Assembly: GCA_946616295.1 (NCBI GenBank)
Contig: CAMOIU010000001.1
Location: 17,748-81,747 of the forward strand
Reading direction: 5' to 3'
DNA from: an uncultured Lachnospiraceae bacterium
Lineage (GTDB): Bacteria > Bacillota > Clostridia > Lachnospirales > Lachnospiraceae
DNA length: 64,000 nucleotides
The translations under genes and the position numbers were made by a program. Of this stretch, positions 1 through 64,000 are shown in pieces. Below the pieces are notes generated by a model, which saw only the letters and a list, made by a program, of their open reading frames with translations, had not been told where the DNA came from and ran no database searches. Positions within the stretch are counted from its first letter, which is position 1. Every line of letters starts with the position of its first letter.

Positions 1-636
1 CGCGGCAAGGGCGCCATGGGTATGGGCGGCAAGCTCTACCGTCAGGGCCTGATCAAGATGAATGAGTTCGTGACCCTCTGCTCCAGAGACAAGATCCCGA
101 TGATCTGGGTGCAGGATACCACCGGTATCGACGTCGACAACGAAGCGGAGAAGGCAGAGCTCCTCGGCCTCGGCCAGAGCCTGATCTACTCCATCCAGAA
201 CAGCGGCCTCAAGATGCTGGAGATCACCCTCCGCAAGGGCACGGCTGCCGCGCACTACGTTCTGGGCGGACCGCAGGGCAATGACAACAATGTCTTCTCC
301 CTGGGCACAGCCGCGACGGAGATCAACGTCATGTACGGCAAGACCGCGGCAGGCGCCATGTACAGCCGCCGTCTGGTCAAGGATCAGGATACAGGCAAGG
401 ATCTGCAGGGCACCATCGACAAGATGAACAAGCTGATCCAGGAATACGCGGATCACTCCAGCCCCGCCTACTGCGCCAAGGCCGGTATGGTCGACGAGAT
501 CGTCGATATGCCCAAGCTCCGCAAGTACGTGCAGGCCTTCACGGATGCCGCCTATCAGAATCCCAAGGCCATCTGCCCTGTGCACCAGATGATCCTGCCC
601 CGCATCATCCGTGACTACGATCACACACATAAATAA
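1..636 (+). CDS. gcdA: Glutaconyl-CoA decarboxylase alpha (carboxyltransferase) subunit, 3' part (5'-truncated by window)
   Basis: Frame open from base 1. The sequence GKLYRQGLIKMNEFVTLCSRD...QDTTGID...AELLGLGQSLIYSIQ...RKGTAAAHYVLGGPQ...CPVHQMILPR closely follows the GcdA C-terminus as I recall it from Acidaminococcus fermentans; lies directly upstream of hgdCAB. Confidence 0.9.
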   Translation, partial: RGKGAMGMGGKLYRQGLIKMNEFVTLCSRDKIPMIWVQDTTGIDVDNEAEKAELLGLGQSLIYSIQNSGLKMLEITLRKGTAAAHYVLGGPQGNDNNVFSLGTAATEINVMYGKTAAGAMYSRRLVKDQDTGKDLQGTIDKMNKLIQEYADHSSPAYCAKAGMVDEIVDMPKLRKYVQAFTDAAYQNPKAICPVHQMILPRIIRDYDHTHK

Positions 637-660
637 AGCGATAAGCTGAAGAATCGGAAG

Positions 661-696
661 GATCCGCGGGTCCGCAGAAGAGGGGATCCGCGGATC
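661..696. other. Intergenic GC-rich inverted repeat between gcdA and hgdC
   Basis: GATCCGCGG (661-669) pairs with CCGCGGATC (688-696). Confidence 0.5.
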
Positions 697-733
697 ATTT
701 CCGGTTTATGCTCCTGATACAGAAATCATACAA

Positions 734-1549
734 ATGGAGACAGAAATGGGCGATATCTATACACTGGGAATCGACGTGGGATCTACCGCTTCCAAATGTA
801 TCATACTGAAGAACGGGGAGGAGATCGTCGCCAAGTCCCTGGTAGATGTGGGAGCGGGCACCAGCGGTCCCCAGAGAGCCATCGAGAACGTGCTGGCCAG
901 GGCCGGCATGGAGGAACACGACATTGACTACACCCTCGCGACAGGATACGGACGCAACTCCCTGATGGGACTGGCGGACAAGCAGATGAGCGAGCTCAGC
1001 TGCCACGCCAGAGGCGCTTATTTCCTGTTCCCCCAGGTCCACACGGTCATCGATATCGGCGGTCAGGACGTCAAGGTCATGCGGATCGAGAACGGCGCCA
1101 TGACCAACTTCCAGATGAATGACAAGTGCGCCGCCGGAACGGGCCGTTTCCTGGATGTCATGGCACGGGTCCTGGAGGTCAATGTCGACGAGCTGGGCGA
1201 GCTGGGCGCACAGTCCCAGAAGAGGGTGGAGATCAGTTCCACCTGTACGGTTTTTGCCGAGAGTGAGGTCATCAGCCAGCTGGCCAACGGAACGGACCGG
1301 AAGGATATCATCGCCGGCATCCACCGCAGCGTCGCCCACCGGGTCACCGGTCTGGCGCGCCGGATCGGCGTTCAGGACCAGGTCGTCATGACCGGCGGCG
1401 TCGCCCAGAACCAGGGCATCGTCGGCGCCCTGCAGGATGAACTCGGATGTAAGATCCAGACATCGCCGCTGACACAGTACAACGGTGCGCTCGGCGCATC
1501 GCTTTTCGCGTATCAGATCGCGAAGAAGAAAGCGGCAGCAAAAGCGTGA
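734..1549 (+). CDS. hgdC: 2-hydroxyglutaryl-CoA dehydratase activator (ASKHA ATPase, 4Fe-4S); start may be 746
   Basis: [54 protein letters not shown] motifs. Confidence 0.93.
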
Positions 1550-1619
1550 AATTCGGCGCGTCTTCCGAAAAATGCAGATGAGGGCGGAAGAGCACCGTTT
1601 TTAAGGAAAGGAGAGGATT

Positions 1620-2981
1620 ATGGCAAAAGAAGTGAGCCCCGGCGTAAAAGCGCTGCGGCAGGTAGTCGAGGATGTCTACGCGGAAGCCAGAGAAGCCAAG
1701 AAGAGAGGAGAGCCTGTGGGCTGGTCTTCTTCCAAGTTCCCCTGCGAACTGGCGGAAGCCTTCGGTCTGCATGTTGTCTATCCTGAGAACCAGGCAGCCG
1801 GTATCGCCGCCAACAGAGACGGCGAGGTGATGTGCCAGGCAGCCGAGGATCTGGCCTATGACAACGACATCTGCGGTTATGCCCGTATCAGCCTTGCGTA
1901 CGCCGCGGGCAAGAGAGCTGCGAAGAAGCTGGATCCCGAGACCCTCGAGGTCGTGATCAACCCCGAGACGGAGAAGCCCTACACTGAGCTCGTTGACATC
2001 AACGAGATCTGGGCTATGCCCGAGGGAGAGGAGAAGGAGAAGAGGCTGGCGGCCATCAAGCCTTATCGTCAGATGCAGATGCCCATGCCCGATTTCGTTC
2101 TCTGCTGCAACAATATCTGCAACTGCATGACCAAATGGTATGAGAATATCGCGCGCATGCACAATATTCCGCTGGTCATGATCGATATCCCCTACAACAA
2201 CACCGTGGAAGTGGATGACACCTATGTGGCTTACATCCGCGGCCAGTTCGACAAGGCCATCCATCAGCTGGAGGAGATCAGCGGCAAGAAGTTCGACGAG
2301 AAGAAGTTCGAGGAGGCCTGCGCCAACGCCAACCGCACCGCCAAGGCATGGCTGAAGGTCTGCGACTATCTGCAGTACAAGCCCGCCCCGATGAGCGGAT
2401 TTGACCTGTTCAACCACATGGCGGACGTCGTCACCGCCCGCGGCCGCGTGGCAGCCGCCGAGGCTTTCGAGCTTCTGGCCACCGAGCTGGAAGAGAACGT
2501 GAAGACCGGCAAGAGCACCCTTCCTTTCCCGGAGGACTACCGGATCATGTTCGAAGGCATCCCCTGCTGGCCCAAGCTTCCCGCACTCTTCCGTCCCCTC
2601 AAGAAGAACGGCATCAACGTCACGGCTGTCGTGTACGCTCCCGCCTTCGGTTTTGTCTACAACGGACTGGACGAGATGGTCAAGGCTTACTGCAAGGCTC
2701 CCAACTCCGTATGTCTGGAGCAGGGCGTTGACTGGAGAGAGGGCATCTGCCGCGACAACAAGGTCGACGGCGTGCTGGTCCACTACAACCGCAGCTGCAA
2801 GCCCTGGAGCGGATACATGGCAGAGATGCAGCGCCGCTTCACCGCGGACCTCGGCATCCCCTGCGCAGGTTTCGACGGCGACCAGGCCGATCCCAGAAAC
2901 TTCAACGAAGCGCAGTATGAGACCCGCGTACAGGGCCTGGTGGAAGCCATGGAGGCGGCCCGTCTGGCCAAAGAGGCGTGA
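1620..2981 (+). CDS. hgdA: 2-hydroxyglutaryl-CoA dehydratase alpha subunit
   Basis: GWSSSKFPCEL, YPENQAAGIAA, DICGYARIS, CCNNICNCMTKWY, HYNRSCKPWSG, FDGDQADPRNFNEAQYETR; AGGAGAGG RBS upstream. Confidence 0.93.
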   Translation: MAKEVSPGVKALRQVVEDVYAEAREAKKRGEPVGWSSSKFPCELAEAFGLHVVYPENQAAGIAANRDGEVMCQAAEDLAYDNDICGYARISLAYAAGKRAAKKLDPETLEVVINPETEKPYTELVDINEIWAMPEGEEKEKRLAAIKPYRQMQMPMPDFVLCCNNICNCMTKWYENIARMHNIPLVMIDIPYNNTVEVDDTYVAYIRGQFDKAIHQLEEISGKKFDEKKFEEACANANRTAKAWLKVCDYLQYKPAPMSGFDLFNHMADVVTARGRVAAAEAFELLATELEENVKTGKSTLPFPEDYRIMFEGIPCWPKLPALFRPLKKNGINVTAVVYAPAFGFVYNGLDEMVKAYCKAPNSVCLEQGVDWREGICRDNKVDGVLVHYNRSCKPWSGYMAEMQRRFTADLGIPCAGFDGDQADPRNFNEAQYETRVQGLVEAMEAARLAKEA

Positions 2982-3001
2982 GAGAGAGGAGGCAGAGGCA
3001 A

Positions 3002-4150
3002 ATGAGTAATTTGGATAATCTCTTTAATAAATTTGAACAGGCCGCTTCTTCTCCCGCGGGACAGCTGGCGGCTTACAAGGCACAGGGCAAGAAGGCCATC
3101 GGCGTTCTTCCCTATTACGCACCGGAAGAGCTCGTCTATGCGGCGGGCATGGTCCCCTTCGGCATGTGGGGATCCAACAAGAAGACCATCAGCAGAGCCA
3201 AGGAATACTGCGCGACCTTCTACTGCACGATCGCACAGCTGGCCGTGGAAATGCTGCTGGACGGCACCATGGACGGCCTGAGCGGCGTGATCACCCCTAC
3301 GATCTGCGATACCCTCCGTCCCATGAGCCAGAACATCCGTATCTCCATGTCCGACAAGATGCCGGTCATCTTCCTGGCGCATCCGCAGAACCGCTTCGAT
3401 GAGAACGGCCTGCGCTTCACCGTCAGCCAGTACACCAACATCCGGAAGAGACTCGAGGAGATCGCGGGCCACCCGATCACCGATGACGACATCCGCGAGG
3501 CGATCAAGGTCTACAATGCCTGCCACGTCGAGCAGCGCCGCTTCGTCAAGCTCGCCGGCGAGCATCCCGAGGCAGTCTCCGCCGTGAAGAGATCCGCAGT
3601 CCTGAAGGCGGGCTGGTTCACTCTCAAGGATGAGTACACCAAGATGCTGAAGGAACTGAACGACGAACTGGAAGCTCTGCCCAAGGTCGCATGGCCCGGC
3701 ACCAAGGTCGTCGTCTCCGGCATTATCTTCGACAACCCGGTCCTGCTGCAGATCTTCGACGACTATCAGATCGCGATCGTGGCGGATGATGTTGCCCACG
3801 AGAGCCGCACCTTCAAGACGGATATCCCGGACGACGCGGATCCCATGATGGCTCTCGCCAGACAGTTCGCGAACCGTGATCATGACGTACTGCTCTATGA
3901 TCCCGCTTCCGCGAAGAACCGCCGTGCGGAGTATGTGGCTCAGCTCGTGAAGGACAGCGGCGCGGACGGCCTTGTCCTCTTCATGCAGCAGTTCTGCGAT
4001 CCTGAGGAGATGGAGTATCCTTACCTCAAGAAGGAACTCGATGCGCAGAACATTCCTCACATCAAGCTCGGCATCGACCAGCAGATGCGCGATTTCGGCC
4101 AGGCCAGGACAGCGCTTCAGGCATTCGCGGATGTTCTTGCCCTCAGCTGA
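3002..4150 (+). CDS. hgdB: 2-hydroxyglutaryl-CoA dehydratase beta subunit
   Basis: PYYAPEELVYAAG, YCATFYCTIAQ, ICDTLRPMSQN, QFCDPEEMEYP motifs; follows hgdA; ATG at 3002 after GGAGG. Confidence 0.9.
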   Translation: MSNLDNLFNKFEQAASSPAGQLAAYKAQGKKAIGVLPYYAPEELVYAAGMVPFGMWGSNKKTISRAKEYCATFYCTIAQLAVEMLLDGTMDGLSGVITPTICDTLRPMSQNIRISMSDKMPVIFLAHPQNRFDENGLRFTVSQYTNIRKRLEEIAGHPITDDDIREAIKVYNACHVEQRRFVKLAGEHPEAVSAVKRSAVLKAGWFTLKDEYTKMLKELNDELEALPKVAWPGTKVVVSGIIFDNPVLLQIFDDYQIAIVADDVAHESRTFKTDIPDDADPMMALARQFANRDHDVLLYDPASAKNRRAEYVAQLVKDSGADGLVLFMQQFCDPEEMEYPYLKKELDAQNIPHIKLGIDQQMRDFGQARTALQAFADVLALS

Positions 4151-4183
4151 ACCGTGTCAAAGCAGAAATATGAGGTGAAGACT

Positions 4184-5563
4184 ATGAGTAATTCTTCTGC
4201 AGCAAGACAGAGGATCGAAAAACTTCTCGATGCCAACAGCTTCGTGGAGATCGGGGCGGGCGTTCACGCCCGCGCGACCGATTTCAATCCCCGTCCGGCG
4301 GAAGCGTCCTCGGACGGAGTCATCACCGGTTATGGTCTCATCGAAGACAGCCTGGTCTATGTATACAGCCAGGATGCTTCTGTTCTGGGCGGCAGCATCG
4401 GAGAGATGCACGCCCGGAAGATCATCAGGATCTATGATATGGCCATCAAGACCGGTGCTCCGGTGATCGGTCTGATCGACAGTGCCGGCCTGCGTCTGCA
4501 GGAAGGCATGGACGCGCTCGATGCGGTCGCCGGGATCTACGCCAGACAGGCAGCAGCCTCCGGCCTGATCCCCCAGATCAGCGCCGTCTTCGGACGCTGC
4601 GGCGGCGGTCTCGCCGTGGCGGCTTCCATGTGCGATTTCACGTTGATGGAGTCTGGTGCTCATCTGTTCGTGAACGCGCCCAACACACTTGCGGGCAACC
4701 GTGAGGAGAGCAACGATACCTCCTCCGCATCCAGCAGGGCGGCAGCCGGTGTCGCGGACTATACCGGCACGGAAGACGAGGTGCTCGGCAAGATCCGGGA
4801 ACTGGTAGACATTCTTCCCTGCAACTATGAGGACATCGCCGAGGGCGAGAGCGAAGACGATCTGAACCGCGGCTGCACAGGCATCGCGGCAGGGGCTGAC
4901 CCGGCAGCGATCATGAAGGAAGCGGCGGATGACGGCGTATTCGTAGAGATCAGGAGCGCCTTCGCGCCGGATATGACCGCGGGTCTGGCAAGACTCGGCG
5001 GCACGACAGTCGGCGTGATCGGCAACCGCAGCCCCCTGCTCACAGCGGACGGCTGCACCAAGGCCGCTGACCTTGTCAGGTTCTGCGACGCCTTCGGCAT
5101 TCCGGTGATCTCCCTGACCAACGCGACAGGTTTTGCCGCCGCGATCGGTGAGGAGAACCGGGAAGGCAGTGCCGCAGCGGCTCTCACCATGGCACTGGCC
5201 AGGGCTTCCGTACCCAAGATCAATGTGATCACCAAACAGTCCATGGGAAGCGCCTACGCGGTCATGAACGCCAAGGCCACCGGCGCCGACCTGACCTTCG
5301 CCTTCCCCGGCGCTGTGATCGGGATCATGGACGCCGCCATGGCGGCACGCGTGATGGTGCCCGGCGCGGACAAGCTGACCTTTGAGGAGACCAGGCAGCG
5401 CTACGCGGAGACCCAGTGCAGTCTCGCCGGCGCGGCCGCGAGAGGCCTTGTGGACAGCGTCGTGGAGCCCGCGGATCTCCGCAGGTACCTGATCGGCGCT
5501 CTGGAGGTCCTTTATACCAAACGGGTGGATACCCCTGCCGGCAAACACATCAGCCACTGCTAA
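4184..5563 (+). CDS. Divergent acyl-CoA carboxyltransferase (MmdA/PccB-like)
   Basis: ARQRIEKLLDANSFVEIG, DGVITGYG, YSQDASVLGGSIGE, DSAGLRLQEG, VRFCDAFGIPV; several canonical motifs are altered. Confidence 0.8.
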   Translation: MSNSSAARQRIEKLLDANSFVEIGAGVHARATDFNPRPAEASSDGVITGYGLIEDSLVYVYSQDASVLGGSIGEMHARKIIRIYDMAIKTGAPVIGLIDSAGLRLQEGMDALDAVAGIYARQAAASGLIPQISAVFGRCGGGLAVAASMCDFTLMESGAHLFVNAPNTLAGNREESNDTSSASSRAAAGVADYTGTEDEVLGKIRELVDILPCNYEDIAEGESEDDLNRGCTGIAAGADPAAIMKEAADDGVFVEIRSAFAPDMTAGLARLGGTTVGVIGNRSPLLTADGCTKAADLVRFCDAFGIPVISLTNATGFAAAIGEENREGSAAAALTMALARASVPKINVITKQSMGSAYAVMNAKATGADLTFAFPGAVIGIMDAAMAARVMVPGADKLTFEETRQRYAETQCSLAGAAARGLVDSVVEPADLRRYLIGALEVLYTKRVDTPAGKHISHC

Positions 5564-5578
5564 GGGGGTGAAGAGCAT

Positions 5579-5962
5579 ATGATGGAGTTAATGAAGGAGG
5601 CGGGACTGAATACCATCCTCGGAATGGGTATGACCTTCCTGGTACTGATCCTGCTCTCAGGCATTATTACCATGTTCGGAAGGGCCATCACCGCCTTCCA
5701 GAACAAAGCCGCATCCGACCGGAAGAAAGAATTGAAAGAGTCTGCCCCGCAGGAAGTCAGGGAAGTGCCGGCTCCGGCCGCCCCTGCTCCCGCAGGGGAC
5801 GGTGACCTGATGGCGGTTCTCGCCGCGGCTGTGGCCGCCTTTGAGAGCGACACGATGTCGCCGGAGATCGCCGCCGTCATCGCCGCCGCCGTGGCCGCCT
5901 ATGAAGGCAGCAGCGGCTATGTGGTCAGGAAGATCAGGAAGTCCAGGAAACACGTGGCCTGA
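5579..5962 (+). CDS. OadG/GcdD-type (gamma/delta) membrane-anchor subunit of a Na+-translocating decarboxylase
   Basis: One N-terminal TM helix (LGMGMTFLVLILL), Ala/Pro linker, AVIAAAVAAYE and a basic C-terminus; position in the cluster. Confidence 0.8.
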   Translation: MMELMKEAGLNTILGMGMTFLVLILLSGIITMFGRAITAFQNKAASDRKKELKESAPQEVREVPAPAAPAPAGDGDLMAVLAAAVAAFESDTMSPEIAAVIAAAVAAYEGSSGYVVRKIRKSRKHVA

Positions 5963-6021
5963 TATCCGCCCGTCTGTTATTTGAAAAGCCTGAGAAGGCT
6001 GTCTGTTTAAGGAGGAAAGAA

Positions 6022-6432
6022 ATGAAGACTTATACGATCACTGTTAATGGTGTTGCTTACGATGTGACCGTGGAAGAGACCGGCGCGGCCGCAGCCGCTC
6101 CCGTGATCCGCAGCGCCGCTCCCGCAGCGCCCGCCCCGGCTGCTCCCGCAGCACCCGCGCCTGCTCCTGCTCCCGCACCTGCCCCCGCTCCCGCTCCCGC
6201 CAAGGCTGCCGCAGCCGGCGCTCACAAGCTGGAAGCCGGCGCGGCCGGTAAGGTCTTCAAGATCGAGAAGAAGGTCGGCGACGCCGTCAAGAAGGGCGAT
6301 GCCGTTATCATTCTCGAGGCCATGAAGATGGAGATCCCCATGGTGGCTCCCGCTGACGGCACCGTCGCCAGCATTGACTGCCAGGTGGGCGATCCTGTGG
6401 AAGCCGGTGCTCTTCTGGCAACGATCGGATGA
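6022..6432 (+). CDS. Biotin carboxyl carrier protein of a Na+-translocating decarboxylase
   Basis: YTITVNGVAYDVTVEE N-terminus, AP-rich linker, EAMKM biotinylation motif. Confidence 0.92.
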   Translation: MKTYTITVNGVAYDVTVEETGAAAAAPVIRSAAPAAPAPAAPAAPAPAPAPAPAPAPAPAKAAAAGAHKLEAGAAGKVFKIEKKVGDAVKKGDAVIILEAMKMEIPMVAPADGTVASIDCQVGDPVEAGALLATIG

Positions 6433-6478
6433 TCTCTGTCCCCTGTAACAGAGGTCTTCAGAGTACCGGAGGCAGTAT

Positions 6479-7624
6479 ATGGATTATATCGTAAATACAC
6501 TGGATAACCTATTGCACCAGACCGCCTTTCTGAGTCTGACTCCCGGGAACTACCTGATGATCGCCGTTGCGTGCATCTTCCTGTATCTTGCGATCGCGCA
6601 TGATTTCGAGCCCCTGCTGCTCGTCCCGATCGCATTCGGCATGCTGCTCGTCAACATTTATCCCGATATCATGGCGGCTCCCACGGAGACCTCGGCCGGC
6701 GGACTGCTGCACTATTTCTTCCAGCTGGATGAGTGGGCCATTCTGCCCTCACTGATCTTCATGGGCGTGGGTGCCATGACGGACTTCGGTCCGCTGATCG
6801 CCAATCCCATGAGCTTCCTGCTGGGAGCGGCCGCACAGTTCGGTATCTTTGCCGCCTACTTCGGAGCTATCGCTCTGGGCTTCAACGGCAAGGCCGCGGC
6901 GGCGATCTCCATCATCGGCGGTGCTGACGGCCCCACCTCCATCTTCCTCTGCTCCAAGCTGGGACAGACGGAGCTGCTGGGACCCATCGCGGTGGCGGCG
7001 TACTCCTATATGTCGCTGGTCCCGATCATCCAGCCCCCGATCATGAAGCTGTTCACCACAGATAAAGAGCGCAGGATCAAGATGGAACAGCTCCGTCCGG
7101 TGTCGCGTCTGGAGAGGATCCTCTTCCCCATCGTCGTGACCATCGTGGTCTGCATGATCCTGCCCACCACAGCGCCCCTGGTCGGCATGCTGATGCTGGG
7201 CAACCTCTTCCGTGAGTGCGGCGTCGTGAGACAGCTGACAGAGACAGCTTCCAACGCAATGATGTACATCGTGGTCATCCTGCTGGGCACGTCCGTCGGC
7301 GCGACGACCAGCGCGGAGGCCTTCCTGAATGTCACCACCCTCAAGATCGTGGCCCTGGGCCTGATCGCGTTCGCATTCGGAACCCTGGCGGGCGTCCTGT
7401 TCGGCAAGCTCATGTGCGTGGCCACCGGCGGCAAGATCAATCCGCTGATCGGCAGCGCGGGCGTTTCGGCCGTTCCCATGGCGGCGCGCGTCTCCCAGAA
7501 GGTGGGTGCGGAGTATGATCCCACCAACTTCCTGCTGATGCATGCCATGGGCCCGAACGTGGCCGGCGTTATCGGCACGGCAGTCGCGGCCGGCGTGTTT
7601 ATGGCGGTGTTTGGAATTGTATAA
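6479..7624 (+). CDS. Na+-translocating decarboxylase beta subunit (OadB/GcdB/MmdB family)
   Basis: FEPLLLVPIAFG, GAMTDFGPL, IIGGADGPTSIF, AYSYMSLVPIIQPP, NPLIGSAGVSAVPMAAR, MGPNVAGVIG motifs; strongly hydrophobic. Confidence 0.95.
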   Translation: MDYIVNTLDNLLHQTAFLSLTPGNYLMIAVACIFLYLAIAHDFEPLLLVPIAFGMLLVNIYPDIMAAPTETSAGGLLHYFFQLDEWAILPSLIFMGVGAMTDFGPLIANPMSFLLGAAAQFGIFAAYFGAIALGFNGKAAAAISIIGGADGPTSIFLCSKLGQTELLGPIAVAAYSYMSLVPIIQPPIMKLFTTDKERRIKMEQLRPVSRLERILFPIVVTIVVCMILPTTAPLVGMLMLGNLFRECGVVRQLTETASNAMMYIVVILLGTSVGATTSAEAFLNVTTLKIVALGLIAFAFGTLAGVLFGKLMCVATGGKINPLIGSAGVSAVPMAARVSQKVGAEYDPTNFLLMHAMGPNVAGVIGTAVAAGVFMAVFGIV

Positions 7625-7625
7625 A

Positions 7626-7774
7626 ACAGCGGGTGTTGAGTTCAGTTTCTCATTTTGAACCCGCTGTCGCAGGTTGCCGCCATTGGACGGCAACCTGTCA
7701 CTACGCACTGAATCGTTCATCACTGTGAACCCGCTGGCGCAGGTTTCCGCCACCACGCGGCAACCTGTCACTAC
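7626..7774. repeat. Two 49-bp direct repeats (70-bp period), each holding a hairpin, overlapping a further inverted repeat
   Basis: TGAACCCGCTG.CGCAGGTT.CCGCCA....CGGCAACCTGTCACTAC at 7656-7704 and 7726-7774; the internal stem is CAGGTTGCCG/CGGCAACCTG; ACAGCGGGT (7626) pairs with ACCCGCTGT (7659). Confidence 0.8.
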
Positions 7775-7872
7775 TGTTCCAAACTCCTGCGCAGCAGGAG
7801 TCTGGAACCGGGTGCTGATTCACAGCAAGTGACCCGCCGCACATTGGATGTTTTATGAAAGGGAATAACCAT

Positions 7873-9285
7873 ATGGCAACAAGTGGAAAAAAACCGATCA
7901 GGATCACAGAAACGATCCTGCGGGACGCGCATCAGTCCCTGATCGCCACCAGAATGCCCACCGATATCATGCTTCCCATTATCGGGAAGATGGATCAGAT
8001 CGGGTATGAAGCGGTGGAGTGCTGGGGCGGCGCGACCTTTGATTCCTGTCTCCGGTTCCTCCACGAGGATCCGTGGGAGAGGCTGAGAAAGCTCCGCGCG
8101 GGCTTCAAAAAGACCAAACTGCAGATGCTCCTGCGCGGGCAGAACCTGCTCGGCTACCAGAACTATCCGGATGACGTGGTGGAGTATTTTGTCCAGAAGT
8201 CCATCGCCAACGGCATCGACATCATCCGTATCTTCGACTGCCTGAATGACCTCAGGAACCTGGAGACGGCTGTCCGTGCCACCAAGAGGGAGAGCGGCCA
8301 CGCGCAGATCGCGCTGTCCTACACCCTGGGCGGTGCCTATACGGAAGAGTACTGGACCGATATCGCCCGCCGCATCGAGGATATGGGCGCGGATTCCATC
8401 TGCATCAAGGATATGTCCGGCCTGCTCCTTCCTTATGACGCGGAGCATCTTGTGCGGACCCTGAAGGCGGCCACCAAGCTGCCGATCGAGCTGCACACCC
8501 ACTACACCTCCGGCTGCGGCAGCATGACCTACATGAAGGCCGCGGAAGCGGGCGTGGACATCATTGATACCGCCATCAGCCCCTTCGCCCTGGGTACCTC
8601 CCAGCCCGCGACGGAAGTCATGGTCGGTGCTTTTGCCGGTACACCGTATGACACCGGACTGGACCAGGCCAAGCTCAAGGAGATCGCGGACTACTTCACC
8701 CCTTACAGGGAGGAGTGCCTGGAGAACGGTCTCATGAGCACCAAGGTGCTGGGCGTCAACATCCGCACCCTCCTCTATCAGGTGCCCGGCGGCATGCTCT
8801 CCAACATGGTGAGCCAGCTCAACGAGCAGGGCGCCGGAGACAGGCTGACAGAGGTGCTGGAGGAAGTGCCGAGAGTCCGCAAGGACCTGGGCGAGCCCCC
8901 GCTGGTGACACCTTCGTCCCAGATCGTGGGCACACAGGCCGTCATGAACGTCCTGTTCGGCGAGCGCTACAAGGTGGCTTCCGAGCAGACCAAGGACCTG
9001 TGCAGAGGCAAGTACGGCCAGACCATCGTTCCCATGAACGAGGAGGTCGTGAAGAAGATCATCGGCGACGAGGAGAGGATCACCTGCCGTCCCGCCGACC
9101 TGATCGAGCCCCAGCTGCCCAAGTTCGAGGAGGACGTGGCCCAGTGGAAGCAGCAGGATGAGGACGTTCTGTCCTACGCCCTGTTCCCGCAGGTGGCCGT
9201 GGACTTCTTCAAGTATCGTCTGGCACAGCAGCAGGGCGTGGATCTCACCAAGGCCGACAGCGGCAATGGTGCCTATCCTGCTTGA
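7873..9285 (+). CDS. oadA: Oxaloacetate decarboxylase alpha-like carboxyltransferase without a biotinyl domain
   Basis: ITETILRDAHQSLIATRM, ECWGGATFD, ICIKDMSG, LHTHYTSG, QVPGGMLSN, PPLVTPSSQIVG; ends with no MKM domain. Confidence 0.88.
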   Translation: MATSGKKPIRITETILRDAHQSLIATRMPTDIMLPIIGKMDQIGYEAVECWGGATFDSCLRFLHEDPWERLRKLRAGFKKTKLQMLLRGQNLLGYQNYPDDVVEYFVQKSIANGIDIIRIFDCLNDLRNLETAVRATKRESGHAQIALSYTLGGAYTEEYWTDIARRIEDMGADSICIKDMSGLLLPYDAEHLVRTLKAATKLPIELHTHYTSGCGSMTYMKAAEAGVDIIDTAISPFALGTSQPATEVMVGAFAGTPYDTGLDQAKLKEIADYFTPYREECLENGLMSTKVLGVNIRTLLYQVPGGMLSNMVSQLNEQGAGDRLTEVLEEVPRVRKDLGEPPLVTPSSQIVGTQAVMNVLFGERYKVASEQTKDLCRGKYGQTIVPMNEEVVKKIIGDEERITCRPADLIEPQLPKFEEDVAQWKQQDEDVLSYALFPQVAVDFFKYRLAQQQGVDLTKADSGNGAYPA

Positions 9286-9290
9286 TCCTG

Positions 9291-9299
9291 TGTTATAAT
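9291..9299 (+). promoter_or_regulatory. Extended -10 promoter candidate upstream of the thioesterase
   Basis: TG-T-TATAAT. Confidence 0.45.
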
Positions 9300-9408
9300 C
9301 AAACCGCCGTGTGCAGGCCGGAAACCTTCGGGACCCATGTGCCCGGGAGCCGGCCTGCACCTTTTTTCAAGAGAAGCAGTAAGACGGAAGACACAGAGAG
9401 GAGCGAAT

Positions 9409-9840
9409 ATGCCGCAGGATCAGGGCTTATCCCCGGAGGAGTACAACGCGGAGCTTCTGAAGAAGGAGCAGGACATACTGGAGAGGAACCTTTTTGCCAA
9501 GTATAACCATGTCCGCCTGGCCGTCGTGGAAAGAGACCACGTCGAAGTGTATCTGGACATCGTGCCGGAGTCGCTGAACGCGCGCGGCACCGTCCACGGA
9601 GGCGCGTATTTTGCCATGGCGGATGCCTGCGCGGGCATCGTCAGCAGGACAGACGGAAGAATGTATGTCACGCAGACGGCGACGGTTCAGTACCTGCGCG
9701 CCGCGACAGAGGGAAGACTGACTGCCGTCGGCACGGTCCTGCACAGAGGCAGGACCAGCTGCCTCGTTGAGGTCCGCATCCTCGGAGAGGATGAGAAAAC
9801 GGTATTTATAGGAACATTCCTGTCTCACTGCCTGGGGTAA
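9409..9840 (+). CDS. PaaI-family (hotdog-fold) thioesterase
   Basis: LNARGTVHGGAYFAMADAC motif, YLRAATEG, HRGRTS; ATG at 9409 after GAGGAG. Confidence 0.88.
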   Translation: MPQDQGLSPEEYNAELLKKEQDILERNLFAKYNHVRLAVVERDHVEVYLDIVPESLNARGTVHGGAYFAMADACAGIVSRTDGRMYVTQTATVQYLRAATEGRLTAVGTVLHRGRTSCLVEVRILGEDEKTVFIGTFLSHCLG

Positions 9841-9852
9841 TAATCAGAAAAG

Positions 9853-10713
9853 ATGAAAATCGATCTCAAGAAGGACATCAAAGTCATTTGTATCATCATC
9901 CTGTGCGCGCTGGGCATGGCGCTCAACATCAAGACCTTTGTGCGGACAGGCGGCCTGTACCCGGGCGGCGCCACGGGGCTGTCGATCCTCCTGCAGAGGA
10001 TCGCGGAGCGGTTCTGGGGCGTGGAGATCCCCTATTCCGTCGTGAATATACTGATGAATACAGTGCCCGTCTACATCGGCTTCCGCTATATCGGGAAGAA
10101 GTTCACCCTCTACTCCTGCCTGATGATCCTGCTGACGGGCCTTTTCACAGACCTGATCCCGGCTCACGTCATCACCCAGGATATCCTTCTGATCAGCGTG
10201 TTCGGAGGCATCATCAACGGCTTCGTGGTCAGCATGTGCCTTACATCGGGCGCGACGACCGGCGGAACCGATTTCATCGGCATCTACCTGTCGCAGAAGA
10301 AGGGCGTGGATTCCTTCTCCTTTGTACTGCTGATCAACGCCGTCATCCTGGGCGCTTCCGGTCTCCTGTTCGGCTGGGACAAGGCCCTCTACTCCATGAT
10401 CTTCCAGTATGTCTCCACCCAGGTCATGCACACCATGTACAGGATGTACCAGCAGGACACCCTCCTCATCGTGACCCGCTATCCCCAGGAGGTCGCCCAC
10501 GTGATCCATGAAGTGAGCAGCCATGGCGCGACCATCCTCCATGGCGAGGGCTCCCACGACCATCAAGAGAAGCAGATCGTCTACTCCGTGATCGCCAGCT
10601 CCCAGAGCCGCCAGGTCCTCGAGGCCGTGCGCCGGGTGGACGATCAGGCCTTCATCAACCACCTGAGGACCCAGGCGGTGATCGGCCACTTCAACCAGCC
10701 CGTGAGGGAATGA
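9853..10713 (+). CDS. YitT-family membrane protein
   Basis: GLYPGGATGLS, GATTGGTDFI, TM helices, and a C-terminal DUF2179-like GATILHGEG...DDQAFI region. Confidence 0.88.
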   Translation: MKIDLKKDIKVICIIILCALGMALNIKTFVRTGGLYPGGATGLSILLQRIAERFWGVEIPYSVVNILMNTVPVYIGFRYIGKKFTLYSCLMILLTGLFTDLIPAHVITQDILLISVFGGIINGFVVSMCLTSGATTGGTDFIGIYLSQKKGVDSFSFVLLINAVILGASGLLFGWDKALYSMIFQYVSTQVMHTMYRMYQQDTLLIVTRYPQEVAHVIHEVSSHGATILHGEGSHDHQEKQIVYSVIASSQSRQVLEAVRRVDDQAFINHLRTQAVIGHFNQPVRE

Positions 10714-10845
10714 CGGGCTCTCACAGGGCCTCACACAGGGGACGGTTCTCTGTGAGAGGCTGCGTTTGATTCTCACACAGGGGACGGTTCTCTGTCTCAC
10801 AGGGTCTCACACAGGGGACGGTTCTCTGTGTGAGGCTGCGTTTGA
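10714..10845 (+). repeat. Cluster of three REP-like palindromes (CACAGGGGACGGTTCTCTGTG)
   Basis: Copies at 10734-10754, 10776-10795 and 10810-10830, with repeated GAGGCTGCGTTTGAT flanks. Confidence 0.85.
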
Positions 10846-10863
10846 TGATGTGAAGCTCGTGGA

Positions 10864-11233
10864 CCCGTTAAATCACCCCGCCCGGCCGCAGAAAACTTTC
10901 TGGGTTGAATGCCGGCCCATTAAGTCAACCCACTCAGCTGCAGGAAGCTTCCTGGGATGAAATCCGGTCCCGTTGATCACCCCGCCCGGCCGCAGGAAAC
11001 TTCCTGGGTTGAATGCCGGCCCATTAAGTCAACCCACTCAGCTGCAGGAGGCTTCTTGGGATGAATTCCGGTTCCGTTAAGTCACCCCGCCCGGCCGCAG
11101 AAATCTTCCTGGGTTGAATTCCAATCCCGCTAAGTCAACCCACTCAGCCGCGGGAGGCTTCAAGGGTTGAATCCCAGTCCGTTAAATCAACCCACCCGGC
11201 CGCAGACATTTTCCTGGGTTGAATATCAATCCC
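10864..11233. repeat. Tandem array of seven 52-53-bp palindromic units
   Basis: Units (TCA[A/C]CCC...GCAG...GGG[T/A]TGAA...) start at 10873, 10925, 10977, 11029, 11082, 11135 and 11187. Confidence 0.9.
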
Positions 11234-11293
11234 TACACTAGTACCTATAATTGGACACGCCAGGCAGACGATCAGCCTTGTGTGTTTATGCAA

Positions 11294-11445
11294 AAAAGGA
11301 CCGCACAGAGGACTGTCCCCCTGTGCGGCCCGCATATTATCTGGATTTTTTGCTGTTTTATCGTGTCATTCACACAGAGAACCGTCCCCTGTGAGACCCC
11401 TGTGAGACCCTGTGAGAGGCACCTGTGCGAGGCCCCTGTGTGGGC
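11294..11445 (-). repeat. About 103-bp composite REP element (two palindromes plus a conserved linker) followed by short CCCTGTGAGA repeats
   Basis: 11294-11396 is a near-identical reverse complement of 36575-36678. Confidence 0.85.
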
Positions 11446-12837
11446 TCAGAGAATACCCAGGGACATGAGGAGCAGGATGGCCAGAAGGACGGGGGCGATG
11501 TAGCGGATCATCACGTTGACGAGAGGGCGGCGGGCGTAGTGCTCGCCGTTTTTGGTGACCTCAGCGGTGATCTTGTCCGTGCCGAGGATCCAGCCGAAGA
11601 GGATGCAGGTGCCGATGGCGACAATGGGCATCAGGATGTAATTGCTGATGTAGTCGAGGATGTCGAGGACCTGTCCGATGCTGCCGTTGGGGAGGGGCAG
11701 CTCAAAGTAGAGCTTGTTGTAGCCCAGGCAGACGATGATGCCGATCACGAGGGCCAGGATGGTCTCCAGGATCGTGGCGTTGCTGCGCTTCATGTGGAAT
11801 TCATCGATGAAGCTGGAGACGACGGCCTCCATGACGGACATGGCGCTGGTGATGGCCGCGAAGAGGACCATGGCAAAAAAGAAGGCGCCGATGACGTTGC
11901 CGATGGGGCCCATGGCCAGGAAGACCTTGGGGAGGGAAACGAACATCAGGGAAGGGCCGGTGGACATGCCCTCCATGCCCATGAAGACATAGACGGCGGG
12001 GATGATCATGACACCGGCGAGGAAGGCGACCAGGGTATCGAAGATCTCGATGCGGGAGACCGACTGCGCGAGGTTGGCGTCATCCGGCACATAGGAGCCG
12101 TAGGCGATCAGGATGCCCATGGCGACGCTGAGACTGTAGAAGAGCTGTCCCAGGGCGTCCATGACGATGGTGAAGAATTTGTGTAAGGTGATACCCTCCA
12201 GGCTGGGGATCAGCAGCACGCGCAGGCCGTCCAGGCCCGTCACGGTGTTGCCTGCCGGGTCAGTGCTGCGGACCGTCAGGGAGAAGATGGCGATGCCGAT
12301 GACCAGGATCAGGAGGATGGGCATCAGGATCCGGGAGGAGCGTTCGATGCCGCCTTCCACACCCATGAAGATGACCACGGCACAGGCGCCGAGGAAGAGG
12401 ATCAGGTAGACGATGGGCTCCACAGGACTGGTAATAAAGCCCGTGAAGAAACCGTCCTGGGCCGCCTCCGCCCCGTGACCGGTGGCGTAGACCACGAAGT
12501 ATTTGAGGACCCAGCCGCCGATGGCGCTGTAGTAGGGCATGATCATGAAGGGCACCACACAGCCGAGGACGCCCAGCCAGCCCCAGCCTTTCCGCAGCTG
12601 CTTATAGGCCGAGAGGGGGCTCTTTTTCGTCATACGGCCGACGCTGGTCTCTGTGATCATCAGCGAGAAGCCGAAGGTCAGTGCCAGGATCAGGTAGATG
12701 ACCAGAAAGAGTCCGCCGCCGTCGCGCGCCGCGAGATAGGGAAAACGCCAGATGTTGCCGAGGCCGACAGCGCTGCCTGCCGCCGCCAGCACGAAACCGA
12801 GAGACCCTGCGAAGGAGCCCCGCTTCTGATTATTCAT
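11446..12837 (-). CDS. Sodium-dependent transporter, NSS/SNF family
   Basis: GSAVGLGNIWRFPY, GGGLFL, QLFYSLS, GPSLMFVSLP motifs; likely start ATG 12837 after AAAGGA. Confidence 0.93.
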   Translation of the reverse strand: MNNQKRGSFAGSLGFVLAAAGSAVGLGNIWRFPYLAARDGGGLFLVIYLILALTFGFSLMITETSVGRMTKKSPLSAYKQLRKGWGWLGVLGCVVPFMIMPYYSAIGGWVLKYFVVYATGHGAEAAQDGFFTGFITSPVEPIVYLILFLGACAVVIFMGVEGGIERSSRILMPILLILVIGIAIFSLTVRSTDPAGNTVTGLDGLRVLLIPSLEGITLHKFFTIVMDALGQLFYSLSVAMGILIAYGSYVPDDANLAQSVSRIEIFDTLVAFLAGVMIIPAVYVFMGMEGMSTGPSLMFVSLPKVFLAMGPIGNVIGAFFFAMVLFAAITSAMSVMEAVVSSFIDEFHMKRSNATILETILALVIGIIVCLGYNKLYFELPLPNGSIGQVLDILDYISNYILMPIVAIGTCILFGWILGTDKITAEVTKNGEHYARRPLVNVMIRYIAPVLLAILLLMSLGIL

Positions 12838-12923
12838 GGGTATGGTAGTCCTTTCCGGACCGCGAGAGAGACGGTTTACCGCGCGGTTTTTTGAATATAA
12901 ACGCATGACAGCATAGTAAACCG

Positions 12924-12944
12924 CGCAGAGAACCGTCCCCTGCG
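12924..12944 (-). repeat. Single REP-like palindrome
   Basis: CGCAGAGAACCGTCCCCTGCG. Confidence 0.8.
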
Positions 12945-13024
12945 CGGGCTGTGGTCTGAACAATACAGCATATTAGCGCATTTTACAGATTTCGGCAAGC
13001 GTGAACATAAGGGCTCAGGCTTGT

Positions 13025-13684
13025 TTATTGAAACAAAGAGGTGAAGCCAAACTGCTTGGCATGGTCGATATGACTGAACAGTTTCTCGGAAGCCGCCTGC
13101 CATTGCTGGTCCAGACAGAGATCGATGATCGCTCTGTGCTCCGCACAGGAGGAGAGTATGAATTCTTTATTGCTCTGAGGTACAGCATTCAGATAATAAC
13201 GGACTCTTGTGTCCTGCATGCGGATCTGGATGTAATGCTGGCGCAGGAAAAGGTTGGGACAGGCATTGACGATCAGATAATGAAAAGCGTCATCATTTCT
13301 GTAAAAAGCTCCGAAGTCTTCGAGAAAAGATTGTGCATTTTCCTCATTAAATATAGATGCATAGCGCTGCAGCTCATCTGCAGGAATGCGCTCACCGTAA
13401 TGTGTCAGAACATAGGGTTCATAGAGTTCACGAAGTTCCGTCGTCATGGAAAGCTGATTGGACCTTACCGGAGAGATCAGGATCCCATGTTTGGGTTTCA
13501 CTTCCAGCAGGCCTTCCTGCTCAAGCCTGCCAATGGCATCCCTTGCCGGGGTGCGGCTGATCTGCAGGTCGGAAGCAATGATCTCCTCCGTAATGAAAGA
13601 GCCGGGTTCATATTCACAAGTTATGATCTTCTTTTTTAATTCTTCATAGGCAAATGTTTTGAGATTCGTTCTTGCCATGGTCAT
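13025..13684 (-). CDS. GntR/FadR-family transcriptional regulator
   Basis: AYEELKKKII...YEPG...ISRTPARDAIGRLEQEGL wHTH plus an FCD-like C-terminus (DDAFH...EHRAII). Confidence 0.92.
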   Translation of the reverse strand: MTMARTNLKTFAYEELKKKIITCEYEPGSFITEEIIASDLQISRTPARDAIGRLEQEGLLEVKPKHGILISPVRSNQLSMTTELRELYEPYVLTHYGERIPADELQRYASIFNEENAQSFLEDFGAFYRNDDAFHYLIVNACPNLFLRQHYIQIRMQDTRVRYYLNAVPQSNKEFILSSCAEHRAIIDLCLDQQWQAASEKLFSHIDHAKQFGFTSLFQ

Positions 13685-13766
13685 ACCTCCTGCGGGAATT
13701 TGAGGTGACAGATGGCGGCGACAGGATGCCGCTCATCCATCTCTTAAAAGAATTATACTATGTTAT

Positions 13767-13842
13767 ATACAACAATTCAAAACTGATTGACAAGGACAGA
13801 GATTCATGCTATAAATGATGTATACAACAAAGGATACAACAA
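13767..13842 (+). promoter_or_regulatory. Sigma-A promoter of the TRAP operon with candidate GntR operators
   Basis: TTGACA (13787-13792), 17 bp, TG-C-TATAAA (13810-13815); ATACAACAA occurs three times (13767, 13822, 13834); TGTATACA palindrome at 13819-13826. Confidence 0.7.
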
Positions 13843-13882
13843 GTAAGCAAGGCGTAATCATTCAGACATGAAAGGAGAAAAG

Positions 13883-14941
13883 ATGAAAAAGAAAGTGATC
13901 AGCCTGTTTCTTGCTGCAGTGATGGCATGTATGACTGTCGCCTGCGGTTCTTCCGCTTCGGGAACGGCAGAGAAGGAAGAGGACAAGCAGGAAGAACAGC
14001 AGGAGGCGGCTGCTGAGACTGTGGAACTGGCATGGAACCTTCCGGATCCCGAGGGCCATCCGTGGACAGATACTGCCAAAGAGATCGCCGAGAAGATCGA
14101 GGAGAGATCCGGCGGCACACTCAAGGTCACGGTCTATCCCAACAATCAGATGGGTCAGGTCGAGGCTGTAGAAATGATGGCGAACGGTTCTCTTGCCATG
14201 GACCTCGCCGGCGCAGCAGCTTTTGCAGGATACTATGCTCCTGCTGAGATCCTTACTCTTCCTTATACTTTTGAGGATGCCGATCAGGGCTACGCTTACT
14301 TCGAGTCCGATTATGGCAAGGAGCTGTTCCAGACCATCGAGGATGCCAGCGGCATCATGACGCTGGATCTCTGGTATTTTGGCGATCGTGAACTCACCAC
14401 CAAGGGCGTGGACGTCAACGTTCCCGCTGATCTGAAGGGAGTTCCGATCCGCTGCATGGATTCCACCGGATCCAAGTGCGTGATCGAGTCCCTCGGCGGT
14501 TCCCCTGTACCTATGGCACTGGCAGAGACCTATCTCTCCCTGCAGACCGGTACCGTGAAGGGGCAGGAGAATCCGCTTCCCACGATCATCGCTCAGAAAT
14601 TCACCGAAGTGCAGGACCATATCATCATGACGCATCACAGCGTTCACATGGGCACGGTGAACTTCTCCAAAAAGATCTGGGATACTCTGACTGCGGAGCA
14701 GCAGGTCATCCTTGACACGCTCGCAGAGTATCGTCCCATCGTTACGCAGCGTATCAATGACAAGCAGGATGCAGACCTCGAAGAGCTGAAAAAAGCCGGC
14801 ATGACCGTGCAGGAAGTGGATCTGGAAGCCTTCAGAGCCAACGCGCAGCAGATCGTCAGCAGCACTTACGGCAGCGATCCCGAGTGGGCCAAGGTCATCG
14901 AAAATCTGGAGAAATTCAAAGAAGAATATAAGGGCAACTGA
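13883..14941 (+). CDS. TRAP transporter substrate-binding lipoprotein (DctP)
   Basis: Lipobox MTVAC; VYPNNQMG, DLKGVPIR, YLSLQTGTVKGQENP motifs. Confidence 0.92.
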   Translation: MKKKVISLFLAAVMACMTVACGSSASGTAEKEEDKQEEQQEAAAETVELAWNLPDPEGHPWTDTAKEIAEKIEERSGGTLKVTVYPNNQMGQVEAVEMMANGSLAMDLAGAAAFAGYYAPAEILTLPYTFEDADQGYAYFESDYGKELFQTIEDASGIMTLDLWYFGDRELTTKGVDVNVPADLKGVPIRCMDSTGSKCVIESLGGSPVPMALAETYLSLQTGTVKGQENPLPTIIAQKFTEVQDHIIMTHHSVHMGTVNFSKKIWDTLTAEQQVILDTLAEYRPIVTQRINDKQDADLEELKKAGMTVQEVDLEAFRANAQQIVSSTYGSDPEWAKVIENLEKFKEEYKGN

Positions 14942-14980
14942 TCGCTGCCCACGGTAAAGACTGCCTGTTCGGAGAAGATC

Positions 14981-15478
14981 ATGAAAGAAATGATGAAAAA
15001 AGTGTGCAGCCGCTTTGAAGAATATCTGTGCATGATACTGATGGTCATCATGTGCTTCGCAACAACGCTGCAGATCATCTGCAGGCTGCTCGGCCATCCG
15101 CTGGTTTGGAGCATGGAGCTGTCAGTCTACTGCTTCATCTGGGTGGCATTCATAGGCATGGCCTGGGCCGAGAAGAATCATTCTCACTTTGCAGTGGACG
15201 TATTCACCCGATGGATCAAAGGCAGACCCAAAATGGTGCTGGACATGGTGAATGATGTACTGGCAGCCGGGTTCTACGCTTTCCTGGTATACTGGGCGGC
15301 CATGTATTTTCCCACACTGGTCAAACAGCTTTCCACAGCACTCAGGATCTCCAAGTCGGTTCCGGAAGCGGCTATGATCGTGGGATTCGGACTATGCCTG
15401 ATCCATCGTATCTCTCATCTGATCCGGACAGGCGTCAGCTTCAAGAACGGCGAAACAGCAGAGGAGGGCGTGAAATGA
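14981..15478 (+). CDS. TRAP transporter small permease (DctQ)
   Basis: Four TM helices; WSMELSVY, HFAVD. Confidence 0.88.
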   Translation: MKEMMKKVCSRFEEYLCMILMVIMCFATTLQIICRLLGHPLVWSMELSVYCFIWVAFIGMAWAEKNHSHFAVDVFTRWIKGRPKMVLDMVNDVLAAGFYAFLVYWAAMYFPTLVKQLSTALRISKSVPEAAMIVGFGLCLIHRISHLIRTGVSFKNGETAEEGVK

Positions 15479-16767
15479 ACATCTCACCGCTTGCCGCATT
15501 TTTCCTGGTCTTTGTGATCCTGGTAGTGATCAGGATGCCCATGTTCATGTGCCTGATGGGTTCGGCGGTCATCTATATCATTATGAGCCCGCAGCTGAAC
15601 ATGCTTACAGCCATGACCAAGCTGATGGCCGGACCTAATTCGTACACGCTTCTGGCTGTGCCGTTCTTCATCCTGGCGGCACAGCTGATGAACAACGGCG
15701 GTGTGACCGACCGGATCTTCGGATTCTGCAAAGTGCTTTTGGGGCATCTTCCCGGCGGCCTTGCCTATGTCAATGTGGCAGCCAGCCTGATCTTTTCCGG
15801 GATCAGCGGATCGGCACTGGCAGATGTCGGAGGTCTGGGACAGCTCGAGATCAAGGCGATGCGTGACGAGGGATATGACGATGACCTCACCATCGGCATC
15901 ACCGCTGCATCGAGTACCGTCGGCCCGATCATTCCCCCCAGCATTCCCTTCATCATCTATGCTTCCATGGCAGGCGTCTCTGTCGGCGCAATGTTCATGG
16001 GCGGTATCGGCCCCGGGATCCTCTGCAGCATCGTCCTGTGCATCTACATTTATATGTTGACCAAAAAACGGCACTATAAGGCGCATGAAAAGGCTTCCGG
16101 AAGAGAGATCTGGGATTCCTTCAAAAATGCCTTTGCCGCGCTGATGTTCCCCGTGATCATGCTCGGAAGCATATGGTCCGGTGTCGTGACACCGACCGAG
16201 GCAGCTATGATCGCGGTGCTCTACGGCCTGTTCGTCAGCATCTTCCTCTATAAGGATATCAAGCTGCAGCAGCTGCCGGAGATCATCATCGGTGCGCTGG
16301 AGCAGGCAGGTCCTTCTATGGCGTGTGTGATCTCCGCTGGCGTTTTTGCCTGGGTTCTGACGTATGAAAAGATCGATTCCGTGGCAGTCAGCCTCATTCT
16401 TTCGATCACGCAGAACAAATTTGTGATCCTTCTGCTTCTGAACGTACTGCTGCTCTTCCTGGGCATGTTCGTGGAAGTCACCGCGGCGATCATGATCACG
16501 CTGCCGATCCTGACTCCTCTGATCGCCATTGCCGGGATCAATCCCGTTCACATGGGCATTATTCTGGTCTTCAATATGATGATCGGCCTTCTGACACCGC
16601 CTGTCGGCTTCTCACTGTACATGCTGACAAGCGTAGCCAACCGGAAGTTTGACGACATCGTGAAGATGGTCACGCCGTGGCTGATCCCGCTGTTTATCGT
16701 ACTGGCCCTGATCACTTATTTTGAACCGTTTGTGATGGGGCTGCCCAGACTGTTGGGTCTGGTCTGA
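15475..16767 (+). CDS. TRAP transporter large permease (DctM)
   Basis: LLAVPFFILAA, GISGSALAD, GPIIPPSIP, TPTEAA, GLLTPPVG. Confidence 0.93.
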   Translation: MNISPLAAFFLVFVILVVIRMPMFMCLMGSAVIYIIMSPQLNMLTAMTKLMAGPNSYTLLAVPFFILAAQLMNNGGVTDRIFGFCKVLLGHLPGGLAYVNVAASLIFSGISGSALADVGGLGQLEIKAMRDEGYDDDLTIGITAASSTVGPIIPPSIPFIIYASMAGVSVGAMFMGGIGPGILCSIVLCIYIYMLTKKRHYKAHEKASGREIWDSFKNAFAALMFPVIMLGSIWSGVVTPTEAAMIAVLYGLFVSIFLYKDIKLQQLPEIIIGALEQAGPSMACVISAGVFAWVLTYEKIDSVAVSLILSITQNKFVILLLLNVLLLFLGMFVEVTAAIMITLPILTPLIAIAGINPVHMGIILVFNMMIGLLTPPVGFSLYMLTSVANRKFDDIVKMVTPWLIPLFIVLALITYFEPFVMGLPRLLGLV

Positions 16768-16781
16768 AAGGGCATTCACTT

Positions 16782-18209
16782 ATGGCAATGTTATCTGCAA
16801 CAACAGAAGGCGGACGTGTGGAAGGTGTGCGAGCTAATTTCCCCTTCTACACGATCTTCAAAGGCATTCCTTTCATGGCGCCGCCCGTGGGAGAGAACCG
16901 CTGGAAAGAACCACAGCCTGTTCAGCCCTGGGAAGGAGTTCTGCGGTGTGACCGTTTCGCACCGACCTGTATGCAGCCTCCGTATGCCTCCGAGGGGGGC
17001 CTCATCGCCAATGAATTCATGGGCGTACAGATGCCCATGGACGAAGACTGCATGTACCTGAATATCTGGACGCCTGCTGAATCTGAAGAGGAGAAGCTTC
17101 CGGTCGCCGTCTATTTTCACGGAGGAGCTTATACTACCGGACTCAGTTACCTGAACTGCTTCGACGGCGAGGGCTTCAACAAGCGGGGGATCATCTTCGT
17201 GACCATCCCTTACAGGCTGAATATCTTTGGCTTCCTGGCGCATCCGCTGCTGACGGAGGAATCCGAACATAAGGCATCGGGCAATTACGCCTACCTGGAT
17301 CTGATCGCCGGTCTCAAATGGGTCAGGAGAAACATTCGCAGTTTCGGCGGAGATCCTGAGAATGTTACGATCTTCGGACAGTCTGCCGGCGCGGGCTGTG
17401 TGCGGGCAATGTGCACATCGCCGCTCGCTGACGGTCTGTTCCGCAGGGCGATCATTCAGTCAATAGGTGTTCTGGACCACAAACCTTTCACGGTATGGGG
17501 CAAGGACCTGAGCACTGCCGAGCAGCTGGGCAGAGATTTCTGGAACTACTGCGGATATACATCCGTCGAAGAGGCCAGGCAGGCTTCCGCGCAGGAACTC
17601 CTGGATCGGTTCATGGCGTTCGGCAGGGAGAAAAGATACGAAACGGACGACGAGCAGTATGCGGGCGGATACCTGCGCTTCGGCCCTGTGGAGCGCGACG
17701 GCTACTTCTATCCGGAGATCTCTGCGGATGCCATTCGGAGGGGCCATCACAAAGAGATCACCTATGTGATAGGGTCGACGGCTAATGAATATCCCTACAT
17801 GACACCCTGCAATATTGCTTTTGCGGAGAATGAGATCTGTCTGGGCAGGAAACCTGCCTATGTCTATTATTTCCAGTATGTTCCGCCTGGTGCGGAGGAG
17901 GAAGGCGCACACCATTCCGTGGAGCACCATTATGTCTTTCAGACACTGTTTCGCTCGCAGAGACCTTATGGAGGGTTTGACTTTGAGCTCTCCAATGAGA
18001 TGGCGGACAGGTGGGCTGCATTCTTTAAGACCGGCGACCCGAATTGTCCGGAGAAGCCTTATGCACAGTGGCGACCGTATTCCAAAGAGGACAGAGAGGT
18101 CCTCGGCATCACAAGAAAAGGCTGCCATATGATGTTCTGCCCGATGTCGCCGGAAAGAGAAAAGCGGATCCGGGAAGAACTGGAAAGGGCGGTAAATGAA
18201 GTAAAATGA
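16782..18209 (+). CDS. Type-B carboxylesterase
   Basis: FKGIPF, EDCMYLNIWTP, FHGGAY, YRLNIFGFL, GGDPENVTIFGQSAG (catalytic Ser), GSTANE, AHHSVE; no signal peptide. Confidence 0.9.
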   Translation: MAMLSATTEGGRVEGVRANFPFYTIFKGIPFMAPPVGENRWKEPQPVQPWEGVLRCDRFAPTCMQPPYASEGGLIANEFMGVQMPMDEDCMYLNIWTPAESEEEKLPVAVYFHGGAYTTGLSYLNCFDGEGFNKRGIIFVTIPYRLNIFGFLAHPLLTEESEHKASGNYAYLDLIAGLKWVRRNIRSFGGDPENVTIFGQSAGAGCVRAMCTSPLADGLFRRAIIQSIGVLDHKPFTVWGKDLSTAEQLGRDFWNYCGYTSVEEARQASAQELLDRFMAFGREKRYETDDEQYAGGYLRFGPVERDGYFYPEISADAIRRGHHKEITYVIGSTANEYPYMTPCNIAFAENEICLGRKPAYVYYFQYVPPGAEEEGAHHSVEHHYVFQTLFRSQRPYGGFDFELSNEMADRWAAFFKTGDPNCPEKPYAQWRPYSKEDREVLGITRKGCHMMFCPMSPEREKRIREELERAVNEVK

Positions 18210-19351
18210 AAGCGATCAGAATCATAAAACCCTGTAAAAACAGGGAGGTAAGGCACCGGGCAGAAGAGTATGTCCGGGTCGAGGAGACAGAGAAGCCGGT
18301 CCGCAGACCCGGAGAGGCACTGCTGAAGATCTTATATGGGGGGATCTGCGGGAGTGACAACGGATCGTACAAGGGAACCTTTGCATATGCACATTATCCG
18401 CTGATTCCGGGCCACGAATTCTCGGCACAGGTGATCGATGTGGATGAGGATAACGTGTACGGGATCAGAAAAGGCATGATCGTAACCTGCAACCCGTATA
18501 TGAATTGCGGTCACTGCATTGCCTGCAGGAGCGGAAATGTCAACGCCTGTATGAACAATCAGACCCTGGGCTGTCAGCGCGACGGAGCTTTTCGCGAATA
18601 TTTCACGATGCCGGTGGAGAGATGCTATGACGGAAAAGGCATGGACCCGAAGACACTTGCCGCTATAGAGCCCTTCTGCATCTCCTATCACGGAATCCGC
18701 CGCGCGCAGGTCAAGGCAGGGGAGAAGGTCCTGGTCGTCGGAGCCGGAACGATCGGCACACTGGCAGCAGCTGCCGCCAACGCGCTGGGGGCCGAGGTCT
18801 ACATCGCAGACACGATGAAGGGGAAGCTGGAGAAGGTCGAAAACCTTGGCATCGTCAGGGGCACGATCCTCAATGATCTTTCAGATCCGGATTCGTTCAT
18901 GAGAGGAGTAGGGGAGATCACCGGATATGAGGATTTCCTCGATGGAGAGGGAAAGCTGCAGCACGTCTGCAACGGATTTGACGTCACGATCGAAGCGGTC
19001 GGGCTGCCCTCCACTTTCCAGAACTGCATTGACGCAGCCCGTTTCGGAGGACGGATGGTCCTGATCGGTGTTTCCAATCGACCTCTGGACTTCGGATTCA
19101 ACATCATCCAGAAAAAAGAACTTTCCGTCTATGGTTCCAGAAATGCTCTGGAAGAAGATTTCCGGAGCCTGATCGATCTGGTGAATGCCGGTGGTATTCC
19201 ACTGGATGCCATCATTACGAACACTTACGAGCTGCAGGATGCGGCTCAGGCATTTGACGATTTTGCCTGCAATCCCGGGAACATGCTCAAGGTATCGATC
19301 CATATCGGGGATCCCGTAGATCTTACCTGTTTTGATTACGCATCTGCCTGA
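18206..19351 (+). CDS. Zn-dependent dehydrogenase (MDR; sugar-acid dehydrogenase-like)
   Basis: GICGSD, PGHEF, CGHCIAC...NAC Zn motif, VVGAGTIG; overlaps the esterase stop (ATGA). Confidence 0.88.
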   Translation: MKAIRIIKPCKNREVRHRAEEYVRVEETEKPVRRPGEALLKILYGGICGSDNGSYKGTFAYAHYPLIPGHEFSAQVIDVDEDNVYGIRKGMIVTCNPYMNCGHCIACRSGNVNACMNNQTLGCQRDGAFREYFTMPVERCYDGKGMDPKTLAAIEPFCISYHGIRRAQVKAGEKVLVVGAGTIGTLAAAAANALGAEVYIADTMKGKLEKVENLGIVRGTILNDLSDPDSFMRGVGEITGYEDFLDGEGKLQHVCNGFDVTIEAVGLPSTFQNCIDAARFGGRMVLIGVSNRPLDFGFNIIQKKELSVYGSRNALEEDFRSLIDLVNAGGIPLDAIITNTYELQDAAQAFDDFACNPGNMLKVSIHIGDPVDLTCFDYASA

Positions 19352-19390
19352 CATCCTGTTCACGCATGGCTCATTGCTTCGCGCATAGAA

Positions 19391-19425
19391 AAGCCCCGGA
19401 GGTCTGTGTAAGACCTCCGGGGCTT
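19391..19425. terminator. Bidirectional intrinsic terminator (dehydrogenase operon and the ancestral tRNA terminator)
   Basis: Perfect 15-bp stem AAGCCCCGGAGGTCT/AGACCTCCGGGGCTT. Confidence 0.85.
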
Positions 19426-19437
19426 GCCCCTGCCAAG

Positions 19438-19482
19438 AGTCGAGGCGACGGGATTCGAACCCACGACCTCTGCGTCCCGAAC
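19438..19482 (-). repeat. att site: duplicated 3' 45 bp of tRNA-Pro
   Basis: AGTCGAGGCGACGGGATTCGAACCCACGACCTCTGCGTCCCGAAC is identical to 32023-32067. Confidence 0.95.
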
Positions 19483-19598
19483 CTAACAACTAAGGTACCA
19501 ATGTGTACCATTTAGTGCCAAACAGTCGATAGATTCTAAGATTTCTGGCACGCAATCAAATACATTAACACGTAATAAAACGGGATAAAAAGGCAAAA

Positions 19599-19618
19599 GT
19601 TAGAACTTTTGTTAGAAC
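19599..19618 (+). promoter_or_regulatory. Candidate integrase arm-type sites (left end)
   Basis: Tandem GTTAGAAC at 19599 and 19611; the same pair occurs at the other end (31953, 31964). Confidence 0.7.
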
Positions 19619-19660
19619 AGAAAGACTCCTTGTGAACCACATGTTCAGAAGGAGTCTCTT

Positions 19661-22621
19661 TTGTTCAACGAAACTATTTCAACTCAGCTTGGATATGACG
19701 ACGGTTGGACTTTTGATCAGTATTCGGCAATTGTACAAGCACTTCAGGCCTACGGCTGCGAATACCTTAAAGGCAGAGAGGAATATACTCTTCTCAAAGA
19801 AGTGGTGTCACCCAATATTACCCGAGTTATAAATTCGGGTAATAGAGAGAATGCGGAAAAGTCAGTATTTACAAGGGCTGAAGGCAGTGGTGTCATTTTA
19901 CCTTTATGCAGGGCAATACCTATAAATGACACCGATATCTCCTCGTATAAGAAACCTTTTCTTGCCCCTTTGGATATCCAGAAGGCTGGAAGTATCGCGG
20001 ACATGATCCCGTCTTTTAAGGTTATACAGTCCTGCAACATGAGCCTCAATATAGGCTTTGATACCGAGTTCCAGGATTACCGTGATGGCCGTGATGGTTC
20101 TGGAACAAACAGACGGGTTCTTTCACTGCAGATGTCAATTGCTATCGGCGAAGTTCTGATCAGATATTTCTTCCTGGTGGATCCAAGATATCAGATTGTC
20201 ACCTCTGAAGGTGGACAGATACCGCTGAAATGCTGTTTGGCAGATATTCTTGCCGACTTGAAGAGGTGCTACTTTGAGGGATTCCCTCTGGTATTGAAAA
20301 GAAACATCCGATACAAAGAAAAATGCTGGAAGGGTCATGAGCCTTATAAAGTTGTCGATTTCTCTGCCATGAAGGATTTTGTGATACCGGTTACTATTAT
20401 CTGCCATACTGGCAAGGCTGATATTTCTGTCTTCCGACGTTCCAAATATGATATTGATATTATCCGCAAACTGGGCGAGATCCAGGGCGGATGGATGACG
20501 ACTGAATATGTTTACTTCACTGCTGCCAATGACATACACCGTAATTACTACTGGCTCGTCAACCTGACCATCAGGGATACTCTTGGGCTGACACCTGCAG
20601 ATAACAAGTCCTTGAAAGCTCTTGGAGATGTTCTTCAGCGGCCTAAGATCGATCTTCCGGGGGAGACCATTAAGCATATGTCCTCTTTCGCCGTTCTTAA
20701 CCCGGCTGAGTATTATGCGTATGCGATGAACGATGCCGATATTGTAGTTTCGTTCTGCTCAGAACTGTTTCTTTGCAATCATGCTGTTCCCATGACGCTG
20801 TCCAGTGCGGCAGCCGCTTCCATGTATGCAAATATCAAAAAGTATTTTGGCGTATCTAAGAAGACAGACTATGACAGGATATACAGGGGGTTGGAGATGC
20901 TGGATGAAGGTGTTATTCCTTCTAAAGAGGAATGTATGAAGTTTTTAAAGGCCACTCGCTATGTGCCGATTCGCGATAACCCCGATGCAAAGCTGGTGAC
21001 GGAGTATTTCGAGGAAGCGTATACAGGGGGGTTTAACGCTTCTTTCTATATTGGTTGGATTACAGAACAGACCACAGACTTCGATCTCCAGAACGCATAT
21101 CCTACAGCTATGGCAACTATCATTGACATCGATTGGAATGAGCATGTGCGGGATTTGCCGAGAGACTATCTTCGGCTGCAGGATCTGGTAAGCCCGCTTG
21201 TCCCTGCTGTTGCCGTAGGAGATTTCGACTTTCCTGAAGATTGCTATTGCCCCAATATCCCTGTACCTGTAAAAGGTGGTATGAAGATTTATCCACGCCA
21301 CGGCAGAAATGTCTACATGTCAGGTCCGGACATGTATCTTGCGCTAAAACTTGGAGCTCGAATAAAAATCTTCCGCGGTTTTACCTGCACGATGCTTGAG
21401 ACGAAAGAGGGCTCTCCTTCTAAATGTCTTGCGTATGCCGTTACAAGCCTCGTTCAGGACAGAATGCTGGCGAAGAGGATTTATAAGGATAAACCCCTGG
21501 TAGAGAAGAGCCTGAAAACCATGGTAAATAGCTGCTACGGAAAAACTGCGCAGAACGTATCCCCTAAGACCAGATATAACGCTCAGAAGATGGGGCGTGT
21601 AGATGCAGAGCCTTCTGCTGTAACCAGTCCCTACCATGCCACCTATACTACTGCCCTTGTGCGCTGTATGCTGATCGGTTGTATAAATGAACTTCATGAA
21701 ATGGGATACCATGTTTATTCCGTTACAACAGATGGGTTTATCACAGACGCTCCGACAGCGGTAGTGAGGAATCTGAACGCTTACGGTTTTACCAGGATTT
21801 TCCAGAGCGGTCGTTATACGCTAAATCAGACCCGCGACGACTGCGAAGCTAATCAGGTGTGGGAACCCAAACATTTTAACAACGCCTTTTTGAACATCAC
21901 GACGCGTGGGAATGTAGCTGTAAATGATGAAGGAGTCCTCGCACACAATTCCTACGTTACTGGTGAGGTTAAGGACAGCCGCGCAGACAGAGATGCATAT
22001 ATTATTGCCGTTCTTTCTCGTGAAGGGAAACTGAAGTGCCCTACTAAAATCTGGACAGAGTTTTCAGAAATAGTAGAAAGGCGTCATGACTTCGGCGTAT
22101 CCGAAACTATCCGCGAGTTATCGATGGATTTCGATTATAAAAGGTGTCCTGTACTCGAAACAGCAAAAGACACTCCTGTACACTACGAAAGTGTGGACGG
22201 TCAGTATTCCGTGGACACTGTCATAGCTGAATTTGACACGCGCCCGTTTGTTGATGCCGAGGAATTTCTAAATTACAGGAATACGTTGCGGAACGAAAAC
22301 TGTGTAAAAGTCACGGCAGATCTTGAGCGTGTGGAGGTCAAATCTACTGTTCAGACCAAGGGATACATCGGCAAGAACCTGCCGAGGAAGATTATTCTCT
22401 CCATTCTTATGGGCTATCGTGCGGGCTTATATAAGATCCCCGCTCTTGATGGCCTTAAGCAGGCAGAGGTTGTGGATACCGTTAATTCATGGGAGATCGC
22501 GGAAATCAGCCTCAGTGACTGGAAAAACTGCTCGAGAACAAAGAGACAGGAGAATATGCTGCCTCGCGAAGTCATACAGGAAACTCTTGATATGATTTTG
22601 AAACTTGGAGAAGACCGTTAA
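19661..22621 (+). CDS. Family-B DNA polymerase, primer-independent (piPolB)-like; start uncertain (TTG 19661)
   Basis: ExoI IGFDTE, ExoII HTGKAD, ExoIII YAMNDA, YTGGFN, PolA DFDLQNAYPT, PolB KTMVNSCYGKTAQ, PolC SVTTDGF (TTD instead of DTD), EPKH, ITTRG. Confidence 0.85.
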   Translation: MFNETISTQLGYDDGWTFDQYSAIVQALQAYGCEYLKGREEYTLLKEVVSPNITRVINSGNRENAEKSVFTRAEGSGVILPLCRAIPINDTDISSYKKPFLAPLDIQKAGSIADMIPSFKVIQSCNMSLNIGFDTEFQDYRDGRDGSGTNRRVLSLQMSIAIGEVLIRYFFLVDPRYQIVTSEGGQIPLKCCLADILADLKRCYFEGFPLVLKRNIRYKEKCWKGHEPYKVVDFSAMKDFVIPVTIICHTGKADISVFRRSKYDIDIIRKLGEIQGGWMTTEYVYFTAANDIHRNYYWLVNLTIRDTLGLTPADNKSLKALGDVLQRPKIDLPGETIKHMSSFAVLNPAEYYAYAMNDADIVVSFCSELFLCNHAVPMTLSSAAAASMYANIKKYFGVSKKTDYDRIYRGLEMLDEGVIPSKEECMKFLKATRYVPIRDNPDAKLVTEYFEEAYTGGFNASFYIGWITEQTTDFDLQNAYPTAMATIIDIDWNEHVRDLPRDYLRLQDLVSPLVPAVAVGDFDFPEDCYCPNIPVPVKGGMKIYPRHGRNVYMSGPDMYLALKLGARIKIFRGFTCTMLETKEGSPSKCLAYAVTSLVQDRMLAKRIYKDKPLVEKSLKTMVNSCYGKTAQNVSPKTRYNAQKMGRVDAEPSAVTSPYHATYTTALVRCMLIGCINELHEMGYHVYSVTTDGFITDAPTAVVRNLNAYGFTRIFQSGRYTLNQTRDDCEANQVWEPKHFNNAFLNITTRGNVAVNDEGVLAHNSYVTGEVKDSRADRDAYIIAVLSREGKLKCPTKIWTEFSEIVERRHDFGVSETIRELSMDFDYKRCPVLETAKDTPVHYESVDGQYSVDTVIAEFDTRPFVDAEEFLNYRNTLRNENCVKVTADLERVEVKSTVQTKGYIGKNLPRKIILSILMGYRAGLYKIPALDGLKQAEVVDTVNSWEIAEISLSDWKNCSRTKRQENMLPREVIQETLDMILKLGEDR

Positions 22622-22654
22622 TTATTCTCTGCAGAGTTCCAGAAGCCAATGTGA

Positions 22655-22719
22655 ATCGGTTTACCCGGTTAAAGGGGGAGGGGACATAGTCCCCGAACCT
22701 CTTGAACGGGTAAACCGAT
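22655..22719. repeat. 65-bp nested inverted repeat downstream of the polymerase
   Basis: ATCGGTTTACCCG/CGGGTAAACCGAT outer stem and GGGGAC/GTCCCC inner stem. Confidence 0.8.
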
Positions 22720-22789
22720 ATCCTTATATATAGGCTGAATATGTTTTTTTATAAACTGGGAAAGATTCGACCATATAAAAGGTAGTCAT

Positions 22790-23250
22790 ACAAAAGTATG
22801 TAGAAATAGATGCTTCAGAACCGGGATCGACCGGGGAAGTCCTGAAAAGCGCCGCAGTAACCTTTGTGAATTGGCATAGTAGGGGCTCAGGCAAGGCCGT
22901 TAGTAACCCTGTGAACGCAGGCCAAGCAACCGAAGTGACGGACAAATCGAGAACCTTCCGAGACCGTGGGAAGTGAAAATGAAGCGGGCGTAACTCGTAA
23001 ACCTTGTGATGGTGACTGTACTGATCGTAAAACTGTACATGACTTTGGATGTTCAAGATGAACGGACTCGTAGACTGCAGGAATGCGACGTCGGCTGTAC
23101 AACGACGGGGGACCGGCGACAGACCGGAACGAAGAACCTGGACACATAACCAGTAAAAAAGTGTAGAAGCGGATGCTTCAAACCGACACACATAAGTCGT
23201 TAAAAAGTGTTCATTGCCGAATATCGAGATCCTTCGGGACTGGTAGGAAG
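22790..23250 (+). ncRNA. Candidate structured non-coding RNA or regulatory region (unassigned)
   Basis: No convincing ORF; several local hairpins, a C(UUCG)G tetraloop, recurring GTAA[A/C]C..TGTGA motifs and an imperfect flanking direct repeat. Confidence 0.35.
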
Positions 23251-23320
23251 CGACTCTTGTTTTAACCGGGGAAGACCATATTTTGAAAAAACGGATTGTA
23301 CTTCAAAAGGAGAAGGTGCC

Positions 23321-24361
23321 GTGGGCAGAAAAAATAAAAGATACAGCAAAGATTTGCACCAGCAGGCCTATGAAAGGCTGACCGGGATGCAGGCCTTTGG
23401 GCAGTCCAAGAAAGAAGCGGCTGCAAACGGGACGGAGAAGGACAAGATTTTCTCGTACAGCACATATCAGACCTACTGGAAGCATACAAAATACTTCGTG
23501 AAATGGATCCAGGAGAAATATCCGGACTGCACGACGTTGAAGGCTGCGCGCCGTCATGTGAACGAGTGGCTTCAGAGCCGTGTCAATCAGGTCGACGAAA
23601 AGGGACAGCATCTTTCCGCTTGGACGATACAGACAGAGGCTGCCGCGCTGAACAAAGTGTATCAGATCGACAAGTCAGATCCGGATCGGTTTCAGCCTCC
23701 GAGGCGGAACAGGTCAGAGATCAAGAGGAGCCGTGTGACGACGGCGAGGGATGCGCATTTCAGCATAACGAACAATGACGAGCTGATCAAGTTTTGTAAG
23801 GGCACAGGCTGCCGCAGGGGCGTCCTGGAAAAGCTGGAAGGCCGGGATCTGTGGACCAGGAAGTCGATGGAAGACAGGGTTTCTTCTTTAGAGGCACGGG
23901 CAGATCTGTCGCCGAAAGAGGCCAAGCATTTGGCGACGCTGCGGGATGCTCTGGCGGTGTTTCCGGATCACGATTACTTTATTCATCATCGGAAAGATAA
24001 AAACGGCCGGTACCGCTTCGCGCCGGTTATTGGTCCGGATAAGGATAAGATCATCGAACGTATGCGGACCACGGGGGCAACAGAAAAGGTCTGGCAGCAT
24101 GTGAACAGTAACGCGGATATTCACGGTTACCGCGCCGAGTATGCAACAGCCATGTATAAGCATTACGCCAGAAAGATCGAAGATATCCCGTATGACAGGG
24201 TAAATAAAGGTACTGGGAGACTGTACCAGAGTGACGTATATATTTGCAGAAAAGACGAGGCAGGAAGAAGACTGGATCGTGCCGCGATGAGAAAAGCCAG
24301 CAAAGCACTCGGACACAATAGGATTTCAATTATAGCAGACCATTATATCCGGGGGTTGTGA
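23321..24361 (+). CDS. Atypical tyrosine recombinase-family protein
   Basis: GTG start after AAGGAGAAGG; SAM-like N-terminus (TYQTYWKHTKYFVKW...SAWTIQTEAAAL); catalytic-like GTGCRR, HHRKDKNG, HGYR, ALGH...HY. Confidence 0.75.
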   Translation: MGRKNKRYSKDLHQQAYERLTGMQAFGQSKKEAAANGTEKDKIFSYSTYQTYWKHTKYFVKWIQEKYPDCTTLKAARRHVNEWLQSRVNQVDEKGQHLSAWTIQTEAAALNKVYQIDKSDPDRFQPPRRNRSEIKRSRVTTARDAHFSITNNDELIKFCKGTGCRRGVLEKLEGRDLWTRKSMEDRVSSLEARADLSPKEAKHLATLRDALAVFPDHDYFIHHRKDKNGRYRFAPVIGPDKDKIIERMRTTGATEKVWQHVNSNADIHGYRAEYATAMYKHYARKIEDIPYDRVNKGTGRLYQSDVYICRKDEAGRRLDRAAMRKASKALGHNRISIIADHYIRGL

Positions 24362-24374
24362 AAAAGGAGAGCAC

Positions 24375-25157
24375 ATGGCAAGATTTTACAAAAAAGACGA
24401 GCTCGGCCGTTTAGTTGAAACAGACAGCGGGGCGTTCGATTCAGACGTGGAAGTAGTCAGCATGACAGGATGTGAATTCCGCGATATGCAGGCATCGATA
24501 CAAAGTGAGAAGAGGAGAGCTGATAAGGCAGAAGATCTAAACAGGAACCTGTTGCGGATCATGAAGGAGAGATCCAATGCCGAAAGAGGAATACGGCCCA
24601 AAAAGGAAAAGGACGGCTATATTGTATTGGAGTCTCGCCAGTGGTATGAGAGGTATCAGGTTGCTGTGTGGCATCCGGAGGTGGATCCTGACATGTTTCG
24701 AAAAACAGAGGAGGGGAGAAGTGAAGCATTAAGGAAAAAGCTGGTACGCTTTGAACCGCATACCGCAGTAACTTGGAAAACAATTATACAGACACCATAT
24801 GATGTTTCATTACCGAAAGAGAGCGTAGAAGATCTCATAGAAGAAGAAATAGTAAAAGTATTAGCAGAAATGGGATGTCTGAAAAGCAACAGCAGGAAAC
24901 TGAACGGGACATTCCGCTCTTTTGGGATTGGCCCGGACGGACATCACATTAACGGACGGTACCGCTGGGTATACCGAGCAAATTACCGGTCTGGCTATTG
25001 GGAGGTTGAATGCTATACTCTTAAAGCCTTAGACGTACCCATCCACCGCCAGTGTGAAAGAACGAACCGGACAAAAAAGAAAAAACAGAATAAAAAAAAG
25101 GATTCTCGCGAAGATCTGTTTTCCCTGTTTGGGGATTTTGATGACACTGTTCAATAA
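24375..25157 (+). CDS. Hypothetical protein (260 aa; coiled-coil segment, basic/acidic tail)
   Basis: AAGGAG RBS; 13 bp after the recombinase stop; no motif recognised. Confidence 0.75.
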   Translation: MARFYKKDELGRLVETDSGAFDSDVEVVSMTGCEFRDMQASIQSEKRRADKAEDLNRNLLRIMKERSNAERGIRPKKEKDGYIVLESRQWYERYQVAVWHPEVDPDMFRKTEEGRSEALRKKLVRFEPHTAVTWKTIIQTPYDVSLPKESVEDLIEEEIVKVLAEMGCLKSNSRKLNGTFRSFGIGPDGHHINGRYRWVYRANYRSGYWEVECYTLKALDVPIHRQCERTNRTKKKKQNKKKDSREDLFSLFGDFDDTVQ

Positions 25158-25252
25158 AACAGTTGTTTTCGTGAACACAAAAGAGCTTGCCGGAATGTGG
25201 GCTGTAAAGTATGATTTGTGTTAAAGAAAATAGGACAGCCTTTTCGTGAACA
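25148..25252. promoter_or_regulatory. Candidate res site of the serine resolvase
   Basis: TGTTCA-AT-AAAACA-GT-TGTTTT-CG-TGAACA (25148-25177) and a second inverted pair TGTTAAAGAAAA/TTTTCGTGAACA (25219-25252). Confidence 0.6.
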
Positions 25253-25262
25253 GGAGGGAAGA

Positions 25263-25868
25263 ATGTCTGTCATATATGGATACGCCAGATGCTCGACTGA
25301 CGAGAGCCGGCAGGACATCGACCGCCAGAAGCGGGAGCTGTTCGCGATGGGCGTGAAGGAAGACAAGCATATTTATTGGGAATATGAGTCTGGGACGAAA
25401 GAGAACCGGGCGGAACTTGCGAAGTTGCTGGACGTGATCCGGGAAGGTGATTCGATTGCGGCAACGGAAGTTTCCAGGCTGACGAGATCGACAAAGCAGC
25501 TGTGTGAGATTCTGCAGATGGTTCAGGACAAGAAGATATGCCTTCTGATAGGCTCTTTTTCCGTGGATTGCAGGGCAGAGACCAGTGACCCGATGACAAA
25601 GGGGATGCTGATGATGTGGGGAGTATTCTCGGAGATGGAGCGCGATATCATCAGCCAGCGGGTTAAGTCCGGCATGAAGAACGCCGCAGCGAAGGGCAAG
25701 CGTATCGGGAGACCGAAGACGACCGCTGATACTCTTCCGGAAAAGTTTTGGAAGTATTACAAGTTGTATAAAGACGATGAAATTACAGTCGCTGAGTGTG
25801 CCAGACTGATGGATTGTTCGCGGACGACGGTTTATAAGTACCTGGACATGGCAGAGGCATGTAAATAA
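25263..25868 (+). CDS. Small serine recombinase (resolvase/invertase) with C-terminal HTH
   Basis: YGYARCST, Q...RQ, YESGT...RAEL, EVSRLTRS, SEMERDIISQR...G, GRPK. Confidence 0.93.
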   Translation: MSVIYGYARCSTDESRQDIDRQKRELFAMGVKEDKHIYWEYESGTKENRAELAKLLDVIREGDSIAATEVSRLTRSTKQLCEILQMVQDKKICLLIGSFSVDCRAETSDPMTKGMLMMWGVFSEMERDIISQRVKSGMKNAAAKGKRIGRPKTTADTLPEKFWKYYKLYKDDEITVAECARLMDCSRTTVYKYLDMAEACK

Positions 25869-25929
25869 AATGCGGCGGCATTTTCCGCTGTGACCGTTGG
25901 GAACACGTAAAAGCCAGGAGGAAAGTAAT

Positions 25930-26997
25930 ATGTCAAAAGAAGTATTTAGGATGGGGGAGCTTTTCTGCGGGCCCGGGGGAATAGCATGTGGTGCGCACAG
26001 GGCCGTAAGCGATGATGGTGAAAAATCGATTATTCACGCTTGGGCTAATGACTTCGATCCGGATACCTGTGAAACCTATGCAAAGAACATCTGCGGAGGC
26101 GATGGCTCTTCCGTGTATTGTCAGGATGTGAGGGAGCTTAATATTCCCGCACTTGGACCAATAGATGCCTTCTCGTACGGCTTTCCGTGCAACAGCTTCT
26201 CCAATGTCGGAGAACATCAGGGGCTGGAGAATGATAAGTTCGGTCAGCTATACACATACGGCGTTGAAGTGCTGAAATATTACCAGCCCAAATGGTTCCT
26301 TGCGGAAAATGTATCAGGAATTAGGTCGGCTGGTGACGGAAGCCATTTCCAGATCATTCTGGATGATCTTGCCGGTGCCGGGTACACACTGGTAACGAAC
26401 ATGTACAAGTTTGAAGAGTACGGAGTACCTCAGACCCGTCACAGGATCATCATTGTCGGCATCCGGAACGATCTCGATGCCCAAGGTATCAAGTTCAAGG
26501 TCCCTTCACCGGAACCGTATAAGAACTGCGATGTAACGGCCGGTACTGCCCTTTCCGGCATTCCGGCGGATGCCCCGAACCACGAGGTGCGGAAACTGCA
26601 GGACAAGGTGAGGCTCCGTCTTTCCTACATAAAGCCCGGGCAGAACATCTGGCAGGCAGAGAACCTTCCGCCAGAGCTGATGATCAAAACTCGGACCAAA
26701 ATCAGCCAGATCTACAGGAAGCTTGACCCGGCAAAACCGTCGTACACAGTCACGGCCGCAGGCGGCGGCGGTACATTCATGTACCATTGGTCGGAAGAAC
26801 AGCGCGAACTCACGAACCGGGAACGCGCAAGGATACAGACTTTCCCTGACGATTTCGAGTTCGTCGGAAAGTATTCATCGGTCAGAAAACAGATTGGGAT
26901 GGCGGTCCCGCCGAAAGGAGCGGAAATCATCTTCCGTGCCATACTGAACACCTTTGCCGGGATCGACTACCCTTATGTGGAGCCGAGTATGTCGTAA
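25930..26997 (+). CDS. C5-cytosine DNA methyltransferase, M.BbvI-like
   Basis: ELFCGPGG, GFPCN, AENV, YGVPQTRHRIIIVG, TNRERARIQTFPD, QIGMAVPP; the overall layout matches M.BbvI as recalled. Confidence 0.92.
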   Translation: MSKEVFRMGELFCGPGGIACGAHRAVSDDGEKSIIHAWANDFDPDTCETYAKNICGGDGSSVYCQDVRELNIPALGPIDAFSYGFPCNSFSNVGEHQGLENDKFGQLYTYGVEVLKYYQPKWFLAENVSGIRSAGDGSHFQIILDDLAGAGYTLVTNMYKFEEYGVPQTRHRIIIVGIRNDLDAQGIKFKVPSPEPYKNCDVTAGTALSGIPADAPNHEVRKLQDKVRLRLSYIKPGQNIWQAENLPPELMIKTRTKISQIYRKLDPAKPSYTVTAAGGGGTFMYHWSEEQRELTNRERARIQTFPDDFEFVGKYSSVRKQIGMAVPPKGAEIIFRAILNTFAGIDYPYVEPSMS

Positions 26998-27018
26998 AAC
27001 GTATTGGAGGGAGAAGCC

Positions 27019-28683
27019 ATGCTGAACTACTGGTGGGTGACACGCCCTAAGAGGAAACTGGACAGTGTTCCGGAAGTGCTCGCGGCATTTGCCGACATAT
27101 CGCTCAACCAGGAATGGACAGGCCAGCGCGGCACGCAAATGGCCTATGAGGAAGCACTCGAAAAGGCTGGTCTGAAACGTGTCGGTGCAAGGCGTGACCA
27201 GTCCGGGTCCGGCGGACGTACATACGGGGCATGGCTTGTTTCTCTCGGCCTTATTTTCAACCAGGCCGAAACCGGCAACATTAAACTTACACTTGCCGGA
27301 GAAGCTATCATGAACGGCGATTCTCCCGTGGATGTTTTGAAGAACCAGGTGCTGAAGTACCAGTTCCCGTCAGCTTTCTCTCTCGGCAGGGGCGTACAGG
27401 TACACAGCCGGTTTAAGATCCGGCCGTTCCGCTTCCTTTTGAAACTGCTTTCGGACGACAGACTGGAACGGTACCTAACACAGGACGAAATCGCCAAGGT
27501 CGCCGCGGTGGACGCGGAGAACGAGACATCGGCCGTCTATGAAATGGTCGTACAGAAGATCCTGCGCTTCCGTGAAGTGGGCGACAGGTGCCTTGATCCG
27601 GATTTCTTTGGGTTGTATAAGCCCGGAAAAGGCGACGTCAACCCGGATCATCCGTTCAGCCATCTCCAGGACATGGCCAACACGATGATCAACTGGCTGG
27701 AATATACACAGCTGGCAAAGCGGAACGACGACAGGCAGCTTGTTATCCTGGAAGAGAAACAGGCAGAGGTCGGCGCAATCCTTGCTACGGTGCCGCCGTT
27801 CATTGACCGGCCGGAAAACCACGAGTTCTTCCAGCGGAAATACGGCTTGGACCCAAAGCACCGTAAAGATACAAGGAACCTTGAAAAGACCAAGACAGTC
27901 ACGGCCCGCATTATTGCCGAGCAGAAAATCCGTTCTGCCTATATCCGCGCGTCTCTGGCGAAACCGATTACCGGTATCACACCGGACCTGATCGCGGATA
28001 TCACCGAGGAAACGGGCATTACACCAGACCTGGTTGAAGAGATTCTGCGCAAGGCATATCCTCACGGATCGATCGGGGCTTTCATGGCGTCCTATTTCGA
28101 AATGGCGTTCAAGGGCCGCGAGGAATGCACTGAATTTGAGGTGGCGACAACAGAGCTGTTTAAGGACGTATTCGGATATGACGCAAGGCATCTCGGACAG
28201 ACAGGAAGCAAGTCCGCTCCTGATGTGCTGCTCCTTTCCGATTCTGACGGATATCAGGCTGTTATCGATAATAAGGCGTACAGCAAATACAGCATCAGCG
28301 GCGATCACCATAACCGGATGGTACATAATTACCTGGAGAGAATTAACACATACAGCCCCAGCCCGTACCCGATCGGCTTTTTCTCCTATATCGCTGGCGG
28401 GTTTGGCAAGACCATCGACAAGCAGATACAAGACGAGGTCAGGGAAAGCGGCGTTCACGGGTCAGGCATCACGGTCTCCAACTTCATAAAGATGATTGAG
28501 AATCAGCAGAACGGTGTCAGACAGTACAGCCATAAAAACTTGAGGAATATTTTCGGTCTTGACAGGCAGGTGATGTTGCAGGACGTCTATGAGGGCGGGC
28601 ACAACACCGTACAGTATGACTTCCGGCAACGGGAACTCGACATGGTGGCTGAACAGTCCGTCCAGTACGGGAGGAAAGACTAA
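27019..28683 (+). CDS. Type IIS restriction endonuclease with a FokI-like cleavage domain
   Basis: C-terminal FEVATTELFKDVFGYDARHLG...PDV...IDNKAYSKY parallels the FokI PD...DxKAY domain; sits between the MTase and vsr. Confidence 0.8.
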   Translation: MLNYWWVTRPKRKLDSVPEVLAAFADISLNQEWTGQRGTQMAYEEALEKAGLKRVGARRDQSGSGGRTYGAWLVSLGLIFNQAETGNIKLTLAGEAIMNGDSPVDVLKNQVLKYQFPSAFSLGRGVQVHSRFKIRPFRFLLKLLSDDRLERYLTQDEIAKVAAVDAENETSAVYEMVVQKILRFREVGDRCLDPDFFGLYKPGKGDVNPDHPFSHLQDMANTMINWLEYTQLAKRNDDRQLVILEEKQAEVGAILATVPPFIDRPENHEFFQRKYGLDPKHRKDTRNLEKTKTVTARIIAEQKIRSAYIRASLAKPITGITPDLIADITEETGITPDLVEEILRKAYPHGSIGAFMASYFEMAFKGREECTEFEVATTELFKDVFGYDARHLGQTGSKSAPDVLLLSDSDGYQAVIDNKAYSKYSISGDHHNRMVHNYLERINTYSPSPYPIGFFSYIAGGFGKTIDKQIQDEVRESGVHGSGITVSNFIKMIENQQNGVRQYSHKNLRNIFGLDRQVMLQDVYEGGHNTVQYDFRQRELDMVAEQSVQYGRKD

Positions 28684-28684
28684 C

Positions 28685-29104
28685 ATGGATGATATGACGC
28701 CCGAGCAGCGCCGCAGGAACATGCAGCATATCCGTTCCAAGAATACTTCCATTGAAATCAAACTCCGGACAGCGCTATGGCACGCAGGCATCCGTTATAG
28801 GAAAAATTATAAGGCATTGCCCGGAAAACCGGATATAGTGGTCACGAGGTATAAAATCGCGGTCTTTTGCGACTCCTCTTTTTGGCATGGACGGGATTTT
28901 GAAAGCAAAAAACCTGTAGACACTAATCATGAATACTGGGAAGCTAAGATCCGGCGGAATATGCAGAGAGACGAGGAAGTAAACAAGCAGTTGCGTGCTT
29001 TAGGGTGGACTGTTCTGCGATTTTGGGACGAGGAGATCAATAAGAATATTGATGAATGCGTCCAAGCTGTACAAGAAACCATTTTCCTTACAAAACTGGA
29101 ATAA
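28685..29104 (+). CDS. vsr: Very short patch repair endonuclease
   Basis: MDDMTPEQRRRNMQHIRSKNT..E, LPGKPDIV, FCDSSFWHG, GWTVLRFW. Confidence 0.93.
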   Translation: MDDMTPEQRRRNMQHIRSKNTSIEIKLRTALWHAGIRYRKNYKALPGKPDIVVTRYKIAVFCDSSFWHGRDFESKKPVDTNHEYWEAKIRRNMQRDEEVNKQLRALGWTVLRFWDEEINKNIDECVQAVQETIFLTKLE

Positions 29105-29112
29105 AGCAACGG

Positions 29113-29150
29113 AAAGAGCGGTCCGGCAAAAAGTCGGACCGCTCTTTTTT
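29113..29150. terminator. Bidirectional intrinsic terminator
   Basis: AAAGAGCGGTCCG/CGGACCGCTCTTT stem plus a T-run, between convergent genes. Confidence 0.85.
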
Positions 29151-29169
29151 AATGCGGTTTTCTATAAGG

Positions 29170-29775
29170 TCACTTATCCTCGAGATCAGCTAACTGCTTC
29201 TCTAAAGCAGCTATTTTTTCTTGTATTTGCTGGCGCTGCATTAGTGCTGTAGCCTGATCGCTTAATGATTGGGGAAATGTCCATTTAAAATTATTATATC
29301 GGTCACTTGCAGCCTGCTCATCTGCCTTGGTTATGGCTGTATCCATTTCGGCTTTGTATACAGTGATGGCGTCAAACCATGCTTTTAAGTACTTCTTTAG
29401 TATCCGTGACTGATCTTCCCTAAAGGAGAGAAAAAATAGTCCATTCTGTTCGGACAGATCGAGACCATACAGCTTCTCCATCTCGAAGAATGCGTACATA
29501 ACACCAAGATAGGTAGAAATGTCCGGATCGGCAAGGGCCATTGTCTCGACACCTAATGCCAAAGCGAACACTTTTAACAATTCTTTTTTGGGCCTTCTGT
29601 ACCCGTTTTCGTATTTTTGTACGCGATCTGCAGTTAAACCAACCTTTTCCCCGAGTTCTGTCTGTGTCATTCCTCTGGCGGTCCTGATTTCGCGGATCCG
29701 GCTACCGATCCGTTTTGCAGCACTCTCTTCTATAAAGTCAAGAGGGTCTTGACCAATAGGGTTCCTAATTTCCAC
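29170..29775 (-). CDS. XRE-family HTH repressor
   Basis: IGSRIREIRTARGMTQTELGEKVG...VQKYENGYRRP; GTG start after AGGAGG. Confidence 0.9.
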   Translation of the reverse strand: MEIRNPIGQDPLDFIEESAAKRIGSRIREIRTARGMTQTELGEKVGLTADRVQKYENGYRRPKKELLKVFALALGVETMALADPDISTYLGVMYAFFEMEKLYGLDLSEQNGLFFLSFREDQSRILKKYLKAWFDAITVYKAEMDTAITKADEQAASDRYNNFKWTFPQSLSDQATALMQRQQIQEKIAALEKQLADLEDK

Positions 29776-29892
29776 AGTATTATTCCTCCTAATAAACGGA
29801 TACTACAAACACATCTTAACACAGATAGCCAGCCACAAGAACAAAAAATGAACAGAAAAGAACAAATTAACATAAAAAGCGCTTAAAAGGGC

Positions 29893-29921
29893 TTGCAAAG
29901 AACATAGATGTGATGTATAAT
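29893..29921 (+). promoter_or_regulatory. Promoter of the xis-integrase operon
   Basis: TTGCAA, 17 bp, TATAAT; AAGAACA repeats around it. Confidence 0.7.
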
Positions 29922-29975
29922 CCGGATCAACAAGAACAGAAAAGTGCTTTTCAAGAACCTACTTAGGAGGACATA

Positions 29976-30179
29976 ATGGAAAAAACACAGCTTTTGGCTG
30001 ATTATGAAGATGTACTTCGCCCGGAAGATGTTCAGAGAATTCTTCATGTCGGCCGTAACACGGTGTACAAGTATCTTGCTGACGGAAAGATTCCGTCGAT
30101 TAGGATCGGAACGCAGTACAGGATCCCTAAGCGGTCCCTGATCGACTTCCTCTATCCGTCTGTGGAAGAAACATATTAA
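29976..30179 (+). CDS. Excisionase-type HTH DNA-binding protein
   Basis: VLRPEDVQRILHVGRNTVYKYLADGKIPSIRIG...RIPK; AGGAGG RBS. Confidence 0.9.
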   Translation: MEKTQLLADYEDVLRPEDVQRILHVGRNTVYKYLADGKIPSIRIGTQYRIPKRSLIDFLYPSVEETY

Positions 30180-30195
30180 AAGAGGAGGAATAACA

Positions 30196-30684
30196 ATGAA
30201 GTTCGTTGACGAAAACCATCAGAGAGCATACGTCGAGGCAGTGACGAAGTACAAGGTAAAGCCCGGAAACACAGAAGTTGCTGCAGTGCTTTACCTGTTA
30301 ACAGCTTCTCGCGATTGCAGATGCAGGCTGGAGGATCTTGTTCATTATAGCAGTACGGGGCTGAGCATCAATTCCGAGGCCCTGCATTCTAAGTGGCTTA
30401 CGGGAGGTAGCGAAAGACTTCTGCGTCTTGCTTTTAATCTCTTTACGGGTGTAGCACCTTCGGCAATGACATGGGATACGAGAGAAGAGAAGTACAACAT
30501 CGACACAGATGAGGTTATGAACTACCTCCCGCTGACAATTTTCAGCGGTCTCGATCCGGATCTTTTTGAAGCAGGGCTCGAGGCACTTCGCCTCCATAGA
30601 GGAAGAGTTTGTTCACACGACGAAGAGTATATTGCAGACGTGAACGAACGGCTGTTTATGCAGAAGTATGGAGTGGTATTGTGA
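30196..30684 (+). CDS. Conserved mobile-element hypothetical protein (DUF6075-like)
   Basis: WLTGGSERLLRLAFNLF resembles the W.TSGS..L.RLAFNL motif of clostridial ICE proteins (recalled). Confidence 0.6.
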   Translation: MKFVDENHQRAYVEAVTKYKVKPGNTEVAAVLYLLTASRDCRCRLEDLVHYSSTGLSINSEALHSKWLTGGSERLLRLAFNLFTGVAPSAMTWDTREEKYNIDTDEVMNYLPLTIFSGLDPDLFEAGLEALRLHRGRVCSHDEEYIADVNERLFMQKYGVVL

Positions 30685-31889
30685 TGGCAAGAAAGAAGAA
30701 AGACGGCCGTAGGGCACAGGGAATCCAGGCAAAAAAAGGCATGCTCTATATCGTTGTTTCCAGGAGTGGACTGAACAACGGGGAAAAAGTATTCACCAAA
30801 AAATGGGTAGCCACAGGTCTGACAGACACTCCTGATAATGTCAATAGGGCTGAGGAGATGCGCCGCGCGATACTCTCAAAAGGAAGGGATGTGCTTACCA
30901 CGGACTATGATGTGACCATGTCGGAGTATGTGGATCTTTTTCTTGAAAAAATAAAAAGAAGTATTAGTGATACCACTTACTCCGGGTATCTCTATCGTGG
31001 AAAGAGAATCAAGGACTTCTTTGGACTGACTAAGATCAGGAGTGTCACCAAGAATGATGTAGAGCAGTTCCTGGATCACCTGATCACGCACTGCAAAAAC
31101 CAGGAAAGAACAGTAAAGGATACGAAAACGTTTCTGAATAGCGTCCTTGATCAGGCGGTGAAGGATACCCTCATCGCGGATAATCCGGCAACCAGCGCCA
31201 CGCTGAACAAGCGGTTGCTCGAGAATAACGCCAAGGAAAAGAATGACGACGATACCTTTTTTTCGTATCAGGAGGCACAGTATTTCCTCAGCATCTCAGA
31301 AACACATCCGCTTTATGAACTCTTTTATGTTGCCTTATTTTTTGGCCTTCGCCGCGAGGAAGTTCTGGGGCTCCGCTGGTCTTGCATAAACTTTAAGGCA
31401 AAAGAGTTTCATATAAGCCATACAGTCACAAGAGGAACAACGGTTAACCGCTTGAACCGTACAAAGACAAGAAGCAGCAAAAGAACATATCCCCTAACAG
31501 ACGATCAGATAAAACTTTTTCGGCATTTGAAGTCAGAAGAGGAGAAGAACAGAAAACTATTTGGGAGAGCATATACAGACACAGAGTATGTTTTTAAACA
31601 TCAGGATGGATCGCTGTACTATCCGGATTATCCCTCTAAGGCGCTGAAGAAAATCATAAAAGAACATGCAGAGCTTCCCCAGGGAGTTACATTCCACAAA
31701 CTGCGCACATCTTGCGTTTCAATCCTTGTTCATGAAGGCTACGATGTCAAAAGAATCCAGAAGTGGGTTGGACATGATGATATAAATACCACTCTTAAGA
31801 TATACGCAATGGTAAAGGATAAGGAGTCGAAAGCAGAGATAGCGACCAGTATGGAAACTATTATTAGACCCAAAACGTATACGTCGTGA
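30684..31889 (+). CDS. Tyrosine integrase
   Basis: FGLRREEVLGLRW, TKTRSS, FHKLRTS, VGHDDINTTLKIY; adjacent to the att site and tRNA. Confidence 0.95.
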   Translation: MARKKKDGRRAQGIQAKKGMLYIVVSRSGLNNGEKVFTKKWVATGLTDTPDNVNRAEEMRRAILSKGRDVLTTDYDVTMSEYVDLFLEKIKRSISDTTYSGYLYRGKRIKDFFGLTKIRSVTKNDVEQFLDHLITHCKNQERTVKDTKTFLNSVLDQAVKDTLIADNPATSATLNKRLLENNAKEKNDDDTFFSYQEAQYFLSISETHPLYELFYVALFFGLRREEVLGLRWSCINFKAKEFHISHTVTRGTTVNRLNRTKTRSSKRTYPLTDDQIKLFRHLKSEEEKNRKLFGRAYTDTEYVFKHQDGSLYYPDYPSKALKKIIKEHAELPQGVTFHKLRTSCVSILVHEGYDVKRIQKWVGHDDINTTLKIYAMVKDKESKAEIATSMETIIRPKTYTS

Positions 31890-31952
31890 TGCAGTAACCA
31901 TTCTATCTCACAAGGAGATCATTCCCTTTTTACGTGGTAATTCGCAAGGATT

Positions 31953-31971
31953 GTTAGAACTTTGTTAGAAC
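31953..31971 (+). promoter_or_regulatory. Candidate integrase arm-type sites (right end)
   Basis: Tandem GTTAGAAC at 31953 and 31964. Confidence 0.7.
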
Positions 31972-31980
31972 TTGGCACGA

Positions 31981-32013
31981 AAAAAGGGCTTCCGGAATCA
32001 CCGAAAACCCTTT
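31981..32013 (-). terminator. Element-encoded terminator downstream of tRNA-Pro
   Basis: Minus strand: AAAGGGTTTTCGG-TGATT-CCGGAAGCCCTTTTTT. Confidence 0.7.
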
Positions 32014-32024
32014 ATCTGAGCCAG

Positions 32025-32098
32025 TCGAGGCGACGGGATTCGAACCCACGACCTCTGCGTCCCGAACGCAGCGCTCTACCAAACTGAGCCACGCCTCG
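32025..32098 (-). tRNA. tRNA-Pro (anticodon CGG), CCA not encoded
   Basis: CGAGGCGTGGCTCAGTTTGGTAGAGCGCTGCGTTCGGGACGCAGAGGTCGTGGGTTCGAATCCCGTCGCCTCGA folds as a cloverleaf with anticodon loop TTCGGGA. Confidence 0.97.
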
Positions 32099-32112
32099 TA
32101 AAAGCAAAATTA

Positions 32113-32141
32113 ATCTTACAGAATACTGTGTAAATTGTCAA
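32113..32141 (-). promoter_or_regulatory. tRNA promoter
   Basis: Minus strand: TTGACA, 17 bp, TAAGAT. Confidence 0.7.
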
Positions 32142-32180
32142 GGAATATTTTGCCCGCGCCTCGCGCAGGGGCGGGCCTCA

Positions 32181-32229
32181 CACAGAGAACCGTCCCCTGT
32201 GTGAGCCGCACAGAGAACCGTCCCCTGTG
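32181..32229 (-). repeat. Tandem pair of REP-like palindromes
   Basis: CACAGAGAACCGTCCCCTGTG at 32181 and 32209. Confidence 0.85.
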
Positions 32230-32321
32230 CGGGCCCGGTCGTTGAAGGGAAAAAGGGAAACTGGTATACTGTAAAGCAGAGGCGGAAGCAGTTTGTATAT
32301 GCACAGACAAGGAGGGGAGAG

Positions 32322-32960
32322 ATGAGAAGTTGGATGAGAAGAGCAGTCGCAGCGGCAGTGGCCGTGCTGGCGGCGGTTTCGCTCTGTGCCTGCGGAGGCC
32401 AGAGCGGGCAGGGAACGGCGCAGGGAAGCGGCAGCGGGCAGGCGGCGGAGATCGCGACGCTGGCGGATGCTTTTGCGCAGGAATGTTCGGGATCTTCGTG
32501 GGGCTACAGTGACAGGGCCTTCGTCTATGTGTATGAGACGGAGGACGGCGGAGCCTGGCGTGTGGTCGCCCTTATGGACGAGAAGATGCACGATGAGCTG
32601 GACGCAGTGGATATTTTTGACGAGGACCATGACCAGAAGATACGGGAGATCGCGGGCGCGATGAAAGTGGAGAGCGTCGAGGATCTCATGGCGGGGGTGA
32701 CTCCGCAGGCGGAACTGGACAAGCTGGTCGGACGGAAGGGGCAGGAGCTGCTGGACGAAGGGTACGAGCTGGCCGGCTGGTATGTTTTTGACGACGAGGC
32801 CGCCTTCTTCCTCAACAAGGGCTATTATCAGTACAGAGTCCATGTGGAGGAGAAGCTGGAAGGCGGGGATGATTATGACGGGGACGGGGAGTTCCCGGGG
32901 CTGACCGTCAAGGATGTGCAGTACAACATGCTCAACGAGACCGCGACGGATTATGAATGA
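32322..32960 (+). CDS. Hypothetical acidic lipoprotein
   Basis: Signal peptide with lipobox LCAC; GGAGGGG RBS. Confidence 0.8.
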   Translation: MRSWMRRAVAAAVAVLAAVSLCACGGQSGQGTAQGSGSGQAAEIATLADAFAQECSGSSWGYSDRAFVYVYETEDGGAWRVVALMDEKMHDELDAVDIFDEDHDQKIREIAGAMKVESVEDLMAGVTPQAELDKLVGRKGQELLDEGYELAGWYVFDDEAAFFLNKGYYQYRVHVEEKLEGGDDYDGDGEFPGLTVKDVQYNMLNETATDYE

Positions 32961-33011
32961 AGACGCTCTGTCCGAAAGCAGAGGACGGAAAAAAGGCTGC
33001 GGGCCCGCTCA

Positions 33012-34283
33012 TTATTGAGCGGCCCGCAGTACTTGGTAGATGAAGAATTTGAGGTAGTAGGAGGTGCCGGCCGGCAGGAGGATGGGGTGGTCCGGCGCCT
33101 GTGCGCGTTTCTCCACAAGGCGGAGACGGACATGGGCGTCCCGGGCGGCGCTCTCAATGGTCGAGGCGAAAAGGTCCTCCTCCATAAAGTGGGAGCAGGA
33201 GCAGGTCACGAGAAAGCCGCCTGACTTCACCAGCCGCATACCGCGCAGGTTGATCTCCTTATAGCCTCTGACGGCGGCCTTGGTGCTGTTTCTGGACTTG
33301 GTGAAGGCCGGCGGGTCCAGGATGACCACATCATAGCGCTGTCCCTGGGCTTCCAGCTCCGGAAGGAGCTCGAAGACGTCCCGGCAGAGGAAGGAGATGC
33401 GGTCCTCGAGGCCGTTCAGGGCGGCATTGCGCCGGGCCTGTTCGATGGCGGTATCGGAGGCGTCCACCGCCGTCACGGCGGCAGCGCCGGCCTGGGCCGC
33501 GTTGAGGGCAAAAGATCCGGTATGGGTGAAGCAGTCCAGCACGTCGGCGTCCGGGCAGAGGCGGCGGATGGCGCGGCGGTTCTCCTTCTGATCCAGGAAG
33601 AAGCCGGTCTTCTGGCCGTTCTCCACGTCCACCAGGTAGCGGATGCCGTTTTCGACGATCTCGATATTGGTATCGAAGGGGTCGCCCAGGAAGCCTTTGA
33701 CCCGGGGCAGGCCTTCCTTCTCCCGCACCTTGGCGTCGCTGCGCTCATAGATGCCGCGGATGCGGATGCCGTCCCGCGCCAGCGCCTGCACGAGGGCGGA
33801 CAGGATCACGTCCTTGAGACGGTCGATGCCCAGGGCCAGGGACTCCACGACGAGAATGTCCTCGTATTTGTCCACGGTGATGCCCGGCAGCAGGTCCGCC
33901 TCGCCGAAGAGGACGCGGCAGCTGGAGGTGTCAATGACCTTCTTCCGGTATTCCCAGGCCTGCCGGACCCGTCCGGCCAGGAAGGCGTGTGTCACGGGGC
34001 CTTCCTCCCTGCGGGCCAGCACACGGACCCGGATCGTGGAGCGGGAATTGATATAGCCGTATCCCAGAAACCAGCCGTCGTGATCCTCCAGGGCCACGAC
34101 GTCGCCGTCCTCGAAGAGGCCCTCGACGGAGGCGATCTCATTGTCATAGATCCAGAGACCGCCCTGCTTGAACTGCCGCCCCTCGCCTTTCTTCAGGCGG
34201 GCCCGGGCGCCGCAGCAGAGATCGCGGCCAGAGGCGATATCACAGGAAGCGGGATCAAAGGGAAGATGAACGGTGGTCACCAT
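33012..34283 (-). CDS. Class I SAM-dependent rRNA methyltransferase (RlmI/YwbD-like, PUA domain)
   Basis: GLWIYDNEI, GQKTGFFLDQKENR, VLDCFTHTGSF, VILDPPAF, TCSCS; likely start 34283. Confidence 0.9.
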   Translation of the reverse strand: MVTTVHLPFDPASCDIASGRDLCCGARARLKKGEGRQFKQGGLWIYDNEIASVEGLFEDGDVVALEDHDGWFLGYGYINSRSTIRVRVLARREEGPVTHAFLAGRVRQAWEYRKKVIDTSSCRVLFGEADLLPGITVDKYEDILVVESLALGIDRLKDVILSALVQALARDGIRIRGIYERSDAKVREKEGLPRVKGFLGDPFDTNIEIVENGIRYLVDVENGQKTGFFLDQKENRRAIRRLCPDADVLDCFTHTGSFALNAAQAGAAAVTAVDASDTAIEQARRNAALNGLEDRISFLCRDVFELLPELEAQGQRYDVVILDPPAFTKSRNSTKAAVRGYKEINLRGMRLVKSGGFLVTCSCSHFMEEDLFASTIESAARDAHVRLRLVEKRAQAPDHPILLPAGTSYYLKFFIYQVLRAAQ

Positions 34284-34517
34284 GCTGTTTCCTTTCACGG
34301 GATCCCGCCGGCAGCGGGATCTGCTCTTGAAGTTGTCTCATATACCCGAACAGTGTACGACATTTTGACAGTCAGCGCAAACAACAAAAAGGCAGGTATC
34401 ACACTTTCCTGTGCGTTGACAAATATGTCCGCGCAAAGTTATCCTTAAAGAACGAAGACTGCGGATCTTCGACAGAAGATGTGATTCCCGGCTGCAGAAG
34501 CGGAAACGGAGACCGGC

Positions 34518-35372
34518 ATGAATGATCAGAAAACAGCAGTGCTCACGGATTCGGGCTGTGATGTGCCCGCCGATGTGGTGCAGCAATATGATATCAAGGT
34601 CCTGCCTCTGCGGGTCATGTATCCCGAGAAGGACTATGAGGACGGCGTAGATATCGATCCGGAAATGGTCTACCGGCGGTTCCCGGAGGAGTTCCCCAAC
34701 ACGTCGACGCCCTCCCTGGCGGAGGTGCAGGACGTCCTGGACCAGATCCGGGAGGAGGGCTACGAGAAGGTCATCGCCGTCTGTATTTCCAGCGGCCTTT
34801 CCGGGACCTTCAATACGATCCGCCTGGCGGCTTCCCAGCAGGACGACCTGGAGATCTTTGTTTTTGACACAAAGAACATCTCCGTGGCCTCCGGCATGTG
34901 GGCCATCTGGGCGGCGTCCAAGCTGCGCAAGGGATGGACCTACGAGATGGTGATCCAGGGGATGCAGGACAAGATCTACGACTGCAAGGTCATGTTCTAC
35001 ATGGACACCCTCAAGTATCTCAAGCGCGGGGGCCGGATCGGCACAGTCTCCTCCGTCGTGGGAGAGATGCTGCACTTAAAGCCCATCATATCCTGCAACC
35101 CGGAGGGCATTTACTACACGGTCGCCATGATCAGGGGAGAGAAGCAGGGCAAGAAGAAGCTGCTCTCGGAAATGCTCAAATTCTGCGGCGCCCACCACTG
35201 CTGGATCATCATCGGCCATGGTCAGGCACTTGCGGAAGCACAGCTGATGAGAGAACTGGTGGACAAACAGATCCGGAGCAAGGAGATCCTGTTTATCAAG
35301 CAGATCACGGCCACCATGGCTATCAATACCGGACCCGGTCTGGTGGGCATCGCCGCACTGCTGGACCCCTGA
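34518..35372 (+). CDS. DegV-family fatty-acid-binding protein
   Basis: LTDSGCD, TSTPS, ISSGLSGT, YLKRGGRIG, LHLKPII, INTGPG. Confidence 0.93.
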   Translation: MNDQKTAVLTDSGCDVPADVVQQYDIKVLPLRVMYPEKDYEDGVDIDPEMVYRRFPEEFPNTSTPSLAEVQDVLDQIREEGYEKVIAVCISSGLSGTFNTIRLAASQQDDLEIFVFDTKNISVASGMWAIWAASKLRKGWTYEMVIQGMQDKIYDCKVMFYMDTLKYLKRGGRIGTVSSVVGEMLHLKPIISCNPEGIYYTVAMIRGEKQGKKKLLSEMLKFCGAHHCWIIIGHGQALAEAQLMRELVDKQIRSKEILFIKQITATMAINTGPGLVGIAALLDP

Positions 35373-35384
35373 TAAGGAGAGAAA

Positions 35385-36563
35385 ATGGACAAGAACGGAA
35401 AAAACATGGTCCTCAACGGTTTCGCTGAGGCTTTCGGAGATACAGAAGGCGTACGCTGCTTTTTCGCTCCCGGCAGGGTCAACCTGATCGGGGAGCATAC
35501 AGATTATAACGGCGGGCATGTTTTCCCCTGCGCCCTGGACATTGGCTGTTTTGCCGCCGTCAGAAAGAGACAGGACAGGAGCCTGCGCTTTTATTCGGTC
35601 AACTTCCCCCAGGCGGGCATCGTGACGGTGTCCCTGGACGCCCTGGTGCCCCAGAAGAGAGCGGGATGGACCAATTATCCCGCCGGCGTCGTGTGGGCCT
35701 TCGGGACCCGCGGGTACGAGCCGGAGGTGGGATTCGACATGGCCATCTACGGAGACATTCCCAACGGCTCGGGACTGTCCAGCTCCGCTGCCCTCGAGGT
35801 AGTGACCGGCACCGCCCTCCGCGCCCTCTACGGATGGGACCAGGTCACCAACGTCGACATCGCGCTGCTGGGACAGCTGGCCGAGAATGAATACAACGGC
35901 ATGAAGTGCGGGATCATGGACCAGTTCGCCTCCGCCATGGGCCGGGCAGATCAGGCCATCTTCCTGGATACCAATACCATGCAGTATTCCTACGCGCCCG
36001 TGGAGCTTGACGGCATGAAGCTCATGATCGTCAACACCAACCGCAAGCACAGCCTGGTAGATTCCGAATACAACCTCCGCAGACAGCAGTGCGCGACTGC
36101 CCTGGCGGATCTGCAGAAAGAACTCCCCATCAAGACCCTGGGCGATCTGACCGAGGAGGAGTTCGAGGCCCATAAGGACCTGATCACCGATCCCGTCTGC
36201 AGACGCAGGGCCAAACACGCCGTCTACGAGAACCGGCGCACCATCCGTGCCGTCGCGGCCCTCCAGAGCGGTGACATCGAGGAGTTCGGCCGCCTCATGA
36301 ATGCCTCCCACGTCTCCCTTCGCGATGACTACGAGACATCCTGCCCCGAGGCCGACATCCTGACAGAAGAGGCCTGGAAGATCCCCGGCGTCCTCGGCAG
36401 CCGCATCACCGGCGGCGGCTTCGGCGGCTGCACCGTCAGCATCGTCCGGGACGAGGCCGTCGACACCTTCATCGAGACCCTCGACCGCATCTACCGCGAC
36501 AAGGTCGGCTACCCGGCCACCTTCTACCGCCTCGGCATCGGGGACGGACCGACCGAGATCTGA
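35385..36563 (+). CDS. galK: Galactokinase
   Basis: APGRVNLIGEHTDYN, PNGSGLSSSA, CGIMDQF, SLRDDYE, GSRITGGGFGGC. Confidence 0.96.
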   Translation: MDKNGKNMVLNGFAEAFGDTEGVRCFFAPGRVNLIGEHTDYNGGHVFPCALDIGCFAAVRKRQDRSLRFYSVNFPQAGIVTVSLDALVPQKRAGWTNYPAGVVWAFGTRGYEPEVGFDMAIYGDIPNGSGLSSSAALEVVTGTALRALYGWDQVTNVDIALLGQLAENEYNGMKCGIMDQFASAMGRADQAIFLDTNTMQYSYAPVELDGMKLMIVNTNRKHSLVDSEYNLRRQQCATALADLQKELPIKTLGDLTEEEFEAHKDLITDPVCRRRAKHAVYENRRTIRAVAALQSGDIEEFGRLMNASHVSLRDDYETSCPEADILTEEAWKIPGVLGSRITGGGFGGCTVSIVRDEAVDTFIETLDRIYRDKVGYPATFYRLGIGDGPTEI

Positions 36564-36574
36564 CGGAAGGGCCT

Positions 36575-36678
36575 TCTCACAGGGGACGGTTCTCTGTGTG
36601 AATGAGGGGATAAAACAGCAAAAAAAAACAGATAATATGCGGGCCGTACAGGGGGACAGTCCTCTGTGCGGTCCTTTT
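36575..36678 (+). repeat. About 103-bp composite REP element (second copy)
   Basis: Near-identical reverse complement of 11294-11396. Confidence 0.85.
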
Positions 36679-36817
36679 ACATATACAGGCCTCTCTGCAT
36701 CTGTTCGATCTACGGATCACTTCGCGGGGATACACATAGACCTGTTCATGTAAACTCGCGCAGCACGGTCTGTGCCCATGTGTGTGTGGCGATGTGATAC
36801 TCAAGTCCCGCGGGAGG

Positions 36818-37068
36818 TCACCCCGCCCGTCTGCAGGAAGCCTTCTGGGATGAATGCTAGTCCAGTCAAGTCACCCCGCCTGACCGCAGGAAGCCTTCTG
36901 GGATGAATGCTAGTCCAGTCAAGTCACCCCGCCCGTCTGCAGGAAGCCTTCTGGGATGAATGCTAGTCCAGTCAAGTCACCCCGCCTGACCGCAGGAAGC
37001 TTCCCGGGTTGAATTTCAATCCCGTTAAGTCAACCCACGCAGCGGTAGAAATCCTTCTGGGATGAAGT
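36818..37068. repeat. Tandem array of five 53-bp palindromic units (same family as 10864-11233)
   Basis: Units start at 36818, 36871, 36924, 36977 and 37030. Confidence 0.92.
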
Positions 37069-37161
37069 CTTTCCTTGTGTTCAGTCAACCTGGACCTGAG
37101 TCATGCCCCCCATTTCCAACCCGGGCCGCGCAGCGTGCCTTTTTTGTGATGGCAGACCTCT

Positions 37162-37197
37162 CACAGGGAACCGTCCCCTGTGAGAGCCCCCTGTGAG
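37162..37197 (-). repeat. REP-like palindrome with a CCCTGTGAGA echo
   Basis: CACAGGGAACCGTCCCCTGTGAGAGCCCCCTGTGAG. Confidence 0.8.
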
Positions 37198-37309
37198 AGC
37201 CTCCGCTTTTTGTTTTTGTAAAAAAAGATGCACAGGAACGCGTCACAGTGGTATAATATCGTTTGATATTTTTACAGCGCCCGCAAGTAGGTGTGGAAGG
37301 GAGCAGAAC

Positions 37310-38335
37310 ATGCAGAAGAAAGACATTGACTGGAGCAGCCTCGGGTTTGCGTACATGGTAACGGACAAGCGTTATGTCTCCTGGTACAAGAACGGAGCAT
37401 GGGATGAAGGCGCGCTGATCAGCGACGACAAGATCGTGATGAGTGAGGATGCCGGCGTCCTGCAGTATTCGCAGTCCGTTTTTGAAGGCCTTAAGGCTTA
37501 TACGACGGAAGACGGGCATATCGTATGCTTCCGCCCTGACCTGAATGCCTCCCGTATGGCGGAGAGCGCAAGGCGTCTGGAGATCCCGGTGTTCCCCGAG
37601 GAGCGTTTCATCGAGGCCGTCAAGCAGACCGTCAAGGCCAACGACGCATGGGTACCTCCGTACGGAACGGGTGCCTCCCTCTACATCCGTCCTTATACAT
37701 TCGGCATCAGCCCGGTCATCGGCGTGAAGCCTGCGGATGAGTATATGTTCCGCATCTTCGTGACGCCGGTGGGCCCTTACTTCAAGGGCGGCGCCAAGCC
37801 GATCACCGTCCGCATCAGTGATTTCGACCGCGCGGCCCCGAGAGGCACCGGCGACATCAAGGCGGGCCTCAACTACGCCATGAGCCTGCATGCCATCGTG
37901 GATGCGCATAACCAGGGCTTTGCCGAGAATATCTATCTGGATCCCGCGACCCGCACCAAGATCGAGGAGACCGGCGGCGCGAACATCCTGTTCGTGGACG
38001 AGGACGGCAACCTGGTCGTGCCCAAGTCCGGCAGCATCCTGCCCTCCATCACCCGCCGCAGCATCGTGCAGGTGGCCAAGGATTATCTCGGACTCAAGGT
38101 CACCGAGCGCGAGGTCCTGCTCAGCGAGGTGGAGAACTTCAAGGAGTGCGGTCTCTGCGGTACCGCGGCGGTCATCTCCCCGGTCGGCAAGATCAATGAT
38201 CACGGCAAGGAGATCTGCTTCTCCAGCGGTATGGAGAAGATGGGCCCGGTCATGCAGAAGCTGTATGACACTCTGACCGGCATCCAGATGGGCCATATCG
38301 AGGCCCCCGAAGGCTGGATCTGCGTCATCGAGTGA
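37310..38335 (+). CDS. ilvE: Branched-chain amino-acid aminotransferase
   Basis: LQYSQSVFEGLKAY, FRPDLNASRM, LYIRP, KAGLNYA, EETGGAN, ILPSITR, GTAAVISP. Confidence 0.93.
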   Translation: MQKKDIDWSSLGFAYMVTDKRYVSWYKNGAWDEGALISDDKIVMSEDAGVLQYSQSVFEGLKAYTTEDGHIVCFRPDLNASRMAESARRLEIPVFPEERFIEAVKQTVKANDAWVPPYGTGASLYIRPYTFGISPVIGVKPADEYMFRIFVTPVGPYFKGGAKPITVRISDFDRAAPRGTGDIKAGLNYAMSLHAIVDAHNQGFAENIYLDPATRTKIEETGGANILFVDEDGNLVVPKSGSILPSITRRSIVQVAKDYLGLKVTEREVLLSEVENFKECGLCGTAAVISPVGKINDHGKEICFSSGMEKMGPVMQKLYDTLTGIQMGHIEAPEGWICVIE

Positions 38336-38364
38336 CGGCGGCAGGCAGTTACAGATCGAACATG

Positions 38365-38400
38365 TCCCTGCTGCGGACGGATTCCGCGGCAGGGATTTTG
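38365..38400 (+). terminator. Intrinsic terminator after ilvE
   Basis: TCCCTGCTGCGGA/TCCGCGGCAGGGA stem plus TTTT. Confidence 0.7.
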
Positions 38401-38449
38401 ATAAAAAGACGCGGGAAGCGCCCCGCACAGCAAGAATGAGGTGCACCGA

Positions 38450-40219
38450 ATGAGTGAATCAGGGAAAAATACGCAGATGATGCTGGGCAACGCCGCCATC
38501 GCGCGCGGCGCCTGGGAGGCCGGCGTGAAGGTCGTCTCCTCCTATCCGGGAACCCCCAGCACCGAGATCAGTGAAGAAGTCGTAAAATATGACGAAGTCT
38601 ACGCTGAGTGGGCCCCCAATGAGAAGGTGGCCTCGGAAGTGGCGATCGGCGCGGCCATCAGCGGCGTGCGTGCCATGACCTGTATGAAGATGGTCGGCCT
38701 GAACGTGGCCTCAGACCCGCTGTATTCCATCTCTTACGCGGGCGTGAACGGCGGTCTCGTTTTCGTCGTCGCCGACGATCCGGGCCTCTACAGCTCCCAG
38801 AACGAGCAGGATACCAGACGTGTCGCCCGCGCGGCGGTGGTGCCCTGCATCGAGCCCTCGGACTCCCAGGAGGCCAAGGAGTTCGTCCGTCTGGCCTATG
38901 AAGTGTCTGAGCAGTTCGACCGTCCGGTGATCTACCGCACGACGACCAGGCTCGCCCACTCCCAGTGCGACGTGGAGCTTTGCGACCGCGTGGAGCCGGA
39001 GGACAGGCCTTACGAGCGCAACATCCAGAAGAACGTCATGATGCCCGCCATGGCGCAGAAGCGCCACATCGTCGTGGAGCAGAAGATGAACGAGCTGGCC
39101 GAGTGGGCCAACGACTGTCCTCTGAACCGCGTGGAGCCCGGCACCATGGTGCTGAACGGGAAGAAGATCGGTTTCATCACCGGCGGCATCCCCTATCAGT
39201 ATGTAAAGGAAGCATGTCCCGACGCGGCCGTGCTCAAGCTGGGCATGTGCAACCCGCTGCCCCGCCGTCTGATCGAAGAGTTCGCCAAGACCGTGGATGA
39301 GCTCTACATCTTCGAGGAGCTCGAGCCCGTGATCGAGGAGCAGGTCCGCGCATGGGGCATCCCCTGCATCGGCAAGGACCGTTTCACCATCCAGGGCGAG
39401 TACAGCGCCAACATGCTGCGCGAGCGTGTCCTGGGACAGAATCTGCAGCTGAAGGCAGCTGCCCAGGTCCCTCCGAGACCCCCGATCCTCTGCCCCGGCT
39501 GCCCGCACAGGGCGACTTTCTCCGTGATCTCCAAGCTCCGCCTGCACGCGGCCGGCGACATCGGCTGCTACACCTTGGGCGCGCTCGCACCGCTCAATGC
39601 GGTCGACACCACCATCTGCATGGGCTCCAGCATCAGCTCCCTGCACGGCATGGAGAAGGCCAAGGGACACGATTACGTGAAGAACTGGGTCGCGGTCATC
39701 GGCGATTCCACCTTCATGCACACGGGTATCAACTCCCTCATCAACATGTTCTACAATCAGTCCCACGCGACGGTGGTCATCCTTGACAACCGCACCACGG
39801 GCATGACCGGTCACCAGGACCACCCCGCCACCGGCAAGACCCTGAAGGGCGAGATCGTCCCCGCCGTCAACTTCCCCCAGCTGATCCGGGGCATCGGCAT
39901 CCAGAACGTCCAGGAAGTGGACGCCTTCGACGTCGAGAAGCTGACCAGGGTACTGAAAGAGGAGACCCAGAAGGACGAGCTCTCCGTGATCATCGCCGTG
40001 GCACCCTGCGCCCTGCTCAAGGGACAGACCCATCCCTACAAGGTGGAGCCCGTTCCGGAGAAATGCGTCAAGTGCGGCGCCTGCCTGCGCATCGGATGCC
40101 CCGCCCTCACCAAGGCGGAGGACGGCTCGATCCTGATCGACCGCACCATGTGCAACGGCTGCGGACTCTGCATGAGCCAGTGCCGCTTCAGCGCGCTCAA
40201 GAAAGTGGAGGGCAAGTGA
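38450..40219 (+). CDS. iorA: Indolepyruvate:ferredoxin oxidoreductase alpha subunit
   Basis: SSYPGTPSTE, WAPNEKVA, MKMVGLNVASD, CPGCPH, GDIGC, GDSTF..TG (TPP site), two C-terminal 4Fe-4S motifs. Confidence 0.93.
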   Translation: MSESGKNTQMMLGNAAIARGAWEAGVKVVSSYPGTPSTEISEEVVKYDEVYAEWAPNEKVASEVAIGAAISGVRAMTCMKMVGLNVASDPLYSISYAGVNGGLVFVVADDPGLYSSQNEQDTRRVARAAVVPCIEPSDSQEAKEFVRLAYEVSEQFDRPVIYRTTTRLAHSQCDVELCDRVEPEDRPYERNIQKNVMMPAMAQKRHIVVEQKMNELAEWANDCPLNRVEPGTMVLNGKKIGFITGGIPYQYVKEACPDAAVLKLGMCNPLPRRLIEEFAKTVDELYIFEELEPVIEEQVRAWGIPCIGKDRFTIQGEYSANMLRERVLGQNLQLKAAAQVPPRPPILCPGCPHRATFSVISKLRLHAAGDIGCYTLGALAPLNAVDTTICMGSSISSLHGMEKAKGHDYVKNWVAVIGDSTFMHTGINSLINMFYNQSHATVVILDNRTTGMTGHQDHPATGKTLKGEIVPAVNFPQLIRGIGIQNVQEVDAFDVEKLTRVLKEETQKDELSVIIAVAPCALLKGQTHPYKVEPVPEKCVKCGACLRIGCPALTKAEDGSILIDRTMCNGCGLCMSQCRFSALKKVEGK

Positions 40220-40220
40220 G

Positions 40221-40787
40221 ATGACCAAAAGTATCATGATCGTAGGCGTCGGCGGACAGGGAACGCTCCTGACCAGCCGTATTCTCGGCGGCGTCATGGA
40301 GAACGCCGGTTATAAGGTGAAGGTTTCGGAAGTCCACGGCATGGCCCAGCGCGGCGGCAGCGTCGTGACCTTCGTACGCTACGGCGACACGGTGGCGGAG
40401 CCCATCGTGGAAGAGGGCCAGGCGGATGTCCTGATCGCCTTCGAGCGCCTTGAGGCTATGCGTTACGCCCACTTCCTGAAGGCGGACGGTGTCCTGATCG
40501 TCAACGACTGGCGCATCGACCCCATCGGCGTCGTGACCGGGGCCATGAAGTATCCGGCCCACATCATCGAAGATCTGGAGCAGCAGTACCGCGTCTACCG
40601 CGTGGATGCCATGCAGGAAGCCCTCAAGCTGGGCAACTCCCGCGTCTTCAACAACGTCGTGCTCGGCCTCGCCGCCCGGCACATGGACTTCACCCGCGAA
40701 GAATGGCTCAAGGTCATCGCGGAGAAGGTTCCCCCGAAGACCGTCGAGATCAACACCAAGGCCTTCCTGGCCGGCTATGAGCTGTAA
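40221..40787 (+). CDS. iorB: Indolepyruvate:ferredoxin oxidoreductase beta subunit
   Basis: VGVGGQG, SEVHGMAQRGGSV, N.KAF..GY. Confidence 0.93.
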   Translation: MTKSIMIVGVGGQGTLLTSRILGGVMENAGYKVKVSEVHGMAQRGGSVVTFVRYGDTVAEPIVEEGQADVLIAFERLEAMRYAHFLKADGVLIVNDWRIDPIGVVTGAMKYPAHIIEDLEQQYRVYRVDAMQEALKLGNSRVFNNVVLGLAARHMDFTREEWLKVIAEKVPPKTVEINTKAFLAGYEL

Positions 40788-40878
40788 GGGCCGCACATGA
40801 GAGATGTACGTCGTCAGTCTGCCGCGGAGGCAGGCTGGCGACGACTGCGTACAGTCAGCATATAATAAAGGATAAGGT

Positions 40879-41844
40879 ATGAAATACGAGAAGCTTCCCA
40901 TCGACGAGAGCTTTTATCAGGAAGAGGTCCGCAGCGGCTACACAGTCTCCGCGGGCATGAAGAAAGTCTGGGCCGTGGAACTGGACCTGCTCTACCAGCT
41001 GCAGCAGATGTGCGACCGCCACGGACTGAAGTTCTATGCTTCCGGCGGCACCATGCTGGGCGCCATGCGTCACGGCGGCATGATCCCCTGGGACGACGAC
41101 ATCGATCTGATGATGATGCGCGAGGACTACGAGAAGTTGTGCAGTCTCGCGGACGAGTTCGAGGAGCCCTACCGCCTCCAGTTCGGCGGCAACACGGAGG
41201 GCTATTTCCACGGCCACGCCCAGCTGCGCAACACCCGGACCACGGCGGTGGTCAAGGTGGAGATGCCCATGCACCATCCCTTCAACCAGGGGATCTTCAT
41301 CGATATCTTCCCCCTGGATCACGTGACGCCGGACAAGAAGCTCCGTCACAAACAGGCCGTCCGGATCGACCGCCTTCGCGATATGGCCAAAAAGCTCTAC
41401 CGCACCACCCGCGGTTTCCGCGCGGACGAGGCCTCCAAACTCCGGAAGGCGGCCCATATGGTGATGCCTGCGGTCAACCGCGTGATCAGCTATGACCGCC
41501 TGTACGCAATGATGGAGGCGGAGGCGCAGCGCTACAACGACGTGCCCACCGAGTACGTCGGCAAGCTCACCTACTCCCCCTTCAACGTCAAGCTGTACGA
41601 TCTGGTGTCCGAGTTCGAGGACACCCTGCTGACACCCTTCGAGATGATGCAGATCCCGGTCCCGAAGGGCTGGGAGAAGCACCTCCGCAGGCAGTTCGGC
41701 AACTGGCGGGAATTCGTCATCGGGACCAGCGACCACGGCGGGGTCTATTTTGACCCGGACACGCCCTACGACATCTGGATCGAGCGGTACGAGAAGGAAC
41801 ATGTGGCCACCGGCATCCATACGGAGGCGGCGGAGAAGAAGTGA
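40879..41844 (+). CDS. LicD-family phosphotransferase
   Basis: GGTMLGAMRHGGMIPWDDDIDL, GIFIDIFPLD, FE...IPVP. Confidence 0.9.
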   Translation: MKYEKLPIDESFYQEEVRSGYTVSAGMKKVWAVELDLLYQLQQMCDRHGLKFYASGGTMLGAMRHGGMIPWDDDIDLMMMREDYEKLCSLADEFEEPYRLQFGGNTEGYFHGHAQLRNTRTTAVVKVEMPMHHPFNQGIFIDIFPLDHVTPDKKLRHKQAVRIDRLRDMAKKLYRTTRGFRADEASKLRKAAHMVMPAVNRVISYDRLYAMMEAEAQRYNDVPTEYVGKLTYSPFNVKLYDLVSEFEDTLLTPFEMMQIPVPKGWEKHLRRQFGNWREFVIGTSDHGGVYFDPDTPYDIWIERYEKEHVATGIHTEAAEKK

Positions 41845-41890
41845 GCTGCTTCTCCTGACGCAGCGGACAACTGAACAGAACATGCACATG

Positions 41891-41921
41891 AAAAGAGCGT
41901 CGCGTGAGCGGCGCTTTTTTT
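41891..41921 (+). terminator. Intrinsic terminator after licD
   Basis: AAAAGAGCGTCGC-GTGA-GCGGCGCTTTTTTT. Confidence 0.8.
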
Positions 41922-42039
41922 GTGTGGGTGGGGGACTTTGCCTGCGGCGCGAGAGGGCAGGGGAGAGGGGGCGCGGAAGGGCATGGTTATCATCCCGATC
42001 ACATAGGTTCTGCATGCGTAACAAATTCTTAATATTTTG

Positions 42040-42068
42040 TTGACGCGCGCAAAGCGATGTACTAGAAT
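42040..42068 (+). promoter_or_regulatory. Promoter of the polysaccharide locus
   Basis: TTGACG, 17 bp, TAGAAT. Confidence 0.65.
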
Positions 42069-42252
42069 TAGCACATAAGGAACAATACGGTTCCTAATGA
42101 AATGTTATGGGTCCTAAAACCTGAAAGATAATGGTATTCATTGCTGACAATAAATGTCCTGATAAACAAGAGATATATTAGCACTTTGAAAGAAAAACAG
42201 ATGTTGGACCATGATAGCACAGGGGCTGAACTGCCGCTAAAGGATATCGTAA

Positions 42253-43056
42253 ATGAATGACAGGTTACTGCATCGAGAAGCAAACGCAGATAATGATATT
42301 ACACTTGGGAGTATGATTATGCTCCTTTTAGTCAGATTCCATTGGCTTCTTCTTGCCGGATTGAGCTGTGGACTGGCGGTCTTTTTTATTACGTCATATC
42401 TGTTGACTGCTACTTACGAATCGCGTGTAAGTTTCTATGTATATAATTCTTCCGACAGTGCTCTCAGCACGGGAACGATTAATAATAACGATCTTCAAGC
42501 CGCAGAAAGCCTTGCGACAACTTATTCAAAAATACTGGTCAGCAATTCCGTGCTTGATGCGATTCTTGAAGACCTTGAGGATGATCGGGGAATAACAAGA
42601 AAAGACCTCAGCAGGATGACCAAGGCGGCTGTTGTAGATGATACACAGCTTCTGGAAGTGATTATCACCTCCCCTGACCCGCAGTTTGCCTGCGATGTGG
42701 CCAATTCCTTTGTCAATGTTGTTCCTACGGAAATTGTACGTATAACGAAAGCCGGAGGGGTGGAGGTCGTCGATCGCCCCGAGCTTGCGACAGAAAAATC
42801 CTCTCCGAGGACAATATTTGACACGGTGATCGGCGTCCTGATAGGAATTGTGGTTTCAGCGATCATTATCTTAGCAAGAGCGGTGTCAGACAGGACGATT
42901 TATCTGCCCGAAGATATTCAGAATCATTATTCCGTGACGATTCTGGGGCAGATTCCCAGAATAGAGTATTCCGATAAAACTAAAAGTGACTGGAGCCTGA
43001 TGAAAGGAGGAGAATTCCGGTTTGCTGATGATAAGGAAGAGACGCCCGAAACTTGA
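42253..43056 (+). CDS. Polysaccharide chain-length determinant (CpsC/YveK/Wzz-like)
   Basis: Two TM helices; TYES.VSFYV, TYSKILVSNSVL, VVDRPE...KSSP. Confidence 0.88.
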   Translation: MNDRLLHREANADNDITLGSMIMLLLVRFHWLLLAGLSCGLAVFFITSYLLTATYESRVSFYVYNSSDSALSTGTINNNDLQAAESLATTYSKILVSNSVLDAILEDLEDDRGITRKDLSRMTKAAVVDDTQLLEVIITSPDPQFACDVANSFVNVVPTEIVRITKAGGVEVVDRPELATEKSSPRTIFDTVIGVLIGIVVSAIIILARAVSDRTIYLPEDIQNHYSVTILGQIPRIEYSDKTKSDWSLMKGGEFRFADDKEETPET

Positions 43057-43801
43057 AGCGGACAATCATGCAAAGGACAATGTCCGTTTGCTGGATAACG
43101 ACACTCCGTTTGCGGTGAAAGAGGCCTATGTAAAACTGAGAACGAATCTGATGTTCTGCATGACAGCTGATAAGCAGCGTCAATGCAGGTCCTTTGCGGT
43201 CACCAGTGCTATGCCTTCGGAGGGAAAGAGCCTTTCGGCTGCCAACATCGCCATTAGTTTTGCCATGCTCGGGAAGAAGACGCTTCTTGTCGATGCAGAT
43301 ATGAGAAAACCTGCCCAGAGAGCAATCTGGAGAACGAATATTTCTAAAGGTATCTGTGATTATCTCGCCAATCTTGGACCATTAAGAACGTATAATGTAA
43401 AAACCATTCCGCTGACATTAATATTTACAGGAACAATACCGCCGAATCCGTCAGAATTGCTGGCTTCCGGAGGCATGAAGAAATTTATGGAAAAAAGCGC
43501 GGAAATCTATGACTACGTGATCATAGATACTCCGCCCATTAACACGGTTGCAGACGCGCAGATTATCTCGACATATGTGGACGGAATAGTCTTGATCGCC
43601 AGATCAGGGAGTACGACATCAGACGAGCTGAGTGCAGCTATCGAGTCGATTCAGCGGGCAGACGGAAACTTATGCGGTGTCGTGTTGAACGATATGAATA
43701 TGAAAAGCATGAGATACTCCTACCGATACAGGTACGGAGACAAGTATGGCTATAAATACGGTTACACCAGATATGGAGGGAAGAGTGAATCGGCCGAGTA
43801 A
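43022..43801 (+). CDS. BY-kinase (CpsD/CapB-type tyrosine kinase)
   Basis: EAYVKLRTNL, TSAMPSEGKS, LVDADMRKP, IIDTPP, Tyr-rich tail YSYRYRYGDKYGYKYGY. Confidence 0.93.
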   Translation: MLMIRKRRPKLEADNHAKDNVRLLDNDTPFAVKEAYVKLRTNLMFCMTADKQRQCRSFAVTSAMPSEGKSLSAANIAISFAMLGKKTLLVDADMRKPAQRAIWRTNISKGICDYLANLGPLRTYNVKTIPLTLIFTGTIPPNPSELLASGGMKKFMEKSAEIYDYVIIDTPPINTVADAQIISTYVDGIVLIARSGSTTSDELSAAIESIQRADGNLCGVVLNDMNMKSMRYSYRYRYGDKYGYKYGYTRYGGKSESAE

Positions 43802-44441
43802 TACTATCGACCTGACACTGGATTATCACGCCCATATTCTTCCCGGCTGTGACCATGGAAGCGATGGGATTGAAACATCGTTGAAGCAGATCCTCATGGC
43901 AAAAGAAGCGGGGATCAAAACTATTTGTGCGACGCCTCATTTCTATCCCCACGAGGAAGGAATCAGGTCTTTTCTTACAAGACGACAGGAGACTTTTCAG
44001 CTTCTAAAGTCACATCTGAAGCAGGGCGATCCTCAGATAAAGCTGAGTGCTGAGGTCTTGATCTGCCAGGGAATGGAACACATGGAGGGACTTCGCGATC
44101 TATGCCGTGAAGGGACACAGGAACTGCTTCTTGAACTCCCTTTTTACAGGTGGCCGGACACAGTCTGGGAGACGATTTACGCATTGAACGAGCGTGGGGA
44201 CATTCGGATTGTGATCGCTCATGCGGACCGTTATCCTGCAGCGAACATTGAACAATTGATCAGGGATGGATTTCCACTTCAGCTGAATGTTTCAGCACTC
44301 ATGAATCCATTTAGGAGGGGACGCTACATCCGCTGGATCAAAGAAGGCCATGCTGTTTTCCTGGGAAGCGATATTCATATGTTAGGCAGCGGATATCAGG
44401 AATGGATGAAGTGCAGAAGAATACTACAGAAAAGCAGATAG
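43785..44441 (+). CDS. CpsB/CapC-type PHP tyrosine phosphatase
   Basis: DYHAHILPGCDHGS, ATPHF, AHADRY, LGSDIH; GTG 43785 after GGAGGG. Confidence 0.88.
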   Translation: MNRPSNTIDLTLDYHAHILPGCDHGSDGIETSLKQILMAKEAGIKTICATPHFYPHEEGIRSFLTRRQETFQLLKSHLKQGDPQIKLSAEVLICQGMEHMEGLRDLCREGTQELLLELPFYRWPDTVWETIYALNERGDIRIVIAHADRYPAANIEQLIRDGFPLQLNVSALMNPFRRGRYIRWIKEGHAVFLGSDIHMLGSGYQEWMKCRRILQKSR

Positions 44442-45229
44442 ACAGAAGCAATGATAGTATCCCAAAGATTCCTGTGGTATCTGTCATCATGCCTGCCTAT
44501 AATTCGGAAACGGTTATTAAAGAAGCCATCGAGTCTGTGCTCGCCCAGACATTTTCTGACTGGGAGCTTCTGATCCTGGACGATCACTCTGCAGATCGAA
44601 CCGGAGAGATCGCGCGATATTATGAGGGGCAGGATACTCGGATCCATTACATCAGCAGTCAGAAGAATGTCGGCACTGCAAGGATAAGGAACCATGGTAT
44701 CAGCCTGGCACAGGGAGATTGGATTGCGCTATTGGACAGCGATGACCGATGGCACAGGGAGAAGCTGGAAAAACAGTTGGATCTGGCACAAAGGACAGAA
44801 GCATCCATAGTCTATACCTCTTATTTGCTGTTTGAAAGTGACCAGTATCAGCAGACAGCTTATCTGGTTCCCGAAACAACCGACTATGAGCAGATGCTGT
44901 TAGAGAATGTGATCGGATGTTCAACGGCTATGATCCGCCGTTCTGTCTTCGAGGAGCATAGGTTTTCCACAGAGGTGAGTCATGAAGACTACGCCCTGTG
45001 GCTGGAGCTTCTGAAGGCCGGGTTTAAGGCTTGTGGATGTAGAGAGATCCTGGTTGACTGGCGTATATCTGATCAGTCAAGATCCTATGACAAACGAAAA
45101 TCTGCCATGGATCGATGGTACATCTATCGCAGGATCGAAAAGCTGCCGCTGGGAAAATCCATCTATTCTTTTTTTTGCTATGCCAGGAATGGAGTAAAGA
45201 AATATAAGAGGCTGAAATTTGGAGGATAA
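44402..45229 (+). CDS. GT2 glycosyltransferase (TuaG-like)
   Basis: VSVIMPAYN, LDDHSAD, RN.GI..AQGDWIALLDSDD, EDYALW. Confidence 0.9.
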   Translation: MDEVQKNTTEKQIDRSNDSIPKIPVVSVIMPAYNSETVIKEAIESVLAQTFSDWELLILDDHSADRTGEIARYYEGQDTRIHYISSQKNVGTARIRNHGISLAQGDWIALLDSDDRWHREKLEKQLDLAQRTEASIVYTSYLLFESDQYQQTAYLVPETTDYEQMLLENVIGCSTAMIRRSVFEEHRFSTEVSHEDYALWLELLKAGFKACGCREILVDWRISDQSRSYDKRKSAMDRWYIYRRIEKLPLGKSIYSFFCYARNGVKKYKRLKFGG

Positions 45230-46091
45230 GAAAACGGATATCCAGAGGAAACAGCATCAGGCAGTGCTCTTTTCGATGCTGAAGGACCTGGATCGCGTAT
45301 GTAGGAAACACCATATCCATTATATGCTGTTTTCGGGGACGGCGCTCGGGGCTGTTCGGCATGGCGGATTCATTCCCTGGGACGATGATCTTGATATTGT
45401 ACTGCTTCGCAGGGAATATGAACGCTTGTTGGATTCCGCCGAAAAGGAACTGGACAGTGATAAGTACTATGTGCAGAGGGAATTCGGACCGCACTGGCCA
45501 ATGATGTTTTCCAAACTCCGTCTCAACAACACGACTTGTATAGAGAAATATCACGCTAAGGATGAAAGGATGCACCAGGGAGTGTATATCGACATTTTCC
45601 CCTGCGATAACCTTTCGGATCATGCATGCATAAGGAAAATGCAGTTTCTTGCGTCCAAGATCGTGATCGCAAAAGCACTGTATGCCAGGGGGTACGCTAC
45701 GGACAGCCTGGTTAAGAAAGGCTTCATGCAGCTATGTCGTTTAGTCCCCGGCAAGTGGTTATGGGAGTTTTGTGTTCGGAAAGAGGATTGCGGTTCCGAG
45801 ATGGTGCATACCTTTTTCGGAGGCGGGAGCAAGTACAACAAAAATGTGTTTCCACGGAAATGGTTTGAAGAAACGATAGAGATGACCTTTGAGGACGGGT
45901 CATTTCCGGTTCCTGAACACTATGATGAACTCTTGAAAAAACTGTATGGAGATTATATGGAACTTCCACCTCCTTCACAGAGGAAATGCAAGGAGCACGT
46001 AGCAATATTGGATCTGACACGCAGTTACAGGGAACATCTTGAGGAACAGAAGATAATGAACATCAACACGTATACAAGGAGTATCAGATAG
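45219..46091 (+). CDS. LicD-family phosphotransferase (second copy)
   Basis: GTALGAVRHGGFIPWDDDLDI, GVYIDIFPCD, FEDGSFPVP..YD..L..LYGDYM. Confidence 0.92.
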   Translation: MEDKKTDIQRKQHQAVLFSMLKDLDRVCRKHHIHYMLFSGTALGAVRHGGFIPWDDDLDIVLLRREYERLLDSAEKELDSDKYYVQREFGPHWPMMFSKLRLNNTTCIEKYHAKDERMHQGVYIDIFPCDNLSDHACIRKMQFLASKIVIAKALYARGYATDSLVKKGFMQLCRLVPGKWLWEFCVRKEDCGSEMVHTFFGGGSKYNKNVFPRKWFEETIEMTFEDGSFPVPEHYDELLKKLYGDYMELPPPSQRKCKEHVAILDLTRSYREHLEEQKIMNINTYTRSIR

Positions 46092-46137
46092 TTCAAAAAC
46101 TCGATTTGTACCATAGAAAAAAGGAAGGGAGTTATGT

Positions 46138-46647
46138 ATGGAACAGACATCCAACAGGCAGACTGATATTCAGAAATGGGCCATTGCAGGAATCGTACTT
46201 GTCGCGGCAATCGCTGTTTTCATACTGTCGAGGGGACAGAGCACAGCTGCTCCGGAACCGGAGAATAAAAAAACAACACTGGCAGACGCAGGCGGGGTGA
46301 TCGAGACGCCTGTTGGACAACTGACATTTCCTGAGGAATGGGCCGATTCCGTACATGTGGAAGAAACACAGGGAGAGGCATATTCCGCAGAAATCTACGC
46401 CTATTCTGACGATGAGGATGTTCTTCTGTTCAGGCTTCTCATCGGTGGAGAAGGGAACGGCTACCTGCTCGGATATGTACCTAATGAGAAGGGTGACAGA
46501 GAGTCTGTCTGGCTTGATATTAGCGCGATTGAAGACAACGAATCCCGGAGTGCAGAAGAGTCACAGCGACTCAATACAATACAGGGATGCGTGAATGACC
46601 TGATCGAACAGATCAGGGAAATGGAAGGCTTTTCGGAAAGTGAGTAA
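46138..46647 (+). CDS. Hypothetical membrane-anchored acidic protein
   Basis: A single N-terminal TM helix; GGGAG RBS. Confidence 0.7.
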   Translation: MEQTSNRQTDIQKWAIAGIVLVAAIAVFILSRGQSTAAPEPENKKTTLADAGGVIETPVGQLTFPEEWADSVHVEETQGEAYSAEIYAYSDDEDVLLFRLLIGGEGNGYLLGYVPNEKGDRESVWLDISAIEDNESRSAEESQRLNTIQGCVNDLIEQIREMEGFSESE

Positions 46648-46653
46648 AAAGGC

Positions 46654-47190
46654 ATGTCCAGTCTGATACGACGAAAGCTAGGTGCCCTGCTGTATTATTC
46701 TATCGGAATACATATGCCGCCTTCCTGGAGCGGGGTGCATATTGGTCAGACCGCTTTCAGGGGCTTATGCGGAAAGCTGATGCTCGCAGACTGCGGAAGA
46801 AACGTGAACATCGAAAAAGGAGCCATATTCTCTCCTAAGGCCACTTTGGGCGATGCTTCGGGAATAGGGATCAATGCCAAGATCTATGGCGAGTGTCATA
46901 TAGGGAACAAAGTCATGATGGGGAATGATGTGACCATTATCACCAGGAACCATAAGATCGACCGCACGGATATTCCCATGATGGAGCAGGGGTTCGAAGA
47001 GGAGAGACCCGTCTATATCGGGGATGATGTCTGGATCGGTGACAGAGTGATCATTCTGTCTGGAGTCCATATCGGAAATGGGTCTGTAATTGGCGCAGGC
47101 TCCGTAGTGACAACGGATATTCCGGATTATTCTGTGGCGGTCGGGGTTCCTGCGAAAGTCATTCGCAGCAGGAAAGAGCCGCAGTATTGA
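46654..47190 (+). CDS. Hexapeptide-repeat O-acetyltransferase
   Basis: IGDDVWIGDRVIILSGVHIGNGSVIGAGSVV...VGVPAKVI. Confidence 0.9.
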   Translation: MSSLIRRKLGALLYYSIGIHMPPSWSGVHIGQTAFRGLCGKLMLADCGRNVNIEKGAIFSPKATLGDASGIGINAKIYGECHIGNKVMMGNDVTIITRNHKIDRTDIPMMEQGFEEERPVYIGDDVWIGDRVIILSGVHIGNGSVIGAGSVVTTDIPDYSVAVGVPAKVIRSRKEPQY

Positions 47191-47223
47191 AGAGGTAAGA
47201 AGGCCGGCAGGAGGACACTAGTT

Positions 47224-47904
47224 TTGATTGCATATATAGATCATCATATGCTCACATTCCTGCTCGGGACAGCGGCAGTTCTGACTTTTTTATGGCTGAT
47301 GCTTTTAAGGAACAGGCTGCGGATACAGTGGTGGACGGCGTTGATACTGTCCATCCTGCATGTCCTATATGGCGTTTTCTGTGTCAAGGTATTTGCCATA
47401 GTGGAAGCAGGCTTTGATATGAGTATAGCAGGGGCTATGAGCCTTTTTGGCGGTGTCTTCTTCATGCCGATCGCATATTGGCTTGGCGCAAAACTGTTTA
47501 ACCGCAGCTATAAAGAAGTGTTTGACATCTTTACGATCCCTTTGGTGTTTACCCTGATGCTGGCAAGAATTAATTGTCTGCACGCGGGCTGCTGCTATGG
47601 GATGCCTATTCCCGGTGGAAATGGACTCCGGTGGCCAACCAGAGAAGCAGAGTTACTGTTTTATGCAGTCTTTCTTTTCTTTGTTGGGAGAAGGGTATGG
47701 AACAAAGAAATGCGAGGGACAGCCTTTCCGGTCTATATGGCCTCCTATGGACTGTTCCGCATGATCACGGAGACCTTCCGTTATAAAGAGACAAACAGCC
47801 TTCTGCATTTGAGCCACCTATGGGCATTCCTTTCGTTTTCGATCGGTCTTAGCATCTACTATGAAATGATAAGAAGGGACAGAGTAACTCCTCAATCAGT
47901 ATAA
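47224..47904 (+). CDS. Lgt-like (prolipoprotein diacylglyceryl transferase family) membrane protein, divergent
   Basis: MSLFGG, LARINCLHAGCCYG, WPTRE.E, YGLFRMITETFR; about 7 TM segments. Confidence 0.7.
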   Translation: MIAYIDHHMLTFLLGTAAVLTFLWLMLLRNRLRIQWWTALILSILHVLYGVFCVKVFAIVEAGFDMSIAGAMSLFGGVFFMPIAYWLGAKLFNRSYKEVFDIFTIPLVFTLMLARINCLHAGCCYGMPIPGGNGLRWPTREAELLFYAVFLFFVGRRVWNKEMRGTAFPVYMASYGLFRMITETFRYKETNSLLHLSHLWAFLSFSIGLSIYYEMIRRDRVTPQSV

Positions 47905-47929
47905 AAGAGACGGGAAAGGGAAAATAGTC

Positions 47930-50900
47930 ATGATTAAGCAGATTGTAAAGCGTTGGATTGCAATAATGCTGGCTGTAGTCGTGGCACTCGGTGTTATGCC
48001 TGCCATGGAACTGACAGTTTATGCTGCTACACTAAACATCGGAATAGAAGGCCTTTCTGCGTCTTATGACAAAGGTACATGGGCAATTGAAGGGACTACG
48101 ATTACAGGAAGTGTGACAACTGAAGAAGACAGCGGTTGTACTGGTACGACGTATACGCCTGTTACCGGCACTCTTACATTTACTAATACTGGTTCCACAT
48201 CTGGCATTCTGACTTATCAACTAACACAATCCGGCAAGGGCTCTATTGTAGATAATGGAAAGGGCAGCATCACTTTGGGTGCAGCTGGAACAACGACGAT
48301 CAGCATTACATCGGCGAAAGAATCGGACACAACTTCAGTTGAGATTTCTCACATTCGTTTCACACCGGTACAGAATATCGCTGTTACTTTTGTGCCGGGA
48401 GAAAACGGAAGTTATTCAGTTGATGGAACTGCCGTAACTGAGGAAACAGTCATAACCAAACTAAACAGCGAGTTGTTTGCTCTTTCAGCGACCCCTGCTT
48501 CGGGCTATAGCTTTATGGCCTGGTACGATGCGACAAATGAGCGATTCCTGTCACAGACCGGAACGACGTCTCTGGTGTTTACAGAACCGATTACGGTTAC
48601 TCCCAAATTTATTACGGCAGGGGTCCCTGTGTTTGAAACTGGCGGCCAACTCTTTACAGATCTTAATGAAAGTATTTCCTATGCTCAGAATAACCATCAG
48701 GATAAGGTGACCCTGGTTGCTGATGGAAGTCTTCCGGCGGGAGACTATACGATTCCCAGCGGAATCACACTGCTCATTCCTTTTGATGAGGCGCATACAC
48801 TATATAAAGACTCGCCTGTAGTTGTATACAATAGTCACGATATTCCGACCCCGTACAAGACACTGACAATGGAGGAGGGGGCTGCTATTACCATTGCCTC
48901 AGGTGGAGCAATCAGCCTCGGAAGCAAACTCAGTTCCAAAGGACAGTTGGGCGGGTGGAATGGAACACCGACAGGACCGGACGGAAGGATTAACATGAAA
49001 TCCGGCAGTTCGATCAATATACAGAGCGGCGGTAATCTGTATGCTTGGGGGTACATTTATGGCTCTGGTTCTGTGACAGCGCAGAGCGGCGCAACGGTCC
49101 ATGAAGCTTTCCAGATCAAGGACTGGAGAGGAGGCACTGCTACATCTAATGTGTATGAATATGCCTTTATTCTGAATCAGTATTATGTTCAGAATATCGA
49201 AGTACCTCTTACGATGTATGCCGGTGCTTCGGAGAAACTGTACTCGGCGGTTAATGCGGGCGGTTCCGCACACACTATGGGCGCCACCTTCATCGGTTCC
49301 TCCGGCATGTTCAATCTTTCCAGCGGATATTTGGTTAAGGATTATATCGAAAGTGAAGACAGGTTGAAGGTTACATGCTGCGGCGATGTCTCTGTTTCAC
49401 CTATGACCATGACGGGTCTTCCTCTCATCGGCAGCATAAGCACAGATAACTATATCCTTCCAATCACCAGTAATATCACAATTGACATACAGTCAGGAAC
49501 GACAACAATCAACCAAGACATCTCCCTTCTTCCCGGCGTTGAGGCGAAGGTTGGAGAGAACGCAAGTTTTGTAGTCGGTTCTGGCAAGAGTGTTTATGTC
49601 TATGACAATGACGATTGGGGTAATTTCACTGGCAGTGCTAAGTTATATGTCATCGGTTATTCTGTTGCAAACGGAATAAACGCCAAACGCACAGCTGCCA
49701 GTCTGAAAGACGCAAAGATCGATGTCAATGGCACTGTGAACGTCTTAGGAAATATGTATACCTCTGCCCACGGTTCGGATATTCTGAGCGGTGGGAAAAG
49801 CGGCGTGGTCAAGGTCAGCGTAGCTCCCGGGTCATCAGATGTCACGATTTATGAAATGGAAAATAACTCTACCAAGAGATCTGTGACCTTTACACCGGCC
49901 TGGCTGCACAACGGGGAAGGAAGACCCCAGGAAGCCGAAGAGTATACAAAAACAGCAGGTGCGGATAAAGGCAGCGTATTCTTCTACTGCTCACCGCTGG
50001 ATATGTGGCTGAAGAATGGCGACGTGTATCGGGTGACCTTTGACGCGAACGCCCCGGAGAATACGCCAATAGAAGGTGAAACCGCTCAACTCGTATTTGA
50101 GGTTGATAAAGAATCATATAAAGCCGCAGCAGATATAGATGCTCTGAAGCAGCCCCTTACAGCCAATGGCTATGTGATCGAAGGGAAAAGATTCGTCAGT
50201 TGGAATACAAAAGCTGATGGTTCCGGAACTTCTTATCAGGACAGTGAGCCTGCCTTCTTTGCCAAGGATACGACTCTTTACGCACAGTGGGAAGATGCAT
50301 CTAATCAGACTTTCACTGTAACATGGAAGAACTGGGACGGCACGGAGCTTGAGACGGATACAGAGGTTCTTGCCGGATCGATTCCCGCCTATGATGGTGA
50401 GAATCCTGAAAAGGCTGCAGATCAGCAGTACACCTATTCCTTCGCGGGATGGTACTCCAGCGCAGATGAAGAATTGGAGCCGGAGAACAGGCCGCTGTAT
50501 ACTTCTGAGGCCATGCCTGCTGTGACCGGAAATGTCACGTTTACAGCCGCATTCAACAGCACAGTTAACAAATATACTGTGACATGGAAGAACTGGGATG
50601 ATACTGTCCTTGAGACAGATATGAACGTAGAATACGGCATGAAGCCTGAGTATAATGGTCAAACGCCGGTCAGAGAAGCAACACCTGAGTATAACTACGC
50701 TTTTGAAGGCTGGACACCGTCAGTTGCGGATGTTACTGGAGATATTACTTACACAGCGATGTTTACAGAGACACCTCGCACGTACACGGTGACCTGGAAG
50801 AATGAAGACGGCACGGTACTTGAGACAGATGAGGGTGTAAACTATGGCGCTACACCTTCTTATGACGGCGAGACACCTTCTAAGGAGGCAACAGCTCAGT

Positions 50901-53900
50901 ATAGTTACACTTTCAATGGATGGACTCCGGAAGTGTCTGCTGTGACAGGCGATGCAGTGTATACGGCATCGTTTACTGAGTCTGCCCGAACCTACACGGT
51001 GACGTGGAAGAATGAGGACGGGACAGTCCTGGAGACGGATTCCAATGTTGCGTACGGGGTGACGCCGGAATACAACAGTGCAGCTCCTACGAAAGCAGCG
51101 GATGCCCAGTATACCTATACATTTGACAAGTGGTCTCCGGAAATCACGGAGGTAACTGGAGATGTCACGTATACGGCTGCGTACAGCAGAACTGTCAACA
51201 CCTATACAGTAACCTGGAAGAACGAGGACGGAACTGTCCTCGAAACCGACGAAAATGTCGCATATGGCGCAACACCGACTTATGACGGAGAAGCACCCAC
51301 CAAGGCGGCGGATGCCCAGTACACCTATACATTTGACAAGTGGTCTCCGGAAATCACGGAGGTAACTGGCAATGCCACTTATACAGCCACGTACAGCAGA
51401 ACTGTCAATACCTATACGGTGACGTGGAAGAATGAGGATGGAACTGTCCTCGAAACCGACGAAAATGTCGCATACGGCGTAACACCGACTTATGACGGAG
51501 AAACACCCGCCAAGGCGGCGGATGCCCAGTATACTTATCTGTTTGCAGGCTGGACACCGGAAGTGGCAGCTGTGACAGGAGACACTGTCTATACCGCTCA
51601 GTTTAATACCACGGTCCAGACATATACGGTGACGTGGAAGAACGAGGATGGAACGGTTCTGGAGACAGACACATCCGCGTATGGAACGATGCCGGAATAT
51701 AACGGGGGGACTCCTGAAAAGGCCGGCAACGCGCAGTTCACCTATACCTTCAAAGGCTGGTCCCCGGAAATCTCCGAAGTGACCGGGGACAGCACCTACA
51801 CTGCAGTCTTTGAGGAGACGACCAGGACCTACACTGTGACCTGGAAGGATGAGGATGGCACGGTGCTTGACACGGATCAGGCTGCCTATGGCTCCAGACC
51901 GTCGTATACCGGGCAGACGCCTTCGAAGGCCGGAAATGCGCAGTACACATATACCTTCAGCGGGTGGTCCCCTGAGATTGCAGAAGTTACCGGGGATGTC
52001 ACCTACACAGCCACCTACAGCAGTGCGGTCAACAGATATACCGTGACGTGGAAAGACGAAGACGGAAGAGTTCTTGAAAAGGACGAGAACGTCGAGTACG
52101 GTGCGACGCCTGTCTTTAACGGAAAGACGCCTGTCAAGGAGGGAACGGAGGAATTCAGTTATACCTTCGCAGGATGGAACCCGGAGATTTCCGAGGTCCG
52201 CGGCAACGTGACGTATACGGCGCGGTATACCGAGGAGACCAATACCTACACCGTCACATGGAACAACTATAACGGAGATCAGTTGGAGAAGGACGAGAAC
52301 GTTCCTTTTGGCACGAGACCGAATTATAACGGGGCGACTCCGTCCAAACCCGCAACAGCCCAGTTTACCTACACCTTTGCAGGCTGGTCGCCGAACATCA
52401 CAGACGTGACAGGAAATGTAACTTATACAGCGGTATTTACTGAGACAGTCAACCGCTATACGATTACATTCGCAGATGAAGAAGGAAAGGTTCTGCAGGA
52501 AGAAGAGTATGACTATGGTGAGCGGCCGGTCTATAACGGCACCGCTCAGGAGAAGACGTCGACAGCCCAGTACACATATATCTTTGCAGGCTGGTACTCC
52601 TCCGCAGATGCCGGCGTGGATCCGAACAAGAGACCGGTCTATGATTCAGAAGGCATTCCGGAGGTTACAGGAAGCGTAACTTATACGCCTGCCTTTATCG
52701 CAGAGGTCAACAAATACACGATCCGCTTCATCAATGATGACGATTCGGTTCTTCAGACAGGGCAGATTGCCTACGGGGAGATGCCTTCCTATAACGGAAG
52801 TGAACCGGAGAAGGCATTGGATGCTCAGTACACTTACACATTTGCCGGATGGAAGCCTGTACTCGCAGCGGTGACCGGGAATGCGGACTACAAGGCGACG
52901 TATACAAAGACTGTCAACACGTATAAAGTGACGTGGCAGAATTCGGACGGCACAGTCCTTGAGACCGACGAGAACGTCGAATACGGTTCCACACCGTCTT
53001 ATGACGGCGAAACGCCCGTGAAGAAAGGAGACGAGCAGTTCACCTACATTTTCACCGGCTGGACTCCGGAGGTGACAGCCGTCACAGGGAATGTTATCTA
53101 TACGGCAATGTACAGATCTTCCGTCAACACCTATACGGTAATCTGGAAGAATTCGGACGGCACAGTCCTTGAGAAGGATGAAAATGTCGAGTACGGGACG
53201 ATTCCGACTTACGACGGCGAGACGCCTGCCAAGCAAGGAGATTCCCAGTATACCTATACCTTTGATGGATGGGATTCTGAGATCACATCCGTGACAGGAG
53301 ACGTAGAATATACAGCGGTCTACACTTCTGAAGTGAATGAGTACGCGATAGTGTGGAAGAATTATGACGGAACGATTCTTCTGACAACTTATGCTGCGTA
53401 TGGTTCTACGCCGGAGTACAAAGGCATTGTGGAGCGCAGCACAACTGAAAACGAGGAAGGCAGTTATACCTTCAAGGGGTGGACACCGGAAGTGACCGAA
53501 GTAACAGGTGATCGGGAATACACGGCAGATTTCACCTTTACAGGTATCAGAACCCTGGAAGAAGGCAGACAGTACTTCGTGGATGACAGGTTGCAGAAAT
53601 CCGGATGGACACAGGTCGGAGACAACATCTATTACTTTGACTATGAGACCGGCTATGCGGCGACAGGCATTGCGAGTACGGTGAAAGAGAAGGAGGATGA
53701 CAGAGAGCCCGGACTCTATGTATTCAATGCAAACGGAGTATTCCGCAATGGCCTGAACGGAGTGTACACGGATGAGGGCTCCGAATCTCAGGATACTTAT
53801 TATGTCCTGGAAGGCAGGGTACAGGAAAATGCCGGACTTGTAAGAGTTATTCTGGATGACGGCGCGATCAACTACTATTACTTCGGAGAAGATAACAAGG

Positions 53901-55330
53901 CGGTCAAAGATGGCAGTTATAAGGTAGACAAAAACAATGATCTTCCACTGCCGGCGTATCGTTATCTGTTTGATGAGCACGGTGTGATCGTACATGACGC
54001 TGACACAACGAAGAACGGAATCCACAGTCTGACACAGGACGACGGAAATCTGTATTACATGATCGATGGCGTCAATGTGGGTGAAGGCCTCCTTTTCATC
54101 GATGGCTCCTACTATTACGCAAAGACTTCCAGCGGCATGATCGTTCGGAACAGTAAGTATTGGATCACAAAGACCAATGGCCTGCCGATCGATCCGGCGG
54201 AATACAGCTTCGACAGTGAAGGCAGACTGGTTTTGAACGGATTCGTGATCAGTGGCGGCTACACCTATTATTATAAAGACGGTGTGCGCACGAAGGGATT
54301 CTGCAAGATCGGAGATGATTATTATCTCTTTAATGCAGGAAACGGCAGGATGTACCATGATGCCACAATGTGGGTCGGAGATAATGAATATGGCATTGTA
54401 GGAGGTATGTACTACTTCGGCAGCGACGGAAGGATGGTCCTTCCCGACCTCGAAAACGGGATCCGTGCAGTTGTCTCCGAGAACGGAAAGCTGTACTTTA
54501 CGATCGACGGTGCCCGCATGGTGAACGGTCTCTATGAATTGGATGGAGAATACTATTACGCCAAGAACAGCGGGAAACTTGCAGTCGGAGAGACTGTCTG
54601 GGTGAGCAACAAGAATGGCTTAATTCCTGAAAAAGGGAACTGGTATGCGTTCGACACAAACGGGAAACTGATCAAGACCGGGTTCGTGGAAGGCGGCGGC
54701 AGTACTTACTACTATAAGGATTGTGCGCTCGCGCTTGGCTTCACCCTTATCGATGGAAACTATTACTACTTCAATGCCGGAAGCGGAAAGATGTACAAAG
54801 ACACCACACTGTGGGTGGGCGACAACAGCTATGGCGTAGAAGCCGGTATGTACAGGTTCGGTGCAGACGGACGAATGGTGATACCGGATCTTGAAAACGG
54901 GTCGAAACTGATTCAGTCGGAGGGCGGAAAGCTCTACTTTACCATCGACGGTGCAAGAATGAGCAATGGCCTCTACGAACTGGACGGCGAGTATTACTAC
55001 GCAAATAGCAGTGGAGTACTTGCGGTCGGCGAGACGGCCTGGGTGAGTAATAAGAATGGATTGATTCCTGAAAAGGGCAACTGGTACGCTTTCGATGATT
55101 CCGGGAAACTGATCAAGACCGGCTTTGTGGAAGGCGGCGGCAGCATCTATTATTACGAGGACTGCGTACTGGCTCTAGGCCTGACGAAGGTAGGAGATGA
55201 TTACTACTTCTTTAATGCAGGCAGCGGAAAGATGTACCGGGATATGGATCTATGGGTCGGAGCGAATGATTATGGCTTCACAGGAGGCATGTATCACTTT
55301 GACGCAGACGGAAAAATGGTGATTTCCTGA
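47930..55330 (+). CDS. Giant secreted surface protein (2466 aa) with 15 tandem ~70-aa repeats and C-terminal cell-wall-binding-like repeats
   Basis: Sec signal peptide (...LTVYA/A), one InlB-B/Flg_new-like unit (VTFDAN...FVSWNTKADGSG...LYAQW), TVTWKNEDG repeats, YYF/GKM repeats. Confidence 0.85.
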   Translation: MIKQIVKRWIAIMLAVVVALGVMPAMELTVYAATLNIGIEGLSASYDKGTWAIEGTTITGSVTTEEDSGCTGTTYTPVTGTLTFTNTGSTSGILTYQLTQSGKGSIVDNGKGSITLGAAGTTTISITSAKESDTTSVEISHIRFTPVQNIAVTFVPGENGSYSVDGTAVTEETVITKLNSELFALSATPASGYSFMAWYDATNERFLSQTGTTSLVFTEPITVTPKFITAGVPVFETGGQLFTDLNESISYAQNNHQDKVTLVADGSLPAGDYTIPSGITLLIPFDEAHTLYKDSPVVVYNSHDIPTPYKTLTMEEGAAITIASGGAISLGSKLSSKGQLGGWNGTPTGPDGRINMKSGSSINIQSGGNLYAWGYIYGSGSVTAQSGATVHEAFQIKDWRGGTATSNVYEYAFILNQYYVQNIEVPLTMYAGASEKLYSAVNAGGSAHTMGATFIGSSGMFNLSSGYLVKDYIESEDRLKVTCCGDVSVSPMTMTGLPLIGSISTDNYILPITSNITIDIQSGTTTINQDISLLPGVEAKVGENASFVVGSGKSVYVYDNDDWGNFTGSAKLYVIGYSVANGINAKRTAASLKDAKIDVNGTVNVLGNMYTSAHGSDILSGGKSGVVKVSVAPGSSDVTIYEMENNSTKRSVTFTPAWLHNGEGRPQEAEEYTKTAGADKGSVFFYCSPLDMWLKNGDVYRVTFDANAPENTPIEGETAQLVFEVDKESYKAAADIDALKQPLTANGYVIEGKRFVSWNTKADGSGTSYQDSEPAFFAKDTTLYAQWEDASNQTFTVTWKNWDGTELETDTEVLAGSIPAYDGENPEKAADQQYTYSFAGWYSSADEELEPENRPLYTSEAMPAVTGNVTFTAAFNSTVNKYTVTWKNWDDTVLETDMNVEYGMKPEYNGQTPVREATPEYNYAFEGWTPSVADVTGDITYTAMFTETPRTYTVTWKNEDGTVLETDEGVNYGATPSYDGETPSKEATAQYSYTFNGWTPEVSAVTGDAVYTASFTESARTYTVTWKNEDGTVLETDSNVAYGVTPEYNSAAPTKAADAQYTYTFDKWSPEITEVTGDVTYTAAYSRTVNTYTVTWKNEDGTVLETDENVAYGATPTYDGEAPTKAADAQYTYTFDKWSPEITEVTGNATYTATYSRTVNTYTVTWKNEDGTVLETDENVAYGVTPTYDGETPAKAADAQYTYLFAGWTPEVAAVTGDTVYTAQFNTTVQTYTVTWKNEDGTVLETDTSAYGTMPEYNGGTPEKAGNAQFTYTFKGWSPEISEVTGDSTYTAVFEETTRTYTVTWKDEDGTVLDTDQAAYGSRPSYTGQTPSKAGNAQYTYTFSGWSPEIAEVTGDVTYTATYSSAVNRYTVTWKDEDGRVLEKDENVEYGATPVFNGKTPVKEGTEEFSYTFAGWNPEISEVRGNVTYTARYTEETNTYTVTWNNYNGDQLEKDENVPFGTRPNYNGATPSKPATAQFTYTFAGWSPNITDVTGNVTYTAVFTETVNRYTITFADEEGKVLQEEEYDYGERPVYNGTAQEKTSTAQYTYIFAGWYSSADAGVDPNKRPVYDSEGIPEVTGSVTYTPAFIAEVNKYTIRFINDDDSVLQTGQIAYGEMPSYNGSEPEKALDAQYTYTFAGWKPVLAAVTGNADYKATYTKTVNTYKVTWQNSDGTVLETDENVEYGSTPSYDGETPVKKGDEQFTYIFTGWTPEVTAVTGNVIYTAMYRSSVNTYTVIWKNSDGTVLEKDENVEYGTIPTYDGETPAKQGDSQYTYTFDGWDSEITSVTGDVEYTAVYTSEVNEYAIVWKNYDGTILLTTYAAYGSTPEYKGIVERSTTENEEGSYTFKGWTPEVTEVTGDREYTADFTFTGIRTLEEGRQYFVDDRLQKSGWTQVGDNIYYFDYETGYAATGIASTVKEKEDDREPGLYVFNANGVFRNGLNGVYTDEGSESQDTYYVLEGRVQENAGLVRVILDDGAINYYYFGEDNKAVKDGSYKVDKNNDLPLPAYRYLFDEHGVIVHDADTTKNGIHSLTQDDGNLYYMIDGVNVGEGLLFIDGSYYYAKTSSGMIVRNSKYWITKTNGLPIDPAEYSFDSEGRLVLNGFVISGGYTYYYKDGVRTKGFCKIGDDYYLFNAGNGRMYHDATMWVGDNEYGIVGGMYYFGSDGRMVLPDLENGIRAVVSENGKLYFTIDGARMVNGLYELDGEYYYAKNSGKLAVGETVWVSNKNGLIPEKGNWYAFDTNGKLIKTGFVEGGGSTYYYKDCALALGFTLIDGNYYYFNAGSGKMYKDTTLWVGDNSYGVEAGMYRFGADGRMVIPDLENGSKLIQSEGGKLYFTIDGARMSNGLYELDGEYYYANSSGVLAVGETAWVSNKNGLIPEKGNWYAFDDSGKLIKTGFVEGGGSIYYYEDCVLALGLTKVGDDYYFFNAGSGKMYRDMDLWVGANDYGFTGGMYHFDADGKMVIS
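50309..53540 (+). repeat. Intragenic tandem repeats, about 207-210 bp x 15
   Basis: Consensus YTVTWKNEDGTVLETD.NV.YG.TP.Y.GETP.K.A.AQYTYTF.GW.PE...VTG..TYTA. Confidence 0.9.
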
Positions 55331-55461
55331 CGAAAAGCCCAAAGCAGCAATGTCAGCAGATCGGAGTGTGCGCCAGCCCCGTCCCGGGGCCGGCGCACAG
55401 CGGTATGGAAAAACGGTCCTCCCGCAAGAGCAGGGTTATGTTGAAAGGAAAGAGTAAGGCA

Positions 55462-58400
55462 ATGAAAAAGAAGTATTCTTTGAAAAAACTGTCAATACTG
55501 CTGGCTGCTTGTCTGCTGTTAGGGAGCTGCCCGACAGGAACATACGCTGCCGAGGCTTCGGTGGAAGAACCTGCAATTGAACAGGAGCAGGAAAAAGAGG
55601 AGGAGCCCTCAGAGGCTGACAGTCAGATTCCTGCTTCTGAAGAACCATCGCAGGCTCCTGACAACGGGCAAGACGCTGACGAGCAGTTATCGGAAGGAGG
55701 CTCTCCCGAATCAGGATTATCCGGTCAGGAGACAGATGATGGATCGGAACAGGAGAAGGAGCCCGTATCTGAACAGGGAGCAGAACAAGTTACTGAGCCT
55801 TCTGCCACGGAAGGAGACGGAGAAAATGAAGAGCTGACAGAATCTGATGAGGAGATCACAGAAGAAGATTCCGAGGAAGAAGAGACAGAGACCGGAAGTG
55901 TTCCCTCAGATCCGATCTCATCATACAGTGATTTCATTAAGTCTCTGACAGAACTGGAAACATATGCCCGGGAATATGCCGATGAGCATGCCGGAGAGGA
56001 TCCGAATGCCCTGGTGATCAATTTTATTCGTTGTGGCGTGGAAAAGTACACCTCTGGGACCTGGACTACATTCTGTGGAGAGGAAAAGACTGCTTTTACC
56101 ACATTTGTAGCCGAGAAGGATGTGGAAAATGCCACAGAGGCGTCCAGACTGAGAAAACTTGAAACTTTTACCCTTCCGAATGGTGATAGGGTGGAATTTG
56201 CGCACATGTTCGGATGCATGGACATGGCATATCACACCGGGAATCAGAACACAGCGGATCTGGGAAGCTGGGTAGGTGATCTCTGCGATCTGGTGCAGCT
56301 TGCACACAATGGAGGCGTGTCTGGTACAGTAGAACAGATGGCGGAGGAGATCCGCACAAACAACAGTAAGTACTTTCTCTATGATGATCCTCACTCGCAT
56401 TCTTTTGGGAGACAGGATCTCTATGCGGATCTCGACGCCTATTATATTCTCCGAAACTTATCGGGATCAGGATCGATCAGCGCGGTAATGAAGAAATATT
56501 ATACAGGGAATCTTACCGACAAGAACCGGGCTGTTTATTTTATTGATCACCGCCTCGGAGGAGCTTCTACCAGGGCTGAGATCCGCCTGAAAGTGTACGA
56601 GATCTATCAGGGCAATGAAGGGGCACATACCTTGGAAGGGACTTATCTTCCGGATGGTGTCAATGCCGATGTGCGACAGGCCTGCTGTTATGCATTTGCG
56701 GATTATCTGTACGAAACCGCGAAGGGGAGTCTGGAGAACAGTTATTATACACTGATCTCCACAGAGAAATCGAACCCGGCGCCTGGTGTGACACAGGAGA
56801 TCAAAACAGCTGTCACTCAGGACAATAAGCAGATCGTCTATTATATCGCCAAGGCGGATATCACGCGCAGCGATATCAGTGTTCATGCAAATTACAATAA
56901 CAATGACGGAACTAGCTGGGGCATGTCCCGTGTTTCCGACCAGATGAAAGCTGCTGAGAAAAGGCATAGTAATCCGGAGGACGAAGAACACTATACACCC
57001 AATTATAGCGCAGTCATCGGTGTCAATGCCGATTTCTACAACATGAGTACGGGCGTGCCTTCCGGTCCTCTGGTAATGGAGGGGATCCAGTATCATGACA
57101 TCGGTACGGGGAATTTCTTTGGAATCAAGAAGGACGGTACACCGATCATCGGCGGCAAGGCTGAGTGGGACGCCAATAAAAACGATCTGGAAGAGGCCGT
57201 CGGCGCTTCCGTATGGCTTGTCCGCAACGGGGAGATCGCTGTAACAGCGACATCTAATTATTACAATGATCGCGCTTCCCGCACTGCTGTCGGTATAACT
57301 TATGACGGGCGTGTCGTACTTATGGTTCTGGACGGCAGGCAGGAACCTTATTCCTGCGGCGGCAGTGCCATTGAGATAGCACAGATCATGCAGGATGCGG
57401 GATGTGTTTCCGCAGTCAATCTGGATGGCGGCGGGTCTTCTACATTTGCCGGTAAAGCAGAAGGATCGGATGAGATCAAAGTCATCAACAGACCTTCAGA
57501 TGGATATGAGAGATCTGTAAGTTCATCACTTATGGTAGTCTCTGCGGCAAAACCGTCTAATGAATTCGATCATGCGGTGGTTTCTGCTGATTATGATTAT
57601 TTGACTGTAGGATCCGAGCTTGAGATCCAGGCAACCGGTGTTACAGTGACCGGGGGCGCAACGGACCTTCCCGAGGATACTTCCCTGCAGAGTACCGATG
57701 AAAGCATCGGCACGATATCGGAGGACAGTGTCTTCACAGCCAAAGCCCCGGGCGATGTCCAGATACGGGTCATTTCCGGGGATGGGGAAGTCCTCGGCTC
57801 CAAGACCATGCATGTGGTAGATCCGACCGAGCTGCATTTCTCCAAGGAGAGCATCAATGCTGTCTACGGCGAGCCGGTCGCGCTTCCGCTGGAAGCCCTT
57901 TATAAAGGGAATCCGGTGAAGATCAATCCGAACGATGTGACCTTCGGATACCTCAAGGTCACGCTGACTTCCATCGGAAATGTGGAAGGAAGTGCAGTCA
58001 ATTCTACAAGGACAGAATTGGTCTTCGATTATCCTGAGGCAGGTACGATCGACGGATTTGAGTTTACACCTGCAGACGGAGAGGATAGGGTTCGCACACT
58101 TACTGTTGGAGCGGTCCTCACATCCAAGCTGAATGAATTCCAGCAGACGGTTGCCACAGAATATCAGTCAGCATATCAGGAAGCGATTGCGAATGGCTTC
58201 ACGGCCTCAGATGCTGCACTGCAGGCGGAAGCGAGGGCAGTGAACAAGGCACTGGATACGGCAGCACGTCTTTCTATCTACATGTACAGTGCTGATGAAG
58301 CTACATTTGATTTTGAGGACGCGACGGGAGAAAACGGGATCATTGCCTGGAAGAGAGATATTTCCAATTCCACCTATAATGAATCCGAACAGACATACAG

Positions 58401-61350
58401 TATCATCGATCCGGAACAGCCTGCCGAGGCTGCCTATACGTTTGCCGTCGATATGTCTAAAGTTCCGATCCCCGAGGAATTGACAGGACTTCTGTATATG
58501 CTTCCGGGAGGAGATCAGAACGGACGGACAGCATGGGATTTTATGCTCCAGCTGGCAGAAAGGATCAGTCCTCTCACGACGGTTACTGTCAAAGTCCAGA
58601 TCCCGGAGGGATTTGAGGCGGACATTCGTGATTTGCGCCTTGTCAATGAGTACATAGAAATGACATCGGCTGAAGTGGTTGGCAATGAGCTCACGGTCCT
58701 GTGCCATTTCAAAGAGCAGTCGGAACCTATTAATCCGGCAGCTGCCAATCCGCTGTGTGTCCTGAGCGGGTTTAGAATGTCTCCTGCTGAGGATGCCGTA
58801 TGGGATGAAGACGAGACCCTGACAGCTGTGCTGACTGGAGAACTCTCCTATGATATTTACGCGCATTTCCATATTCTGAAGTCTCTTGCACAGCAGGAAG
58901 AGTATCAGACTCAGTATGGTCTGTATCCGTATGACAACAGCAAGAATAATCCGGGAGATTACGGCGCTCATTTCATGAAAGATATCCTTGATTTCGAGGA
59001 TTCTTATAAACTGGATCGTTCAAGGAGAAACGGGTGGGCGAGAGAAAACGGAGTCTGGTCCTACTATGAGGATGGAAAGGCACTCACAGGAGCGCATGAG
59101 CTGCCGAGCCCGATCGATGGAGAAGACGGGGAATACTGGTATGACTTCGGCACTTCGGGCACCTGCGACGGAAAACTGACCGGCATCTTTGAGTACGAGG
59201 GAGAACATTACTACGCTCGGCTCGGTCTTCTGGTCACGGGATGGCAGTCTATTGCCGCGGACGACGGAGAATCCTATTTCTATTATTTCGACAAGAATGA
59301 CGGCAGAATGTATACAGGCGTCCGGGATGTGGACAGTCTGACTTATACATTCAACGATGAAGGGCAGCTGATCCGGGGCGCCTTCCGCACCAACAAGGAC
59401 GGCACGAAATACTTTGTTGCCGGCGAGTCTTTGTTCAGACGGTTCATCACTTTGGAAGAGGGGACGTACTGGCTGGATGTGAACGGATATGTCGCGCATG
59501 GAAATGACCATACGGTGACGACCAATGTCAAGGATGTCACCTGGTATCACTTTGATGAAGAGACAGGTCTGCTGACTGGAGTCTGCAGTGGCATTTTCAC
59601 ATATCACGACGAACTGTATTACAGTGACGAGAACGGCAAGGTGGTTTTCGGTGCTGTTAAGGTGGATGACGGAATAGTATTCTGCGGTACACTGGGCAAG
59701 CTCTATGTGAATCAGAGCTGTTATATTGACAATTCAACGCCGTGTTATAACTGCTCTCTTGAAACCGGTAAGTATTGGTGTGGTGAGGACGGATATATTG
59801 TCTCGGACGGATTTGTTGAAATTGAGGGAAGCACCTATTATTTCAGCAATTACAACAGAGCAAAAGGATTCACAAAGATCGGAGACGATTATTATCTTTT
59901 CAACTCCGGAAACGGCAAGATGTACAAAAATGCCAAGATGTGGGTGCCTGCGAATTCCTACGGAATTGAACCCGGCATGCATGATTTCCTGGAAGACGGC
60001 AGAATGTTCATTCCGGATCTGGAGAATGGCAAGAAAGCTATCATCAATGAGAACGGCAAGCTGTATTTCACTGTCGACGGGGTAAAACTCACCAACGGTC
60101 TCAATGAACTCGACGGAGAGTACTATTACGCCCAAAACAATGGAGAACTGGTCACCGGTAAAACGATCTGGGTCAGCCAGAAGAATGGACTTATTCCTGA
60201 AAAGGGAGATTATCACTACTTCGATGAAGAAGGGAAGATGCTGCAGACCGGCTTTGTGACCGGAGGAGACGGGTACACATACTATTATCAGGAAAATGTA
60301 CTGGCGCTTGGATTCACCAAGATCGGGGATGATTATTACCTGTTTAATGCCGGAAGCGGAAAGATGTACAAAGACGGTTCATTTTGGGTACCTGCAAATG
60401 ATTACGGTATTGAACCTGGCATGCATGTTTTCGGCGAAGACGGCAGGATGTTTATTCCGGATCTGGAGAACGGGCAGAAAGCCATTAAAGAGGAGAATGG
60501 AAAACTCTATTTTACTATTGATGGCGTGAAGATGACCAACGGATTGAACGAACTTGACGGAGAGTACTACTATGCCCAGAGCAATGGTGTACTGGTCACA
60601 GGTAAAACGATCTGGGTCAGCCAGAAGAATGGACTGATTCCCGAAAAGGGAGACTATCATTACTTCGATGAAGAAGGGAAGATGCTGCAGACCGGCTTTG
60701 TGACCGGAGGAGACGGGTACACCTATTATTATCAGGAAAATGTACTGGCTCTTGGATTCACAAAGGTCGGGGATGATTATTACCTGTTCAATGCCGGCAG
60801 CGGAAAGATGTACAAAAATGCCAGTATGTGGGTACAGGCCAATCCTTATGGGATCGAGCCCGGGATGCATGATTTTCTGGAAGACGGCAGGATGTTTATT
60901 CCGGATCTGGAGAACGGGCAGAAAGTTATTAAAGAGGAGAATGGGAAACTCTATTTTACTGTCGATGGCGTGAAAATGACCAACGGATTGAATGAACTTG
61001 ACGGAGAGTACTACTATGCCCAGAGTAATGGTGTGCTGGTCACAGGTAAAACGATCTGGGTCAGCCAGAAGAATGGACTGATTCCCGAAAAGGGAGACTA
61101 TCATTACTTCGATGAAGAAGGGAAGATGCTGCAGACCGGCTTTGTGACCGGAGGAGACGGGTACACCTATTATTATCAGGAAAATGTACTGGCTCTTGGA
61201 TTCACAAAGGTCGGGGACGATTATTACCTGTTCAATGCCGGAAGCGGAAAGATGTACAAAGACGGTTCATATTGGGTTCCTGCAAATACATACGGGGTTG
61301 AACCCGGGATGCACCGATTTGACCCGGATGGTATCATGCAAGTTGATTGA
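55462..61350 (+). CDS. Giant secreted protein with a phosphodiester glycosidase (NAGPA-like) domain and C-terminal cell-wall-binding-like repeats
   Basis: Signal peptide MKKKYSLKKLSILLAACLLLG..., acidic linker, GVNADFYN, SRTAVGIT..G.VVLMVLDGRQ, NLDGGGSST. Confidence 0.85.
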   Translation: MKKKYSLKKLSILLAACLLLGSCPTGTYAAEASVEEPAIEQEQEKEEEPSEADSQIPASEEPSQAPDNGQDADEQLSEGGSPESGLSGQETDDGSEQEKEPVSEQGAEQVTEPSATEGDGENEELTESDEEITEEDSEEEETETGSVPSDPISSYSDFIKSLTELETYAREYADEHAGEDPNALVINFIRCGVEKYTSGTWTTFCGEEKTAFTTFVAEKDVENATEASRLRKLETFTLPNGDRVEFAHMFGCMDMAYHTGNQNTADLGSWVGDLCDLVQLAHNGGVSGTVEQMAEEIRTNNSKYFLYDDPHSHSFGRQDLYADLDAYYILRNLSGSGSISAVMKKYYTGNLTDKNRAVYFIDHRLGGASTRAEIRLKVYEIYQGNEGAHTLEGTYLPDGVNADVRQACCYAFADYLYETAKGSLENSYYTLISTEKSNPAPGVTQEIKTAVTQDNKQIVYYIAKADITRSDISVHANYNNNDGTSWGMSRVSDQMKAAEKRHSNPEDEEHYTPNYSAVIGVNADFYNMSTGVPSGPLVMEGIQYHDIGTGNFFGIKKDGTPIIGGKAEWDANKNDLEEAVGASVWLVRNGEIAVTATSNYYNDRASRTAVGITYDGRVVLMVLDGRQEPYSCGGSAIEIAQIMQDAGCVSAVNLDGGGSSTFAGKAEGSDEIKVINRPSDGYERSVSSSLMVVSAAKPSNEFDHAVVSADYDYLTVGSELEIQATGVTVTGGATDLPEDTSLQSTDESIGTISEDSVFTAKAPGDVQIRVISGDGEVLGSKTMHVVDPTELHFSKESINAVYGEPVALPLEALYKGNPVKINPNDVTFGYLKVTLTSIGNVEGSAVNSTRTELVFDYPEAGTIDGFEFTPADGEDRVRTLTVGAVLTSKLNEFQQTVATEYQSAYQEAIANGFTASDAALQAEARAVNKALDTAARLSIYMYSADEATFDFEDATGENGIIAWKRDISNSTYNESEQTYSIIDPEQPAEAAYTFAVDMSKVPIPEELTGLLYMLPGGDQNGRTAWDFMLQLAERISPLTTVTVKVQIPEGFEADIRDLRLVNEYIEMTSAEVVGNELTVLCHFKEQSEPINPAAANPLCVLSGFRMSPAEDAVWDEDETLTAVLTGELSYDIYAHFHILKSLAQQEEYQTQYGLYPYDNSKNNPGDYGAHFMKDILDFEDSYKLDRSRRNGWARENGVWSYYEDGKALTGAHELPSPIDGEDGEYWYDFGTSGTCDGKLTGIFEYEGEHYYARLGLLVTGWQSIAADDGESYFYYFDKNDGRMYTGVRDVDSLTYTFNDEGQLIRGAFRTNKDGTKYFVAGESLFRRFITLEEGTYWLDVNGYVAHGNDHTVTTNVKDVTWYHFDEETGLLTGVCSGIFTYHDELYYSDENGKVVFGAVKVDDGIVFCGTLGKLYVNQSCYIDNSTPCYNCSLETGKYWCGEDGYIVSDGFVEIEGSTYYFSNYNRAKGFTKIGDDYYLFNSGNGKMYKNAKMWVPANSYGIEPGMHDFLEDGRMFIPDLENGKKAIINENGKLYFTVDGVKLTNGLNELDGEYYYAQNNGELVTGKTIWVSQKNGLIPEKGDYHYFDEEGKMLQTGFVTGGDGYTYYYQENVLALGFTKIGDDYYLFNAGSGKMYKDGSFWVPANDYGIEPGMHVFGEDGRMFIPDLENGQKAIKEENGKLYFTIDGVKMTNGLNELDGEYYYAQSNGVLVTGKTIWVSQKNGLIPEKGDYHYFDEEGKMLQTGFVTGGDGYTYYYQENVLALGFTKVGDDYYLFNAGSGKMYKNASMWVQANPYGIEPGMHDFLEDGRMFIPDLENGQKVIKEENGKLYFTVDGVKMTNGLNELDGEYYYAQSNGVLVTGKTIWVSQKNGLIPEKGDYHYFDEEGKMLQTGFVTGGDGYTYYYQENVLALGFTKVGDDYYLFNAGSGKMYKDGSYWVPANTYGVEPGMHRFDPDGIMQVD
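59860..61350 (+). repeat. Near-identical 444-bp (148-aa) tandem repeats
   Basis: CCGGATCTGGAGAA recurs at about 60013, 60457 and 60901; long identical runs between copies. Confidence 0.9.
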
Positions 61351-61371
61351 GTGCAGAAATAGTTTCCAGTC

Positions 61372-61406
61372 ATACGGGGCTTTGCGTATTCCGTAAAGCC
61401 CCGTAT
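61372..61406. terminator. Strong hairpin between the giant protein and the GT2 gene
   Basis: ATACGGGGCTTT...AAAGCCCCGTAT. Confidence 0.6.
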
Positions 61407-61416
61407 CTATACGGAT

Positions 61417-62208
61417 ATGAAAGTAGAAACACTGGTAGCCACCATTGATCAGGAAGACTTTTCTCTGGTGTCGAAAATGAATATTCAAACAGACGCGCTT
61501 ATTGCCAACCAGTGCAGGCGCACATCTACAGAATCCTTCAGTATGAACGGAAAGGCGGTCACATTTCTGAACACGCAGGACAGAGGCGTGGGAAAGAACA
61601 GGAATCTGCTGCTGCAGAATGCGTCTTCAGATATTTGTGTCCTCGCAGATGATGATATGCGCTTTATAGACGGCTATGAAAAAACGGTAATTAATGCTTT
61701 TGAAGAATGCCCGCAGGCGGATCTTCTTGTATTTAATCTGATTGAAAAGATTCCGCGCCGTTTTATAAACCGGAAGATCAAAAGAGTCGGCTGGACTGAA
61801 TATGCCAGATATGGTGCAGCACGAATTGCCTTCAGAAGAAGAAAGATCATTGAGGCCCAAATTCATTTCAGTCTTCTGTTTGGTGGTGGCGCAAAGTTTG
61901 GTTCCGGAGAAGATACCATCTTCCTAAAAGAGTGCATGGAAAGGGGGCTTAAGATATATTCAATGCCCTATGCTCTCGCAGAGATTGACCAGACAGCGGA
62001 ATCGACATGGTTCTCGGGGTATGATCAAAAACTGTTTCACGACAAAGGGGCACTTTACCGATGTCTTCATCCTGTTATGTGGCCTGTGTTTGCACTTCGA
62101 TATCTGCTTCGCAAACGGGATAAGATCAGAGGAAACATGACGCTTCTTCAGGCGGCAATGTACATGTGGCAGGGGAGCGTGGACTATTCTTCGCTTACGG
62201 AGGCATAA
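61417..62208 (+). CDS. GT2-like glycosyltransferase
   Basis: RGVGKNRN, VLADDD, FGGGAKFGSGED motifs. Confidence 0.82.
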   Translation: MKVETLVATIDQEDFSLVSKMNIQTDALIANQCRRTSTESFSMNGKAVTFLNTQDRGVGKNRNLLLQNASSDICVLADDDMRFIDGYEKTVINAFEECPQADLLVFNLIEKIPRRFINRKIKRVGWTEYARYGAARIAFRRRKIIEAQIHFSLLFGGGAKFGSGEDTIFLKECMERGLKIYSMPYALAEIDQTAESTWFSGYDQKLFHDKGALYRCLHPVMWPVFALRYLLRKRDKIRGNMTLLQAAMYMWQGSVDYSSLTEA

Positions 62209-62211
62209 GAA

Positions 62212-63177
62212 GTGAGATTCAGTATTGTTATGCCGGTCTATAATTCGGCTCAGTACCTGGATGCCGGCATAGCGTCTGTTCTATGTCAGGAGTACCCCGA
62301 TTGGGAGTTACTGATCATCGATGATGGGTCGATGGATCACAGTCTGGAAATAATTAATCAATATGCGGCCAAAGACGAGAGACTCCGAGTATTCCACCAA
62401 GAGAATAGTGGTCAGTTTTATGCAAGACAGAAGGGAATCGAAAACGCAGAAGGTGAATATATACTGTTTCTCGACAGTGACGATGAGTTAAAGAGAAACT
62501 GTCTTTCCAGACTATGCGAGGAAATAGGCACAGAAGAGCCGGATATTGTTGTCTTTGTAGGAGAGGTCTTTGATCGTGAACGGAACACAGTGAGGCCTCT
62601 TGGCTCTCTGGGCGAGAAAAAGGAGTGGCTTTCGCTATGGTCCGTAAGGGAGAAACTCCTTACGTCAGATCAACTGAATTCTCTATGCTTTAAAGCTTTT
62701 AAACGAGAATTATTTGAAGGAGATCCAGCTGATTATACGGCCTTTCGGGGGACTCATTACGGTGAAGACAAAGCGCGTCTGATGTATCCGATGACTAAAG
62801 CTGATAAAATCCTGTATCTTCCGGACGTGCTTTACAGATACAACTATCGTCCGGACAGTACTATGCATGGATATGATTTGAATCAGGCTGACAAAGTGCT
62901 GGCGGTACAATTGTTTTCTTTACTGAAGAAATATATGTACGTGTGGGGGATGGAGGGAACCCTTTGCAGCGAGCGTTTTGAAGCATATGTGATAAGAACA
63001 GTATTGTCGGCATATTACGGATTGCGCAGAAAATGCACTAACAGGAGGCAACGACAGGATCTACGTCAATATCCCTGGGAAGAAGCTGCACAGATTAAAA
63101 GATTCCGTCACCTCATGAACAAAGAACTCAGCATGAGAGATCGCATCAGGCTTTTTTTGTTTTATTTGAGGTTTTAA
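62212..63177 (+). CDS. GT2 glycosyltransferase
   Basis: FSIVMPVYN, IDDGSMD, HQENSG...AR..G, YILFLDSDD, GED, LYRY. Confidence 0.9.
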   Translation: MRFSIVMPVYNSAQYLDAGIASVLCQEYPDWELLIIDDGSMDHSLEIINQYAAKDERLRVFHQENSGQFYARQKGIENAEGEYILFLDSDDELKRNCLSRLCEEIGTEEPDIVVFVGEVFDRERNTVRPLGSLGEKKEWLSLWSVREKLLTSDQLNSLCFKAFKRELFEGDPADYTAFRGTHYGEDKARLMYPMTKADKILYLPDVLYRYNYRPDSTMHGYDLNQADKVLAVQLFSLLKKYMYVWGMEGTLCSERFEAYVIRTVLSAYYGLRRKCTNRRQRQDLRQYPWEEAAQIKRFRHLMNKELSMRDRIRLFLFYLRF

Positions 63178-63199
63178 ATTGGCAGGTCGTGTACACATA

Positions 63200-64000
63200 A
63201 TGGAGAATCATTTGAACAGAGCCAAACTGAATATTGTATCTTCTCTGATCAATCAGCTTGTCACGACTGTGTGCGGTATCATCATACCACGTATTCTGAT
63301 AGTTACTTACGGATCAGAAGCCTATGGTATGTCTGTTTCTATCACTCAGTTTCTGTCATACATATCCCTTCTGGAGGGCGGAATAGGCGCAGTAGCGCGT
63401 GCCAAATTGTACAGCCCGTTAACTAAAAATGATAACTATGGAATTAGTGTTGTATACGGTGCGGAAAAACGTTTTTTCTTTCATGTGGCTGAATTGTTTG
63501 CTTTGTATAGTCTGTTCTTGGGAGCAGCTTATCGTGATCTGGCACATATAACAGTCTATTCAAGACTATATGTTTTCTCTTTTGTCCTTATCATCAGCAT
63601 GGCTACCCTTGCTAAATATATGGGTGGTCTTGCCAATTTGACGCTGATTGTCGCTGATCAGAAGCAGTATGTTCATAATTTTATGGCAATGACAGTTACC
63701 ATTGCTAATGCTGTTATTGTATTGATGATGGCACATTGTAGATTTGATCTGATCTGGGTCAAGCTGGGAAGCAGTATCATATTCATTATCCGGCCATGGA
63801 TGCTCGCTTTATATGTGAGAAAGCATTATAACCTCGTACCCGTTGATGACAAGGATACCAGAGATGTTCTGAATCAGAAATGGACGGGGATCGGTCAACA
63901 TATTGCCTATTTTCTGCACAGGAATACAGACATAGTTCTCCTGACTCTGTTTGCGGACCTGCGTCTTGTGGCTGTTTATTCCGTGTATAGCCTTGTGGTA
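63200..64000 (+). CDS. Polysaccharide flippase (Wzx/MOP-like), 3'-truncated by window
   Basis: Open frame from ATG 63200 (absent from the ORF track because it has no stop): MENHLNRAKLNIVSSLINQLVTTVCGIIIPRILIVTYGSEAYG...ITQFLSYISLLEGGIG; hydrophobic. Confidence 0.8.
   Translation, partial: MENHLNRAKLNIVSSLINQLVTTVCGIIIPRILIVTYGSEAYGMSVSITQFLSYISLLEGGIGAVARAKLYSPLTKNDNYGISVVYGAEKRFFFHVAELFALYSLFLGAAYRDLAHITVYSRLYVFSFVLIISMATLAKYMGGLANLTLIVADQKQYVHNFMAMTVTIANAVIVLMMAHCRFDLIWVKLGSSIIFIIRPWMLALYVRKHYNLVPVDDKDTRDVLNQKWTGIGQHIAYFLHRNTDIVLLTLFADLRLVAVYSVYSLVV

What the first reader, a model, noticed from the sequence alone, without database searches (positions are those of the whole stretch)
22720..23320. 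About 600 bp of hairpin-rich non-coding DNA in front of the atypical recombinase: candidate structured RNA partner
Seen: in an otherwise tightly packed element this stretch has no credible ORF. It has local stems (TTGGC 22871/GCCAA 22921 enclosing AGGG/CCCT; CCTG-TGAACG-CAGG; CTTCC/GGAAG near 22945-22962; GTCG/CGAC near 23090-23106) and a C(UUCG)G tetraloop near 23230. It also has recurring GTAA[A/C]C(T)TGTGA motifs (22857, 22903, 22997, plus a variant at 23027) and an imperfect ~24-bp direct repeat (TGTAGAA...GATGCTTCA.AACCG at about 22800 and 23162). Inference: this could be a large structured ncRNA or leader linked to the downstream recombinase, i.e. an RNA-recombinase module, or an iteron-bearing origin for piPolB.
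Basis: partly seen in the sequence, partly recalled or inferred. Interest (0 to 1): 0.78.

Follow-up and report, generated by a model that had tools for sequence, protein, structure and literature searches.

The report
Conserved structured leader RNA before plasmid recombinase
The 600-700 "empty" bases hold a promoter region and the template of a roughly 500-base folded RNA, absent from Rfam, that sits in front of this recombinase gene in more than 150 gut-bacterial plasmids and islands and that in most relatives starts with a self-cutting pistol ribozyme; what the RNA does has not been shown.

Summary
Folding energy of the window alone is no better than chance (z -1.8 to +1.4). Comparison with relatives gives the evidence.

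The gap 22622-23320 holds:
- a 65-bp inverted repeat made of two AACGG-N5-CCGTT sites;
- a degenerate copy of a sigma-70 promoter that is textbook in relatives;
- a leader of about 530 nt on the + strand.

The leader contains two AGUA/GAA (sarcin-ricin-like) hairpins. It also has a 149-nt block (23124-23272) with two H-type pseudoknots (ACACAUAA loop, A-rich tail, GUGU), a long hairpin with a UUCG tetraloop, and UUUAAC.

Covariation is strong: 94.5% of cells pair versus 28-43% in slid controls, 21 pairs show double changes, and 0 of 500 shuffles reach the observed values. Wobble pairs favour the + strand, and indels are not in threes.

The block precedes the 346-aa tyrosine recombinase and its 260-aa partner in about 150 loci. 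A weaker version precedes recombinases only about 30% identical on Streptococcus suis plasmids.

Most relatives have a Pistol ribozyme (62-68 bits) at the 5' end of the leader. The window does not. Rfam 15 has no family for the rest.

piPolB is not a regular neighbour, so the origin idea fails. The RNA's function is inferred, not shown. The closest analogues are STAXI and the SGI1 sgm-sRNA.

The parts
22655..22719 (.). 65-bp inverted repeat. The conserved arms CGGTTTACCCG (22657-22667) and CGGGTAAACCG (22707-22717) each belong to an AACGG-N5-CCGTT-type palindrome, and the centre is variable. It lies upstream of the promoter, so it is a DNA-level site: a candidate operator, recombination site or oriT.
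   Evidence: the arms are conserved in nearly all loci, 330-540 nt upstream of block c and about 25 nt before the -35 box. An analogous repeat, TGTTTATACGTT...AACGTATAAACA, occurs in S. suis plasmids. Its function was not tested.
22749..22777 (+). Degenerate counterpart (TTATAA-17 nt-CATATA) of the promoter that in relatives reads cTTGACa-17 nt-TGnTATAAT. The predicted transcript start is near 22784-22790.
   Evidence: Promoters of relatives are aligned. The window copy falls below the threshold of the consensus scan, so read-through from the polymerase gene is possible.
22785..22850 (+). 5' domain of the window-type leader (AUAGAUGCUUCAGAACCGGGAUCGACCGGGGAAGUCCUGAAAAGC). It occupies the place where most relatives have a Pistol ribozyme.
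   Evidence: Shared with L004 and L008, with a compensatory change CCGG/CCGG to CUGG/CCAG. No Rfam match at E up to 10.
22851..22875 (+). Hairpin A with an AGUA...GAA (sarcin-ricin / loop-E-like) motif: GCCGC-AGUA-AC-CUUU-GU-GAA-UUGGC.
   Evidence: Near-invariant 24-mer in relatives. The inner pair is A:U in 23 and G:C in 7 of 30 sequences.
22895..22923 (+). Hairpin B: helix GGCCG / CGC-AGGCC enclosing a second AGUA-AC-CCU-GU-GAA motif (22902-22915).
   Evidence: The enclosing helix has 6 of 7 pairs with changes on both sides. 88.3% of cells pair, against 25-36% in slid controls.
22930..23123 (+). Variable middle domain of local hairpins: CCG-AAGUGA-CGG 22930-42; CUUCC/GGAAG 22955-72; GUUCA-AGA-UGAAC 23051-63; CGUCG/CGACG 23089-23107.
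   Evidence: Conserved or compensated in the window-type relatives L085, L004, L008, L024 and L128. There are too few sequences for statistics.
23124..23272 (+). Block c, in order:
- pseudoknot 1: stem 23138-41/23150-53, loop ACACAUAA 23142-49, A6 tail, GUGU 23161-64;
- hairpin GAAGC/GCUUC 23166-79;
- pseudoknot 2: stem 23184-87/23196-99, loop 23188-95, GUGU 23207-10;
- a long hairpin 23216-23251 with a GA-rich internal loop and UUCG tetraloop;
- hairpin GAC/GUU 23252-61;
- UUUAAC 23261-66.
   Evidence: Covariance model R1 scores 123.8 bits, E 3.5e-23, in the window and matches once or more in all 100 sources searched. The pseudoknot helix changes between lineages.
23273..23320 (+). Unstructured spacer with the ribosome-binding site AAAGGAGAAGG (23307-23317). 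No terminator lies between the RNA and the gene.
   Evidence: In relatives the spacer is 21-177 nt, AT-rich and variable.
23321..24361 (+). 346-aa two-domain tyrosine recombinase. Invariant residues include R165/R166, K227, H268, R271, H332 and Y342.
   Evidence: Alignment A1. AF2 model pLDDT 87. The best fold matches are integron integrase 2a3v, XerA and Cre over the full length.
24375..25157 (+). 260-aa partner protein with a coiled-coil N-terminal part, a conserved basic motif RERANAxRGxxPKKxHxGY and a beta-rich C-terminal domain. No known family or fold.
   Evidence: A homologue is present in 150 of the 162 sequences. Alignment A3. pLDDT 85, no PDB fold match at E below 0.001. No Pfam, NCBIfam or PHROG hit.

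Best explanation
The gap is the control region and long structured 5' leader of the recombinase operon. It is not an origin and not junk.

Shown:
- It holds a conserved inverted repeat (DNA level) and a promoter that is textbook sigma-70 in relatives and degenerate here.
- It encodes a + strand RNA of about 530 nt with covarying helices, running without a terminator into the ribosome-binding site of the 346-aa tyrosine recombinase gene, which is followed by the 260-aa gene.
- The RNA belongs to a family absent from Rfam 15. The family is found only with this gene pair, on small plasmids and islands of gut Clostridia and, in weaker form, on Streptococcus suis plasmids.
- In most members the leader starts with a Pistol self-cleaving ribozyme. 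The window's copy has a different 5' domain.

Inferred mechanism:
- The twin pseudoknots with identical loops, and the two AGUA/GAA hairpins, are binding sites for an element-encoded protein. Candidates are the recombinase's basic N-terminus or the basic motif of the 260-aa protein.
- Protein binding to its own leader would set the stability and translation of the operon mRNA and keep recombinase levels low.
- In relatives, pistol cleavage would remove the 5' triphosphate end and leave a 5'-OH on the functional RNA.
- In the window, transcription would start at the weak promoter or read through from the polymerase gene.
For: - Non-coding blocks are conserved upstream of proteins only 55-65% identical.
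- The promoter cTTGACa-17-TGnTATAAT points at the gene in nearly all loci.
- Block c: 35 pairs, 94.5% of cells paired versus 28-43% when slid, 21 pairs with changes on both sides, 0 of 500 shuffles as high.
- Block b: 88.3% paired versus 25-36% when slid, 52 doubly changed cells.
- R1 matches once or more in all 100 sources searched, always upstream of the gene and on its strand. In 60 related genomes it occurs in only one, G005, again followed by a 347-aa ORF. Of three viral contigs that matched a motif pattern, R1 hit one, and that one also carries the gene pair.
- G.U outnumbers A.C by 173 to 69, or 59 to 15 without three dominated pairs.
- RNA-typical features: UUCG and GGAA tetraloops in variable hairpins, AGUA/GAA motifs, an A-rich third loop of H-type pseudoknots.
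- The pseudoknot helix is ACAC:GUGU in Clostridia, AGCA:UGCU and CGCA:UGCG in S. suis, and CCCA:UGGG in another S. suis plasmid. Loop changes C to U and A to G keep the pairing by wobble.
- Pistol RF02679 scores 62-68 bits (gathering score 34.5) on the same strand in relatives. A pistol-like 5' part occurs in 96 of 162 sequences, at a near-constant 122-137 nt before hairpin A in the 69 distinct leaders measured.
- No terminator lies between the RNA and the gene.
Against:
- Single-sequence folding energy is not better than shuffles.
- No conserved expression platform (terminator or RBS-sequestering helix) connects block c to the start codon. The spacer is variable and AT-rich in relatives and could hold a second promoter. 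The RNA might then be a separate ncRNA acting in trans.
- The window's own promoter is degenerate.
- Protein binding to the pseudoknots is pure inference.
- Two pairs tolerate C.A.
Confidence: 0.55

Rival explanations
1. The RNA is a trans-acting cofactor of a DNA transaction carried out by the recombinase-family protein. It would be a Firmicute counterpart of the SGI1 mobilization module, in which a processed small RNA (sgm-sRNA), encoded between oriT and the tyrosine-recombinase-like relaxase gene mpsA, is essential for transfer. The inverted repeat would be the oriT or recombination site. The pistol ribozyme would mature the RNA's 5' end.
For: - The order of parts is the same: inverted repeat, RNA, tyrosine-recombinase-family gene, second gene (PMC9299015, PMC6414798).
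- In SGI1 the functional RNA is the 3' part of a 650-700 nt primary transcript trimmed at its 5' side. Here a ribozyme would trim the 5' side.
- All 18 PLSDB plasmids with this protein family are typed non-mobilizable, that is, without a known relaxase.
- The window's element already has a separate integrase for integration.
- The RNA is kept over large distances while the spacer to the gene is free to vary.
Against: - The described tyrosine-recombinase-like relaxases (MpsA, MobK, TcpM) lack the core-binding domain (PMC8152469). This protein aligns over its full length with two-domain recombinases and has weak SAM-like domain hits.
- The 260-aa protein does not resemble MpsB.
- No sequence similarity to sgm-sRNA was tested or is known.
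- There is no evidence of conjugative transfer.
Confidence: 0.27
2. The conserved hairpins act as single-stranded DNA, not RNA: a single-strand origin, an oriT-linked structure, or attC-like folded sites for the recombinase.
For: - Hairpin covariation alone cannot tell RNA from ssDNA.
- Distant relatives sit on rolling-circle plasmids.
- The best fold match of the recombinase is the integron integrase, which acts on folded ssDNA.
- The S. suis inverted-repeat loop holds a TAGCG motif like the ssoA CS-6 (the comparison is from memory).
Against: - A canonical double-strand promoter is placed to transcribe exactly this strand.
- A Pistol ribozyme, an RNA-only entity, lies inside the same unit.
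- UUCG and GNRA tetraloops, AGUA/GAA motifs and A-rich pseudoknot loops are RNA features. The same argument was used for STAXI (PMC2864571).
- The module is also present in a chromosomal island.
Confidence: 0.08
3. Iteron-bearing replication origin for the neighbouring piPolB, or an RNA-primed (ColE1-like) origin.
For: - The gap lies directly after the polymerase gene.
- Direct repeats exist.
- The F. plautii plasmid has no annotated Rep.
Against: - piPolB is absent from 160 of the 161 other loci.
- The annotated small plasmids inspected that carry distant family members have their own Rep genes.
- The Clostridial plasmids have another candidate replicase and a second non-coding gap.
- The 'repeats' are paired RNA elements whose stems differ between copies.
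Confidence: 0.04
4. Decayed gene or unrecognised small ORF, with chance hairpins.
For: - A 155-aa antisense ORF exists.
- Single-sequence folding energies are at chance level.
Against: - The ORF is not conserved.
- Indels are not in threes.
- Covariation is far above controls.
Confidence: 0.02

Closest known systems
STAXI RNA motif (Rfam RF01728; Weinberg et al. 2010, PMC2864571)
   Same: - Both have tandem pseudoknot units with UUCG tetraloops.
- Both lie just behind promoters near integrase and other DNA-handling genes of mobile elements.
- The function of both is unknown, and both are argued to be RNA rather than ssDNA on the same grounds.
   Different: - No sequence or structure match: Rfam cmscan gives no STAXI hit at E up to 10.
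- STAXI is found in Enterobacterales, this RNA in Firmicutes.
- Here there are two units with an ACACAUAA loop and A6-GUGU tail, embedded in a much larger RNA with AGUA/GAA hairpins and, in relatives, a pistol ribozyme.
SGI1 mobilization module: oriT, sgm-sRNA, MpsA, MpsB (PMC9299015, PMC6414798)
   Same: - A structured, processed RNA is encoded between an inverted-repeat DNA site and a tyrosine-recombinase-family gene that is followed by a second small gene.
- In SGI1 the RNA is essential in trans for transfer.
   Different: - MpsA lacks the core-binding domain; this protein has one.
- MpsB (98 aa, core-binding-domain-like) is unlike the 260-aa protein.
- In SGI1 the 5' end is matured by consecutive cleavage steps, probably by cellular endoribonucleases, not by a ribozyme.
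- No homology is shown, and a role in transfer is untested here.
Pistol self-cleaving ribozyme (Rfam RF02679; Harris et al. 2015, PMC4604425)
   Same: It is part of the same leader in most relatives, on the same strand and at a fixed distance before hairpin A. It is known from Firmicutes and phage-related contexts, with no known biological role.
   Different: The window's own leader has no pistol. The conserved RNA downstream of the ribozyme is not part of the Pistol family.
preQ1-I type riboswitch aptamers (small H-type pseudoknots with an A-rich tail; comparison from memory)
   Same: Same architecture: a short stem, a loop whose 5' part pairs with a 3' segment after a run of A, sometimes in tandem.
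   Different: - No Rfam match.
- Loop and tail sequences co-vary between lineages instead of being fixed as a ligand pocket would be.
- No metabolic gene context and no expression platform.

Membership tests
Pistol ribozyme (RF02679) | Match to the covariance model at or above the gathering score of 34.5 bits (P1, P2, P3 and pseudoknot) | tested here: not met
   The window 22300-23700 has no match at E up to 10 and the whole window has none at gathering score. Relatives L082, L051, L057, L065 and L010 score 62-68 bits.
STAXI (RF01728) | Match to the Rfam model of the tandem pseudoknot unit | tested here: not met
   No hit in the window or in 22 related loci.
Any described RNA family (Rfam 15, 4227 models) | cmscan match for blocks b or c | tested here: not met
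   only Pistol (in relatives) and a tRNA elsewhere in the window.
Structured RNA (general) | Helices kept by compensatory changes, above controls | tested here: met
   Block c; block b. The alignments were made by MAFFT, not fitted to the structure.
Structured RNA (general) | Transcription of the modelled strand | not testable with these tools
Indirect support only: the promoter, the wobble bias and the pistol on the same strand.
Tyrosine recombinase (Cre/Xer/IntI type) | Catalytic R-K-H-R-H/W-Y set and a two-domain fold | tested here: met
   Invariant R165/166, K227, H268, R271, H332 and Y342 in 35 sequences. Full-length fold matches to 2a3v, 5hxy and Cre, probability up to 0.99. Pfam hits are below cut-off.
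Tyrosine-recombinase-like relaxases (MpsA, MobK, TcpM) | Catalytic domain only, without core-binding and arm-binding domains (PMC8152469) | tested here: not met
   The model has an N-terminal helical domain, and the fold alignments span 360-400 columns of two-domain recombinases.
Tyrosine-recombinase-like relaxases (MpsA, MobK, TcpM) | Nicking at an adjacent oriT and a requirement for conjugative transfer | not testable with these tools
   Needs mating and nicking assays.
SGI1-type RNA-dependent mobilization | The RNA is required in trans for transfer | not testable with these tools
   Only the order of parts matches.
Iteron origin for piPolB | Co-occurrence of the non-coding region with the polymerase | tested here: not met
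   tblastn finds piPolB in the window and, distantly, in L005, out of 162 sequences.
Type III toxin-antitoxin RNA (ToxI-like) | Tandem pseudoknot repeats followed by an endoribonuclease toxin gene | tested here: not met
   The downstream genes are a tyrosine recombinase and a protein with no match in Pfam, NCBIfam, PHROGs or PDB. PADLOC was not searched. There are only two units, with different stems, inside a larger RNA.

The most novel reading that the evidence does not exclude
The leader is the obligatory RNA subunit of a ribonucleoprotein formed with the tyrosine recombinase and/or the 260-aa protein. It would be needed in trans for the DNA reaction at the adjacent inverted repeat (resolution, cointegration or conjugative nicking), making it a Firmicute analogue of SGI1's sgm-sRNA. 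On this reading, the natural job of the pistol ribozyme in these plasmids is to mature that RNA, and the window's pistol-less 5' domain may be an undescribed processing element.
Probability: 0.25. Interest if true: 0.85.

Novelty: new variant of a known kind. Interest (0 to 1): 0.66.

Why it matters
Large structured RNAs tied to one protein family are rare, and several have turned out to be working parts of the machinery.

Here an RNA family of about 500 nt, absent from Rfam, accompanies a widespread but uncharacterised family of plasmid-borne tyrosine recombinases in gut Firmicutes.

It also gives the pistol ribozyme, whose biological role the ribozyme papers read here do not state, a fixed and testable position: about 60 nt ahead of a conserved RNA domain. 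That makes two questions experimentally approachable in cultured strains: what pistol ribozymes are for, and whether tyrosine-recombinase-family enzymes outside SGI1 use dedicated RNAs.

If the RNA is only a long autoregulatory leader, the finding is a solid new RNA motif of moderate interest.

Tried and rejected
- Rfam at gathering and permissive thresholds on the window and 22 loci found only Pistol in relatives.
- Single-sequence folding gave no signal.
- DNA similarity to phage records: none. To plasmids: one weak hit, which led to the F. plautii plasmid.
- The 260-aa protein has no Pfam, NCBIfam or PHROG match, no PDB sequence match and no fold match.
- The 471-aa plasmid protein has only a faint LigD-polymerase match, E 0.44.
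- Literature searches linking pistol with recombinases or Lachnospiraceae plasmids found nothing relevant. Weinberg 2015 (PMC4509812) is not held.
- Complementarity between the RNA 3' end (UUUAACCGGG) and the inverted repeat (I4) is not conserved in relatives, so I rejected it as a guide-like pairing.
- The repeat 22792-22817 / 23155-23180 does not co-vary among relatives (L004 lacks the second copy). I treat it as unexplained, not as a functional pair.
- A riboswitch reading was rejected: there is no expression platform, and the loops vary between lineages.
- A type III antitoxin reading was rejected: there is no toxin nuclease.
- The pattern scan of viral contigs gave two chance hits and one true member.
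Full report
**What is in the window.** The gap 22622-23320 lies between a 986-aa ORF with weak family-B polymerase matches (19661-22621) and a 346-aa ORF starting at GTG 23321 behind a good ribosome-binding site. Both sit in a low-GC island, about 47% against about 60% for the flanks. Earlier notes describe this island as a pipolin-like element in a tRNA gene, with its own integrase at the far end.

On the window's sequence alone they are not remarkable:
- Folding energies are within the spread of dinucleotide shuffles for the whole gap on either strand (z -1.78 and -1.69).
- The same holds for its two best-conserved parts (z -0.54 and +1.02).
- Rfam 15 finds nothing in the gap, even at E up to 10.

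**The protein next door.** The 346-aa protein is a real tyrosine recombinase.
- In an alignment of 35 relatives the box I arginine (GTGxRR), a lysine in a GKGGR hairpin, HxxR and LGH...Y are invariant.
- The AlphaFold model (pLDDT 87) aligns over its full length with integron integrase, XerA and Cre, including an N-terminal helical domain.
- Pfam only gives sub-threshold hits.
- It is followed 13 nt later by a 260-aa protein that matches no known family or fold, although the model is confident (pLDDT 85).

**Relatives.** The recombinase has many relatives at 55-87% identity. Scans returned 98 in species-representative genomes and at least 469 in metagenomes, of which I kept 80 loci from each.
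- Most lie on contigs of 8-12 kb from gut Lachnospiraceae and Oscillospiraceae.
- A complete 21.8-kb Flavonifractor plautii plasmid carries two copies.
- The 260-aa gene follows in 150 of the 162 sequences compared. No other gene is constant.
- The polymerase is found only in the window and, distantly and elsewhere in the locus, in L005.

So the gap belongs with the recombinase, not with piPolB.

**Conservation of the non-coding DNA.** Although the proteins are only about 60% identical, blocks of the gap are conserved at 75-100% upstream of nearly every relative. There are four kinds of element.

1. *The inverted repeat.* The repeat at 22655-22719 has conserved arms and a variable centre. Each arm is part of an AACGG-N5-CCGTT palindrome.

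2. *A promoter.* About 25 nt further on, nearly all relatives have a textbook promoter, cTTGACa-17 nt-TGnTATAAT, pointing at the recombinase gene. The window's counterpart, TTATAA-17-CATATA at 22749-22777, is degenerate and below the threshold of the consensus scan.

3. *Block b.* This is two hairpins that each carry AGUA on the 5' side and GAA on the 3' side, around a 2-bp stem and a small loop (window 22851-22875 and 22895-22923).
   - This is the arrangement of the sarcin-ricin or loop-E motif (established knowledge).
   - The inner pair switches A:U to G:C in 7 of 30 sequences.
   - The helix around the second hairpin has 6 of 7 pairs with changes on both sides.
   - Overall 88.3% of cells pair, against 25-36% when partners are slid.

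4. *Block c (window 23124-23272).* It consists of a 4-bp hairpin with loop ACACAUAA followed by six or seven A and GUGU; a variable hairpin; a second hairpin with the same loop, tail and GUGU; a long hairpin with a GA-rich internal loop and a variable tip (UUCG in the window); a 3-bp hairpin; and UUUAAC.

**Is block c a structure?**
- On a MAFFT alignment of 42 sequences, RNAalifold predicts 20 pairs, 16 of them with compensatory changes.
- For my 35-pair model, including both pseudoknots, 94.5% of cells pair against 28-43% for slid partners. 21 pairs have changes on both sides, and none of 500 column shuffles reaches any of the five measures.
- A covariance model built from it (R1) matches once or more in each of the 100 sources searched (100 matches). 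The match always lies upstream of the recombinase gene and on its strand, and the window scores 123.8 bits.
- In 60 related genomes it occurs in only one, G005, and there again it is followed by a 347-aa ORF.
- Of three viral contigs that matched a motif pattern, R1 hit one (L175), and that one also carries the gene pair.

**RNA or DNA, and which strand?**
- G.U-type pairs on the + strand outnumber A.C-type pairs (which would be G.U on the other strand) by 173 to 69. Leaving out three positions that dominate the counts, the ratio is 59 to 15.
- Optional inserted hairpins carry UUCG and GGAA loops.
- The loop ACAC can pair with GUGU after an A-rich linker, the classic H-type arrangement. Within Clostridia these letters hardly vary, and the variants seen (C to U, A to G) keep pairing by wobble.
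- The decisive variation comes from distant relatives (next section).
- Lengths of the block are spread evenly over the three classes modulo 3. The window's 155-aa antisense ORF is not conserved.

Together with the promoter, these points favour a + strand RNA.

**Distant relatives.** Recombinases only 26-35% identical are found on very small plasmids of Streptococcus suis, S. infantis, Caldicellulosiruptor and an uncultured rat-gut bacterium, and on a 40-kb Clostridium estertheticum plasmid. All are typed non-mobilizable. The annotated small ones I inspected have their own Rep genes, and those I inspected all have about 580-840 nt of non-coding DNA in front of the recombinase gene.

In two S. 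suis groups the last 180 nt of that gap again show two hairpin, A-run, tail units. There the loop and tail read AGCA/UGCU and CGCA/UGCG. A third group has CCCA/UGGG. The R1 score there is weak (11.8 bits, E 0.17), so this rests on inspection. The matched changes of loop and tail are what a pseudoknot predicts. An inverted repeat with similar arms (TGTTTATACGTT / AACGTATAAACA) and a promoter-like site precede it.

**The pistol ribozyme.** Rfam finds a Pistol self-cleaving ribozyme on the + strand of the leader in the relatives tested, at 62-68 bits against a gathering score of 34.5.
- A simple pattern for its 5' part is present in 96 of the 162 sequences.
- In the 69 distinct leaders measured it starts 122-137 nt before the first AGUA/GAA hairpin, 65-174 nt after the inverted repeat.
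- Pistol cuts near its own 3' end (PMC8782182). It would therefore release the downstream RNA with a 5'-OH and only a few ribozyme nucleotides attached.
- The window, its closest relatives (L004, L085) and some other lineages lack it and have no other known ribozyme.
- In the window only about 70 nt of RNA precede hairpin A. They form a different small domain shared with L004 and L008.

The papers I could read describe pistol as phage-associated and give no biological role (PMC4604425, PMC6154101). I found no paper linking it to this recombinase or these plasmids.

**What it most likely does.**

Shown: the gap encodes a conserved, structured + strand RNA that is inherited with the recombinase and 260-aa gene pair. 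In the window the RNA runs into the gene without a terminator.

Inferred: it is a long leader that is bound by an element-encoded protein at its twin identical loops and AGUA/GAA hairpins, and so sets the level of the recombinase operon. In relatives the ribozyme defines its 5' end.

I hold this at about 0.55. No conserved expression platform links block c to the start codon, and the spacer is variable (21-177 nt).

The main rival (about 0.27) is that the RNA works in trans as a cofactor. The mobilization module of Salmonella genomic island 1 has the same order of parts: oriT with inverted repeats, a processed RNA whose functional domain lies between oriT and mpsA, a tyrosine-recombinase-family protein, and a second protein. 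That RNA is essential for transfer (PMC9299015, PMC6414798). Against membership, the described recombinase-like relaxases lack the core-binding domain (PMC8152469), while this protein has one.

A single-stranded-DNA role (about 0.08) is hard to square with the promoter, the ribozyme and the RNA-type loops. The origin idea (about 0.04) fails on co-occurrence.

**Comparison with known RNAs.** The nearest described RNA motif in form and context is STAXI: tandem pseudoknots with UUCG loops near integrase and other DNA-handling genes, function unknown (PMC2864571). Earlier notes of this scan pointed me to it. There is no model match, the hosts differ, and this RNA is several times larger. I therefore file it as a new variant of a known kind: a new family of mobile-element leader RNAs.

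**Limits.**
- The calibration of R1 is rough.
- The middle domain of the window-type leader rests on eight sequences.
- The pseudoknot covariation in Streptococcus rests on inspection.

Noticed in passing
L003 (NZ_CP095095.1) 1-21828: The Flavonifractor plautii VE303-08 plasmid looks like a cointegrate of two related units of about 11 kb. Each unit has its own inverted repeat, promoter, pistol, leader, recombinase and 258-aa gene, in direct orientation. This fits recombinase-mediated fusion of plasmids.
   Followed up: partly
L003 3775-5190 (-) and 15973-17379 (-); gaps 5471-5963 and 17379-17868: A 471-aa protein found in 68 loci has only a faint sequence match to the LigD polymerase (primase-polymerase) domain (E 0.44), so it may be the plasmids' replicase. 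A second gap of about 490 nt with no annotated gene lies next to it and could be the real origin.
   Followed up: partly
L014, L016, L018, L027, L033, L049, L055 (contig ends): Many assembled contigs begin inside block c. This is expected if several related plasmids in one sample share this conserved stretch and break the assembly there.
   Followed up: no
L166 (C. bescii pATHE02) 385-470 and 515-585: Six GTTAGC/GTTAGT repeats are followed by a TTGACA-17-TATGAT promoter and an inverted repeat AAAGTAAACCGC/GCGGGTTACTTT that resembles the window's repeat arms. Here the repeat is downstream of the promoter.
   Followed up: no
L167 (S. suis NZ_KX785326.1) 1170-1235: The loop of the inverted repeat holds GCGGTAGCGAGC, which is reminiscent of the CS-6 motif of ssoA single-strand origins (comparison from memory).
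   Followed up: no
L075 403-1142, L081 1088-1800, L074 3533-3587: Two loci carry about 620 nt extra between block c and the recombinase gene. One locus has a pistol that lacks its P1 hairpin (38.5 bits).
   Followed up: no
window 22749-22777: The window's leader promoter is degenerate (TTATAA-17-CATATA) where relatives have a near-consensus extended -10 promoter. The integrated copy may be expressed only weakly or by read-through from the polymerase gene.
   Followed up: partly
window 25218-28683: Directly after the module lie a serine resolvase, a C5 cytosine methyltransferase and a FokI/AlwI-like restriction enzyme. This cargo is not shared with the plasmid relatives.
   Followed up: no

Follow-up and report, generated by a model that had tools for sequence, protein, structure and literature searches.

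Organization of the Locus

The window, by which we mean the whole 64,000-nucleotide stretch of DNA that was analyzed, carries a polysaccharide locus that includes two very large genes, and all of the features described here lie on its forward strand. Genes for Wzz-like, CpsD-like (P-loop), and CpsB-like proteins together with a GT2 glycosyltransferase gene (positions 42253 to 45229) form a polysaccharide assembly set, and the next gene encodes a LicD-family phosphotransferase (45219 to 46091). The presence of LicD fits a wall polymer decorated with phosphocholine or another phosphodiester, putatively bound by the repeats of the giant proteins encoded downstream. Two smaller genes follow, one for a 169-aa protein with a single N-terminal membrane helix (46138 to 46647) and one for a hexapeptide-repeat acetyltransferase (46654 to 47190). 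The 169-aa protein had no match in Pfam or NCBIfam; its extracellular part is acidic, and it was found in 15 of the 47 related loci described below, recurring upstream of the gene that concerns us here.

That gene, at 47224 to 47904, encodes a short, "headless" paralogue of the prolipoprotein diacylglyceryl transferase Lgt, with 226 aa and seven transmembrane (TM) helices. Directly downstream lies the gene for giant B, a protein of 2466 aa (47930 to 55330) that we propose as the partner or substrate of the short Lgt; the codon of Cys70, its candidate acceptor residue, is at 48137 to 48139. Giant B is followed by giant A (1994 aa; 55366 to 61350), whose likely start is a Met at about 55438. Downstream of the giants are two further GT2 glycosyltransferase genes (61417 to 63177). 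The first-pass annotation had placed the short Lgt inside a glycan locus, and this setting was confirmed, with Wzz, CpsD-like, CpsB, GT2, LicD, and acetyltransferase genes upstream and the two GT2 genes downstream.

A Short Lgt Encoded in Addition to a Full-Length Lgt

The short Lgt reading frame opens with a TTG start codon, 9 nt to the 5′ side of which lies a GGAGG Shine–Dalgarno sequence. Its translation contains MLARINCLHAGCCYG, RWPTREAE, and YGLFRMITETFR; both the 226-aa frame and every motif quoted in the first-pass annotation were thus found as described. The protein matched the Pfam LGT family (PF01790) with 53.8 bits at a gathering cut-off of 24.9 bits, the match covering profile positions 50–237 of 240. 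It fell below the cut-offs of both NCBIfam Lgt equivalog models, scoring 19.6 vs. 118.9 bits for TIGR00544 and 23.9 vs. 334 bits for NF000778. We found more than 300 homologues of ∼225 aa with 50–63% identity, and 677 cluster representatives matched the family at E ≤ 1e-3; on these grounds, the short Lgt is a real, conserved gene. Database pipelines name proteins of the short family "prolipoprotein diacylglyceryl transferase family protein," and no NCBIfam model claims the family. A literature search returned no paper dealing with the short family or with a pairing of Lgt genes and giant proteins, and a PDB sequence search with the short Lgt as the query gave no match. Parts of the window were found in three DNA gut-metagenome runs; no RNA run was found.

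The same genome carries a full-length Lgt on another contig (C12), which scores 215 bits and belongs to the N/E type defined below. The short Lgt is therefore a true paralogue, as the first-pass annotation had proposed in calling it a short, divergent one, and it is not the only Lgt of its genome.

Fold and Conserved Residues

To place the short Lgt structurally, we compared an AlphaFold2 model (115 family members; pLDDT 96, pTM 0.91, seven TM helices) with the PDB. The best Foldseek match was E. coli Lgt (PDB ID code 5AZB), with a probability of 1.0. VIA-align superposed residues 2–220 of the model on residues 12–286 of the 5AZB chain (Z 13.9, rmsd 3.7, 212 residues), and the next match had a Z of only 6.8. 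Profile–profile comparison of the short family with full-length Lgts likewise gave a probability of 99.3% (E 1e-20). Judged by the predicted model, the short Lgt is thus a seven-TM protein of the Lgt fold, the same fold as that of E. coli Lgt. The two differ in size, 291 aa in E. coli vs. 226 aa here, and the short protein lacks arm-1 and the head domain and has a shortened arm-2.

Conservation within the short family takes in residues that E. coli Lgt uses for its lipid substrate. Two residues, C118 and Y175, do not vary among the 115 members, whose identity falls as low as 25%, and D101, R115, G122, C123, C124, G126, G176, R179, E183, and R186 are each conserved in at least 90% of them. R115 corresponds to R143 of the E. 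coli enzyme and R179 to R239, and altogether, the short Lgt has equivalents of E. coli D129, R143, G154, Y235, R239, E243, and R246. In E. coli Lgt, R143 and R239 bind the phosphate of phosphatidylglycerol (PG), with E243 and R246 forming an adjacent network (PMC4728403). In the signature motif, N146 of E. coli is replaced by C118, E151 is replaced by C123, and G154 is retained as G126. This conservation pattern, read from the alignment, argues for a working active site.

Outside this core, much of the canonical enzyme is missing. The short family has no N-terminal arm-1, its arm-2 is ∼12 aa shorter, and all that is left of the head domain is a short hairpin (residues 122–138). There is no conserved Tyr or Gly at the position of the TM1 Y.YG motif (Y26 in E. 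coli), a motif whose YG is present in both classes of full-length Lgt, and the GAR.YY block of TM2 is absent. The HGGL-type motif has become sLFG, with Phe where E. coli has H103, and HPTxxYE (HPSQLYE in E. coli) has become RWP(T/I)RE.E, residues 136–143 of the short Lgt (RWPTRE.E). According to bioRxiv 10.1101/2025.03.27.645668, a Y26A variant of E. coli Lgt is nonfunctional, the H103 site holds H, Y, or W (Y or W in Firmicutes), and specificity for the protein substrate is set by the arms, the head, and H103. The picture that these comparisons suggest is of a conserved lipid-binding catalytic core from which the substrate-handling parts have been removed. The short family is thus distinguished by having lost arm-1 and the TM1 Tyr, along with part of arm-2 and the head domain.

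The same losses could be taken to mean that the short Lgt has no catalytic role and serves the giants only as a lipid-binding or docking partner, an export or assembly factor, or a membrane tether, much as inactive signal-peptidase homologues act as chaperones in some pilus systems. The missing arms and head and the missing TM1 Tyr, essential in E. coli, would suit such a role. We nevertheless regard it as improbable, since conservation of at least 90% down to 25% identity in the PG-binding Arg residues, the Cys triad with its Gly, and Y..R...E..R is hard to explain without catalysis.

A Cysteine Signature Shared with Full-Length Lgts

The first-pass annotation had read GCCYG in place of N..E..G as a mark of nonstandard chemistry. 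This did not hold up. Among the 28 best Pfam-LGT loci of a 40-genome Bacillota sample, all full-length Lgts, 12 carry xRIGCxLNGCCYG (Cys type), and the other 16 carry GRWGNFxNxEAxG (N/E type). The Cys-type Lgt is the sole LGT match in three closed, single-contig genomes (G266, G213, and G329) and again in G338 and G203 (98% complete). These Cys-type enzymes are otherwise ordinary, with Y.YG in TM1, (H/Y)GG, and RHPTQ(L/I)YE. Because Cys at the N146 and E151 positions is thus a common natural form in presumably housekeeping Lgts, it provides no evidence of new chemistry; by sequence comparison, these replacements appear to reflect natural variation rather than loss. We had considered the Cys triad as a metal site or as the seat of a covalent intermediate and dropped the idea, as sole housekeeping Lgts carry the same triad.

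The Cys-type full-length Lgts of G266, G213, G329, and G338 have a Cys triad identical to that of the short Lgt. Unlike the short family, they are 245–300 aa long, score 180–250 bits against Pfam LGT, and keep the arms and head. We found no mention of this full-length class in the literature. The class is large, with full-length loci in other Bacillota genomes (L059, L061, L062, L067, L070, L072, L090–L101, and L102–L106). Three genomes have two full-length Lgt genes each, namely G196 (L068 and L072), G312 (L106 and L107), and G445 (L102 and L108), the G196 pair consisting of one N/E-type and one Cys-type gene. A separate Pfam LGT match of 155 bits (G157:C1:2691229-2691957) lies inside a 933-aa open frame and may be an Lgt fusion.

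A quick maximum-likelihood IQ-TREE phylogeny (81 rows, unrooted) separated the short family from the full-length Lgts. The short family forms one clade (SH-aLRT 99), attached by a long stem to a grade of Cys-type Lgts, its closest full-length relatives in this unrooted tree, and the N/E type forms one clade (100) nested in that same grade.

Kinship of this sort raises the prospect that the short Lgt is simply an ordinary, trimmed Lgt for lipobox lipoproteins, a horizontally acquired back-up or a copy used under particular conditions. It shares its signature with sole, presumably housekeeping Bacillota Lgts and joins their grade in the tree, and M. smegmatis offers a precedent in its two lgt homologues, which are suspected to overlap in function (bioRxiv 10.1101/2025.01.07.631728). 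Such a role is, however, very unlikely given the scores of the short Lgt against the two equivalog models and its lack of the arms, the head, the TM1 Tyr, and the HGGL-type residue. Moreover, the gene is rare and patchy (with the genome G000 set aside, it occurs in 3 of 150 family genomes and in 0 of 398 class-sample genomes), always has a full-length Lgt alongside it, and is locked to one neighboring gene.

Association with Giant Genes

We scanned species-representative genomes and obtained 47 loci with a short Lgt. Nearly all come from gut or rumen metagenome-assembled genomes of Oscillospiraceae, Lachnospiraceae, and Ruminococcaceae, with a few from isolates, and three are short contigs binned to Bacteroides, Parabacteroides, and Oxalobacter. 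Cultivable carriers include Flintibacter porci, Fusibacillus kribbianus, and Brotocaccenecus cirricatena. Wherever the downstream sequence extends far enough, a giant ORF of 1000–3200 aa nearly always lies directly 3′ of the short Lgt, whose stop codon often overlaps the start of the giant ORF. Searched by tblastn with the window proteins, 37 of the 47 loci contained the N-terminal module (N-module) of giant B and 38 its core. Giant A, which carries a NAGPA domain, was present next to the pair in 24 of the 47, in some cases before the short Lgt and in others after giant B; LicD was present in 25 and the hexapeptide acetyltransferase in 23. In about one-quarter of the loci, the acetyltransferase gene is the immediate upstream neighbor of the short Lgt. 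The wider setting was always a glycan locus of the Wzx/Wzy type.

The pairing extends to the level of whole genomes. Within the family, the short Lgt occurs in 4 of 151 genomes sampled at one per genus (G000, G045, G125, and G147), and a full giant-B N-module (E < 1e-20) was detected in exactly those four. In a class-level sample of 399 genomes, both the short Lgt and the N-module occur only in G000, and G000 is also the sole carrier of the short type in a phylum sample of 401 genomes. Across ∼549 sampled genomes, the two therefore share the same four genomes with no exception in either direction, a co-occurrence to which we attach no P value because related genomes are not independent. A full-length Lgt is also present in all four carriers.

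Gene order shows some exceptions. No giant adjoins the short Lgt in loci L017 and L022; in L022, its neighbors are an amidase and a two-component system. In L017 (1573-3486), the ORF next to the short Lgt has 191 aa and no family match, and beyond it a 637-aa sulfatase-family (LtaS-like) protein takes the place of a giant. LtaS-type enzymes generally use PG, and if this one does too, two PG-using membrane enzymes would be neighbors at this locus. The short Lgt of G045 is intact but comes after another giant, of 2849 aa, and the giant with the N-module lies 40 kb away.

Two cluster representatives are single gene calls with the short Lgt fused to a signal peptide-like helix and then to a giant of the Flg_new type. 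The giant part of one of them, P0264, is 39% identical to residues 234–793 of giant B. At the sequence level, fusions of this type support a direct functional link between the short Lgt and giant B. P0264, a distant member, keeps the Lgt motifs but lacks the N-terminal Cys module in its giant part, which means that Cys70 cannot serve as acceptor throughout the family. That some short Lgts pair with giants devoid of the Cys module, and that fused gene calls put a giant directly behind an Lgt-like membrane domain, would also suit the purely noncatalytic partnership considered above. A search for longer fused forms yielded only two odd gene calls, one an acetyltransferase fusion and the other an ArdcN/YodL fusion. 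The first of these, P0274 (406 aa), comprises the hexapeptide acetyltransferase and the short Lgt in one gene call and is either a real fusion or a frameshift artifact; it mirrors the frequent adjacency of the two genes.

The glycan setting fits a different acceptor as well, and the first-pass annotation had named the polysaccharide as one candidate, along with glycerophosphate as one group that might be moved. The short Lgt would then act on the glycopolymer of the locus or on a lipid-linked precursor, supplying a diacylglycerol anchor or another PG-based modification. We judge this unlikely, although the gene always sits in Wzx/Wzy-type loci with LicD, GT2 or GT4 genes, acetyltransferases, and a flippase, often has the hexapeptide acetyltransferase as its direct upstream neighbor (once fused to it in a gene call), and in L017 has as a neighbor an LtaS-like protein of another PG-using enzyme family. 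Its most constant and tightest neighbor is a giant protein and no glycan gene, and LicD and the acetyltransferase are each found in only about half of the loci. Furthermore, Lgt chemistry is an S-alkylation by a thiolate, and sugars have no thiol. The transfer of glycerophosphate is another reaction, for which enzymes of the unrelated LtaS/OpgB fold are responsible. None of our evidence favors a polysaccharide acceptor or glycerophosphate transfer. Glycan loci are the constant setting of the pair, and gene context by itself is therefore unable to tell a protein acceptor from a glycan one. The first-pass annotation had also named the giant proteins as possible acceptors, a good guess in view of the tight coupling of the short Lgt to the first giant gene.

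The Giant Proteins and a Conserved Cysteine

Giant B begins with a Sec-type signal peptide (residues 1–32) that ends ...TVYA|AT and contains no Cys. A carbohydrate-binding module (CBM)-like β-sandwich (residues ∼33–154) follows, then a Flg_new_2 repeat, a conserved core (residues ∼234–790), and many repeats, those at the C terminus being of the choline-binding type. The core gave only a weak Atlas lead, β-helix-like, and a PDB sequence search with it returned no match. Giant A combines a NAGPA phosphodiester-glycosidase domain with choline-binding-type repeats, and its signal peptide reads LLGSC, then P, then YAAEA. The earlier observation that neither giant has a clean lipobox thus stands: giant B has VYA|AT without a Cys, and in giant A, LLGSC is followed by P. 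The N terminus of giant A (window positions 55438 to 55560) contains this lipobox-like LLGSC. Giant-A orthologues encoded before the short Lgt at other loci have signal peptides with a plain AxA site and no LLGSC; the window's copy of giant A alone might be a standard lipoprotein.

The N termini of giant-B orthologues align well. Each consists of an AxA-type signal peptide and a module of ∼120 aa with one Cys, within the motif GS..S..G.C....Y..(S/G)TLT.(T/K)N, and a search of these N termini for a lipobox found none. This Cys, Cys70 in the window, is the only one conserved in all giant-B orthologues, which are otherwise poor in Cys (2 in the 2219 aa of the L008 protein and 7 in the 2466 aa of the window protein). 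Many orthologues (L006, L011, L030, L035–L037, and L040) carry tandem C-x10-C-x2-C modules, ∼40 aa apart, at about residues 690–1000; the window's giant B has none. A model of the N-module (pLDDT 92) is a β-sandwich in which Cys70 sits in a hairpin turn between strands 65–69 and 72–76. Fold searches gave only generic CBM-like β-sandwich matches, the best wide match being VesC (Z 10.0), and Foldseek found nothing for the module at E ≤ 0.001. As modeled, the CBM-like fold does not hint at what the Cys might do.

Proposed Function

Taken together, a short Lgt and a giant protein that has a conserved Cys and no lipobox suggest a putative private lipid-anchoring system in gut Clostridia. Our favored, though tentative, reading is that the short Lgt is a substrate-dedicated Lgt-type transferase for the neighboring giant wall-binding protein, with Cys70 as the likeliest acceptor in this clade. 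We infer catalysis itself, as well as the lipid donor and the acceptor. Like Lgt, the short enzyme would bind PG through R115 and R179 and would then pass the diacylglyceryl group to a thiol. The acceptor thiol would be that of Cys70 in the hairpin of the giant-B N-module, in place of a lipobox Cys beside the signal peptide. Giant B would in this way be tied to the membrane by its N terminus, and its C-terminal repeats would hold the choline-type wall polymer that this locus produces.

Worked out in full, the proposal is of a minimal, dedicated Lgt that places diacylglycerol on an internal Cys of a folded extracellular domain with neither a lipobox nor a signal peptidase II step; in that specific form, we consider it possible but doubtful. 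The canonical target of Lgt is a Cys that adjoins a signal peptide embedded in the membrane. Cys70 lies ∼37 residues past the predicted signal peptidase I site, within a folded domain, and would be an unprecedented acceptor. Several observations count against a dedicated Lgt: the TM1 Tyr that is essential in E. coli is not conserved in the short family, P0264 has no Cys module, the N-module giant of G045 is distant from the short Lgt, and L017 and L022 have no adjoining giant.

Discussion

The usual view of Lgt is that of one universal enzyme, specific for the lipobox, that is also a target for antibiotics. Second Lgt-family genes are known from Actinobacteria, in the form of Lgt1 and Lgt2 of Streptomyces and of the M. 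smegmatis pair, in which MSMEG_5408 stands beside MSMEG_3222. As with the short Lgt, these second genes have an unclear or distinct role. The actinobacterial second Lgts are full length and thought to be partly redundant, whereas the short Lgt is truncated, and we know of no report that ties any of them to a single neighboring substrate gene. Similar in genomic logic, by analogy, are the dedicated paralogues of other envelope enzymes, such as the pilin- and Isd-specific sortases, SipW for TasA, and SecA2/SecY2 for giant serine-rich adhesins, where an accessory paralogue is encoded beside one large surface-protein client; these differ from the short Lgt in enzyme family and in chemistry. To our knowledge, no substrate-dedicated Lgt has been described, and our literature search found none. 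Canonical Lgt acts on prolipoproteins with the lipobox [LVI][ASTVI][GAS]C; the short Lgt also departs from canonical Lgt in that the protein encoded beside the short gene has no lipobox.

Apart from the function of the short Lgt, the sequence comparison affects mechanistic models built on the E. coli enzyme, as many presumed housekeeping Lgts of Bacillota have Cys at the "essential" N146 and at E151. If the dedicated-transferase reading is true, the short Lgt would be the first "private" Lgt, and its product would be the first S-diacylglyceryl modification outside a lipobox, which would amount to a new way for bacteria to lipidate proteins. A minimal Lgt tied to one client would show how little protein the catalytic core needs, and it would offer a natural test of how the arms and head shape the choice of substrate. 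Such a system might also reveal lipid-anchored proteins that are invisible to lipoprotein predictors. It would help to explain how Clostridia that are abundant in gut and rumen mount very large proteins on a choline-type wall polymer.
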